From Paragordius varius (lineage: Eukaryota; Animalia; Nematomorpha): a DNA stretch of 64,000 bases. The stretch covers positions 11,284,001 to 11,348,000 of the forward strand of contig OZ176054.1 in assembly GCA_964247055.1 (NCBI GenBank), read 5' to 3'. A model generated the notes under the pieces. The model worked only from the letters and a program-made list of their open reading frames with translations, was not told the DNA's origin and did no database searches. The translations under genes were made by a program, and so were the position numbers. Below, piece by piece: positions 1 through 64,000 of this stretch; the stretch's first letter is position 1, and each line of letters begins with the position of its first letter.

Positions 1-339
1 TTACCTTGAATTTCTGGAGTAAACACCGATTTATGGTATTAATTTATCTTTTTGATGGTGTCGGCAGGTAATATAATTAAAATATTAGTATAAAAAATAT
101 TTTATTACCTTAATTTTTTGAAGTAAACGTATAAGCTACCCATTTGTGGTATTAATATGTCTAAAATTGATATAGATTTTAAAACTAACTAATGATAAAA
201 AATTTAAACGGATAAAAAAATAAATTTTTTATAAAAAATTTAAAATTTTTTTTTATATAATCGTGAAAAAGCGGGACATTTAAAAAGTGTAGCGGGACGC
301 GAGACAAAGTGTGAAAAAGCGGGACTTCTGGTCACCCTA
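1..339 (-). mobile_element. Terminal part of hAT (Blackjack-like) DNA transposon, duplicate of the 47923-48267 end
   Basis: TIR TCTGGTCACCCTA at 327-339, three subterminal GCGGGAC motifs, followed by GGTATATC (340-347), the TSD of the full copy. Confidence 0.9.
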
Positions 340-581
340 GGTATATCTCAATTAATAAACCAGCATTGGAAAAAGCCTAATACTTTTAAACAATATTTCA
401 TACATTAGAATAATTAAAATTTTTAATCAAAAAAATGTTTCGTAACTTACCTCCCAATATCTTCACATATAGGGGTCGATCCATTTAATTGTAAAAGCAT
501 GTTTGTTTTCAACAAATTTTTGACTCTTTCAACCTCAAAATCGGTAATTAATGTACAAAGTCGCACCCTATATATATATAT

Positions 582-747
582 ATTTTGATGGTTGCTTATT
601 TCACATTATAGTTGGGCAATTTGCAACACAGTAGTGCATGGAAAAAACAACAAAATGTTGACTAAACAATTTCATCCTCTCTTTTTTCCATACACTACTG
701 TGTTGCGAATTGCCCAACTATAGTGTGAAATAAGAAACCATTAAAAT
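582..747. repeat. Near-perfect hairpin / small palindromic MITE (about 65-bp arms)
   Basis: ATTTTGATGGTTGCTTATTTCACATTATAGTTGGGCAATTTGCAACACAGTAGTGCATGGAAAAAA pairs with TTTTTTCCATACACTACTGTGTTGCGAATTGCCCAACTATAGTGTGAAATAAGAAACCATTAAAAT. Duplicate at 48521-48686. Confidence 0.85.
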
Positions 748-2039
748 TCACACTGTATATGTAAAAACAATTTTTATATTAATTTAAATGGATGTGCGTG
801 TGTTATCGAAAACAATGATATTAATAATCATTTTGAACGAAAAAAACGCGCAAAATTTTGTATATTTGAAATACATGTGATATATAAAGCCCCGTTGAAA
901 TCAATATATATTTATGCATATATATATATATATATATATGCATATGATGTTAATATTATTTGTTAGATTTTTTTAGACACCATGTTGGAGATAAATGGAA
1001 TTTTTAAAATTAATATTGTGTTTGAAAAGGTTATTTATATTGTTTAAAATAAGCCATAATATTATAAACTTTACTGGAAAACAATAATATACAGTAAAAA
1101 ATAAAAATTTAAGGCTAAATTAAAAAACAGTCAGCTAACTCTTTGGCAAAAAATCAGTCGTTTACTTAAATTAAGGGCTTACACAGTAATTATTTCCTTC
1201 TGATGTTTTAATGAAACAAATTAAACCTTTATATGAGGATCGAAATTTAACTGGGTCACTTTTTATAACGGCACTTATTGAATCATTTGCCTTGACTATT
1301 GAAAGCGCCATTGATTGGAGATTATGCTAAACTTAGAGGGTAGGCGTACTATATTATAGTCCCATATTTAAACAACTTCGGCTTTTTGGAAGTTTACGGG
1401 ATTAGGTATCTTTAGAAGGGCTATCAAAAAATCATCAATACTGTATATATAATTGGATAGAAATGGACCATATTCCCGATATGTAATAACATTATTTTAA
1501 TAATTACTTTGAAAAGTAATATGTGAGATTTGTAAAATAATATAGTTAGCTGGAGAGTTTTGATTAGTAATATCTAATTAATCCGATAGTCTTTGAAATA
1601 CACGCATTTTAATGTATGTTCAGTAATTATATTGCCAGTCAAATAACATAAATGGTTTATCCAATGCGTAAAATACTGACCCACGAAATTATTTCGTAGT
1701 ACACATATGAAAGAGGATTGACGTGAGAATTAACATAGGCTTTAATTTGATGGATATTTTGTAATATTAAATTTTGAGAATATTATAGCAATTTATGTTA
1801 ACATTTGTAATATTGTTGTTACGTATTTAGATGCGGAATTTTGTGGGTTTTTATCTTTGATAAATTAATAAATAGTAAAATACGTATTTTAAGATTTTTT
1901 ATGTTAATTATTCCTAAAAATAATAAATATTTTTCAACATGCTAAATACCTGTATTAATATTGGTATTATAATTTTATATGTTATTACTAATTAAAAAAA
2001 CACAAGTAAATATATATTTGTGAAAATTTAAGTAGATTT

Positions 2040-2985
2040 TAGATTTTTGTCTTTTATGTTTTGCATTGTTAATTATTAATAATGTATTTCAATTTTAATC
2101 AGGTAAAAATTCGGTTTTTAAATTTAGTCAAAATTAGTTTTTTTTGTTTTTATGTAACATTGTTAGTTGTAATCAATTACTACATATTTTGGACATTTTA
2201 ATAAATACAGGTAAAAATTGCGGTTAATTTAGTCAAAATTTATTTTTTTGTTTTTTATGTAACATTGTTAGTTATAATCAATTACTACATATTTTGGACA
2301 TTTTAATAAATACAGGTAAAAAGTGCGGTTTTTAATTAATTTAGTAAAAATTTAGTTTTTTTATGTTTAGGTTTTGCATTGTTAATTGTAATTAATTATT
2401 ACATATTTTGGACATTATAATAAATACAGGTAAAAATTGCGGTTTTTAACAAATTTAGTAAAAATTTTTTTTTTTTTTTGTTTTTAGGTTTTGCATTTTT
2501 AATTGTAATTTACTACATATTTTGGACATTTTGATTAATAAAGGTAAAAAATGAGGTTGTTTTTATTGTTAGCAAAAATTTAATTTTTTCTTGTTTTTTT
2601 ATTTAATATTGTTAATTGTAATTAATTACTACTTATTTGGAAATTTTAATAAATACAGGTGAAAATGGCGGTTTTTAACAAACTTCAAATGTAACATTTT
2701 TTGTATTTTGTATCATTGTTATTTAATTAATTACTAAATATTTTGGACATTTTAAAAACTGGTGTAAATTGCGGTTTTTAATAAATTAGTAAAATTTTAA
2801 ATTTTTTATTCAACCTTGCTAATTTATTTATCACTATATATATGTGAAACATTGATATATACAGGTAGAATTACTATGATTTGCGGTTTTTAAATTTTTT
2901 AAACATTATTTTGTTTTACATTGATAACTAATATAATAAATATAGTTAACATATCTGAGCAGGTAAAAATGCATGTTACGGTTTT
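2040..2985 (+). repeat. Imperfect tandem array, about 9 units of 98-115 bp
   Basis: CAGGTAAAAA(T/G)TGCGGTT-type motif recurs at about 2100, 2208, 2313, 2427, 2541, 2656, 2759, 2862 and 2960; TACTACATATTTTGGACATT is conserved in the central units. Confidence 0.9.
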
Positions 2986-3170
2986 ATGTTTGATATTTTA
3001 TTTTCCAAATCAACTATTTATATTTTAACAAACACCTTATGTCACCAAAGATTGAAAATAAGATCAAGATATATAAAACATCTTTTAAGGTTTTGAGTAT
3101 CGCCAAATATAAATAAATTTATTTGAATTATAAATGTATAATTATACAAAATATTCATAATATTATGTTT

Positions 3171-4091
3171 GAAATTAACATTCTTCTTATTGATATTAAT
3201 ACAGGTAATTTGTTTATATAGATGCGGTGTGCGTTCATGCTGATCATATAGATGAAGAATAGTATGAGATGCAATAATTAAATGCAAATAGAAAGTTTCA
3301 TCACCATCATTTTCTAGGTAGATTCTATCAACTAAAATATAAGATAATTAATATATTAGAAAATTGATACCTGGCTAAAAGTATTTTCAACATAAATTGG
3401 GGGCTAAAACATTCAAAGTTTGAAAGAGAATAAGTAAGGTTGACTTGGCTTTTTAACAACTAAATTTGCAAAAAAATATTTTCTTCATGATAAAAAATTT
3501 AAAAATGATACTTTATGTTTTTTTTCTTCTACCATCCTAAACTATATATAAAAAAAACTATTCTTCACCAAAGCAAACAATGTTAGTGTTGCCTGCTTAG
3601 TTTTTGTAGTGCTGTTGCATTCAAAGCTTTTGAAAATAAATATTTGTTTCTATTCTCTATTTTACGTCATTGGTATGGTGAAATCATATAAGCCTTTTCA
3701 TATTTATAGTTTAGAATAATAGAACGAAAAAAACATAAAGTATCATTTTTGAATATTTTAACATGAAGAAAATATTTTTTTGCAAATTTAGTTGTTAAAA
3801 AGCCAAGTCAACCTTATTTAGTTCTCTTTCAAACTTTGAATGTTTTAGCCCCCAATTTATGTTGAAAATACATTTAGAATCCAGGTATCAATTTTCTATA
3901 TTAACTATCTCATATTGTAGTTGATAGAATCTACCTAGAAAATGATGGTGATTGAAATTTTCTATTTGCATTTAATTATTGCATCTCATACTATTCTTTA
4001 ATCTATATGATCATCATGAACGCACCGCATCGTATATCAATTATATAAACAAATTACCTGTATTAATATCAATAAGAAGAATGTTAATTTC
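3171..4091. mobile_element. Foldback element / long inverted repeat (about 385-bp arms)
   Basis: 3171-~3555 is the reverse complement of ~3705-4091 (GAAATTAACATTCTTCTTATTG ... CAATAAGAAGAATGTTAATTTC). Duplicate at 51109-52029. Confidence 0.85.
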
Positions 4092-6169
4092 TTAGTTTGT
4101 GGACACTGTGTATATGAAAAATTGATGTCCTATAATCCGACATTTTACATTTTTTGAAAAACTGGCCCATTTTAAAGGATTCTAAAAAAATTTAATTTTC
4201 GGAGTTGCGAAAATGGTAAAATTAATGCTTTTTCACATTGCATAATTGGATTTAAATACATCTGTATAAGTAGTGGCATACCGATGGGGGGGGGGGGGGG
4301 TGCATCATGCCCCGGGCGCCGTTATTTAGGGGCGCCCAAATGATTTTTAATTAAATTTAAATTTTTGGTAAAATAACAACAACTTTCAAGTAAGATTTTT
4401 CAGCAATTTACGTATAAATCCCTAAAATAATATAAAAATTATATAAATGAGATCAAGATTAAACTATGCAAAAAACAACTTTCATTATTCCCTTCAACAT
4501 GTGCAAACTTATTTTTTCGCTTAAAAAACGTATTCTTTTATTGTCTTAAATTAAATTTTAACTTTTCTATCTGTTCAAAACCTTATCTCTTATTATTATA
4601 ATTTATAATTACATTTTTATTTTAATCATATTCAATTTCAAAACCCAATTTTATTTATTGAAATCTCCAACATCATTCCATCTCTAACAAGGTAGGTTTT
4701 GTTATTAATAATATATTTTTTATAATTACTTTTATTTTCATCAGATATCAATGCCTAAACTCACCGATTACGCAGATAGGAAATGTAAAATCCAGGAAGA
4801 GAATAAAACAAATAAAATGCGAATATGAAATCTTATTTAAATATCTGACCATAACAAAAGTTTATGCGACACAAACCTAACGGTACCCCTTAATAATAGT
4901 AACTTACACCTGAAACCCTATTTATTGATTTTATAAACAGATATGTAAAAACTACAAATTATATACCATTAGTAAATCTAAGCGCTATACCTATATAAAG
5001 TTTAATGATGGCGCCTTCTTAAAATTTACTAATAATCTCCCGTAATATCTAATCAATTTCGCACAGGATCTCAAGGATTTCAAAATAAATGCAATCTCTT
5101 TAAAACAAAAAAACATAGTCCAGCGGCCCAATCTTGGTTTTTTCAACTTATCGGTAAAAAAGAAGGTTTTGAAGAATTCACCAAAGAACAGATCTGCGTA
5201 TTGTTATTATTGCTCACTTTTTATCGATCTAATTCTTTACCTTCATCTTTAATAATTACGCATGGTTTCAATGGAGGAAAAAAATAAATTAATCCATTAT
5301 AAAAATAGCCTCAATCACCGGAAAGCATTTAGTACTTGGAAAGAGGCAGAAAAAGATTGATAAATAAAATAGGAATTGCTCTAGAAGCTCACATAATCGG
5401 AAAAAGATATATGGCGAAATATTTTACATCGAATATTGGCCTGCAAGAAATTTTTAATCACCCAAAATCTCCCTTTTCGAGGACATATTGAAAAATGTAT
5501 CTAGATGACTCAGCACCAAATCGAAACCTCTTAGTATTAAAACTCTTCGCTCAGTTTGAAAAATTATTGAAATAACAATATTGATTTAAAAAATAATTGG
5601 GAATCTATAAACGAATTATACAATAAGATTATAATGGATCAGATCTTTTTATAGAAATTTATGATTGTAGGATGTTATTCCTAAGTCGAAAAGATGTCGA
5701 ACCTAAAACTCCGTTAGAACTCTAAACCTTTATAATTTCATACGGCGAAGATGTATACCTAATTTAAGGGTTGCACTTCAAATACTTTTAACCATTTCAA
5801 CGACAGTCGCTAGTTGTGAAAGGTCATTCAGCAAAGAAATTAATTTCAACATATATTCAATCGCGATGTGTCATAACTTAATATGGTTGTGTGTGTGTTA
5901 CATAAGCAAATTTTAAATATATATTTTGTTTGTATGCTATAGTTTTTTGTAAGATTTGCACTATCTTATTTTTATATTTATATACTATGTAAATATCATG
6001 TTACTCAAAATTTTATTGTATCATGCAAATTATGTTCACTTAAAAATAGTATATATAAAGCACAAAATACCGAATATATCATATTTTTGTTACCTTTTAA
6101 CATCTGGTGGTCATTCGAGTTCCGAAATAAGCTAGTGCTAGTGGAGGTTTTACCGATATCCGAACGAAC

Positions 6170-9100
6170 ATGGCAACGCCAATTGCCAACCTCGCTAACT
6201 TATGCATCGAGAAATATAATGATAATATCATTGAGGAATACGTTGACTATAAGACAAATGTTATGGAGGCGAAAGAAATCCCTGTAACAGAACAATCTCT
6301 CAAAGCAACTTGTTGCCTATGGTGGTCTATTGGTTGTGCTCAAAATAAATCAACGACTGTATCCCAAAAAAATAAAAGATGCATCATGGAGCGAGATAAT
6401 GATAACTTGTTTAAAAGTATTTAATCCCACAAAATCAAATTTTAAAGCGGATTTGAATTTTTTCGACTTGTGCGAAGCAACGCTGAATTTTTCACCCAAT
6501 TTTTAGAATGGGTTAAGATCGCAGCCGGAGAGGCCAAATTTAATGATTCGACTGAGGAACGTATTCGGGATGCTTTCGTCATTGGTTTACGGCAACCGCA
6601 ATTGGAAATCGATATACATTCAAGGTATCCCGATTCCGAGATCAACAGACAACCCGTGTCTCTAAAAACGATAGTGGATCTCGCACTAGCACGAAGCTAC
6701 TAGAGCTGGCCTTCATAACAATAATGATAATACCAATTATAACAATGGTAAAAATTTAAATCGATTAAACACACCAATAATAATAATACGGCCATGCGTT
6801 CACGACAGCCAACAGCAAAACATCTAACACATTCGTGCAATCGTTGTGGGAGTAGCCATGGAACAAACAAATGTCCTGCTTGTAACCGCAATCGTAATAA
6901 ATGTGGAAAACCCAACCACTTCGCTAAAATGTGTAGATCAAAAAACGCTGCCAAGAGTATGTTCAACCTCCAGATCCATAGAAAAGCAATGCCTACCTCA
7001 CCATGGACCGTAAGAATAATGATAAACAACAAAGAACAAATATTTATCTATGAAACTCGAGCTGACATTAGTGTATAATCAGCTTTGAAACCTGGAAACA
7101 AGTTGGCAAGCCAAATATTAAACCCATACCGCCAGTAAAAGCCTACAATAATAATATAGTGCCTCTACTGGGCGTAACAACAGTCACAGTGCAAATCAAT
7201 GGGCAAAACTTGGGGGACGCAGAATGTTGTGTATTGAAAGAAAAAAAGTCAAAGGCATAGCTCATTTGTGGCTTGGATTAGATCACGAGATTCAACATCG
7301 ACGGAATTAACTTTCTTAAACTTGATAAAATTATTGAAAATTTATTAATCTATTTAAACAGGAATTAGGCTGTTACATTGAGCCGGTTAAAGTTCATATG
7401 GCATCCAATACCTCCCCCAATGTTTGGCCTTGTCGCTGAGTACCGTTTCCCCTAAGAGTAAAAGTTGAAAACGAAGTGCTAAAATTACAAAAGTTAGACA
7501 TTTTGGAGCCAATATATCCCAACCTTACACCTCTGACATGGGCCACGCCCACCGTTAATGTGCTAAAAGAGAATGGAAAGGTAAGAATTTGTAGCGATTT
7601 TAGAGTTACGATCAACAAGTGGCTGACTGAGGACTCTCATATTCCAACGATTGATGATTTAGTAAGTAAGATTGGCGAAGGCCAAGTTTTCACTAAGATT
7701 GATCTGAAAGATGCCTATCTACAAATGCCCATAACTAAAGAATCACAACACCTCCTAACAATTGCAACTCACAAGGGATTTTTCCGCTACAAAAGGATGC
7801 CTTTCGGACTGTCAACAGCACCAATAATTTTCAACGAGTCATGACCAGGTTATAAAAGATTGTCCCGGCACTTGTGCATATTTAGATGATGTTTTAGTAA
7901 CTGGCAAATCTGAACAGGAACATTCAATAAATCTTAATAATGTTTTAAATCGGTTAGAATTAGCAGCTTTTAGATTAAGAAAAGATACAATAAAATTAGG
8001 TGAACTCAGTAAGTTATCTGGGATTTGAAATAAGTAATAAAGGTATAAGTCCCTGCAAGAATAAAAAGCAATCAATGATTTTAAAAAACCTGTGGATAAA
8101 AAAAACTTAAAAAGTTTTCTAGTAATTTTAACTTTCCCTGAAAGATTTATAACCAAGCTTCAATTAAGTGTAATGGAATTACATAGTTTAACAAGTAAGA
8201 ACGTCAGATGGAACTGGTCGGAAAAACACGAGAAAAGTTGGAAAGCAGCGAAGGAATTATTAAGTAAACAAGTATTTTTAACACCATACAATCCGGATAG
8301 AAAGTTAGTAATTGAAACCGATGCCTCAGATATAGGGTTTGGATGTATTTTAAGTCATGTTGTAAATGAGTAGAGGAAACCCATTGCCTATGGTTCAAGA
8401 AAATGTACCGATTGAACTACTCTACGATATTTAAGATGGGTTAACCGACTGAATGATTATGATTTTAAATTAAGTTATCAGGCGGGTCCGAAAATTAAAG
8501 CCGATTTGTCAAGATGTCCCGGTAAAGATAATGTTGACATAATTGATAGAGATTACATGGTAACAAGACATCTTAGGTTCCTAAATTGTCATAACGTTCA
8601 TTTAATGGGATCCGGAGAGAGGCAGTTAAGGATAAAATTTTGCAGAAGGTAATCAAGGCTATTCATAATCAAGATTGGAGTGATGTTGAGTTAGGTGAGT
8701 TTACGAACCGTAAAGGAGAAATTTCGTACCAATACGGATTGCTAAGTTTAAATGATCGAATCATCATTCCAGAAAGCTTACAGGCGAATGTGGTTAATTA
8801 TTTGCACAGCGGGCATAATATAATAATGTAGAAACGATGAAAGCAATGGCAAGGTGTACATGTTTTTGGTCAAAATTAGAGAACGATTTGGTAAGAAGGT
8901 ATAGTGAATGTAGTTCGTGTCAGGTAAACAAACCAAGCCTATGTGAAAACCCCAGTTACCCATGGGATCCAAATGATGCAATATGGGAGCGCCTACACAT
9001 TGATATAGCCGGACCAGTTGACGGGTATTTTTAGGTGTTGATTGATAGCGCATCAAAATGGTCGGAAGGGTTTATGTTAAAACGGGTTACTTCGGTAAAT

Positions 9101-9570
9101 ATATTGCACAAACTCGAGGAAACCTTTGCCAGGTTTGGGTTTCCGAGGACGGTAATAAGTGATAACGCTTCCTACTTTAATAATTCGTACTTTACATTAA
9201 CCCTGACAAACTTGGGAATTAAGCATGTGAGACTAACCCCCTATCATCTTAAAAGTAATGGGATGGTAGAAAGGTTAGTGGGGACCTAAAGTGCAAGTAC
9301 AGAAAAATCAAAAATTATAATATTACACCGCAGGAAGCTTTTAATACTACTTTATGGTCTTACCGTAACGCAATTCCCGCTACCACAAAAACCCCCTTCC
9401 AACTACTCTTTAACCGAGTCTCCCAAACACCCCTGACCTGGATTAACACAAAAACAACAGCCTTAGACGCATCCCTGATGAAAAACGAACAAAGTCCTGG
9501 ATGGCGAGCCGGCGAGGTTGTTGATAGAACTGGTCTCCTTTCGTACAGTGTGTGGGATCAGGAAAACCAG
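6170..9570 (+). pseudogene. gag-pol of Gypsy A, fragmented by stops and frameshifts
   Basis: Gag (RIRDAFVIGL, Cys/His knuckles CNRCGSSH, KCGKPNHFAKMC), RT (KVRICSDFR, FTKIDLKDAYLQ, FRYKRMPFGL, AYLDD), RNase H (ETDASDIGFG), integrase (WERLHID, FGFPRTVISDNA, SNGMVER). Confidence 0.95.
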
Positions 9571-9644
9571 TAGATGGTCAGAAAGCACGCGGACCAGTTA
9601 AAACATGTACCAACCGCCAACTCAAATACTCCGGTCACTCAAAA

Positions 9645-9780
9645 CAATAATAGTAATAACGACAATAACAGTAATAATAATGGTAACAGTATTGATAAAA
9701 ATAATAATAGTAATGACAATAATAATGATAAAATAAATGATAATAATAATGAAAGTAGTAATGATAATATTAATGAAAAT
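9645..9780 (+). repeat. AAT-rich low-complexity tract at the 3' end of Gypsy A
   Basis: Degenerate (AAT)n encoding Asn-rich text in ORF 9574-9837; same at about 57582-57717. Confidence 0.8.
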
Positions 9781-10425
9781 CCGCACGAGCGTCGTTACCC
9801 TGAGAAAATTCGGCAGAAGCCGATCCGGTTCTTCTAAGGGGGAAATGATGTTACATATGCAATTTTAAATATATATTTTGTTTGTATGCTATAGTTTTTT
9901 GTAAGATTTGCATTGTCTTATTTTTATATTTTTGTACTATGTATACTCAAACTTTATTATATCATGCAAATTATGTTCACTTAAAAATAGTATGTAAAAG
10001 CACAAAAAAACCGATAAATATCATACTTTCGTTACCTTTTAACAGTGTGGAAAAAAAAATTTAATATGATAGATTTTAATGATGTGTTTGATAATTTTGC
10101 AATATCAAAAGCCAGAAATTTTTTTTGAAATATTTTTTCTTAGTTGCCTCTTTCCATTCCAAATAGTAAAATCTCATTAATATACTTAATATTTTACGGA
10201 TTAAATAAATCGCATTACATAAATTGTCATAATTTTTAATTCCGTTAAAATCTGTATTGTAAAATTAGCCCAGATTTACAATTATTTTTAATCATTATTG
10301 TTCGTCATTATCATCCATTCAATATATGCAATTAAAATCAATGTCTATTATTTTTATAAATATAATTTCAATATTATAGTTATTAGAATATTTACATGTA
10401 TGTATTTGAGTATGAATAAATTTAG

Positions 10426-10460
<35 letters not shown>

Positions 10461-11507
10461 GATTTAAAATTTATATGACTGTGATGTCTTATCTATGGTT
10501 AGGTTGCAATGTTTTAGTGGCTTTCAAAAATGGAGAGGGGCGCCAAAAGAATTTTATGCCCCGGGCGCCGCAAATGCTCGGTACGCCACTGATAAATTAT
10601 ATTTGAAATTGTCGAAACACTTTTGCATTTTTTTGAGCAGGTAATTCAAATTTTCACCCCTTTAAAACTAGTGTTTAATATTATGGTTTATATGAACCTA
10701 TTTATTGATAAAGTTGCGCATTTGCGAATTAGAAAAATAATGAAAGCGATTTTTAACATATTTTACGGCAATATATATGATCAATTTTGAATTAACTTTA
10801 GACCCAATTGTTTAATATAAAAATAACTTTAAATTCGACAAATTTATTTATTGATATAAATGATGCATAAATCACATGAATGATTAATCCCTGAAGCAAA
10901 TTAATTTTTAAGAATTGATGAATTGCATATTACTTATCGTCACCAGAACCAGAACCAGACCAATAATCGCTTGCTAAAAGTTAAATATAAAATATATTTT
11001 AAAGATAAATTATCGTCGACATATTTCGATTATAAACCAGCCCTAAGTAGTCTTGGAATTTTAAGTTCGTCCCTCACTAATTTGTTGAATGATAAGGTTA
11101 ATTAGTTAAAACTTCTTTAGCCCGCTTTTGTTTTCTGCCTCATTCAAACAGAGATTAAAAAATATCTCTTTGGTATTAGGACAAATTAGAAATATTTTTG
11201 AAACTAATAAAATCACAAAAATATCTCAAATTTTAGGCTGCCAAATTTTTCCATTTTTTGTTCAATCATCATACATTAAAAACTTAAAACAATATTATGG
11301 TTAAAAATGCTCTTGATTATTTAGACCAATTTTATTCTTATAAACTTAAATATAAATTTTTTTATAAAACCCATTCTAAACTAAAATTGATTTTAGTTAA
11401 TAATAATCATTGTGGAACCAATAAAGCAATTACAAAAAAAGTTTTCAATGACTTTATTGGATGACGGAGCATTTTAAAACTTTAAGGGGATTAAAAATAG
11501 ATTAATA

Positions 11508-11755
11508 TACCATTTACATCTCCTTAAACACTTCAATTTACCCTCCAATTTAAATTCACCCTAAAATAAATTATGTCTTAATTTAACTAATTAAAGGTAT
11601 AGTTTTTTATTTTTTGATGTTATTTTTAAACAAAGTTATATTTAAGAAATCCACAATAAAGTATGTGATTTCCAAAAACATAATTTACTAGGGTATTTGA
11701 TATGTTTAAGGGTAAATTTGAAATGTTTAAGGATGAATTTGAAGTGTAAATGGTA
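11508..11755. mobile_element. MITE with TACCATTTACA termini (decayed relative of 18739-19152)
   Basis: TACCATTTACA ... TGTAAATGGTA termini and degenerate AAATTCACCC-type subterminal repeats. Duplicate at 59441-59688. Confidence 0.65.
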
Positions 11756-11758
11756 ATA

Positions 11759-12912
11759 GACTATGTGCAAAATAATTTTTAACAAAATATTTTTTTTTCG
11801 ATGAAATAGCTTATGACCAGCGTATTCATTTCCCAATTTTCATTTGTTTACGACCTAATTTTTGAGATATTCAGGGAAAAACGGAATCGGGCAAAAGGTG
11901 AAAATTAGGATTATTAAGGATAATTGTAAAAAAATGATAAAAATAGAGATATTATGGTTTATTATCATTCTAAGAGATAATTTCAATATATATAAATAGC
12001 CTAAAATCATAAAAATAGGGTTTCTATAAAAACTCAGTTCAAAAAATGACGTTTTTCTTTTAACAAACTCCAAAGACAAAAAAATTTCATGAAACTATAC
12101 TATGATAATTTTTGATTATTTACTAGCTAAGCTCACAATTAAAATCTTAACATTCATATTTTATTTAAAAATAACTTCTATATCAAAATAAAACTAAAAA
12201 ATATTGTTTAATTTTATATTTTTGTCATCTGGTTTATGACGGTATAAAATATTTATACTGTTTGATTTTTGAATCTTACATAAATGGGAGTTAAGTATAT
12301 AATTTATGCAAAATAGGATTTAAAACATCTACCAACAATCGCTACAAATCCCAGTAACGAGTTTGTTTCAACACAAATTAATATTTTTACTGGGATATGT
12401 ATGGATTTTTGTAGATTTTCCACTACTTGTTTTTATTTTGTATTAATTTATATACTGTGAATTTCCAAAATAAGATTTTTTATACCATCATAAACCAGAT
12501 TACAAAAAAAATGAAAAAATAAAAAACAATAATTTTTAGTTTTATTTTGATATAGAAGTTTTTTTAATAAGTAAGTGATTTAGCTAGTAAATAAAAAAAT
12601 TTTAATGTTTTCATAAAAAATTTTCGTTTTTTAAGTGTGTTAAAAGAAAAACGCCATGTTTTGAACTGAGATTTTATATAAACTACTCTATTTATATGAT
12701 TTTAGGATATTTATAAATTAAATCCCCTTGATAAAAACCATGAAACTTTTATCATTATTTTTTTAATTCTTAATTTTCACTTTTTGCCCGATTTCGATTT
12801 TCTCTTAAATTTCAAAAATAATTAATTTTTTGTGGGAAATCAATTCACGGTTAGTTATCTCATAAAAAAATTTTATTCGTTAAAAAAATAACCCTCTTTT
12901 TTGCACACAGTG
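11759..12912. mobile_element. Foldback non-autonomous DNA transposon with CACTGTG-type termini, TA-flanked
   Basis: Left GACTATGTGCAAAA vs right TTTTGCACACAGTG; long internal inverted arms (e.g. CGGGCAAAAGGTGAAAATTAG vs CTTAATTTTCACTTTTTGCCCG). Duplicate at 59692-60858. Confidence 0.8.
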
Positions 12913-12998
12913 TATATATTTTGACAATATTGAACAAAAATCATAGAAATTAATTTTATAAAATCAAAAAATAAGATGTATTATAACTTAAAACATAC

Positions 12999-13199
12999 TT
13001 TTCACCGTTCCATTTTGAACATATGCATATTTGCTTTTGGGAAATTTCGCAATATAAGGCAAATTAAATCTGCAATGTTTTTTTGTAAGATTTTCATGGT
13101 GAATGAACGAGTATAGACAATACATCTTGTAATTTTCATGTTCAATTTCATGAAAACAGGCTTTTGACCAAACTAATGATTCTTTTGTTCTTTCTTGCT
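12999..13199 (-). CDS. Gene 1 exon B (absent from ORF track)
   Basis: 201 nt, phase 1-1: QERTKESLVWSKACFHEIEHENYKMYCLYSFIHHENLTKKHCRFNLPYIAKFPKSKYAYVQNGTVK, donor A|GTATGT. Confidence 0.85.
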
Positions 13200-14037
13200 C
13201 TAAAAATATCCAAAAATATTTAGTATCACCCGATATTAAATTGTTTTACAGAAAAAATTAAAGTTTTACATAAATAATAAGCATTATTTATCTGGCTTAT
13301 TCACACATTATAAATAGTAGAGTGTACGGGAAAAGACAAAAAAAATGTAAAACAAAATACACAAAGTAATGTAAGATAGGAAAAAATTGTTTATTCAACA
13401 CTTAGTTTTTTTTCATACACTAACAAGTGTGTTGTCAATGTACCAACTGTAATGTAAATAAGCCAGCATTTAAATGCATACTGTAATAAATATAAAAAAG
13501 ATATCAAAGTTATCTAAATTAAAAAAAGGGAAAGAATTTTAAGGAATCGGTTATATGATCATATGATTTATTTCGTAAAAGTTAGACATTGTATAAGAAA
13601 AAAAACATTTAGTTTCAGAATCTGAAATGTTTTGAAAGAGTTTCTAGGAGTAAAAACACATAAGCATAACCCACACCAACATTTTTAAATCATTAAATCC
13701 AACTAAAACTCAAATTTGAATTCAAAGAAATAGCCGTCTAACTTTTCAATTATCTATCATAAACTTGACTCAAACGTATTAAAAAATTAAAGCAAACCAT
13801 GTGCAAAGGGTCGTCATCGAAACGAATCTACCAACCAGTTATTTATGTTTAAAAACAGTTCCTTTATGGTTTATAAACCGAATCAAATTTCCCTAGAATC
13901 AAAAAATTTGATTATCTCCAAAATTAAACATAAACCTTACAAATCTCTGAAAAAAACACAAAAAATAATTTTATGCAGTTTAAATATATACTTATATATA
14001 TATATATATATATAAATATTATATTCATATATCTTAC

Positions 14038-14346
14038 GAATATTAATAAATCCATCAACCACAATATCGTCGTTATATTCAGAGGTGCACATGACACTTT
14101 TATTATTATGAGCAAATTTGGCCACAAATGACTTCTCCCAGATATATCCATTTCTATCGCGGTATAAATAAGGCTGATTGTCATAGAGATATCTGATAAG
14201 GGATAGGGCTTGATTCTCGTTAGTCGTTACTTGCAAATAACATTCCGTAATATTATCCTCTATTCTTTGTTGTTTTCTAAAGTCAGACAGCAATTCCCTT
14301 ATGTTTGTACCATTAGAAATTTGTAAGTTGGCCCCATATCTGTGCA
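14038..14346 (-). CDS. Gene 1 exon A
   Basis: 309 nt, phase 1-1 (TTATTAG| ... C|GTAAGA), ECYLQV...HNNKSVMC. Confidence 0.88.
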
Positions 14347-17056
14347 CTAATAAAATGAAGCTTATAGTAAACATGCACGTCAATAATAATATATTATTTG
14401 CACCTTCATTTGGTATATTACCGATTCAAGATGGTGATTAAAGATATTAAGCTGGTTCTTGATAATAAAAACTATACCAAAATATTATTCCTACTGAAAA
14501 ATGATATCTATTTTAAGATATTAGATTAATTTTCCACCTATAATTTTTTTGAAGAGACTTAAAATGTTTAAAGACCTTAATTACTTGCGCAAATGGTAAA
14601 TATCAAAGTCGATTAAAAATAATGGCATAAACGCCTAGAAAATTGAAATTATGGCTGATAAAATATTTTAGAAAAGATGAAGTTCAGAACAATTTAAAAA
14701 AATTAAAATTATTACCTGCCAAAGATAAATATATATATATATATATATATACAGGAACAACTGAAATTATACATTTTAGTTAAAATTAAATCCATTTTTT
14801 TTCTCCTAATCAGACAAAACTTGGGAATTTTTGGATTTTAACTTCTAAATTTCTATATTGAGATACCTCCAAAATCATCCCTTGATATTAAAATCAATAA
14901 ATATAGAAAATTTCCTAGTAAATTCTAATTATGACATTTAATATTTATATTTTTCAACCACAATATAGATTTAATTATCTGTTTAATAGCAATAAAAAAA
15001 ATAAAAAAAATGGTGGTGAGTTTGAGATGAGGGTTTTTACTATTTCACATCTTAAAAATATTGCATCATGCGCCTTAAGGTTTAAAAAGGGATTTTTAAA
15101 GTTGGTCCAATAAAAATATTTAAAATTAAAATTTTAAATTTCAATCCCAGTTCATAGAGAGTTACTAGAAAAACCTAGTGATGAAAATAATAGAAAATGT
15201 TTATTATATCTTAAAGTGTTTTTATATCGTTTCTACCCTACTTCAACATAAAATGCACTTAAAAATTAAATAAAACGTATGATTTTTTTGAAACTTTTTT
15301 CGAGTTCATCATCTATCATTTAAGAATTATTATCGCGCAAACTCAAAATTTTTGCGTTTTTTAAAAATAAATAACCGCTTTTAGAGGGACCAAAATATTT
15401 GAGACATTAGGAGTAAATAATTAATCAAAATTTAAAGACAACCTTGATTTTTGAATGTAAATTATGTTGTATTCAAATAATGTTTTTTGGATTAATGCAG
15501 TTAGATTTCACGAAAAAAAACAATATGAATGTGCGCTGATTTCGCTATTTTTGTCGATCCACAAGACAAAAGTATTTAATTTATCCTTCGTTAGCCCCAA
15601 ACATAGCATGATTACACATTAATTTATCATTATGAGATAATATATAGTTTATCAGGTTAAATATCCCGATTTTCTTGCACTGAGATTAATAGGAGAATAC
15701 ATTGCAATTATTTTACTTTAAATTGGGTAACAATTTGAGAGAATAATAAATTTGGATGCAAAATATATTTTTGTCTCGACCTCAAAATATTTTGAGTTAA
15801 AAATATTCTCGAGATTATCAAAATATACCACATTCGACCCATAATTGATATAAACACGTCAAATAAAACTTACTAGGCGTGAACGGTAGATATTTGTCCA
15901 CGAAATCAATCTTCTTTTCTAAAATATTAAAAAAAATTGTAATATGCATTGTAATTATATATTATATATGGAATTATTTTAATTAATTTGTAATGATCAC
16001 TCATAATTTTTATTTTTTTATTTTATCTGTGATTTGGCTAGGGTTAGATTTTTGGGTCAAAAATAAAAACCGGTTTAGAAAATTTTAAATTTTTAGATGT
16101 GGGCTCCAAAAGTCCCAAATTTTTTCCCTAGTAAAATGGGCTACTTCTCTAAAATTAAGCTCATGCCTGGATTGAGCGATAAAAATATACTTTAAAAATG
16201 ATGTTTTAAAAAAATTTAATTTTAAATCAAATTTTGTTGAAGCGTACTTCATACTCTTGTGAGTCATATGGTTTAAAACTATTTATGATATTATGAAAAC
16301 ACCTTTTCATTAGATTTCGATAATTCTGAACATTTCTATCACCTCAAAATCGTGATATTTGAAATATTAAAATTTTAAGCAATTGAACCTTAAAATTTAA
16401 ATTCTTAGGTAATAGAAATGTTCAGCATCATCGAATTATATACGTTGTTAAACCGTTTCTATTAAGACGCCAAATAAGTACGCTTCAAAATTTTACTATG
16501 AATTTTTAAAAACAAAATTTTTGGTTGATATCAAAATTAAGCATGTATTTATAATTTTTATCTCGCACGGGCATTTTTGCCTTTATTTCAAGAGGATTAA
16601 CCCATCTTAGAAAAAATTTAGGACTTTCGAACTCACATCTAAAATATTAAATTTTTTAAACCTATTGTTTTACTTTTTACATATAGTTATCATATATTTT
16701 ATTAATATTTTTTAAGTTTTAAACTTTCACCCAATAAATTTATTTAAAAATGAACGTAATAGCCATTTTCCGATATGAAAGACTTACCACAAATTGTAAA
16801 TAAATTTCCCAAATAAAACACCATGATAATGTTTATACATCCTATCAATACATATTTTTTATAGGGCTTTTTGTGGAAACTGTGTATATTGTTTTTATTA
16901 TTTTGTTATTCAATTAAAAATCGCTGGGGCACATTCAATGACAAACAAATCATAGATTGATTAGGGAAATTGATACTCAAATATTAAATATTTATATCAT
17001 TGGTTAAAAATGATACAAAATACCCTGTATATTTTGGGAAAGTATAATATAATTAC

Positions 17057-17156
17057 CTTGTATATATCCATGTTCGGCTAAAAATGCTTGGAAATCAGGC
17101 TTGGAATTTTCAGAACTATCTTTGTCCAATGCATCAAATCCAAAGATTTTGTTATC
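17057..17156 (-). CDS. Gene 1 exon Z
   Basis: DNKIFGFDALDKDSSENSKPDFQAFLAEHGYIQ, donor G|GTAATT; follows the 25-nt intron 17157-17181. Confidence 0.8.
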
Positions 17157-17181
17157 CTAAAATATAATCTTAAAAAATAAC

Positions 17182-17372
17182 TCTGGATTCATATTTTATA
17201 ACGAATTTGGAATAACTAATGTCGCAATAAATTTTATAGATTTGATTCAAATATGCTTTTTTGACAATTGGTTGGTCAAGTATTTTGAAGTTTCCGATTT
17301 GCAAATAACATTTCTGTTTATCCCATCTGATTGGGAAGGTTTCCCCCTCATTAGCATATACCACACTTTTAC
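17182..17372 (-). CDS. Gene 1 exon Y
   Basis: Acceptor CTATTAG, KSVVYANEGETFPIRWDKQKCYLQIG...YKIYCDISYSKFVIKYESR, donor AGA|GTTATT. Confidence 0.85.
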
Positions 17373-18738
17373 CTAATAGTGAATACAAATGATTAAGCAA
17401 ATTTAACTCATTTTAATTTCTGGCACCAATATTATAATCGGTCTGTAAAATTTTTTTATCTTATTACATTTTACGGTCCAAATTATATGATGATACGTTA
17501 TTATACATAAAAAAATTCCATTGTTACTGAAAACAAAAATTGTAAATTTAATTTTTTTATTTATAATATGGTTGAATCTTGTTTTTACAGTGGACAATGG
17601 TATAAAATAACCCCTTTATTTCAAAAATATCGTCTATAAAGTAATTAACTCATGCTGATGTTATTTGATGAATAAATCTCTACAAACTCTGGAGTTTGTA
17701 GATATTTTGCATGCACACACAAAAAATGACAAAATACATATTATCTGATACAAAAATATATCAGGGTTCTCAAGTACTATTTAAAACTTACAATTTTGTA
17801 TTCGAATCGCAAAACTTGCGCTCATTATGTAAATATATTTTTTTACATCATTCATTAGAAAGAAAAACAATATTGATCAAATTTTAATTCTTTTATGTGG
17901 GATCCGATAGTCTCAAATTTCTGACCGCCTTTAAGACTAACGCCAAAATTTAAAGATATTCTGATAAGAATATTTAATACTGGGAGATTATGAAAAAAGA
18001 ATATATTTTTGGAAAATATATACTTTTATTTAAAAATTTAATTTTTAGTAAAATTTGGATAAACCACATTTTATGGTGTTTTGGAGCACGGTAAAGCGGT
18101 CCGGACATATTATAAATGCTTTCTTCTTCATATAAATTAAATATAAAGTGAGTTGTACCTAGATTCCAAAAAAAACTTTTTGAAAATGGATAATAGAAAT
18201 GTTAATCATTATCGATTGATATGGGAAAGGTGTTTTTTCCCCGCTGTGAAGATCAATGCATTACGAGTGGGTAGGGATTGCCTTGACGGCAGGTGGCCGA
18301 CGATCTTCCGACGCTACACCCTTTACTTGTTGTTATGTTACCATGCTTTTAAATACCATAAAGTACGGTCACTAAAATTTTGCTAAAATTCAAAATTTTA
18401 AGCAACGTTTCATTGCATTTTTTTATAGATTTTAATTTTTGATGTGTTATAATCTATATTAAAATTTAGTGTATTTTAAAAAAATTAGCCCGTTTTAGAG
18501 GGGAATTTTCGACTTTCAGAGGCTGCGTCTAAAATCATAATAAATATTATATATTTTTTTACTTATAAATATAGTTTATGATATAACAATGGTATATTTA
18601 GAATGAATTAGATTTTAACAGAAAACTTTATTTGATAAAATCTGGGCTAATTTTGTGCTGATATAAATTACCGAAAAAGTTGAAATATTTTTATTAAATA
18701 CTAAGTCGCAAAACCATAAACACTATGATAATATAATA

Positions 18739-19152
18739 TACCATTTACAGTTCAAATTCACCTTTGAACAATTCAAATTCACCCTTGAACAATTCAAATT
18801 CACCCTCGAACAATTCAAATTCACCTTCAAACAATTCCAATTCACCCTCGAACAATTCAAATTCACCTTAAAAATTAATTATGATTTTCGAACTAATATA
18901 ACTAATTATTAATATGAAATATATGTTTATGGTATATTTTATTATTTTTTAAGTATTATTTTTATTGAAAACATAATTTTTATTTTTTAAAAATATATAG
19001 AATATAGGTAATTTTTAATCTTAAAAAACTTATATTTTTTTGAGGGTGAAATTGAATTGTTCGAGGGTGAATTTTAATTGTTCAAGGGTTAATTTGAATT
19101 GTTCAAGGGTGAATTTGAATTGTTTATGGGTGAAATCGAATTGTAAATGGTA
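18739..19152. mobile_element. MITE with inverted arrays of a 21-bp subterminal repeat
   Basis: TIR TACCATTTACA/TGTAAATGGTA with TA flanks; about 6 copies of TTCAAATTCACCYTYGAACAA on the left and about 5 inverted copies on the right. Confidence 0.85.
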
Positions 19153-20259
19153 TATATCATCTATCAGATTAAAATATTTTCTATAATTGATTTCATGCAT
19201 GCGTAATGAGTCAATTAAAAGTTAAATTAAATCATTTCTTTATATTCTAGTCATTTCCGTGGAATAATATTAAGTATAAATAGGAAATATCTGGATATAA
19301 AACAATAATTAATAATTTCAATTTTAATTTATCTCAAAGAGGAGTCCTGATATGAAAAGTAAGCAAAGTATTTTTTCATGCACCTAATAAAATACAAAAA
19401 AACACAAGACCACAACATACCATTTTGCGATCTAAAAATATGGCTTAACCGCTACAACCCTAAAATAAACTTTAAAATTGGCAGAGTTGATTAAATTTTT
19501 AAAAAATTATGCTGCATAATTAACTTTTAGACGAAAACTAATCTTTCTTTTAGCTCAACAACATTTTAAAAGATTTACTTCAAGTCTTGTTATATATATG
19601 TATTGACAAGCAATTTAAATGCATACGGTAAAATGTTTAGTGTCTTTCCCTAATTTTTAACATTGTTCGTATATTTTTAACGTTGCTTGTTTTTATCATT
19701 TTGAGAAAATTTAATCAGCCCCATTTACTTTTGAATTATGTTATTTTTTTATCTTTTTTTGCCCTAAAAATTTTAATTTGTAATTTCAACAGAGTTTTAA
19801 AATGTAGAATGCTTAGTATTAGCAAGTTCTTATATTAAAAACATAATTAACCAGTTAACCTGAGATGGTAAAACAAAGAATATGAATTTTTAAACTGATG
19901 CTTTAAAGATTATTTCCAAACCAATATTATAAAATATTCTTGATTATATATTAAAATCTGATATTTCATTTTAGACGCTTTACTACATCATAAAGGCCGA
20001 AGCTTCTTGAAACACAAAGTTATCAGTTATGGGGTTTATAATTTATGAATCAAAAATTATAAGCCAATTTGATTCATAAATAACCATGTAATAGCGAAAA
20101 ATGTCTGCTTAAGACAGTTTTTTATTTTCCTTGTTAAAGGCAATGAATATGCTTTATTTTGTTTTCAATTTTGACAATGTCTATTACACCCTTTTCTATT
20201 GCTATCAGCCTTTTTATCTGGTTATTTTGCATATGCTTGTGCAGAATAATTAAAGTTAC

Positions 20260-20523
20260 CCAATCTGATTATTCCTTTAAATTCAACACGTTGGTTTGTT
20301 TCATTTTTGTAACATACAAAATGTCTATCCATATGTCTATATTCAACAATTTCAGTGCGCTCATAAATGGTATAATTATGTTTATAACATTTGTCTTTTC
20401 CAGTTTTTTTGATGCCTGTGAACAACGTATTCGAACTAAGATTCCTATAGTCGTCGAGCACATTAATGTAGCAATTATAGTTTGAAAGTTTATCTCCCCG
20501 CTTTACATAGTGAGATTTATTCT
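20260..20523 (-). CDS. Gene 1 exon X: Ig-like module
   Basis: 264 nt, phase 1-1 (GTTTAG| ... G|GTAACT): NKSHYVKRGDKLSNYNCYINVLDDYRN...EYRHMDRHFVCYKNETNQRVEFKGIIRL. Confidence 0.85.
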
Positions 20524-22478
20524 CTAAACATGATATACGATTATAAAAATGTGAATTCAACTAATTTACATTACAAATTAAGTATAAAAAATATATATTT
20601 GGTCGCTATTTTTTAATGTTTATATTTATAATAAACGATTTTAATATCGTGGTATACACAAAATATACAAATTTTCGGGTTTAAATAATCCGATAAAATA
20701 AACTTTGACGCATTTTAATTAATATTTTTTATAATTTTTTTAAAAATGTTTAATAGATCATATTAAAATTAAAATTATACGGGCAAACATAGATTATTTT
20801 TTTATAAAACATAACCATATTTTTTAATAGCCTTTTGGGTGCATTTTAAAAAATAATTTTTAAACGTATGTAAAAAATCTTTATCATATTTTAAGCGTTT
20901 TTTTTTTCATTTCGATATTCGGTAGCTCAGGCTTTTAGTTTTGTAATGATTATAATAATATATCATTTTTTTGTATGCAATGCTTTAACTTGTATTACGC
21001 TATGTTGGATGCGATTACATTTTGGGGTACTTTTGTACCCCGGAGCTTAAATTTGTAAATAATGAAATTTTTTTTACAAAACATAGTTTAATCATTGTTT
21101 TCCCATTTAAAAAGTTACAGATTTCTATTTTATAGAGTCTAAAATTACGGTTAAAAAGCTAACAGCCTTTATCAAAATGGGAATATCAAAAATTTTAAAA
21201 ATATAATTTGAAAGCTTTCCAAAGTAACTATTTACTTTTTTTCGTATAATATTCATTTCTGTCTTTTGTACAAGCGTTTTAAAAATGCAAAAAAATGCCG
21301 GAATCTTACTAATAATAAATCTTTAAATCGCTATGGGAAACTAACCAAAAGGGTATAAAATGTTAAACAAACTTTTTGTTTTGCTAATAGTGCATTTTGT
21401 ATTAATTAAAACGGTAAAAATTGTCAATTTTTTTAAAAATATTTTAATACCTGTTGTGGTAGTTTTGAATACAGAAGGATTTAAGTTTAATCAAATATAA
21501 AAATATATGCTTTCTTTAGCCTTTTGGGCGTACAAAAAAATAAAATTATAAATAAATCCTAATCCTTTATCGCCCCTATTTTATTTATTTTGGATAATTT
21601 TTCATTATAAAACTGTCATATATATGTATATTTTCCGTAAAAATGTAAATAAATAACTTTTTAAAGTTTTCGAAACATAGCAGCAAACTTTTTAGAGAAA
21701 TTAATTTTATTTTCCTTTTCCAATCCTTTTTTGGACCTATCCCAATCGCCTAAATGATTTTACCAAAAATATATTTTTCAATTATAGGGGAACAATGTTT
21801 GATAAAATTCAAAACCAAACATTCAAAGCAATATATTATATACAAATTATAGCGGGTTAGGTTACAAAACACCCCAAAGTAATAAATAGTCTACAACAAA
21901 TGAAAGGGCAATAAAAGTAAAGAATGGATGATAAACACAGAATTTTAATAATTTTTAATTCATTAATAATAATATTAGATTACCACGAATATTGATTGTA
22001 AAGTTTAACATCTCTAGGCTTTCAAAACTTTTGTATGGTGATTTCCCATAATCTAAATAAATAAATAAAAAATTTTGAGGAAAATTAAACTATCATTGTA
22101 ACTATTATCGTTGTGAAAAACATTGCTCTTTACGACGTTAACTTATTAGGTAACTCTAAATTATTTTTTTTTAAATTTCAAATAAATGATGATTATTTAT
22201 CTTTTAATCTGAATCATAAATAAACCAGGGACGCGAAAAATTTGAACTATAATAGCAATAATATAGTCATGAAATATTAGCAAAAGATATTACTTAAACA
22301 AATTATTTAAATCTAATTGGCAACTAACCGAAAAGTTGTTATCTTTTATTTAAAATTTACAGATGACCATCTAATAAAATATTCATGAATGCCCATGCAT
22401 ATATTTCGAATGAGACCCGCCAGATTTTTTGAGTCAAAAAAGCGGCCTGAAAAACCTTTTGTCTTGAATCTGATTTAG

Positions 22479-22618
22479 ACAATAACCTTGAAATCAAACA
22501 CTTATTAGCAATCATTAACAATCTACTATCGTTTATAATATTTTTAGATATTATTATTTTGAAAACATTAATTATTAACAAAATATTCGAATATAAACGC
22601 AAATTATTATCATCATAA
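22479..22618 (+). other. Inverted orphan copy of the hydrophobic terminal exon (exon or pseudo-exon)
   Basis: Acceptor TCTGATTTAG, NNLEIKHLLAIINNLLSFIIFLDIIILKTLIINKIFEYKRKLLSS*; nucleotide-level paralogue of 27826-27962 on the opposite strand. Confidence 0.6.
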
Positions 22619-22638
22619 ATAAAATTTATTTATTTAAA

Positions 22639-23380
22639 CACTGTGCGCAAAAACCAACGAATTTATTTGCCGCAAAAAAATTTATTTGTTGACGACCTAT
22701 TGAAATATTTAGAGATAGTCAAAATCGGGCAAAAAAATAAGGATAACCAAAAAATAACGAAAAAACTTGGGATATTAAGATTCACTATTATTTTCTTCAG
22801 TATACGATTTACAAATAGTCTCATATAGTCAGGGATTTTATTACTCAGATCAAAAATCATGTTTATAGTTAATACACAAATTTTTTTTATTAAACATTAA
22901 ATTTTTTTAATTTATTACTATTAAAATCTTAACATTAATATTTTACGCAGTAAATTTTTTAAAATAAATCTAAAAATAATGTTTTCATTTTTTGTCATCT
23001 TGTTGATGAGTTTATAACTTACTGAAGTTTTTTGATTACATGACGGATTGCAGATTATATAAATTAATGCAAATACAAGTAAGCGAATATCAACCGAAAA
23101 TTCGCACAATCCAATAAAAAATATAAATTTGACTTAAAACAAACTTGTTACTGGGATTTGTACAGATTGTTACTTGATATTTAATCCTATTTTGTTTATA
23201 TTTATAAAATGTAATCTCAAAAATAATGAAAATTTTTAATCACCCAAGTTATATCATTATTTGGTTATCCTTAATTTTCACTTTTTGCCCGATTTTGATT
23301 ATCATCTAAATATTTCAAAAACTAGGTCGTCAACAAATAAAAATTTCGGCAAATGAATTCTCTGGTTTTTGCGCACAGTG
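22639..23380. mobile_element. Foldback element of the same family as 11759-12912
   Basis: 18-bp TIR CACTGTGCGCAAAAACCA / TGGTTTTTGCGCACAGTG plus shared internal arms. Confidence 0.85.
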
Positions 23381-23477
23381 TTTTAGGCGCTCTGTGCCAA
23401 ATCAAATTTTTAATATTAATCATTTTATATTCAAATGAAAAAAACGTTCTGTGTCTAGCCAAATACATTTATGTATC

Positions 23478-26400
23478 TGTTAAGTTAGATCCTACTGTCG
23501 TAGACACAAACGCACCTATATAATTGTAAACACCTATAACTCTTTGTGATACACCTAGTTAATGTTAATTGATGCTTCAAGCAAAATAGTTAGCATATAA
23601 TTTCTGTATTATAACATCACACACACATACTTGATTTCTGGTATTTAATAAATGTTTTCTGTGTAATATAACTTTACTTCTTTCATTGGCGCGGTAACAA
23701 ACCTGGCAAAAATTTCTCTGGAAAGCTTTGATGAAAAGGAATTGACCGATCTTGATTTCTGGTATTTAATAAATGTTTTCTGTGTAATATAACTTTACTT
23801 CTTTCATTGGTGCGGTAATAAACCTGGCAAAAATTTCTCTGGAAAGCTTTGATGAAAAGGAAAATTTTGACCGTTTTATACATTCAGCGAATGCTAGCTG
23901 CAAAAAAGATGACAGCTAACGACGACGGCAAGACGTTATTTCTCGCTTACGCAGGAATGTCGGTCACAAAGAAATTCGACCGATTCCTTTTCCCAAATTC
24001 GCTTGATAATACCTCCTGGCCGGACATCATTGAAGCCGGCAGGAATATTTACGAATCGAATAGGATAAACATATTCCAGGCCAGATTCAATTTCGTAAAA
24101 CTTCGTCGGAAAGGAAATGAAACTTTTACGGAATTTCTTTTACGAATCAAAACCGAAGCCGCAAAATGCAAATTCAAGCTTGACATCTATGAGAAAATGC
24201 GCGACGTGTTCATTGCAGGCCTGGGACTGAAAAAATTAGAACTAGATCCGTTTACTAGATTCCCCGATGCTACGTGGGGAAACGAAGCTGTATCCCTCAA
24301 ATAAGTGGTAGACATTGCCCTCAACTATGAAAAAGCACATCAACTAACAACAATAGATGGCCAGATATTGCAGACTAAAGTTCGGAAATACCAAAACAAG
24401 TGTCAATTCTGCGGGTTAGGTCATGCACCCGGCAGATGCCTAGCTTGGGGCAAACAATGTTATAAGTGCCAAGGCTGGAATCACTTCCAACCGTGCTGTA
24501 AGAAGAAAAAGATTATCAACGTTCAGCATGTCGAATCTGGATCCACCCCCAAAATAACAATAATAATAAATGGCAACATGATTATAGACACAGGTTCAAG
24601 CGTATCTATAATTGATTGTCAAGCGTGGGAAAAATTGGGGAGCCCTAGTTGCAAAAAACAGGCCAGATTCGTATAGCTATGGTGGCCAAAGAATCAATTC
24701 CAAGGGTAGTTGTATGGTCACGGCAAAATCTTTGGCGTGTATGGTTGTAAGCGGCAAGAAGGCTTCATCAATTCTTGGTTGGGATTGGCTACAAGAATTC
24801 CCGAATACCATAAAACAGTCGATAAATTGTCGTAAATGTTTTAATATTAATACATTTGAGGAAAATTCTCTTGTTAATAAATTTAATTGATATTTTTGTG
24901 AAAAGTTAGGGTGTTTTTAAAAAACAATACAAAACCAAAAATTTTTAAGTGTCGCCGCATCCCGATACCGCTAAAAGAAAAAGTCGACTCTAAAATTAAG
25001 AGACTTTTAGAAGCGGACATAATCAAACCATTAGACCCTACGACTGAGAAACTAACCTGGGTCACTCCTATTGTTTGTATAACAAAAGCGAATGGTGCTT
25101 TAAGGTTATGTGCAGATTATCGTATTGCCATAAATCCGCATCTAGTAGATGTCATTTATAATATGCAGACATTTGACCAATTAGTAGTTTCCAAAATAGG
25201 ATTAGGAGAATCATTTTCGGTAATCGATTTGAAAGACGCATATCTGCAATTGCCAATAGATCAAGAAAGTCAAAAGTTACTAACAATTACCACACCCCTA
25301 GGGGATTTTACCTATAAAAGGCTTCCCTTTGGCCTAACAAGCGCTCCCTGCATTTTTCAAAGATTAATGGATAAAATTTTAGGTGACTGCTTAGGAACAG
25401 CTGTATATTTAGACGATATTTTAATAAAAGGAAAAAACCGCAACGAACATAAAAGAAGCTTAGAAAAGGTATTTAAGCGTTTAGACGAATCTGGTTTAAA
25501 ATTAAGTAAAAGCAAACTAAATCTTTTCAACCGTCGTAAGCTATTTGGGGTATGTTATTTCAAAAAACGGCATATCAGCCGCCGATAAAGTTAAAGACAT
25601 ACAAGACTTCCCAAGACCCACTGAAACAACACTCAAGTCCTTCTTGGGCTTAATAAATTTTCACACACGATTCCTCCCGAAATTGCATGGAAGTTTGGCT
25701 ATACTTCACGACCTAAGCAGTTATAAAAAACCCTGGATATGGACCAAAAACCACGAGGATTGCTTTAACAGAGCCACAAATTCAATATGTCATACTGTTA
25801 AACTCCGTTCAACCCTGGGTTACCTATAATAATCAAAACAGACGCCTCGAATAAAGGGTACGGAGCTGTATTACTACAGACCACGCAGTAGGATATAAAT
25901 AAACCCATTGCCTACGCATCTAGAAAGTGGTCTAAACCCGAAGAAAATTATTCAGTGATAGAAAAGGAATCACAAGCCATACTTTTCGCTTTTGAAAAAT
26001 TTAGAACGGTTTATTACGGGGAAGAAATTTGAACTGCGTACTGATCACAAACCACTAATAAAGATGTTTGGAAAAAATCGTAAACTAGACCAAATTAATA
26101 ATTCCAATCTACTACGTTGGATATATAAAGCTAGCGAATTTAATTACAATCTACGGTACATTAAAAGCCACGAAAACATTGCAGATCCATTGTCCCGCAT
26201 GCCGACAGAACCACAACAACAAGACACAGAAAGCCTTCAAACAGCAGAAAATGTAAGATTTGTCAATAGTAATCTATTCAATATAAATCGTGACCATATT
26301 AGAAGCCAGACCGAAACCGACCCTGTATTCGAACAGGTAATAAGAGCACTAAGAACAAACAACTCGTCCAATAAAATATTATATCCATTTCACAGTTTTA

Positions 26401-27771
26401 GAAATGAATAGAAAATACATACGGGCTATTATATTGGCATGATAGATTAATAATTCCCGAATCTCAAAAAATAAATACACAATTATTACACTTCGGATCC
26501 AAAGCAATGTACGAACAAGCAAAACAAATAGTCTTTTGGCACAACATGGAAAGCGACATAAAAAAGTGGGTAGATACGTGTAAAAAGTGTCAAGAAAACC
26601 GTCCGATGCGAAAACTGAATCCTACATACAATTGGAACACGAATACAGCATATGGGAGAGATTACATCTAGATATAGCAGCGAACAATTATTATTGGATA
26701 TAACTTATTAACAGTTATTCTCGGTGGGTCGAAGTTAAACTATCGAACATGATATCGACCAAAAATATCTTAAATATCCTAGACGAATGTTTCAGTCGAT
26801 ATGGATTTCCAAGAATGATAGTAACCGACAACGCGTCTTACTTTCCATCTGAGGAGTTAAAAAAATTCATGGAAACGGGAAACATTAAACATGTAACATC
26901 AGTTCCCATCATCCAAAAACGAACGGAATGGTGGAACGAGTAATATATACCCTAAAAACACATTATCGGTCAGCAGAAGACGGTGACCCACAATCAAAAA
27001 TAAATAACAGGCTTTGGGGATACCGCAACTAACATACACAGTGCTACAAATACATGTCCCGCTCTGCTTTTCCTAAAACGTACCCTACCCAATCCAATCA
27101 CATGACTACAATATCAACAAACAGACTTCTTAGACTATGTACAACCGAATCACGAATACCATGAAAACGAAAAAGTATACATAAAAAATGAACTAGCAAA
27201 TGGTTGGCGAGAAGGAAATGTAAATAAACGACTCGGAATACTCTCATATGAAATACAAGATGATAACAAAATCATCCGAAAACCCGCCGATCAGCTGAGA
27301 TCAAGGGAAGGAGGTGAAAGAATAATGGGAAAGACAATTTCGCCCGAAGAAAATACACCATCGCATGACCTATATGTTAGGTACCCTACTGCCACGACCG
27401 AAGCCCCGACATTACCTCCGCCTCAACCCTCGGAACCCATCATTGAGTTCCCATCCCAACAAACACCCACTATAACACCTACCACTGACACTCACACAGA
27501 ACGGCAATACCCTACACGTATCCGACACCCACCACATAGATATCAGGGACAGAGAAAGAGTGATGTTAGGTTAGATCCTACTGTCGTAGATACAAACGCA
27601 CCTATATAATCGTAATCACTTATAACTCTTTGTGATACACCTAGTTAATGTTAATTGATGCTTCAAGCAAAATAGTTATTATATAATTGCTGTATTATAA
27701 TATCATACACACATGTTTGATTTCTGGTATTTAATAAATGTTTTCTGTATAATACAACTTTACTTCTTTCA
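23478..27771 (+). mobile_element. Ty3/Gypsy LTR retrotransposon B, degenerate
   Basis: LTRs 23478-23685 and 27564-27771 (TG...CA), 5-bp TSD GTATC, PBS-like TGGCGCGG, purine tract AGGGACAGAGAAAGAG before the 3' LTR. Confidence 0.96.
23849..27310 (+). pseudogene. gag-pol of Gypsy B, fragmented
   Basis: Gag with CQFCGLGH / CYKCQGWNHF knuckles, protease IDTGSSVSII, RT (LRLCADYR, IDLKDAYLQ, YKRLPFGL, YLDD), RNase H ([19 protein letters not shown]), integrase (ERLHLD, FPRMIVTDNA). Confidence 0.95.
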
Positions 27772-27879
27772 GTATCCAAAAAAATATGAGTTATGCCGAA
27801 CCTGATGGCATAAATAAATTTATATTTATGGTGATAATAATTTACGTTTATATTCGAGTATTTGGTTAATTAATGTTTT

Positions 27880-27962
27880 TTAAATATTAATTTCTAAAAA
27901 TTTTATAAACAACAGCAGATAGTTAATGATTGCTAATAATTGTTTGATTTTAATGTTATTGT
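27880..27962 (-). CDS. Gene 2 terminal hydrophobic exon, probably truncated by a premature TAA
   Basis: Acceptor GACTTAG, NNIKIKQLLAIINYLLLFIKFLEINI*; the frame continues KTLINQILEYKRKLLSP* to 27826, matching the uninterrupted paralogue at 22479-22618. Confidence 0.65.
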
Positions 27963-28068
27963 CTAAGTCAGAGTATTATATATAAATTTATGACAATATT
28001 GAAAAAATATATATAGAAATTAATTTTATAAAATTAAAAAATAAGACGTATTATAGCTTAAAACATAC

Positions 28069-28266
28069 TTTTTACCCTTCCACCTTGAACATATGCATAT
28101 TTGCTTTTGTCAAGTATTGCAATATTACGCAAATTAAATTTGCAATGTTTTTTTGTAAGATTTTCATGGTGAATGAACGAGTATAGACAATAGATCTTGT
28201 AGTTTTCTTGTTCAATTTCATGAAAACAAGCTTTTGACCAAATTAATGATTCTGTTTTTTCTGCCA
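28069..28266 (-). CDS. Gene 2 exon B: 66-codon module with three Cys
   Basis: Acceptor TTTTTAG, AEKTESLIWSKACFHEIEQENYKIYCLYSFIHHENLTKKHCKF...YVQGGRVK, donor A|GTATGT. Confidence 0.85.
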
Positions 28267-28359
28267 CTAAAAAGATCCAAAAATAAGGTTTAATATTATT
28301 CAATGTTAAATGGATTGTTTTACAGCAAAAAATAAAAGTTTTATATTTAATAAGCATTA

Positions 28360-29411
28360 CACTGGACACCAAATTCTTCTGCCACTCGAGTTTTGCATTT
28401 TCTGGTATTTAGTATCATTTTAACAGTAAAATAAAAGTTATAACTCCACGTAAGAATTTTGTATAATTTGAGTTTTTGATTATACGCCCTCTTTATCAAA
28501 ATTCTACTAAAAAATGTTTTTCTTTGAAAATATACAAGTAATGTCCATTTGTTATCATTCGAAAGAGTAATAAAAACTCTATAAAATGCATACTAATATG
28601 TTTTACACCGACAGTTAATATTAGACATAGAGAGCGACAAACGCGCGAAGCGAGAGCATTTTTAATTAATATATTTTAAAACTAATGGATGAAAATAGCT
28701 TAAACTTTGTCTAGATGGTGGTGAATGTCCAAAAAAGAAAACAAAAAAAGTTTTTTTGATTAAAACATTTTTTAATTGTTTTATGTCACATTTTTAAGTT
28801 TTTTGTTTTTTAAAAATTACCATCTCATCAATATTAGTTTATTTTCTTTGCGAGGCTGATAATTTGGAAATTTTAAAGATAAAAACAAAGTTTAAGGTAT
28901 TTTTGATCTTATATTCATTAAGTAATAAATTTACAGTTGTAACTATGCATTTTAGTATCCACTAGGTAAAAAATTTATGATAATATAATTTTTATTAATA
29001 AAGCACACCAAAAGCTTTTTCATCATTTTTTTAAAATCTAATATATATATTATAATAATTTATATGATTTTCAAATTAGTTTGTTTGTGAAAATTTTTAA
29101 GGGTTGAAAATTTCGATCATATAAACCCAAATAACTTATAGATTGTTATAAATGACTTAATATCATTTGTATGATACAGTTTTTCACACTCTTTCGAATA
29201 ATATAAAATACATGGCTTCATATCTAAAACTTTTAATTTTCAAAATTTCGAGTTTAATGTTAAATTAAGGCCAAAAATTACAGATAAACTCTAATATAAA
29301 AGATTCTTAGGTGTTAGACCAATTTTTTTTTCAGATATGCTAATTATGTACTTTAATGAAATAAATTTACAAGAATGGCAGTTAAAAAGAATCAAAATTT
29401 GTTGTCTAGTG
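28360..29411. mobile_element. Non-autonomous CMC/Chapaev3-like DNA transposon in the gene 2 A-B intron
   Basis: TIR CACTGGACACCAAATT / AATTTGTTGTCTAGTG, 3-bp TTA duplication; the empty site GCATTATTTATCTGGC is present in the paralogous introns (about 13281 and 61226). Confidence 0.8.
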
Positions 29412-29848
29412 TTATTTATCTGGCTTAATAACGCATTATCAATCGTAGTATGGGGGAAAAACAAAAAAATGTAAAAAAATTACATAAAATAAAGTAAGAT
29501 AGGAAAAAATTGTTTAATCAACATTTAGCTGTTTTCTGCATACACTAAGTGTGTTCAATGTACCAAATCTGAATGAGACAGCATTAAAATGCATACTGTA
29601 ATAATTAAAAAAAGTATAAGGGTCTCATTGAAACGATAAATCTACCAATCAGTCATACATTTTAATATTTGTATTCGGTTCTTTTAAGATTTGTAAACCG
29701 AATCAAAATTAAATTCCCTAATTAAAAAATTTGATTATCTCCAAAATTAAACATAAACCTTACAAATTTCTAAAGAAAAACACAAAAAAATAATTTTATG
29801 GTTTAAATATAATTATATATATATGTATATATATATATAATATCTTAC

Positions 29849-30157
29849 CAATATTAATAAATCCATCAAAAACCACAGTAGTGTTATCTTTAGAGGTACA
29901 CATGACACTTTTATTATTATGAGCAAATTTGGCCACAGATGACTTCTCCCAGATATATCCATTTCTATCGCGGTATAAATAAGGCTGATTGTCATAGAGA
30001 TATATGCTAAGGGATAGGGCTTGATTCTCGTTAGTCGTTACTTGCACATAACAGTCCGTAATATTAACGGTTATGTTATACAGTTTTTTGAAGGCTTTTA
30101 GCGATTCCGTTATCTTTGCACCGTTAGCCATATATAATTGGGCGCTATAAGTGTGTT
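29849..30157 (-). CDS. Gene 2 exon A: 103-codon Ig-like module
   Basis: 309 nt, phase 1-1 (GATTAG| ... G|GTAAGA), contains DCYVQV...YIWEK...HNNKSVMC; same length as the two paralogues. Confidence 0.88.
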
Positions 30158-31789
30158 CTAATCAAATGAAGTTATATTACACACATACGTCTATACTATA
30201 TTGTTTACACCTAGAATTGGTTTTTTAATACTTCAAGGTGGCCCTTGAAAAAAATATTGTTGGACGGCAAGATGAAAAACTGAGATATGACATTTAATAA
30301 ATTATTGTTACATAAACAAACGTGTTAGGCATTTTTAAGTTTACGACCAACTTTAATACCTATGATGTTGTGTCAATCGGGGTAAATACAATTTTACATA
30401 AGAGTTTGCACAAAACCTGATCAATATGTTCTGATAGATAATTGGGTGCCTTTGGTCATGCTGTAAAGAGTAAAAAATTTTAAAACTTACTCTATATAAA
30501 ACCGCAATAGCACACGCTATGATTATTTAAAAAATAACATTTAAATTATACATAAACAATATTAAAAATCAAGAGTATGTTTTAACATGATTGGAGCTAG
30601 TAAAGTTTTAAATTTTAAAGCTCTCTACTATGGGCTAGTGTTCAAATAATCGCAACGAGATTGCACGATAATATTTTCTAAGATAATCCAAATAATGTCA
30701 TCAAAAATTTTTATTTTAAAAACTCATAATACATTAAAAAATTAATTTTAAGCAAACTTAAAGCGTATTTTATGGTTGAAAAATACGATAACATAAAGTT
30801 TAAGATTTTTAAATTAAAACACTTTTTTTATATCGATTATGCTCAATACATAACCTCAAATATTTTATTAAAAGATGTATGACTTTGAATCTAATCTAAA
30901 TAGATTCGGAAGTAATATTAATTAAATTGACTTAAATGACGACATTTAAAAAATCCAAGTTTGTTCATCATCAAATTATGCAGAAAAGTTGTAGTGATTA
31001 TCTTTAAATTTTATGCCGTTCTACCATACTACTTCAACATGCATACCATCGATTATACTTTAACAAAACTTTGTTAATTAAACTTAGTATCCATGCATTT
31101 TTTGACTTTTTTACGTCATCCTTTATTTAAAATATAGTATTGCGCATTCTGGAACTTTTTGTGTTTATTTTTTATAAAGGATCACAAAAAATAGTTTTAA
31201 GAGCTATCTTGTATTAAAAATTGAGATAAATATAACATTGATTTATGTAGTAAGCTAGCACTTCCCAATTATATAGCATGATGTGCTAAATAATTTTCTC
31301 ATTTTTCGATATCTAGTAATAAGTATAGCACTTTGAGATACTTTATACATATATTTATGAGATGATATATAATTTATCAGGATATAAGTAATGAGAATGT
31401 ATTATTAAAATTCAATTTAAATTATAAAATGTACAAAATATTCCCATGAATTTTAAGGAAAACTACTTTTTTAAGATATTTCTTTGGCCCCGAAACTTGA
31501 GTTAAAAGGGCTTTGCATCTTATTTAACATACCCAAAATATTATACAATAATACAAAAATCAGTTATGCTTACTTGGTTGGAAAGGTAGTGTTTTGCTTC
31601 TCAAAATATCAATCTTCTTTTCTAAAATAATATATAATGATTAACAATATGCATTTTAATCTAACATAATCTTATAATTTTCGGGCTAAAACTTTATAAG
31701 CATTTAAAATATAACCAATTACCAAATTCTTTCATAGTTATAACCAATAATGTTATTTTAATTTGTTTAATTTATTTTATATTTTAAAC

Positions 31790-33130
31790 ACGGTTGTTAG
31801 ATTTGGATACAACACATTCATTTCAGTACTTCGAGTCAAATTGGGGTAGTTGCAGGCCTGGTTAAAAATATTTAATTCAAAAATATGGAATGAATTGTAA
31901 CCATGGAAAAAATTTGCACCCATATAACGTTAATGAACCCAAATATATAAAAAAGTTCCATCAAAAATACTGATATTACTTATTTTAATGTAAAACCGCA
32001 AGGTAAATTAGTCATGGGTGTGCATTACCTAAATTTAAATATAATAAAAGAAACCACTTATTATAATTCTATCATTGTTTGTGTTATAAATGATAATTAG
32101 CTATATTCATGGTGTAAAAATAAATAAAGACGATATTTGAAAATATGTTGCAAAATAAAAATGGCGTCGAACTAATTTAATATGAAACTTTTTCCAAAAA
32201 TAATTTATTTGAATATTTCGGCTTGTTTATATAAATTTATTAAGATAGAAGCATAAAATTAAATTAACACCGGTTCTTTCATTAATTTTTTAAAATATTA
32301 ACTTAAATATAGTCTGGGATATTTAGATACCTTAATTTTAATCTAAGTGTTAATAATAATAGGGGGTTCATCAATCATGCATGCAGTCAGTATCCCTACA
32401 AATGGTTACAACAAAATGGAGTAATTTGTTTAATTTAGATTTAAACTTCTTCCCTATTAATATGTTATTGTTCCATCTAACATTATAAACTGTCGTTTTG
32501 TATGTTTAGCTTAAACCGCGAACTGTATCAAAATTTTATTTAAATGATTAAAATAAGGGTATTATGACATTATAACTATACAAATTCTTAAACACTTGGA
32601 TACAACACATTCATTTTAATCCTTCGCAAATTGAGGTAGTTAAATACCCCAGGCCTTAAAATTAAATTCTTCAAAAAATATGGAAGGAATCGAAACCATG
32701 GCAAAATCTTGCACTTATATAACATTAATAACAGAAATATATAAAAAATTTATTCAAAAATATTTGATATTACTTATTTAAAGTTAAAACCGAAAGGTAA
32801 AAATTTAGTCAACGTGGCATGCGTACACTGGTAAAATTGAAAAATAATAAAATATACATCTTTTTCTATTTCCATAATGTTAGATGTAGTTTAAATAAAA
32901 AATTAGCTTTTACCCTTAAAATTAAATGAAGACGATATTTTGCAAAAATTTTGTATAATAAAAATGGCGTCGAAGAATTTTGACAAGGAACTTTTTTTTC
33001 AAAATTATTCAAATATTTTGGCATATTTATATAATTTTTATTAGGATAGAAGCACAAATTTAAATTGGGCCCGTTTCCATATTTTTTTAAAAATCCTAAC
33101 TCAAATTTAATCTGGGATATTTAGATACAC
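31790..33130. repeat. Diverged direct repeat, two units about 790 bp apart
   Basis: TTGGATACAACACATTCATTT, AAAATGGCGTCGAA and CTGGGATATTTAGATAC each occur twice in the same order (about 31800-32330 and 32595-33130). Confidence 0.8.
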
Positions 33131-35159
33131 CAATTTGAATCGAAGTTTTAAATTCTTAAAATGTTGTGGGATTCATCTAATGACCACAGAGTCCATCTAT
33201 GACTTTTTTATCCACTATTTTCCGGATCTATCGCTTTTTCGCTCACCTTCAACGGTATTCAATATGATTTTTAAAATCATAAGCCTACAAATATTGTTGG
33301 AATTGTTTTATTTAAGAATGTACCACGCTGATGCACAATATTTAGCTGGTCACAAGGAAAAGTTTTAGAGATTTTCAAAACTTGGAATATGATTTTGTGA
33401 CGCCTCGTTAATTTATACAGAGGCATATGAGCTGAAACATAGAATTCTATGTAAAAAATTGGAATAAAGAATTATAAAATTAATGTAAGCGTTTTATGGC
33501 AGTTTCCAGGCATCACAAACGGCGCAACGCTCGAGCTGAAAAAATTTAATTAGTAGAAAGAAATATCAATAAAATAATTACAATTTGATTAATTAACAGT
33601 CTGATAATTTTGTATATATACTCTATGTACACCCTGATAGATAAAAGTATCCGAACTCTCATAATGCTTTTGGGTTTGCTCTTTGCAAAAAATATAGGAG
33701 AGTTTATAGTACTTTTCTGGTAACTCTATAACAAATTGGCGAATTCAGCGGATATTTTTCTAAATAAAAAATTTTTGGTGAAAGCTAAATTCTTCATCCC
33801 AAAAAATATCAAGAAAATATATCATGAATAATGTAAAAAGTAAATCAATTATAAAATTTATGATATCTGTGGGTTCAGAAAGTTTGAATTTTCAACACAT
33901 CCAAAATGGGCATATTTTCTTAAACTAAACGCAATAATGCCAATATTGCGCAAAAAGTTAGATATGTGCTAATGACATAAAAAAATTTTTTTCGAAAAAT
34001 TGGGTATTTTGCTTAAAAATTATATTTATAGCTAGCATTGGTGAAGCAAAACCTATTTTGAAGCATAGTGGAAACGGAGTAAAAACACTTTAAGATATTA
34101 TGCTAACATTCATAACATTATGTTAAAATTTCTATCATCGCAGATTTTTGATTAAAAGTGATGCACTAAATTTTTGCGCTATGTCGGCATTTTTGTGTTT
34201 AGTTGAGGAACTGCCAAATTAGACGGGTCCAAAAATTTGAGATTTTTGGAAAACACATCTAAAAATTTATAATTTAAAATGTGTGTTTTACTTTTAAGTT
34301 AGTTGATATACATAAAATTTCTTAAGCAAAATATGCGCAAAATTCGCTACTCTCTGATATAAAGTTACCACAAAAGTAGTATTAATCTTTTTTTTAAGGC
34401 CCGAAACCAAAAGCAGCGTGAGAATCCAGAGATATTGATCTATTATTAGAAAGTCTATATATTTCATCAGGATATATTTTATGCCCCCGGATTTTGTGGG
34501 CAGTGTATATAGGAGGATGATAACTACATAAAGTAGAGTAGTTTGATATGTTGGAAGTTGATATTATGGGAAAAGAATGATCGATAATATAGTTGAATAA
34601 ATTGCGACAATATTTGAATATAGAATATTCATAAAATAAAATATGGGGACATGTCCAATTGTGTTGTGATGGTATGTTTTATGAATATAATATATATAAT
34701 AACAATTGGAGTAAATTGGTAATCTTCATATGCTTCAACATCAACAATTTACCTACAAACTTTTATAAGTAAAGATCCCGTATTAAAAAATAATGTTGTA
34801 ATCAATCAGCATATGTTATAATTAATCTAACAAATATGAAGCTAAATTAATAAAATTTTTACAAACATTTCGTATTTAAATATAATCTAAAATGGTCTAA
34901 ATGATTTACACACACGTCTTAAGCTTCTACAATCACCAAGCGCAAATTTGCGTTTTTTCGCTAAAAATAATTATTTACTCATTGCAATTAAAAGAGACAC
35001 ATGCATCCAAAGTACCAGAACGTTAACCTAATCGGTACGTAACATATATCGTTTTGGGGAAAAAATGACAAGCAAAACCAGTTTATGACTTTAAGCAAAT
35101 AATTGAACCAGGTAGATAAAAATAATACATGTATATTGATATTGAAACGTATAATGTTT

Positions 35160-35206
<47 letters not shown>

Positions 35207-35211
35207 ATTAC

Positions 35212-35317
35212 CTTTGATATTGCCATGTTCAGCAATAAAAACTTCTAAATTAGAGGTAAAATTTAGTGTTCTGGAAGTATCTTTGCGTAAAGCATCATAT
35301 GCAAAAATTATATTATC
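35212..35317 (-). CDS. Gene 2 exon Z: after a 25-nt intron
   Basis: DNIIFAYDALRKDTSRTLNFTSNLEVFIAEHGNIK, phase-1 donor G|GTAATT; paralogue of 17057-17156. Confidence 0.8.
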
Positions 35318-35342
35318 CTAAAGTAAAATATTGCAAATTAAC

Positions 35343-35539
35343 TCTGGATTCATATTTTATATCGAATTTGGACATACGAATGTTACAATAAATTTGATAG
35401 GTTTGATTGAAATGTTCCTTTTTGAGAATAGGGTTCTCATCATAAACAACGCTAGAGTTTCCAATTTGTAAAAAACATTTCAATTTTTCCCATGTTATTG
35501 GAAAAATTTCCCCCTCTTTCGCATATACATCATGTTTTT
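35343..35539 (-). CDS. Gene 2 exon Y: first part of second module
   Basis: Acceptor GATAG, KHDVYAKEGEIFPITWEKLKCFLQIG...YQIYCNIRMSKFDIKYESR, donor AGA|GTTAAT; paralogue of 17182-17372. Confidence 0.85.
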
Positions 35540-35724
35540 CTATCATAAATTAAATTGAATTAGTAAAGCCGAAAGCTTATTTAATCGATAAATCTCGATA
35601 AATTAATAGCTATATTCAATATTTTAAAAAATCTCGATTTTATTTAAACCTTAGGCCACCAGTTTCTTTTAATTTCAAATAATTGTGAAAATTTTAACAT
35701 TCGATTGTAAATATCAGCAGTTAC

Positions 35725-35985
35725 TTAATTTAATAATGCTTGCAACAATTTGGGTTTTCTCATTGTAACATATAACTGGTCTATCCATATGTCTATATTC
35801 GGCAATTTCACTTTGTTCATAGATAGAGAAGTTTTGTTTATAACATTCGTGACATCGAAATTTATTTAAGAAGTTTTTAAACAATCGATTTGAAGTCTGA
35901 TTTCTAAGATCGTCTAGGACTTTGATATAGCATTTATGCTCCGAAAGCCTATCTCCCTTCTTTACATATAAGAGTGAATAAGTAT
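35725..35985 (-). CDS. Gene 2 exon X: Cys-containing Ig-like module (absent from ORF track)
   Basis: Acceptor TTTTAG, 261 nt open, phase 1-1: TYSLLYVKKGDRLSEHKCYIKVLDDLRNQTSNRLFKNFLNKFRCHECYKQNFSIYEQSEIAEYRHMDRPVICYNEKTQIVASIIKL; clear paralogue of 20260-20523. Confidence 0.85.
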
Positions 35986-38770
35986 CTAAAAGTTACGATA
36001 AATAAAATGTAATGATAACCAAATTTATTATTGGATCAATTAATTTACAATTCAATACACTGTGAAGGCGAAAATAATAACCAGATATAAAATATATATT
36101 CTGAAAAATAGATGTTTTATGAGTTTAATGATACTTTCGGTTGAGCCTAACGAGTGATTTAAAATTAAAACCATTTTTGTTGTCACTGCCTTATATCGCA
36201 ATATGTGCACATTATGCCGATTAAAATGGTGTAAGCTAAATGCTTCATTTAAAAAAATATTACTAAAATATATCATAAACTATATAAATAATTTTTATAA
36301 AAAATTTAAAATATAAAATGTCTCAAACTTTTGGAACTAACCGCAAAAATGCCGTACGCGATTATTTATTTAATATGTGCTAAATTTTGACATCAAAATA
36401 GTTTTTCCCGAAAAAATGAATATTTTGCTGAAAAATTTATTTTTTAGCAAAATTTTGGATAATTCGTATTTTAAGAATGGTGGAAACGGTATATAAACAC
36501 TTAATGATATTGTAAAAAATTCTTTTATATATTATTTGATAATGCTGCACATTTTTATAATATCAGGATCTTATTATAGAATGTATATGACTTTAAATTT
36601 TAAATGATTTTTTTGTAACAAAAACTTATTATTCTTACATAAACATTTTGAATCAAAATTCTGAGGTAAATTTTCTGCATCATCAAATCATATAAGGGGT
36701 TCTCTCACATCGTTTCCACCTTCATAATACCAAAAAAATTCAGATCATCAAAATTTTGCTTTAATTAAAAAATCCACTTTTTAGGAAGCATTTTTTATGA
36801 CAAAATTTATTACATGTTTAAAAATTTTATCGTTTTTTTTTGATTTAGATTAAAAAATTCCATTTTAGATAAGTTTAAAATTTAAGGCTTTCGGAGTTCA
36901 CATCTAACATTTAAAATTTATAATGCATTTTTAGTTTATGATATAGCGATGTTTTTGAAATAAAGCATATAGCTTTCTCCAAAAAATTATAAGTATGTGC
37001 TTAAAATTTGCCATATAATGCAGTTACTACAAAAGTGGTAATAACTTTTACATCCACTTATAATACCCAAAACCAAAAGCACCTTGAAATTCCTGATACA
37101 TATATTAATCTAAATAATTTTAGTGTGAGCTGTGTATATTTGTGATGGAATAATTTTATGTAATAATCAATTTTTTTAAAAACTTATATAAATTGAATAT
37201 ACCTTCATGTATTATCTTATATAGACATAAAAATGGCTACTTTCTATTAGACAATGAGGCATAAACGGCTTAAAAAAAGTTTTTTATTTTAAAAGTTTAT
37301 TAAAAAAATTTATTTTATATGTATGCTTCAAACATTCACACCACCTCATTTGTATGATAAGGCGCGCTCTTTGCTTTTGATACAAAATCTTTTTCGATGA
37401 TATATTAACAAAATTACATTTTTAAGATAAATTAATCAAAAATATTTAAAAAGAGATTCCTTTAACTGCCACGATATCAATTATTATCTTAAGTCGTTAA
37501 CACACAGTTGTTTGATCAATACATTTTTAACCCATATATATTTCCTTAGTAAACAATCTACAAAATAATTATTAGCATTTAAAACATATTTCGATTTTGT
37601 CGCTTTGTAAAGAACCTTATAGTTACTATTTATTTAACTATATATTGTAAACATTACACAAAAAGTGTCAATTCAAAGATACTCACCTTTATTACATTAT
37701 AAATAAAATATTTAATGGTATGATAAATAATTACCAAAGGTTATTTTTAATGTCATGTTGCGAAGATTTCTAAGTTTGGATATTCCATTATCTAACATAT
37801 GAATAAATTTCAATCATTAAATTTTATTAACACTTCGATCAAGGTTTATAATGCTATAAGAATATAAAGCATATGATCTCAATTTAAAGCTTCAATTACA
37901 ATAAAAATAATTATATATGGCTAATTATCTATGGCTAATTATCTATCATGAACTCTCCTCATTTATTTCGAATTATTTGGAAAGGCGTTTTTATGAAAAT
38001 GGATATTTATTTGAAAATTCAGATTTTGAAAATGTTTAAATTCAAATTTTTAAACATTTTTTTTGGATAAAAGTCGGAAATCAAAAATCTAATTTTATTA
38101 CATACGCATCAAGCTAATTTAAAAATTATTATATTCAAACATTTTTTCATCATTTGTGCATGGAGCGAAAAAATATTGACTCAAAGCGTGTTTACACAAA
38201 ACTTATTTTGACCAGAATTTACCCTAAAATTATTAACAAAAATATTAATTATTGGTGTAATTTCATCCTCTATAACATAAATATATATGGATCAGGCTTT
38301 ACATGTAATCTAAAGACACATTGAGAATAAATAGGACTCGATCTATGCATAATTATATAAAGAACATGGAAAAAGAAATAAAGTTCTCCCTTAACCGTAA
38401 TTATTATCGTTCAGAGTTTGGTTTCAAAACTCTAACTTGACAAAATTGGTAAATTTATCAGTGTAAAACAATTTATATATCGACGCTGTCAAATTATTTT
38501 CTTTTAATAAAATATATGGTTGTTTTTTTAAAAAAATACAACATTTGTATAAATATATCATCTCTATGGAAATTAAGGTCACTTGACCATATATATAAAA
38601 GCACCCCAATTAATTAACAAACATTTAAAAGGTCATTTATCTATAAATATGGTGATTTTATCTGTTCTAAAATTCCATTCAAAAATTAATAAAGCGATAA
38701 TTTACTATTAAAATTATATAGTGTAATTACATGGAAAATGTTTGTTAAATATATTTAAAATTATTATTAC

Positions 38771-38858
38771 TTTTTCGTAAGGCATTTTCACATTTATAGG
38801 GTCCCAATATACATGCAACAACAATCAATAATGTGTTAATCAGATAAATTTTAGCCAT
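38771..38858 (-). CDS. Gene 2 exon 1: signal peptide
   Basis: ATG at 38858, MAKIYLINTLLIVVACILGPYKCENALRK, phase-1 donor A|GTAATA; basic-hydrophobic-polar signal-peptide pattern. Confidence 0.65.
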
Positions 38859-38892
38859 TTTAGAAAAAAAACAAATAATGAAAAAAAATTTA

Positions 38893-38930
<38 letters not shown>

Positions 38931-39829
38931 TTTTTTTATCGATACAAATCTAAAATACAAATGTACAAACTGGATATATCATCGCCCTTCGCGTATTTTT
39001 TTTTGTTAAAAACAATCAATCGAGTCTAAAAATAAGTGTAAAATTTTACAATATACATAAAAAAAACTTAATTGCGCTATCAATTATTTTAAGGTGATAT
39101 ATTAGAAGAACAATTTTATAGGTAATAAAAATTGATTCAATTACTCATTTTGTATAGTCTGAAATATTTTATCTGTAAAATAAACGATCCAATGAAATTG
39201 AGCCAGGTATATAAAACCGGATGTTTATTTGTATTTTTTTATCGTTTAAATAATAATCATAATAATAAAAATAAAAAACGAATCTTATATCAATGTAATA
39301 TATTAAAAGTATTAGGCTATTAATTCAACAAGTATTGAGCTACTCAATTAAAATATTTGAAGATAATATATGGAAAATAACTATTTTTTTTGTTTAATTT
39401 ATTATAACACGTTCAACTGCTTAAATGGCAGTCAGTATTTTAATAATTATAACAAGAGTTAATTAATACTTATACTGAGAAATAATTTACCAATTAAATA
39501 GCTTCCAATAGGGCTCATATCGGTAGAAACCTTAATTATAAATTTAAAATTTGACAATTTTTACCATGTTTTTTTTACATCAAATCAAATTAGAAGAATA
39601 GAGTTTTATACTAATTATTATATAAATTTTTAACATCACTTAATAAACTGTAAAATAAAATTGGCATGGGTTTTTTTGAAATAAGTAATGACTATTGAAA
39701 AATTATATATAAAAAATTTAATTCTTGAAATAAAATTTACTATGATCATAATTAAACATCTATTTCGCTACGTATATTAACATTAACTTGTTATTTTTTG
39801 TCAACGGAATATTACATGTTATTGAAAGA

Positions 39830-42800
39830 AATTAATTTTATGGACAAAAAATTTAGGCACATCATATATGAATTGATGTATCGTCTTTGTGTAATGGCTA
39901 GCCATTGTATCCGTATAGAAGCTGTCTGTAATATTTGCGATCCTGCCAGGCGTTATTATCAATGTTGGCAACACTTAAATCATTATTTATTGTTTTTCCC
40001 AGTTAAATGTTCTGCCCCTGCGATGGTTACCTTCGGGATGTAGGCATAAAATTTTATTTGTCCATTGTTCTGGAGCACGTTTGATGTGTCCGAAATACTA
40101 TTTTTTCTGAGCATAAATTTAAAGGTTCGATTTGGTACAGTGATGCAAATTTGAATTAGACTTATTGGTGTCGAATAGCTTTTCTATGTTCATAAGTTTT
40201 TTCTCGATTGAATCTGTCATCGGCCATATCTCGCTTTGTTTTTTGCTAATATGTGTTAATTTTTGAGCACAAATTTAAGTTGATGATTTTAGCCATGTTG
40301 GGATCTATATTGAACTTACTGGTTTATTCCACCAAGTCAATGTATGACATCGTACACGTATTTAAATTATTTACCAATTCGATTTTGGGGTATGCCATAT
40401 AAAGATATTTTATTGAAGTGGGTGAGTGATTTATTGTTTTATTTTTGCATGATTCACAAATAAATTTATCATTGTTGATTAATGTCCCTTTTATAAGCGA
40501 GGACTTTTTATGTAACCACTTATTGCATGAGGTACATAGATTGAATTAAGTTTTACATTTAAATCACATACTCCACATGGAAACTTAGGTCGTTCCTATA
40601 CAGTTTCACCCGTTATCAGCACCTTTGTTTCATTCCACCCTTTTCTAAGTGTGATTTCCAAGTGCTGTACTTTTGATTTAATTCCTCCATTGATGTTGCG
40701 GTGTGGACAATGTCGTCCGCATGATAAGTTTCCATGGTGGGCCTTGTTTTATTTCTTATGTTAGGAAATCCATTAGTAAAATGAAAAATAAAGGGCTTAG
40801 GGTGGAGCAGTGGCGAAACTACGGGAAGCTAGGGGGAGCAGTGCGGGGGGCCCAAAGCTAAAACAGGGGCCCTTTTTTATTTCTTATATTAATTTTGGCC
40901 CCCTTTTTATTTTGCGGGGGCCAAAAATTTATTATTTTTATTTACAGATATGTAAGTAATGGTTGCCTGATTGTAAGTATACTGGCAAAGAATAAAGAGA
41001 ATTATTGATCGAAGAAGAAAAAGCGAAAAATGCATTTTTTCACTATCTCAATAAGCGGTTTTATTGTTGATAATTAATAAACAGCTTTAAATTCACCATT
41101 AAAAAGTGTAAAAAATAAATATATGAGTATAGATAATTGACACCAAAAATTGAGGAAAGCTTATAAATTTTCAAATCCTGAATTATTTTGTTATAAAACC
41201 TATAGTATCATAGTTTTATGAGAATTCACAAAATTTTGACAGATGTAATTTTTTTGCCTCTGTTAAATTAAAATTATTACAAATAAAATCTCATACAATA
41301 TTCATATAGCGTAAAAATGTATTTTGGTTTTAATGTGGTGCGAAAGACAATTTACTTATTTTAATTTTTATGAGAGAATGAGTTCATGTAAATTTTAAAT
41401 TGAGTAAGAAAGAGCAAAAAATGTATTTTTTCGACTATCCATTACATTTTAGCCATAATGAAATTGTTTGTTCCTTTATTAATTTCTGAGAGTGTCTATA
41501 GTGAACAAAAAAAGGATTAAAAAAACATTCATTATAACAATATTCTCTAACAAGTAATCTCAATTTATATTTTGATTATACAATATGAAATTTAATTCAG
41601 GCCAACTCACATTAATGTCAATGCATATTACAGCAAATGATGAGACCTTAATTTTGTTAACAATTTTCAATGCATACATCGTGAAGAAATCCATTAAATT
41701 TTACAGAAGGATTGTTATTTCATATACTTTACTGTGAAGTGAATTGGCCAATATAACTGGTATACATTAATGTTCATTATTTTATAATGTTTTTATCCTT
41801 TGATGCATGTTATTTTTAAATTAATTTTAGTTCTTAAACATAAAATCGAACTTTTACCACACACTAAAATAGGGTTGGCAATTTTTTTCAGCGGGTCATT
41901 CTTAAAATTTAAAAATCTTGGCGGTCCGCACATTCATATTCCATTTAATTAGTACATTTATTGTTATTTATCAATTTCTATCAAAGTTAGATAAAATGAG
42001 TGGAAATTATCAATTCAGCTAAAAAATTTAATAATTAATTATCCAAACGATTTGAGTGAATATTTTCCGATTCAAATAGTCTCAGTTTCTAATTCGCTTA
42101 AGCATGAGATCGCTCAAATTAACAATGCCAGGCAATTTTTAGAGCTATTAATTATTAATTACTCAACAGCTTCAGCCAGTTGTGATGAAGTTATAACAGC
42201 ATTATTATTGTTTTAGACTTTACCAGTTACGGTTGCTACAGCGGAACGTTCATTCTCAAAGTTAAAAATAATTAATTATATTAGAAGCACGATGGCTGAA
42301 AAAAGGTTGAACAAATCGTTACCAGCAAATGAAGCGGAGAAATGGATAAGATATAATTAGAAAATTTGCTAACGCAATATCGAGAAGAAGAAATTTTAAA
42401 ACATCATCTTTTGATTAATACATGCTCTTAATAGGTTATTTAATTATTTTAAACTTTAAAAATGAACTTTAAGACTGAGGAATTGGCGGTGGGCGGGTGG
42501 GTACTAGCCATCATAATTCCAGGAACGCAAAACCTTTAGACTCAGGATGCCAAGAATGTAAATATTATCATTTTTTAATATTATATATCTTTACAAATCT
42601 AAGTGATACGCCAGGTGAAAAGATAATTGCAAACGATTTTGGGGGAAGGGGGGCAGTATTAAACATTGCGGGGGAAGGGGGGGGGGGCACAATTTATAGT
42701 TCCGTCACTGGAATGGAGCCTTGATACCAGATTCGTTTGGAACAAAAGTTGTGTTGCCTAGTGTTAATCTGACGCAATTTGTTGTTTTGTAATACATCAT

Positions 42801-43990
42801 TTCTATAGATTTGATTATCCAGTCATCTACGTTGTTGTATCGTAGTGTGGATATGATTAACTTCCTGGGGATAAAATCAAAAACCGTTTGAAAATCAAGA
42901 TTTCGCTAAATAATTTTCTTGCAATCTTCTCAAATTAAAGATTGCATCAATTGTGGTACTGGTAGGTTTATTGGGATATTACAATTCCTGTATGTTGCTG
43001 ATTCAGAGTTGATTCAATAATGGATTCAAAATTTTTTAACGGGGGCTCCAACAACTTTAGTGGTCTGTAGGAGGAACAAACGAGTATGTCTCCTTTGTTT
43101 TTAAAATGGGTATGGTGGTGCTTGACCAATCATTAGGGATGCGATTTGACAAGATTAGATTAATTATAATAGTTAAGGAAGGCATTGGGGTAAAGCTTTA
43201 ATCATGTCGGAGCTAAGTTCAGATGGACCAGTTGCTTTGTTATTTCTTATCTTGGCCAGGGCATCTCTTACATAGTCTGTTGTTATCAATGATCGGGGAC
43301 CGATTGCTGGTGGTTGGTTTATTTTTTCAAAATCAAGTATTTGTGCGAATTGTTCTTGGTAATATGTGGTCCAGACATTGCTTATGTCTCTCCAATCAGT
43401 TGCTAGATGTTTGTGTTTATCTTTAATATAGAAATTTGTTTTCTTTTTTATTTTTGTTAACTGAATTTATTGTTCTGAAAATCTTAAGATTTTTCATGTC
43501 TTGTTCTAGTTTTTGAGCTAAATCCAAAGCTTTTTTGTTCGCTGAAATATTGAAGGTTCGTTGTAAATTTTTATTTGATTTGATATATGATAAGTTTCTT
43601 TTATCTTTTGTAGTTATTGCTTTTTATGACTAAAGGTTTTACCAAATTTGATTGTTGCTTTCTCCTGTATATTTTCTTTCTGCCACAAAAATTAAGCAGT
43701 TTGGATAATGCTGTTTTTAAAATTATCACAAGCTTGTTGAGATGTTTTAGAGACTGAACGTTGCATTAACAGTTTTTAAGAGTTGAAGTTTAAGATCAGG
43801 AAGGTGTAGCTTTTATAAATTTATTCTGGGTTTCTGGCTACTATGGTAATAGGATTTGTTTATTGTTATTATTGCTACAATCAATTTATGTTGTGTATCA
43901 GTGAGATATGTTTTGGAATCTTTGATGAATTTTTCATCTTGTATAGGTGTTAAAATTTTATCTACCACTTGTGTAAGGTATAAATTTTAA
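39830..43990 (-). mobile_element. Degenerate non-LTR retrotransposon (RTE-like LINE), split by a hAT; ends approximate
   Basis: Minus-strand RT remnants YRPLKLLE, TIDAIFNLRRLQE, GI..GSTLSPLFFILLMD, HADDIV (about 40720), Cys motif CGVC...CTSCNKWLHKK, C-terminal RRGR motif. Confidence 0.8.
40808..42710 (+). mobile_element. Degenerate hAT (Tip100/ZMYM1-like) inserted into the LINE RT
   Basis: TIR CAGTGGCGAAACTA / TAGTTCCGTCACTG, imperfect 8-bp TSD GGGTGGAG/GAATGGAG, hATC motif TLPVTVATAERSFSKLKII at about 42217-42273. Confidence 0.85.
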
Positions 43991-45358
43991 CATGGTCATA
44001 TAACTATTTAAACCATTTATTTATTTTTTCTTACATAATAATTTTTTATAACAAAACAGCACATCCAATATCGGGGTATATAGTATTTAAACACGCAACC
44101 AATACATCCCACCTCTGATAAGATTATAATCCAACAGATTTTCGATGGGTCCTACAATATAAATATATTTATAATTATTTTGTATATGAAAAAATAATAA
44201 ACACATGTAATTTTAAATTTTACTTCAAAATAAATGAATGAAAATTAATTAATATTAAATAATAATAATCAATAAACTGTTTTTTCTGATTAGGTAGCTA
44301 TAATATAAAGATAAAAATATGAATGAAACTGGTTTTTGATAATTTGGATAAAATATATATCTAGCCTATTCTTCACCCTTAAAATTAAACTTAAATCAAC
44401 ACGTAACAAAACTCCATTAGATGGTTAACATAATTTCGAATTATTTGAAAAATACCAATGACGGCAACGACTGGACACTTGTCATAAATATAATCCATAC
44501 ATGTATCTTTCACATCTTGTGCGGTAACATCCTAAAATAATGTATTTATCACCCTGAATTATTTTATAACTTAATAATTGCAATTAATAAAATAAGATTT
44601 TAATGATTGCGCTATTGTATTTCTGGACCTTATATTAAAAATATATGCATATATTAAATTCTTCAAGTATAATATGTGTGTGAATTTAGTAATTAATAGG
44701 GGTTTAAAGCAATTTCGCGTTAAAAACTAAGAAACTGAAATTTATAGTTTTTCTCAACGTTGATATTGTAAAGGCAACTGAAAATTATGTTTAAAAAAAT
44801 TAAATCGCAAGTCTAATGTCTAATTTTTCCAAAATTTAATTAGATATAGTTCGAAGTAAATACTTTTCATTGCAAAGCAAAAAAAATGTACTAAATTTTA
44901 CATTTATTCTGGCTTCCATTTCATAGAAGGGAATACGGCGTCCATAACATAGCATATGTCTATAATTAATGAAAAAAAAAGATATATTATAATTGAAATT
45001 TAAAATATATATAAAGGATCATTCTCGAGAGTTTAAATATTTAACTATATTGGATAAAAATTATTTAAGCATTTTACTTCAATAATTAAAGAAAAAATTA
45101 CATTACATAAAAATGTGCTTTAAAAAATTTATTCAAAATTCTTCCCTTTAATATTAAAATCAACTTTAAGAAATTCAAATAAAAATCTGAAAATAAACAT
45201 AAATACTAGTTGAATCTTATAAATTAATTAAAAAAAGTTTTTATATAAATCAAGATTTTAGAATCACACTAGTATGTTTTATTTAGCTATGAAATACGTA
45301 AGTTTAGGCGATATTTAAAACCGAAATAATGCAAAAAATACAAAATGCGTGGTATATC

Positions 45359-48267
45359 TAAGGTGACCAGATTTTTTGAAGGAAAAAGCGGGACATATCT
45401 GAGAAAGGGGGGAAGGCTTGGGGGGGGGGGGGTACAACCAAAAATTTTTATAAAAAAATTATTGTTTATTTATTTTTAACACAAATCTCCATATTTATAA
45501 AAATGGAAAATGCTGGCTTTGTGATCTGTTTCCGGAAAACCGGTAGACTCATTCAAATCCAAATGTCGAAAAAATATAATCATTAATAAAAGCCACGACA
45601 ATAGCTTTGCCCTTTTTTGAGTTGGGCCCCCAGTTCGGGCCCACCCCGTGTAAAAAACGGTTTTTTTTGAAAACAGAAGTCCACAAAAATCGTGACTTTG
45701 AGATTTACCGGAGAACGTGTTGGACAATTCAATTTCAAATATGATTTTTGTTTACTTATTTCGATTGCGCCGAACATAATCGGCTCGCTTAATTTAGGAC
45801 CTCTTTTTACCCGCTCCCCCCGTAAAATGCTATTTTTTTAAAAAACAAAGTCCACAAAAATAATTTTTTGAATCTATTTTTCCCCCAAGTAAACAATATA
45901 TTAGTATGAATGCACCGTTTTAAAATTCCTATGAGATCATAGCTATTAATTAATGTTTCGAAATAATCCACATATGTAGATCCTTTTATTGTCCCTTTAT
46001 CAAATAGCATCCCCTCCCCCCAGAAATCCTAAGGACTTCCTCGGGCTGCGTAGCAGCACCAGATTTACGCTAGTACATTATAAATATAAAAAAATAATTT
46101 ATTCCTAAGTATATTTTTTATTTGAGTGAATGCGTTTAGCAGATTGTCATCTTTAAAATATTGTAGAAGTCTTCACAAGAATTCGTCAAATTATATTTGA
46201 TAGATAAAATGGCCTTTAAAGTTTCATTATTTAAATTTGATTTTTCCGATGTCCACACCTGATTTTCTGTGTAAGAAACGCGCTCAGTAGCAGCGTTTGT
46301 TCCAGGTAAAGATAGTGCAAATTCCACAATTATTAAAACATTATTGTATGGAACATAGTTTGTTTCAAAATGATGAAATATTTCTAACCATTTCTTTTCT
46401 ACTGTATTTTTTTCTGTTGTCCACAATTTAAATTTTTCATTATAAATATATTTTTTAGCTAATGATACTCAAAAAAAGATTATTTTCTGAAAGATTACTT
46501 TTTGGGAATTTTGGGGAGATGCAGATGTAATCAATGATTTTTGAACATCGCACCAATTGAATTGTAGTTTGAATGTTATCCAATGAAAATGATCAATTTC
46601 ATTGAATTGCACCGTCCAGTCTTCCAAATAATCTTTACAGTTTGTATAAAACATTTTTATATGGTACAGGATATCTTGGCGATTTATTAAGCCTTGTTTT
46701 ATTATATATAATATTGCGGACGATTAATGGTATAAAATTATTTTCTAACCTTTCGTGACATTGAAATTTTAGGTTATTAACTTCATTGGTACTTCGATTG
46801 CCGAAATTACCATCTATCAATTTAATAACATTTTAAAAGAGAGAAGCTTGATTATGTAGGAACTCTAACCATATTTGAAGAATCACTTTCAAAAAACTTT
46901 TCCAAAGTTTTAGGACATTTGTGATAAAAATTGGAATAGGAATACATTTTTAAAATTCTTTCGATAGCTAGCACAAGAGCTAACCAACGAGTTTCACAAT
47001 ATCCAAGCATTTTTTATATTGAACTTCTGCATTTTCACATAATTCCTTAAGCGTTTCAACGCGTACCATGTATATAAAAACATAGGAATGTATTTTAACA
47101 ACTACATTTTCCACATCTAGGGGTAACAAATCAGCAGCTGTTTGAATAGCGTTGTGTATTATGTGCGCTGCATACCCAACGCCAATAAAGTTTTGATGAA
47201 AGCTATTCATGAAAAATATTTTTTGGCCCCCTTTTTGCTTTTCCACCGAAGTTCGTATTGGTGTTGTCAGCGCAATATGCGATGATTTTGTCTTATTATT
47301 TTTTTCTAGAATATTGATTATTGAAGTAAAAATTATGACGGAATTTTCACCGGATAGAGAAATAAAATTTAAAATTTCTGGATTAAGATTATTTATTAAA
47401 CTGGGAAATAATTTTGTTTCCTTGTGATTTGATCCATCAGAGTAAAGCGGTATGAAATTAATTTTCAGCAAATTTTTTTGGTTTCAGAAAATGTGGTGAA
47501 ATGATATTGCATAAAATGGATTCAGCCTTTGTACGGGCGCATGTAAATTTTTTATTGGATATGGTACGAATAACCTATGAGGTACAATCTCTAGATCTAT
47601 GGGGATGATTGTGATTAACGGCGTGAAAAGATAAAACGCCTTCGGCTAGTGCCAAATTCTTTTCTTCCTCTCCAGAAGCGGTTTTATATAAACGCTCATT
47701 TTGTAAGATGATTTGCCATATCTAAACATTTTTTTCTGTGTTTCCATATGCTTTGTAATATCATGCTTGCCGCCATGTGCTAGGGTGAATTCCCCCTAAA
47801 GAACATTTAAGAATTCCTTGTTTTTTTGATAAAAGGAAATTCTTTCATTAATTTATCGTTAAATTTACAACCACTTTTTGTACTCATATTTTTAAACTAA
47901 TATTAGTATAAAAAATATTATATTACCTTGATTTTCTGGAGTAAAAGTACAAGCCACCGATTTATGGTATTAATTTGTCTTTTTGATGGTGTTGGCAGGT
48001 AATATAATTAAAATATTAGTATAAAAAATATTTTGTTACCTTAATATTTTGAAGTAAACGTATAAGCTACCCATTTGTGGTATTAATATGTCTAAAATTG
48101 ATATAGATTTTAAAACTAACTAATGATAAAAAATTTAAACGGATAAAAAAATTTTTTTATAAAAAATTTAAAATTTTTTTTTATATAATCGTGAAAAAGC
48201 GGGACATTTAAAAAGTGTAGCGGGACGCGAGACAAAGTGTGAAAAAGCGGGACTTCTGGTCACCCTA
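45359..48267 (-). mobile_element. hAT transposon (Blackjack-like), full length 2909 bp
   Basis: 13-bp TIRs TAAGGTGACCAGA / TCTGGTCACCCTA, perfect 8-bp TSD GGTATATC (45351-45358, 48268-48275), subterminal GCGGGAC motifs. Confidence 0.95.
46136..47800 (-). pseudogene. hAT transposase, fragmented
   Basis: N-terminal FTLAHGGKHDITKHMET, central GYAAHIIHNAIQTA, C-terminal hATC LSLPGTNAATERV; broken into several short ORFs. Confidence 0.9.
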
Positions 48268-48853
48268 GGTATATCTCAATTAATAAACCAGCATTGGAAA
48301 ACAGCCTAATACTTTTAAACAATATTTCATACATTAGAATAATTAAAATTTTTAATCAAAAAAATGTTTCGTAACTCACCTCCCAATATCTTCACATATA
48401 GGGGTCGATCCATTTAATTGTAAAAGCATGTTTGTTTTCAACAAATTTTTGACTCTTTCAACCTCAAAATCGGTAATTAATGTACAAAGTCGCACCCTAT
48501 ATATATATATATATATATATATTTTGATGGTTGCTTATTTCACATTATAGTTGGGCAATTTGCAACACAGTAGTGCATGGAAAAAACAACAAAATGTTGA
48601 CTAAACAATTTCATCCTCTCTTTTTTCCATACACTACTGTGTTGCGAATTGCCCAACTATAGTGTGAAATAAGAAACCATTAAAATTCACACTGTATATG
48701 TAAAAACAATTTTTATATTAATTTAAATGGATGTGCGTGTGTTATCGAAAACAATGATATTAATAATCATTTTGAACGAAAAAAACGCGCAAAATTTTGT
48801 ATATTTGAAATACATGTGATATATAAAGCCCCGTTGAAATCAATATATATTTA

Positions 48854-48889
<36 letters not shown>

Positions 48890-49984
48890 TATGATGTTAA
48901 TATTATTTGTTAGATTTTTTAGACACCATGTTGGAGATAAATGGAATTTTTAAAATTAATATTGTGTTTGAAAAGGTTATTTATATTGTTTAAAATAAGC
49001 CATATTATAAACTTTACTGGAAAACAATAATATACAGTAAAAAATAAAAATTTAAGGCTAAATTAAAAAACAGTCAGCTAACTCTTTGGCAAAAAATCAG
49101 TCGTTTACTTAAATTAAGGGCTTACACAGTAATTATTTCCTTCTGATGTTTTAATGAAACAAATCAAACCTTTATATGAGGATCGAAATTTAACTGGGTC
49201 ACTTTTTATAACGGCACTTATTGAATCATTTGCCTTGACTATTGAAAGCACCATTGATTGGAGATTATGCTAAACTTAGAGGGTAGGCGTACTATATTAT
49301 AGTCCCATATTTAAACAACTTCGGCTTTTTGGAATATTACGGGATTAGGTATCTTTAGAAGGGCTATCAAAAAATCATCAATACTGTATATATAATTGGA
49401 TAGAAATGGACCATATTCCCGATATGTAATAACATTATTTTAATAATTACTTTGAAAAGTAATATGTGAGATTTGTAAAATAATATAGTTAGCTGGAGAG
49501 TTTTGATTAGTAATATCTAATTAATCCGATAGTCTTTGAAATACACGCATTTTAATGTATGTTCAGTAATTATATTGCCAGTCAAATAACATAAATGGTT
49601 TATCCAATGCGTAAAATACTGACCCACGAAATTATTTCGTAGTACACATATGAAAGAGGATTGACGTGAGAATTAACATAGGCTTTAATTTGATGGATAT
49701 TTTGTAATATTAAATTTTGAGAATATTATAGCAATTTATGTTAACATTTGTAATATTGTTGTTACGTATTTAGATGCGGAATTTTGTGGGTTTTTATCTT
49801 TGATAAATTAATAAATAGTAAAATACGTATTTTAAGATTTTTTATGTTAATTATTCCTAAAAATAATAAATATTTTTCAACATGCTAAATACCTGTATTA
49901 ATATTGGTATTATAATTTTATATGTTATTACTAATTAAAAAAACACAAGTAAATATATATTTGTGAAAATTTAAGTAGATTTTA

Positions 49985-50925
49985 GATTTTTGTCTTTTAT
50001 GTTTTGCATTGTTAATTATTAATAATGTATTTCAAGTTTAATCAGGTAAAAATTCGGTTTTTAAATTTAGTCAAAATTAATTTTTTTTGTTTTTATGTAA
50101 CATTGTTAGTTGTAATCAATTACTACATATTTTGGACATTTTAATAAATACAGGTAAAAATTGCGGTTAATTTAGTCAAAATTTATTTTTTTTGTTTTTT
50201 ATGTAACATTGTTAGTTATAATCAATTACTACATATTTTGGACATTTTAATAAATACAGGTAAAAAGTGCGGTTTTTAATTAATTTAGTAAAAATTTAGT
50301 TTTTTTATGTTTAGGTTTTGCATTGTTAATTGTAATTAATTACTACATATTTTGGACATTATAATAAATACAGGTAAAAATTGCGGTTTTTAACAAATTT
50401 AGTAAAAATTTAGTTTTTTTTTGTTTTTAGGTTTTGCATTTTTAATTGTAATTTACTACATATTTTGGACATTTTGATTAATAAAGGTAAAAAATGAGGT
50501 TGTTTTTATTGTTAGCAAAAATTTAATTTTTTCTTGTTTTTTTATTTAATATTGTTAATTGTAATTAATTACTACTTATTTGGAAATTTTAATAAATACA
50601 GGTGAAAATGGCGGTTTTTAACAAACTTCAGTAACATTTTTTGTATTTTGTATCATTGTTATTTAATTAATTACTAAATATTTTGGACATTTTAAAAACT
50701 GGTGTAAATTGCGGTTCTTAATAAATTAGTAAAATTTTAAATTTTTTATTCAACCTTGCTAATTTATTTATCACTATATATATGTGAAACATTGATATAT
50801 ACAGGTAGAATTACTATGATTTGCGGTTTTTAAATTTTTTAAACATTATTTTGTTTTACATTGATAACTAATATAATAAATATAGTTAACATATCTGAGC
50901 AGAAAAATGCATGTTACGGTTTTAT
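49985..50925 (+). repeat. Duplicate of the 98-115-bp tandem array
   Basis: Near-identical to 2040-2985 within the large duplication. Confidence 0.9.
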
Positions 50926-52211
50926 GTTTGATAATTTATTTTCCAAATCAACTATTTATATTTTAACAAACACCTTATGTCACCAAAGATTGAAAATAAG
51001 ATCAAGATATATAAAACATCTTTTAAGGTTTTGAGTATCGCCAAATATAAATAAATTTATTTGAATTATAAATGTATAATTATACAAAATATTCATAATA
51101 TTATGTTTGAAATTAACATTCTTCTTATTGATATTAATACAGGTAATTTGTTTATATAGATGCGGTGTGCGTTCATGCTGATCATATAGATGAAGAATAG
51201 TATGAGATGCAATAATTAAATGCAAATAGAAAGTTTCATCACCATCATTTTCTAGGTAGATTCTATCAACTAAAATATAAGATAATTAATATATTAGAAA
51301 ATTGATACCTGGCTAAAAGTATTTTCAACACAAATTGGGGGCTAAAACATTCAAAGTTTGAAAGAGAATAAGTAAGGTTGACTTGGCTTTTTAACAACTA
51401 AATTTGCAAAAAAATATTTTCTTCATGATAAAAAATTCAAAAATGATACTTTATGTTTTTTTCCTTCTACCATCCTAAACTATATATAAAAAAAACTATT
51501 CTTCACCAAAGCAAACAATGTTAGTGTTGCCTGCTTAGTTTTTGTAGTGCTGTTGCATTCAAAGCTTTTGAAAATAAATATTTGTTTCTATTCTCTATTT
51601 TACGTCATTGGTATGGTGAAATCATATAAGCCTTTTCATATTTATAGTTTAGAATAATAGAACGAAAAAAACATAAAGTATCATTTTTGAATATTTTAAC
51701 ATGAAGAAAATATTTTTTTGCAAATTTAGTTGTTAAAAAGCCAAGTCAACCTTATTTAGTTCTCTTTCAAACTTTGAATGTTTTAGCCCCCAATTTATGT
51801 TGAAAATACATTTAGAATCCAGGTATCAATTTTCTATATTAACTATCTTATATTGTAGTTGATAGAATCTACCTAGAAAATGATGGTGATTGAAATTTTC
51901 TATTTGCATTTAATTATTGCATCTCATACTATTCTTTAATCTATATGATCATCATGAACGCACCGCATCGTATATCAATTATATAAACAAATTACCTGTA
52001 TTAATATCAATAAGAAGAATGTTAATTTCTTAGTTTGTGGACCCTGTGTATATGAAAAATTGATGTCCTATAATCCGACATTTTACATTTTTTGAAAAAC
52101 TAGCCCATTTTAAAGGATTCTAAAAAAATTTAATTTTCGGAGTTGCGAAAATGGTAAAATTAATGCTTTTTCACATTGCATAATTGGATTTAAATACATC
52201 TGTATAAGTTA

Positions 52212-55200
52212 CAGTGGCATACCGATGGGGGGGGGGGGGGGGGTGCATCATGCCCCGGGCGCCGTTATTTAGGGGCGCCCAAATGATTTTTAATTAAATT
52301 TAAATTTTTGGTAAAATAACAACAACTTTCAAGTAAGATTTTTCAGCAATTTACGTATAAATCCCTAAAATAATATAAAAATTATATAAATGAGATCAAG
52401 ATTAAACTATGCAAAAAACAACTTTCATTATTCCCTTCAACATGTGCAAACTTATTTTTTCGCTTAAAAAACGTATTCTTTTATTGTCTTAAATTAAATT
52501 TTAACTTTTCTATCTGTTCAAAACCTTATCTCTTATTATTATAATTTATAATTACATTTTTATTTTAATCATATTCAATTTCAAAACCCAATTTTATTTA
52601 TTGAAATCTCCAACATCATTCCATCTCTAACAAGGTAGGTTTTTGTTATTAATAATATATTTTTTATAATTACTTTTATTTTCATCAGATATCAATGCCT
52701 AAACTCACCGATTACGCAGATAGGAAATGTAAAATCCAGGAAGAGAATAAAACAAATAAAATGCGAATATGAAATCTTATTTAAATATCTGACCATAACA
52801 AAAGTTTATGCGACACAAACCTAACGGTACCCCTTAATAATAGTAACTTACACCTGAAACCCTATTTATTGATTTTATAAACAGATATGTAAAAACTACA
52901 AATTATATACCATTAGTAAATCTAAGCGCTATACCTATATAAAGTTTAATGATGGCGCCTTCTTAAAATTTACTAATAATCTCCCGTAATATCTAATCAA
53001 TTTCGCACAGGATCTCAATTTCAAAATAAATGCAATCTCTTTAAAACAAAAAAACATAGTCCAGCGGCCCAATCTTGGTTTTTTCAACTTATCGGTAAAA
53101 AAGAAGGATTTGAAGAATTCACCAAAGAACAGATCTGCGTATTGTTATTATTGCTCACTTTTTATCGATCTAATTCTTTACCTTCATCTTTAATAATTAC
53201 GCATGGTTTCAATGGAGGAAAAAAATAAATTAATCCATTATAAAAATAGCCTCAATCACCGGAAAGCATTTAGTACTTGGAAAGAGGCAGAAAAAGATTG
53301 ATAAATAAAATAGGAATTGCTCTAGAAGCTCACATAATCGGAAAAAGATATATGGCGAAATATTTTACATCGAATATTGGCCTGCAAGAAATTTTTAATC
53401 ACCCAAAATCTCCCTTTTCGAGGACATATTGAAAAATGTATCTAGATGACTCAGCACCAAATCGAAACCTCTTAGTATTAAAACTCTTCGCTCAGTTTGA
53501 AAAATTATTGAAATAACAATATTGATTTAAAAAATAATTGGGAATCTATAAACGAATTTTACAATAAGATTATAATGGATCAGATCTTTTTATAGAAATT
53601 TGTGATTGTAGGATGTTATTCCTAAGTCGAAAAGATGTCGAACCTAAAACTCCGTTAGAACTCTAAACCTTTATAATTTCATACGGCGAAGATGTATACC
53701 TAATTTAAGGGTTGCACTTCAAATACTTTTAACCATTTCAACGACAGTCGCTAGTTGTGAAAGGTCATTCAGCAAAGAAATTAATTTCAACATATATTCA
53801 ATCGCGATGTGTCATAACTTAATATGGTTGTGTGTGTGTTACATAAATTTTAAATATATATTTTGTTTGTATGCTATAGTTTTTTGTAAGATTTGCACTA
53901 TCTTATTTTTATATTTATATACTATGTAAATATCATGTTACTCAAAATTTTATTGTATCATGCAAATTATGTTCACTTAAAAATAGTATATATAAAGCAC
54001 AAAATACCGAATATATCATATTTTTGTTACCTTTTAACATCTGGTGGTCATTCGAGTTCCGAAATAAGCTAGTGCTAGTGGAAGTTTTACCGATATCCGA
54101 ACGAACATGGCAACGCCAATTGCCAACCTCGCTAACTTATGCATCGAGAAATATAATGATAATATCATTGAGGAATACGTTGACTATAAGACAAATGTTA
54201 TGGAGGCGAAAGAAATCCCTGTAACAGAACAATCTCTCAAAGCAACTTGTTGCCTATGGTGGTCTATTGGTTGTGCTCAAAATAAATCAACGACTGTATC
54301 CCAAAAAAATAAAAGATGCATCATGGAGCGAGATAATGATAACTTGTTTAAAAGTATTTAATCCCACAAAATCAAATTTTAAAGCGGATTTGAATTTTTT
54401 CGACTTGTGCGAAGCAACGCTGAATTTTTCACCCAATTTTTAGAATGGGTTAAGATCGCAGCCGGAGAGGCCAAATTTAATGATTCGACTGAGGAACGTA
54501 TTCGGGATGCTTTCGTCATTGGTTTACGGCAACCGCAATTGGAAATCGATATACATTCAAGGTATCCCGATTCCGAGATCAACAGACAACCCGTGTCTCT
54601 AAAAACGATAGTGGATCTCGCACTAGCACGAAGCTACTAGAGCTGGCCTTCATAACAATAATGATAATACCAATTATAACAATGGTAAAAATTTAAATCG
54701 ATTAAACACACCAATAATAATAATACGGCCATGCGTTCACGACAGCCAACAGCAAAACATCTAACACATTCGTGCAATCGTTGTGGGAGTAGCCACGGAA
54801 CAAACAAATTTCCTGCTTGTAACCGCAATCGTAATAAATGTGGAAAACCCAACCACTTCGCTAAAATGTGTAGATCAAAAAACGCTGCCAAGAGTATGTT
54901 CAACCTCCAGATCCATAGAAAAGCAATGCCTACCTCACCATGGACCGTAAGAATAATGATAAACAACAAAGAACAAATATTTATCTATGAAACTCGAGCT
55001 GACATTAGTGTATAATCAGCTTTGAAACCTGGAAACAAGTTGGCAAGCCAAATATTAAACCCATACCGCCAGTAAAAGCCTACAATAATAATATAGTGCC
55101 TCTACTGGGCGTAACAACAGTCACAGTGCAAATCAATGGGCAAAACTTGGGGGACGCAGAATGTTGTGTATTGAAAGAAAAAAAGTCAAAGGCATAGCTC

Positions 55201-58200
55201 ATTTGTGGCTTGGATTAGATCACGAGATTCTACATCGACGGAATTAACTTTCTTAAACTTGATAAAATTATTGAAAATTTATTAATCTATTTAAACAGGA
55301 ATTAGGCTGTTACATTGAGCCGGTTAAAGTTCATATGGCATCCAATACCTCCCCCAATGTTTGGCCTTGTCGCTGAGTACCGTTTCCCCTAAGAGTAAAA
55401 GTTGAAAACGAAGTGCTAAAATTACAAAAGTTAGACATTTTGGAGCCAATATATCCCAACCTTACACCTCTGACATGGGCCATGCCCACCGTTAATGTGC
55501 TAAAAGAGAATGGAAAGGTAAGAATTTGTAGCGATTTTAGAGTTACGATCAACAAGTGGCTGACTGAGGACTCTCATATTCCAACGATTGATGATTTAGT
55601 AAGTAAGATTGGCGAAGGCCAAGTTTTCACTAAGATTGATCTGAAAGATGCCTATCTACAAATGCCCATAACTAAAGAATCACAACACCTCCTAACAATT
55701 GCAACTCACAAGGGATTTTTCCGCTACAAAAGGATGCCTTTCGGACTGTCAACAGCACCAATAATTTTCAACGAGTCATGACCAGGTTATAAAAGATTGT
55801 CCCGGCACTTGTGCATATTTAGATGATGTTTTAGTAACTGGCAAATCTGAACAGGAACATTCAATAAATCTTAATAATGTTTTAAATCGGTTAGAATTAG
55901 CAGCTTTTAGATTAAGAAAAGATACAATAAAATTAGGTGAACTCAGTAAGTTATCTGGGATTTAAAATAAGTAATAAAGGTATAAGGCCCTGCAAGAATA
56001 AAAAGCAATCAATGATTTTAAAAAACCTGTGGATAAAAAAACTTAAAAAGTTTTCTAGTAATTTTAACTTTCCATGAAAGATTTATAACCAACCTTCAAT
56101 TAAGTGTAATGGAATTACATAGTTTAACGAGTAAGAACGTCAGATGGAACTGGTCGGAAAAACACGAGAAAAGTTGGAAAGCAGCGAAGGAATTATTAAG
56201 TAAACAAGTATTTTTAACACCATACAATCCGGATAGAAAGTTAGTAATTGAAACCGATGCCTCAGATATAGGGTTTGGATGTATTTTAAGTCATGTTGTA
56301 AATGAGTAAAGGAAACCCATTGCCTATGGTTCAAGAAAATGTACCGATTGAACTACTCTACGATATTTAAGATGGGTTAACCGACTGAATGATTATGATT
56401 TTAAATTAAGTTATCAGGCGGGTCCGAAAATTAAAGCCGATTTGTCAAGATGTCCCGGTAAAGATAATGTTGACACAATTGATAGAGATTACATGGTAAC
56501 AAGACATCTTAGGTTCCTAAATTGTCATAACGTTCATTTAATGGGATCCGGAGAGAGGCAGTTAAGGATAAAATTTTGCAGAAGGTAATCAAGGCTATTC
56601 ATAATCAAGATTGGAGTGATGTTGAGTTAGGTGAGTTTACGAACCGTAAAGGAGAAATTTCGTACCAATACGGATTGCTAAGTTTAAATGATCGAATCAT
56701 CATTCCAGAAAGCTTACAGGCGAATGTGGTTAATTATTTGCACAGCGGGCATAATATAATAATGTAGAAACGATGAAAGCAATGGCAAGGTGTACATGTT
56801 TTTGGTCAAAATTAGAGAACGATTTGGTAAGAAGTTATAGTGAATGTAGTTCGTGTCAGGTAAACAAACCAAGCCTATGTGAAAACCCCAGTTACCCATG
56901 GGATCCAAATGATGCAATATGGGAGCGCCTACACATTGATATAGCCGGACCAGTTGACGGGTATTTTTAGGTGTTGATTGATAGCGCATCAAAATGGTCG
57001 GAAGGGTTTATGTTAAATCGGGTTATTTCGGTAAATATATTGCACAAACTCGAGGAAACCTTTGCCAGGTTTGGGTTTCCGAGGACGGTAATAAGTGATA
57101 ACGCTTCCTACTTTAATAATTCGTACTTTACATTAACCCTGACAAACTTGGGAATTAAGCATGTGAGACTAACCCCCTATCATCTTAAAAGTAATGGGAT
57201 GGTAGAAAGGTTAGTGGGGACCCTAAAGTGCAAGTACAGAAAAATCAAAAATTATAATATTACACCGCAGGAAGCTTTTAATACTACTTTATGGTCTTAC
57301 CGTAACTCAATTCCCGCTACCACAAAAACCCCCTTCCAACTACTCTTTAACCGAGTCTCCCAAACACCCCTGACCTGGATTAACACAAAAACAACAGCCT
57401 TAGACGCATCCCTGATGAAAAACGAACAAAGTCCTGGATGGCGAGCCGGCGAGGTTGTTGATAGAACCGGTCTCCTTTCGTACAGTGTGTGGGATCAGGA
57501 AAACCAGTAGATGGTCAGAAAGCACGCGGACCAGTTAAAACATGTACCAACCGCCAACTCAAATACTCCGGTCACTCAAAACAATAATAGTAATAACGAC
57601 AATTACAGTAATAATAATGGTAACAGTATTGATAAAAATAATAATAGTAATGACAATAATAATGATAAAATAAATGGTAATAATAATGAAAGTAGTAATG
57701 ATAATATTAATGAAAATCCGCACGAGCGTCGTTACCCTGAGAAAATTCGGCAGAAGCCGATCCGGTTCTTCTAAGGGGGAAATGATGTTACATATGCAAT
57801 TTTAAATATATATTTTGTTTGTATGCTATAGTTTTTTGTAAGATTTGCATTGTCTTATTTTTATATTTTTGTACTATGTATACTCAAACTTTATTATATC
57901 ATGCAAATTATGTTCACTTAAAAATAGTATGTAAAAGCACAAAAAACCGATAAATATCATACTTTCGTTACCTTTTAACAGTGTGGAAAAAAAAATTTAA
58001 TATGATAGATTTTAATGATGTGTTTGATAATTTCGCAATATCAAAAGCCAGAAAATTTTTTTGAAATATTTTTTCTTAGTTGCCTCTTTCCATTCCAAAT
58101 AGTAAAATCTCATTAATATACTTAATATTTTACGGATTAAATAAATCGCATTACATAAATTGTCATAATTTTTAATTCCGTTAAAATCTGTATTGTAAAA

Positions 58201-58358
58201 TTAGCCCAGATTTACAATTATTTTTAATCATTATTGTTCGCCATTATCATCCATTCAATATATGCAATTAAAATCAATGTCTATTATTTTTATAAATATA
58301 ATTTCAATATTATAGTTATTAGATTTACATGTATGTATTTGAGTATGAATAAATTTAG

Positions 58359-58393
<35 letters not shown>

Positions 58394-58524
58394 GATTTAA
58401 AATTTATATGACTGTGATGTCTTATCTATGGTTAGGTTGCAATGTTTTAGTGGCTTTCAAAAAAGGAGAGGGGCGCCAAAAGAATTTTATGCCCCGGGCG
58501 CCGCAAATGCTCGGTACGCCACTG
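52212..58524 (+). mobile_element. Duplicate of the Tip100/ZMYM1-like hAT
   Basis: CAGTGGCATACCGA at 52212 and TCGGTACGCCACTG ending 58524, flanked by ATAAGTTA and ATAAATTA. Confidence 0.88.
53837..57980 (+). mobile_element. Duplicate of Gypsy A
   Basis: LTRs 53837-54039 and 57786-57980, same GTGTG TSD, most inactivating lesions shared; the integrase ORF 56971-57510 lacks the frameshift seen near 9287 in copy 1. Confidence 0.96.
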
Positions 58525-60943
58525 ATAAATTATATTTGAAATTGTCGAAACACTTTTGCATTTTTTTGAGCAGGTAATTCAAATTTTCACCCCTTTAAAA
58601 CTAGTGTTTAATATTATGGTTTATATGAACCTATTTATTGATAAAGTTGCGCATTTGCGAATTAGAAAAATAATGAAAGCGATTTTTAACATATTTTACG
58701 GCAATATATATGATCAATTTTGAATTAACTTTAGACCCAATTGTTTAATATAAAAATAACTTTAAATTCGACAAATTTATTTATTGATATAAATGATGCA
58801 TAAATCACATGAATGATTAATCCCTGAAGCAAATTAATTTTTAAGAATTGATGAATTGCATATTACTTATCGTCACCAGAACCAGAACCAGACCAATAAT
58901 CGCTTGCTAAAAGTTAAATATAAAATATATTTTAAAGATAAATTATCGTCGACATATTTCGATTATAAAGCAGCCCTAAGTAGTCTTGGAATTTTAAGTT
59001 CGTCCCTCACTAATTTGTTGAATGATAAGGTTAATTAGTTAAAACTTCTTTAGCCCGCTTTTGTTTTCTGCCTCATTCAAACAGAGATTAAAAAATATCT
59101 CTTTGGTATTAGGACAAATTAGAAATATTTTTGAAACTAATAAAATCACAAAAATATCTCAAATTTTAGGCTGCCAAATTTTTCCATTTTTTGTTCAATC
59201 ATCATACATTAAAAACTTAAAACAATATTATAATTAAAAATGCTCTTGATTATTTAGACCAATTTTATTCTTATAAACTTAAATATAAATTTTTTTATAA
59301 AACCCATTCTAAACTAAAATTGATTTTAGTTAATAATAATCATTGTTGAACCAATAAAGCAATTACAAAAAAAGTTTTCAATGACTTTATTGGATGACGG
59401 AGCATTTTAAAACTTTAAGGGGATTAAAAATAGATTAATATACCATTTACATCTCCTTAAACACTTCAATTTACCCTCCAATTTAAATTCACCCTAAAAT
59501 AAATTATGTCTTAATTTAACTAATTAAAGGTATAGTTTTTTATTTTTTGATGTTATTTTTAAACAAAGTTATATTTAAGAAATCCACAATAAAGTATGTG
59601 ATTTCCAAAAACATAATTTACTAGGGTATTTGATATGTTTAAGGGTAAATTTGAAATGTTTAAGGATGAATTTGAAGTGTAAATGGTAATAGACTATGTG
59701 CAAAATAATTTTTAACAAAATATTTTTTTTTGATGAAATAGCTTATGACCAGCGTATTCATTTCCCAATTTTCATTTGTTTACGACCTAATTTTTGAAAT
59801 ATTCAGATAAAAACGAAATCGGGCAAAAAGTTAAAATTAGGATTATTAAGGATAATTGAAAAAAAAATGATAATAGTTGAGATATTATGGATTATTATCC
59901 TTTTAAGAGATACTTTCAATATATATAAATAGCCTAAAATCATAAAAATCAGGTTTCTATAAAAACTCATTTCAAAAAATGACGTTTTTCTTTTAACACA
60001 CTCCAAAGACAAAAAAATTTCATGAAACTATACTATGATAATTTTTGATTATTTACTAGCTAAGCTCACAATTAAAATCTTAACATTCATATTTATTCAG
60101 TAAAAATAACTTTTATATCAAAATAAAACTAAAAAATATTGTTTATTTTTTCATTTTTTGTCATCTGGTTTATGACGGTATAAAATATTTATACTGTTTG
60201 ATTTTTGAATCTTACATTAATGGAAGTTAAGTATATAATTTATGCAAAATAGGATTTAAAAGTAGTGGAACATTAACCAACAATCGCTACAAATCCCAGT
60301 AACAAGTTTGTTTTAACACAAATTAATATTTTTACTGGGATATGTATGGATTTTTGGTAGATTTTCCACTACTTGTAAATTTAATTTTGCATTAATTTAT
60401 ATACTGTGAAATTCCAAAATAAGATTTTTTATACCATCATAAACCAGATGACAAAAAAATGAAAAAATTAAAAACAATATTTTTTAGTTTTATTTTGATA
60501 TATGGAAGTTTTTTTAATAAATAAAATAGAAGTAGCCAGTAAGTAAAAAATTTTAATGTTTTCATTTTTCGTTTTTTAAGTGTGTTAAAAGAAAAACGCC
60601 ATGTTTTGAACTGAGATTTTATATAAACTACCCTATTTATATGATTTAGGATATTAATAAATTAAATCCCCTTGATAAAAACCATGAAACTTTTATCATT
60701 ATTTTTTTAATTCTTAATTTTCACTTTTTGCCCGATTTCGATTTTCTCTTTAATTTCAAAAATATTAAAATTTTTGTGGGAAATCAATTCACTGGTTATC
60801 TATCTCATAAAAAAAATTTCTATCGTTAAAAAAATAACCCTCTTTTTTGCACACGGTGTATATATTTTGACAATATTGAAAAAAATTATAGAAATTAATT
60901 TCATAAAATCTAAAAATAAGACATATTATAGCTTAAAACTTAC

Positions 60944-61144
60944 TATCTAACATTCCAGTTTGAACCAATTCATATTTGCTTTTGGGAAATTTCGCAATAT
61001 AAGGCAAATTAAATTTGCAATGTTTTTTTGTAAGATTTTCATGGTGAATGAACGAGTATAGACAATACATCTTGTAATTTTCATGTTCAATTTCATGAAA
61101 ACAGGCTTTTGACCAAACTAATGATTCTTTTGTTCTTTCTTGTT
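60944..61144 (-). CDS. Gene 3 exon B
   Basis: 201 nt, phase 1-1, QERTKESLVWSKACF...YELVQTGMLD, donor A|GTAAGT. Confidence 0.85.
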
Positions 61145-61947
61145 CTAAAAATATCCAAAAATATTTAGTATCACCCAATATTAAATTGTTTTACAGAAAA
61201 AATTAAAGTTTTACATAAATAATAAGCATTATTTATCTGGCTTATTCACACATTATAAATAGTAGAGTGTACGGGAAAAGACAAAAAAAATGTAAAACAA
61301 AATACACAAAGTAATTTAAGATAGGAAAAAATTGTTTATTCAACATTTAGTTGTTTTTTTCATACACTAACAAGTGTGTTGTCAATGTACCAACTGTAAT
61401 GTGAATAAGCCAGCATTTAAATGCATACTGTAATAAATATGAAAAAAAAATATCAAAGTTCTCTAAATTAAAAAAGGGAAAGAATTTTAAGGAATCGGTT
61501 ATATGATCATATGATTTATGTCGTAAAAGTTAGACATTGTATAAGAAAAAAAACATTTAGTTTCAGAACTCTGAAATGTTTTGAAAGAGTATCTAGGAGT
61601 AAAAACACAAAGGCATAACCCACATAAACATTTTTTGATCATTAAATCCAAACTCAAATTTGAATTCAAAGAAATGGCCGTCTAACTTTTCGATTATCTT
61701 TCATAAACTTGACTCAAACGTATAAAAAATTAAATCAAACCATGTGCAAAGGGTCGTCATCAAAACGAATCTACCAACCAGTTATTTATGTTTGAAAACA
61801 GTTCCTTTATGGTTTATAAACCGAATCAAAATTACAAAAGATCATCAAAAAATTTCCAAAATTAAAACAAACCCTTTACAAATTTTGTTTAAAAAAACCC
61901 GAAAAATAATTTCCATTATTTTACATGTATATGTATATATATCTTAC

Positions 61948-62256
61948 GAATATAAATAAATCCATCAAAAACTACAGTAGAGTTATCTTTAGAGGTACAC
62001 ATGACACTTTTATTATTATGAGCAAATTTGGCCACAAAAGACTTCTCCCAGATATATCCATTTGTATCGCGGTATAAATAAGGCTGATTGTCATAGAGAT
62101 ATTTGCTATGGAGTAGGGCTTGATCTTCGTTAATCGTTACTTGCACATAACAGTCCGTAATATTAACGGTTATGTTAAAATGTTTTCTAAAGTCTTTTAG
62201 CGATTCCATTATGTTTGTACCGTATTGAAATTGTAATTGGGCGTTATAATTGTGTT
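61948..62256 (-). CDS. Gene 3 exon A (upstream exons beyond window)
   Basis: 309 nt, phase 1-1, HNYNAQLQFQYG...HNNKSVMCTSKDNSTVVFDGFIYI. Confidence 0.88.
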
Positions 62257-62633
62257 CTAATAACATAAGCTTCTATTAAAACATGCACGTAAATGATAAT
62301 AATATATCATTTGCACCTTCATTTGATATATTACGCCGATTCAAGTTGGTGATTAAACATTTTAAGCTTTGATAAAAAAAACAATGCAAAAATATTATTC
62401 CTACTGAAAAATGATATCTATTTTAAGATATTAGATTAATTTTCCACTTATAATTTTTTTAAAGCAACTTAAAAAGTTTAAAGACCTTAATTACTTGCGC
62501 AAATGATAAATATCAAAGTCGATTAAAAATAATGGCATAAACGCCTAGAAAATTGAAATTATGGCTGATAAAATATTTTAGAAAAGATAAAGTATAGAAC
62601 AATTTAAAAAAATTAAAATTATTACCTGCCAAA

Positions 62634-62680
<47 letters not shown>

Positions 62681-64000
62681 TAACAACTGAAATTATACAT
62701 TTTGGTTAAAATTAAATCCAATTTTTTTCTCCTATATCAGACAAAACTTGGGAATTTTTGCATTTTAACTTCTAAATTTCTAAAATGAGATACCTCCAAA
62801 ACCAACCTTGATATTAAAATCAATTATATCGTTCTAGTAAATTCTAATTGATTTTTAAAGTTAGTCCAATAAAAATATTTAAAGATATTAAAATTTTAAA
62901 TTTCAATACCAGTTCATAGAGAATTACTAAAAAACCTAGTGATGAAAATGTTTGAATCATTAAAAAATAGAAAATGTTTATAATATCTTAAAGTGTTTTT
63001 ATATCGTTTCTACCCTACTTCAACATAAAATGCATTTAAAAATTAAATAAAACGTATGATTTTTTTCAAACTTTTTTCGATTTCATCATCTATCATTTAA
63101 GAATTATTATCGCGCAATCTAAAAATTTTTGCGTTTTTTAAAAATAAATAACCGCTTTTAGAGGGACCAAAAAATTTTAGACTCTAGGAGTAACTAATTA
63201 ATCAAAATTTATAGACAACCTTGCTTTTTGAATGTAAATTATGTTGTATTCAAACAATGTTTTTTGGATTAATGCAGTTAGATATACGAAAAAAAAACTC
63301 TATGAATGTGCGCTGATTTTGCTATTTTTGATATCGATCCACAAGACAAAAGTATTTAATTTATCCTTCGTTAGCCCCAAACTTAGCATGAGAATTACAC
63401 ATTAATTTCTCATTATGAGATAATATATAGTTTATCAGGTTAAATATCCCGATTTTCTGTGCACTGAGATTAATAGGAGAATACATTGCAATATTTTACT
63501 TTAAATTGGGTAAAAATTAAAGTTTCCAATGAATTTGGATGCAAAATATATTTTCGACCTCAAAATATTTTGAGTTAAAAATATTCTCGAGATTATCAAA
63601 ATATACCACATTCGACCCATAATTGATATAAACACGTCAAATAAAACTTACTAGGCGTGAACGGTAGATATTTGTCCACGAAATCAATCTTCTTTTCTAA
63701 AATATTAAAAAAAAATTGTAATATGCATTGTAATTATATATTATATATGGAATTATTTTAATTAATTTGTAATGATCACTCATAATTTTTATTTTTTTAT
63801 TTTATCTGTGATTTGGCTAGGGTTAGATTTTTGGGTCAAAAATAAAAACCGGTTTAAAAAAATTTAAATTTTTAGATGTGGGCTCCAAAAGTCCCAAATT
63901 TTTTCCCTAGTAAAATGGGCTAGTTCTCTAAAATTAAGCTCATGCCTGGATTGAGCGATAAAAATATACTTTAAAAATGAGTTTTTTAAAAAATAATTTT

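Follow-up and report, generated by a model that had tools for sequence, protein, structure and literature searches.

RESULTS

Seven minus-strand exons join to one complete predicted gene

Do the scattered open frames on the minus strand of this hairworm locus belong to one gene, and if so, what kind of protein does it encode? The first-pass annotation of the window (the whole 64,000-nt stretch of DNA that was analyzed) had joined seven exons to a 413-aa frame and assigned the product to a clustered family of immunoglobulin (Ig)-like surface receptors. The exon model was confirmed in the sequence: all seven exons (88, 261, 197, 106, 309, 198, and 83 nt) have AG/GT borders, and joined they give 1242 nt from ATG to TAA, encoding 413 aa with zero internal stops. 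We refer to this gene as g2 (38858-27880, minus strand). Its features are as follows.

38771-38858, minus strand: exon 1, ATG and candidate signal peptide; 29 codons + 1 nt; phase-1 donor GTAATA
35725-35985, minus strand: exon 2, module X; 86 aa, 4 Cys; 55% aa identity to X of the paralogue g1; dN/dS 0.32
35343-35539, minus strand: exon 3, module Y; 65 aa, 2 Cys; dN/dS 0.43
35318-35342, minus strand: micro-intron after exon 3; 25 nt, GT-AG
35212-35317, minus strand: exon 4, module Z; 35 aa; closes the phase 1-1 unit Y+Z; dN/dS 0.23
29849-30157, minus strand: exon 5, module A; 102 aa, 2 Cys; invariant core with mosaic variable patches on either side
28069-28266, minus strand: exon 6, module B; 65 aa, 3 Cys; 80% aa identity to B of g1; dN/dS 0.88
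27880-27962, minus strand: exon 7; polar spacer, 15-residue hydrophobic tail, TAA; GPI-signal-like

The intron phases are, in order, 1, 1, 0, 1, 1, and 1, which makes phase 1-1 units of X, Y+Z, A, and B, as had been noted. At the local base composition, 0.085 stops are expected per codon and random frames close every ~12 codons. The chance of an open 413-codon frame is ~1e-16, and that of a single open 102-codon exon is ~1e-4. Among the stop-to-stop ORFs of at least 85 aa in the 48-kb unit described below (transposon relics excluded), six correspond to family exons. The six spliceosomal introns of g2 are up to 5 kb long, and GC content is 30.1% in exons versus 24.5% in introns; published hairworm genomes have ~27% GC and 64% repeats (10.1101/2023.06.26.546503). 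Exon 1 is the sole candidate upstream of exon 2 that combines an ATG, a hydrophobic core, and a phase-1 donor, and no counterpart of it was found in the paralogues. At the other end, the tail exon with the stop codon starts 106 nt past exon B, and an ATTAAA/AATAAA-type signal is located at 27735, near the 3' end. On this model, g2 would be transcribed and spliced accordingly.

The g2 product has the features of a secreted-pathway glycoprotein

Cysteines number 4, 2, 2, and 3 in modules X, Y, A, and B, respectively, and the protein contains 10 N-glycosylation sequons, compared to 3.8 ± 1.7 in shuffled sequences, among which 10 were reached in 5/2000. Strongly hydrophobic 15-mers are present only at residues 4-18 and 395-409. 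The N terminus consists of MAK, a 15-residue hydrophobic core with the highest KD value of the protein (2.69), and the small residues A-C-I-L-G; judged heuristically, it has the makings of a cleavable signal peptide. A GPI signal calls for small residues at omega and omega+2, a polar spacer of 5-10 residues, and a hydrophobic end of 10-20 residues with no cytoplasmic domain after it. In the g2 tail, IKIKQ forms the spacer; the hydrophobic stretch LLAIINYLLLFIKFL (KD 2.33) follows, and EINI closes the protein. This arrangement is GPI-signal-like and may place the product at the cell surface via a GPI anchor, with candidate omega sites (GGR or NNN) that are atypical at omega+2 and not clear-cut. 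Since the protein ends 4 residues past its 15-residue hydrophobic tail and has no cytoplasmic domain, a role as a signaling receptor is doubtful, and so is the term "receptor" used in the annotation.

Furthermore, we observed a previously unnoticed sequence homology between modules X and A (BLASTP E value, 5e-5), with the common columns G, C-Y, V, N, I-x-E, H, and C.

A paralogue and its recent duplicate repeat exons of g2

The five-module order recurs at lower coordinates of the window, as proposed, and modules A and B are found a third time.

12999-20523, minus strand: g1; X 20523-20260, Y 17372-17182, Z 17156-17057, A 14346-14038, B 13199-12999; all open
60944-62256, minus strand: g3; A 62256-61948, B 61144-60944; remainder of the gene beyond the window edge
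47923-64000: second copy of a tandem segmental duplication with a ~47.9-kb unit; corresponds to 1-16223, 97% identical

In g1, exon order, phases, and splice positions are like those in g2, with GT-AG borders throughout. The exon lengths differ from those of g2 by +3, -6, -6, 0, and +3 nt (X, Y, Z, A, and B), all multiples of 3, and the 25-nt intron is present at the same site with a different sequence. Colinear similarity between the two genes is confined to the exons and short flanks: the introns, 9.7 kb in all, are alignable over ~0.8 kb, and in the 5' half, conservation ends close to the exon borders. The exons at 62256-60944 are present as annotated, but they do not represent an independent third copy: because 1-16223 and 47923-64000 are 97% identical, g3 is a very recent duplicate of g1. 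Most of the divergence between the two duplication copies falls in the 11.8- to 15.9-kb interval surrounding exons A and B.

Only g2 is complete; g1 and g3 have no recognizable first or last exon. Between g1 and g2, no signal-peptide exon for g1 was detectable. A tail exon of g1 or g3 was not found either, and homology to g2 is lost ~15 nt before the last acceptor of g2.

Modules X, Y, and Z are under purifying selection, and exon A is a mosaic

Comparison of X+Y+Z between g1 and g2 revealed a pN of 0.23 versus a pS of 0.50 (Fisher P = 1.5e-7), at a dS of ~0.5-1.3. These modules are clearly under purifying selection. This constraint, the in-frame length differences, the conservation limits in the 5' half, the sequon excess, and the two hydrophobic ends indicate that the exons are coding. 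For modules A and B, pN was similar to pS (0.141 versus 0.139), which fits relaxed constraint equally well as diversifying selection combined with conversion.

Variation is concentrated in module A. In the introns flanking exon A, g1 and g3 agree at 78 sites and g3 and g2 at 1 site, whereas in the N-terminal flank of the exon, g1 and g3 agree at 9 sites and g3 and g2 at 22 (Fisher P = 5e-15 versus the flanking introns). In the proximal 3' intron, g1 and g2 agree at 22 sites. Judged from these site patterns, exon A is a gene-conversion mosaic among the paralogues. A contig of run X3, which is from another sample, carries the exact 7-substitution patch of g3 (30004-30034) in an otherwise g2-type exon A, with just 6 further differences in ~3.4 kb; this patch could be a de Bruijn bubble-popping artifact between paralogues. 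The mosaic is compatible with the variant antigen or allorecognition idea and also with ordinary concerted evolution, and ordinary gene families, too, often undergo germ line conversion between tandem paralogues.

Could the cluster be mostly or wholly nonfunctional, consisting of young, decaying duplicates whose frames are kept open by their youth and by homogenization through conversion? The similar pN and pS in A and B, the missing signal-peptide and tail exons of g1 and g3, and the LTR and foldback insertions adjoining the genes are in line with decay, as is the result that two RNA-labeled runs gave no match to the locus. (In all five RNA-labeled runs under the species label, ~0.00 of the sampled words were present.) However, X, Y, and Z are under purifying selection at a considerable dS, there are no stops or frameshifts in 355 (g1), 413 (g2), and 169 (g3) codons despite the short life of random frames, splice sites are intact in every copy, and the sequons are enriched. 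We therefore regard decay of the whole cluster as unlikely, although part of it, with g1 and g3 lacking first and last exons, may be decaying.

The modules are not recognizably Ig-like

The annotation had classified the modules as divergent IgSF (C2/I-set) domains and the genes as Ig-like receptors resembling invertebrate allorecognition clusters. This view is consistent with the phase 1-1 module exons, with the Cys pairs of X and A, which are 51-54 residues apart, and with a clustered, variable gene. However, phase 1-1 exons are common to many extracellular modules (CCP, FN3, CUB, and EGF) and therefore are not diagnostic of Ig; a Cys pair ~50 residues apart is not Ig specific either. An Ig core has a strand-B Cys, an invariant Trp ~10-15 residues further on, and a strand-F Cys after D-x-G/A-x-Y. 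There is no Trp in X, and the sole Trp of A is located 34 residues after the first Cys. At the second Cys (RPVIC and KSVMC), Tyr at -2 and Asp at -6 are both missing, and there is no D-x-G-x-Y-x-C motif. In line with this, hmmscan of all six module and tail exons against Pfam at an E value of ≤10 detected no Ig, I-set, V-set, or C2 family. The lack of a transmembrane or cytoplasmic signaling part also argues against Ig-like receptors.

Structure prediction, which had been suggested as a check, gave AlphaFold models of low to moderate confidence (pLDDT 64 and 74, built on alignments of 3 and 5 sequences). Both models contain a ~10-residue helix after the first-Cys strand, which speaks against Ig, and the modules are predicted to be mixed alpha/beta, with a beta-hairpin at the invariant core of module A. 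In favor of Ig, the Foldseek lists, weak and nonsignificant as they are (E ≥ 0.07, TM ≤ 0.35), are dominated by Ig and cadherin chains. Altogether, we consider Ig membership quite improbable. Judged from the sequences and models, the module fold does not appear recognizable as Ig or as any other known fold.

The annotation of the family as lineage specific and clustered, without recognized relatives, holds. No known family for the g2 modules was found among 1.84e9 protein representatives, PDB sequences, and the ESM Atlas; a protein homology search with module X recognized no relatives, and the paralogues are in tandem. A profile of X+A had one match only among PDB sequences, rotavirus VP4 (E = 0.025). 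The sole matches in the 1.84-billion-protein search were bacterial beta-propeller repeat proteins (E values of 7e-7 to 3e-4), spanning 20-28 residues of the invariant core of module A (YLYRDRNGYIWEKS) with the blade motif F/Y-R-D-x-x-G-x-I-W-D-S. We judged this resemblance to be chance or a convergent hairpin: the E values sum over repeats, the motif is absent in X, and it is single copy in module A versus 5 or more repeats in the bacterial proteins.

Mobile elements adjoin the genes but are not part of them

LTR, hAT, and foldback elements are numerous in the region. Two features are located between g1 and g2.

23478-27771, plus strand: degenerate LTR retrotransposon; LTRs 23478-23685 and 27564-27771, 93%; RVT_1 (2e-25) and RT_RNaseH
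22469-22633, plus strand: relic of the g2 tail exon and 3' flank, inverted; 87%, versus 27972-27810; tblastn 22478-22528

The retrotransposon sits between the g2 3' end and g1 and is not part of the gene. The relic is the only other copy of the g2 tail exon.

Alternatively, the locus may be one large transcription unit, in which the single signal exon at 38858 would be combined with X-Y-Z-A-B cassettes, used alternatively or additively, to yield combinatorial isoforms. Just one first exon was found for two cassette sets, all modules are phase 1-1 and hence frame compatible, and the phase-1 donor of g1 exon B is intact but is not followed by a tail exon. However, g2 has its own tail exon and stop directly after B, the 4.3-kb LTR element and the inverted relic separate the cassette sets, and no tail exon was found downstream of g1. 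This makes a single unit very improbable.

That the exons are part of a transposable element or of a captured gene for a viral envelope-type glycoprotein, and not of a host gene family, is extremely improbable: although such elements abound here and the product is a glycoprotein with a predicted signal peptide and a hydrophobic C terminus, g2 has six spliceosomal introns, Pfam matches to viral or transposon proteins are absent from all six module and tail exons, the copies sit within a simple tandem duplication and have no own terminal repeats, and exon A is covered by contigs at the same depth (~10-12) as its single-copy flanks, which shows that it is not a high-copy transposon (true repeats in the stretch, 1,000-19,000).

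DISCUSSION

Taken together, our data make it reasonably probable that g2 is an intact member of a lineage-restricted gene family, clustered in tandem, that evolves by duplication and conversion and encodes an N-glycosylated product of the secretory pathway, probably tethered at the outer side of the cell. According to this model, the product would enter the secretory pathway via its N-terminal signal peptide, would be heavily N-glycosylated and probably disulfide bonded, and would most likely be held outside the cell by a GPI-type C-terminal signal, acting as a coat or adhesion/recognition glycoprotein rather than as a signaling receptor. Its ectodomain would be an internally duplicated two-part unit, with long X and short Y/Z followed by long A and short B. 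The family would grow by segmental duplication of the 48-kb unit, and its members would swap short tracts by gene conversion, which would give module A its unchanging core and the mosaic of variable patches on either side.

Horsehair worms belong to the least studied animal phyla. To our knowledge, the molecular basis of the weeks-long survival of the juvenile in the insect body cavity and of host manipulation is not known. The family is a concrete candidate for the worm-host interface, where it may play a role, or for cell recognition, with one module shuffled between copies. A far-reaching version, which we consider a long shot, is a hairworm-specific variant surface coat of undescribed fold: GPI tethered, with an exposed module A that short-patch conversion keeps re-patterning from incomplete copies such as g1 and g3 as donor cassettes, it would allow the juvenile to evade or engage insect immunity or would serve self/non-self or gamete recognition. 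As the family illustrates, entire gene families of Nematomorpha escape automated annotation and homology searches. Introns of 25 nt and of 5 kb occur side by side in these genes, which have no homologues. Should the family turn out to be unexpressed or unremarkable, it would simply add to the orphan families of a repeat-rich genome.

Plasmodium 6-Cys/s48/45 and Toxoplasma SRS/SAG1 proteins are GPI-anchored parasite surface families of paired Cys modules. The hairworm family would resemble them by its signal peptide, tandem pairs of disulfide modules (roughly 60-120 aa), GPI-type tail, and lineage-restricted, multicopy, often arrayed genes. Unlike them, it has no sequence or Pfam match to PF07422/PF04092, its modules contain 4/2/2/3 Cys instead of six (or four) and are predicted to be mixed alpha/beta instead of beta-sandwiches, and g2 is an animal gene with six introns. 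With Hydractinia Alr and CEACAM/PSG, it shares a tandem cluster with one module per exon, phase-1 introns, one extracellular module that carries most of the variation, and sequence exchange between paralogues, but the g2 modules lack an Ig Pfam match, and g2 lacks a transmembrane segment with a signaling tail. Trypanosome VSG, Borrelia vlsE, and Anaplasma msp2 are mosaic antigen families diversified by segmental gene conversion. While these differ from the hairworm family, of which only three copies and no expression site were seen in the window, the likeness would lie in short donor patches copied between paralogues into a conserved frame to give patchwork variants and, for trypanosome VSG, in the GPI-type anchoring that is putative in g2.

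Structure of g2 and its paralogues

The gene under study (g2) lies on the minus strand and comprises a signal exon, five exons encoding modules X, Y, Z, A and B, and a tail exon:

38858-38771, minus, exon 1 (signal)
35985-35725, minus, module X
35539-35343, minus, module Y
35317-35212, minus, module Z
30157-29849, minus, module A
28266-28069, minus, module B
27962-27880, minus, exon 7 (tail)

As the first-pass annotation had proposed, all exon borders are AG/GT and the exons join into an open frame of 1,242 nt from ATG to TAA (413 aa) without a stop. The intron lengths are, in order, 2,785, 185, 25, 5,054, 1,582 and 106 nt and the intron phases 1, 1, 0, 1, 1 and 1, so that X, Y+Z, A and B are each phase 1-1 units, again as annotated. 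At the G+C content of the window (27.7%) stops should occur about once in 12 codons; the probability that a frame stays open by chance is ~1e-16 for 413 codons and ~1e-4 for a single 102-codon exon. The G+C content is 30.1% in exons versus 24.5% in introns. Because of the 25-nt intron and the 28% G+C, ciliate and other genetic codes were considered and rejected: codes 6, 10, 4 and 15 gave no longer ORF over the gene. Rfam and tRNA scans across the window returned no matches.

Self-comparison showed 97% identity between 1-16223 and 47923-64000, so that the window spans 1.3 units of a ~47.9-kb tandem segmental duplication. Two paralogues, g1 and g2, are present in each unit. With transposon relics left out, family exons account for six of the stop-to-stop ORFs of at least 85 aa in the 48-kb unit. 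The proposed recurrence of the order X-Y-Z-A-B at 20523-12999 (g1) was borne out, with phases as in g2 and all splice sites intact. Exons X, Y, Z, A and B measure 264, 191, 100, 309 and 201 nt in g1 versus 261, 197, 106, 309 and 198 nt in g2, and every length difference is a multiple of 3. Both genes have a 25-nt GT-AG intron at the same codon, with differing sequence; this micro-intron is located at 35318-35342 in g2 and 17157-17181 in g1, at coding position 546. Colinear similarity between g1 and g2 does not reach beyond the exons and short flanks: only ~0.8 kb of the 9.7 kb of g2 intron aligns, all of it beside A and B. At 62256-60944, the supposed third copy (g3), exons A (62256-61948) and B (61144-60944) are indeed present; as part of the 97% duplication, g3 is a recent twin of g1.

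Among the copies in the window, only g2 is complete. For g1, neither tblastn nor a scan for a hydrophobic stretch with ATG and donor, strict or relaxed, gave a credible signal-peptide exon between g1 and g2. At the other end, homology of g1 and g3 to g2 stops ~15 nt ahead of the last acceptor of g2, and outside g2 the tail exon recurs only as an inverted 87% relic (22469-22633). A ~1.1-kb self-inverted element (11776-12910) is located exactly where this homology ends. In all copies, (TA)n microsatellites start a few bases past the donors of exons Z and A (35160-35210, 29806-29840, 13979-14032 and 14721-14751), and their lengths vary among g1, g2 and g3.

Mobile and repetitive neighbors

The duplication also contains two LTR elements and a hAT relic. 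Both LTR retrotransposons retain stop-broken RT, RNase H and integrase fragments.

Repeats and transposon relics near the family
23478-27771, degenerate LTR retrotransposon, ~4.2 kb, LTRs 93% alike, ~110 nt past the g2 stop codon
5896-10044 (= 53837-57980), degenerate LTR retrotransposon, ~4.2 kb
46136-47483, minus, hAT-family transposase relic (Dimer_Tnp_hAT match, E 6e-6)
2025-2917 (= 49968-50857), minisatellite, ~100-nt period
3171-3556 / 3695-4091 (= 51109-52029), foldback pair, ~400-nt inverted repeats, 90% identical

Hairworm genomes as published have 26.9% G+C and 64% repeats (10.1101/2023.06.26.546503). Intron 4 of g2 harbors a very high-copy repeat (31640-33240), within which two direct copies of ~550 nt each (31803-32353 and 32596-33151) are 75% alike. 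In X3, a sequencing run labeled as a different organism, the repeat had a Logan contig depth of 1,000-19,000 with many internal joints, compared to a depth of about 10 in its flanks. It probably represents an abundant element of dispersed or satellite-like type. The contig depth of exon A equals single-copy depth, and the family exons are therefore not a high-copy transposon.

Coding constraint and exchange between copies

Counts according to Nei-Gojobori for g1 versus g2 gave 0.50 synonymous (pS) and 0.23 nonsynonymous (pN) differences per site in X+Y+Z (Fisher P=1.5e-7), with dN/dS values of 0.32, 0.43 and 0.23 for X, Y and Z, respectively. This pattern is the signature of translated, constrained sequence. 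Unlike X+Y+Z, A+B showed a pS of 0.139 and a pN of 0.141. The central 54 codons of module A are nearly invariant at both synonymous and nonsynonymous sites, and ~30% of the sites of either kind differ in its flanks. The pN/pS ratio of the N-flank is 1.2-2.1, from three copies with counts too small for a test of positive selection.

Differences within the 97% duplication cluster at 11.8-15.9 kb, around exons A and B. They reach 63 per 200 nt at exon A, compared to 1-3% elsewhere in the duplication. We analyzed this region by counting site patterns in a three-way alignment of g1, g2 and g3.

Site patterns shared by two of the three copies
Flanking introns: g1=g3 at 78 sites, g3=g2 at 1 site
Exon A N-flank: g3=g2 at 22 sites, g1=g3 at 9 sites (Fisher P=5e-15)
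Exon A C-flank: g3=g2 at 9 sites, g1=g3 at 1 site
Proximal 3' intron: g1=g2 at 22 sites, g1=g3 at 14 sites (P=1e-6 against the 5' intron)

By these segment-wise patterns, tracts of ~50-150 nt have moved between paralogues since the duplication. Such conversion explains the identity of the module A core even at silent sites, as well as the near-equality of pN and pS in A and B. Furthermore, a 538-nt contig from X3, a DNA run from another sample, is g2-type on either side of 30004-30034 and has within this interval exactly the seven distinguishing substitutions of g3 (TTNENQALSLSIY to TINEDQALLHSKY); the single-copy contigs of this run show only 6 other differences in about 3.4 kb. The patch represents a conversion tract that segregates or else a chimera of paralogues made in the de Bruijn graph, two origins that short-read contigs cannot separate.

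Sequencing runs

Over 29840-35839, the single-copy contigs of runs X3 and X6 (the latter also under another organism label) showed 0-3 differences from the window per 200-850 nt. The organism labels probably denote a single species or very close relatives. Species misidentification within one hairworm genus was described in a 2026 preprint, which we do not link to these runs. RNA-labeled runs under the window's own species label contained essentially no sampled words. Two of the RNA-labeled runs (X9 and X10) had no contig on 29840-35839 at 85% likeness, which is not evidence of silence, since the runs are small and of unrecorded life stage.

Predicted protein and its modules

The g2 protein has only two strongly hydrophobic 15-mers, residues 4-18 (the predicted signal-peptide core, after MAK) and 395-409 (LLAIINYLLLFIKFL), the latter ending four residues short of the C-terminus. 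The many N-glycosylation sequons noted at first pass were confirmed: there are 10 NxS/T motifs versus 3.8 +/- 1.7 in shuffled sequences (10 were reached in 5 of 2000). Of the 13 Cys residues, 11 belong to the four modules and 2 to exon 1, where one falls within the hydrophobic signal core. The predicted layout is that of a protein that is secreted, N-glycosylated and tethered at its C-terminus. Its short tail, which has no cytoplasmic part, looks like a putative GPI-attachment signal, with an omega site that is not clear-cut.

X and A are homologous and matched each other in BLASTP (E 5e-5) across their C-terminal halves. Aligning five sequences showed G, C-Y, V, N, I-x-E, H and the second Cys to be invariant, with a 15-residue insertion in A ahead of the first Cys. 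Y and B have in common W-x-K-x-(x)-C-F and Y-x-I-Y-C, a similarity that is not significant (E 0.065 for the short Y-x-I-Y-C match) and is suggestive of homology. The ectodomain therefore probably consists of a long-plus-short pair of modules that was duplicated internally.

Relatives and fold

All homology and fold searches were made per exon or module. No Pfam family was matched by any exon at E<=10, two sub-threshold chance matches aside. Comparison of an X+A profile to PDB sequences gave nothing meaningful, and ESM Atlas feature searches with modules A, X and B gave nothing usable. A word-based protein search with X was blank, under a length window that would bar full-length relatives. The hairworm comparative-genomics texts that we searched (including 10.1101/2023.06.26.546503) contain no reference to a family of this kind.

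A module A profile, searched exhaustively with HMMER against 1.84 billion representatives, retrieved four proteins only. All are repeat proteins, bacterial or unknown, that have a short YRDxxGxIWD blade motif in common; three are propeller proteins of bacterial type in which this motif is repeated. The matches are short and summed over repeats, and module X does not conserve the motif. We judged the similarity to be chance or convergent.

AlphaFold2, run on shallow alignments, gave a pLDDT of 64 and a pTM of 0.52 for A and a pLDDT of 74 and a pTM of 0.62 for X. The two models share a topology of a strand, a strand with Cys1, a helix and four strands, and that of A has an extra helix within its insertion. 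For both models, Foldseek against PDB found none at E<=0.001 (TM<=0.35), and the searches overall (Foldseek PDB, VIA-align wide, Atlas) revealed nothing above noise. In the Atlas, TM did not exceed 0.59, and the matches to UvrA interaction domains (TM 0.57-0.59, UvrA fragments) were attributed to a common alpha/beta arrangement.

The first-pass annotation had interpreted the modules as divergent Ig-like (IgSF C2/I-set) domains. The hallmarks cited for this did not hold up. The Trp after the first Cys and the D-x-G-x-Y-x-C motif are both absent, and phase 1-1 exons occur in extracellular modules of many kinds. The structure predictions for A and X, from shallow alignments and with Foldseek TM<=0.35, do not support an Ig fold either. 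The Ig assignment is currently without positive support, and we recommend dropping the Ig-receptor label unless a confident beta-sandwich emerges from a deeper alignment.

In summary, g2 appears to be a real, intact-looking gene of a lineage-restricted tandem family, in which its two paralogues are incomplete. Its product is a putative signal peptide-bearing, sequon-rich, Cys-containing protein with a GPI-type tail. The ectodomain has a fold that we do not recognize, and the copies swap short patches by gene conversion. We lean toward the view that the family consists of tethered surface or coat glycoproteins. Clustered surface glycoproteins of parasites or of single lineages are a familiar theme, and the family described here would be a variant on it.
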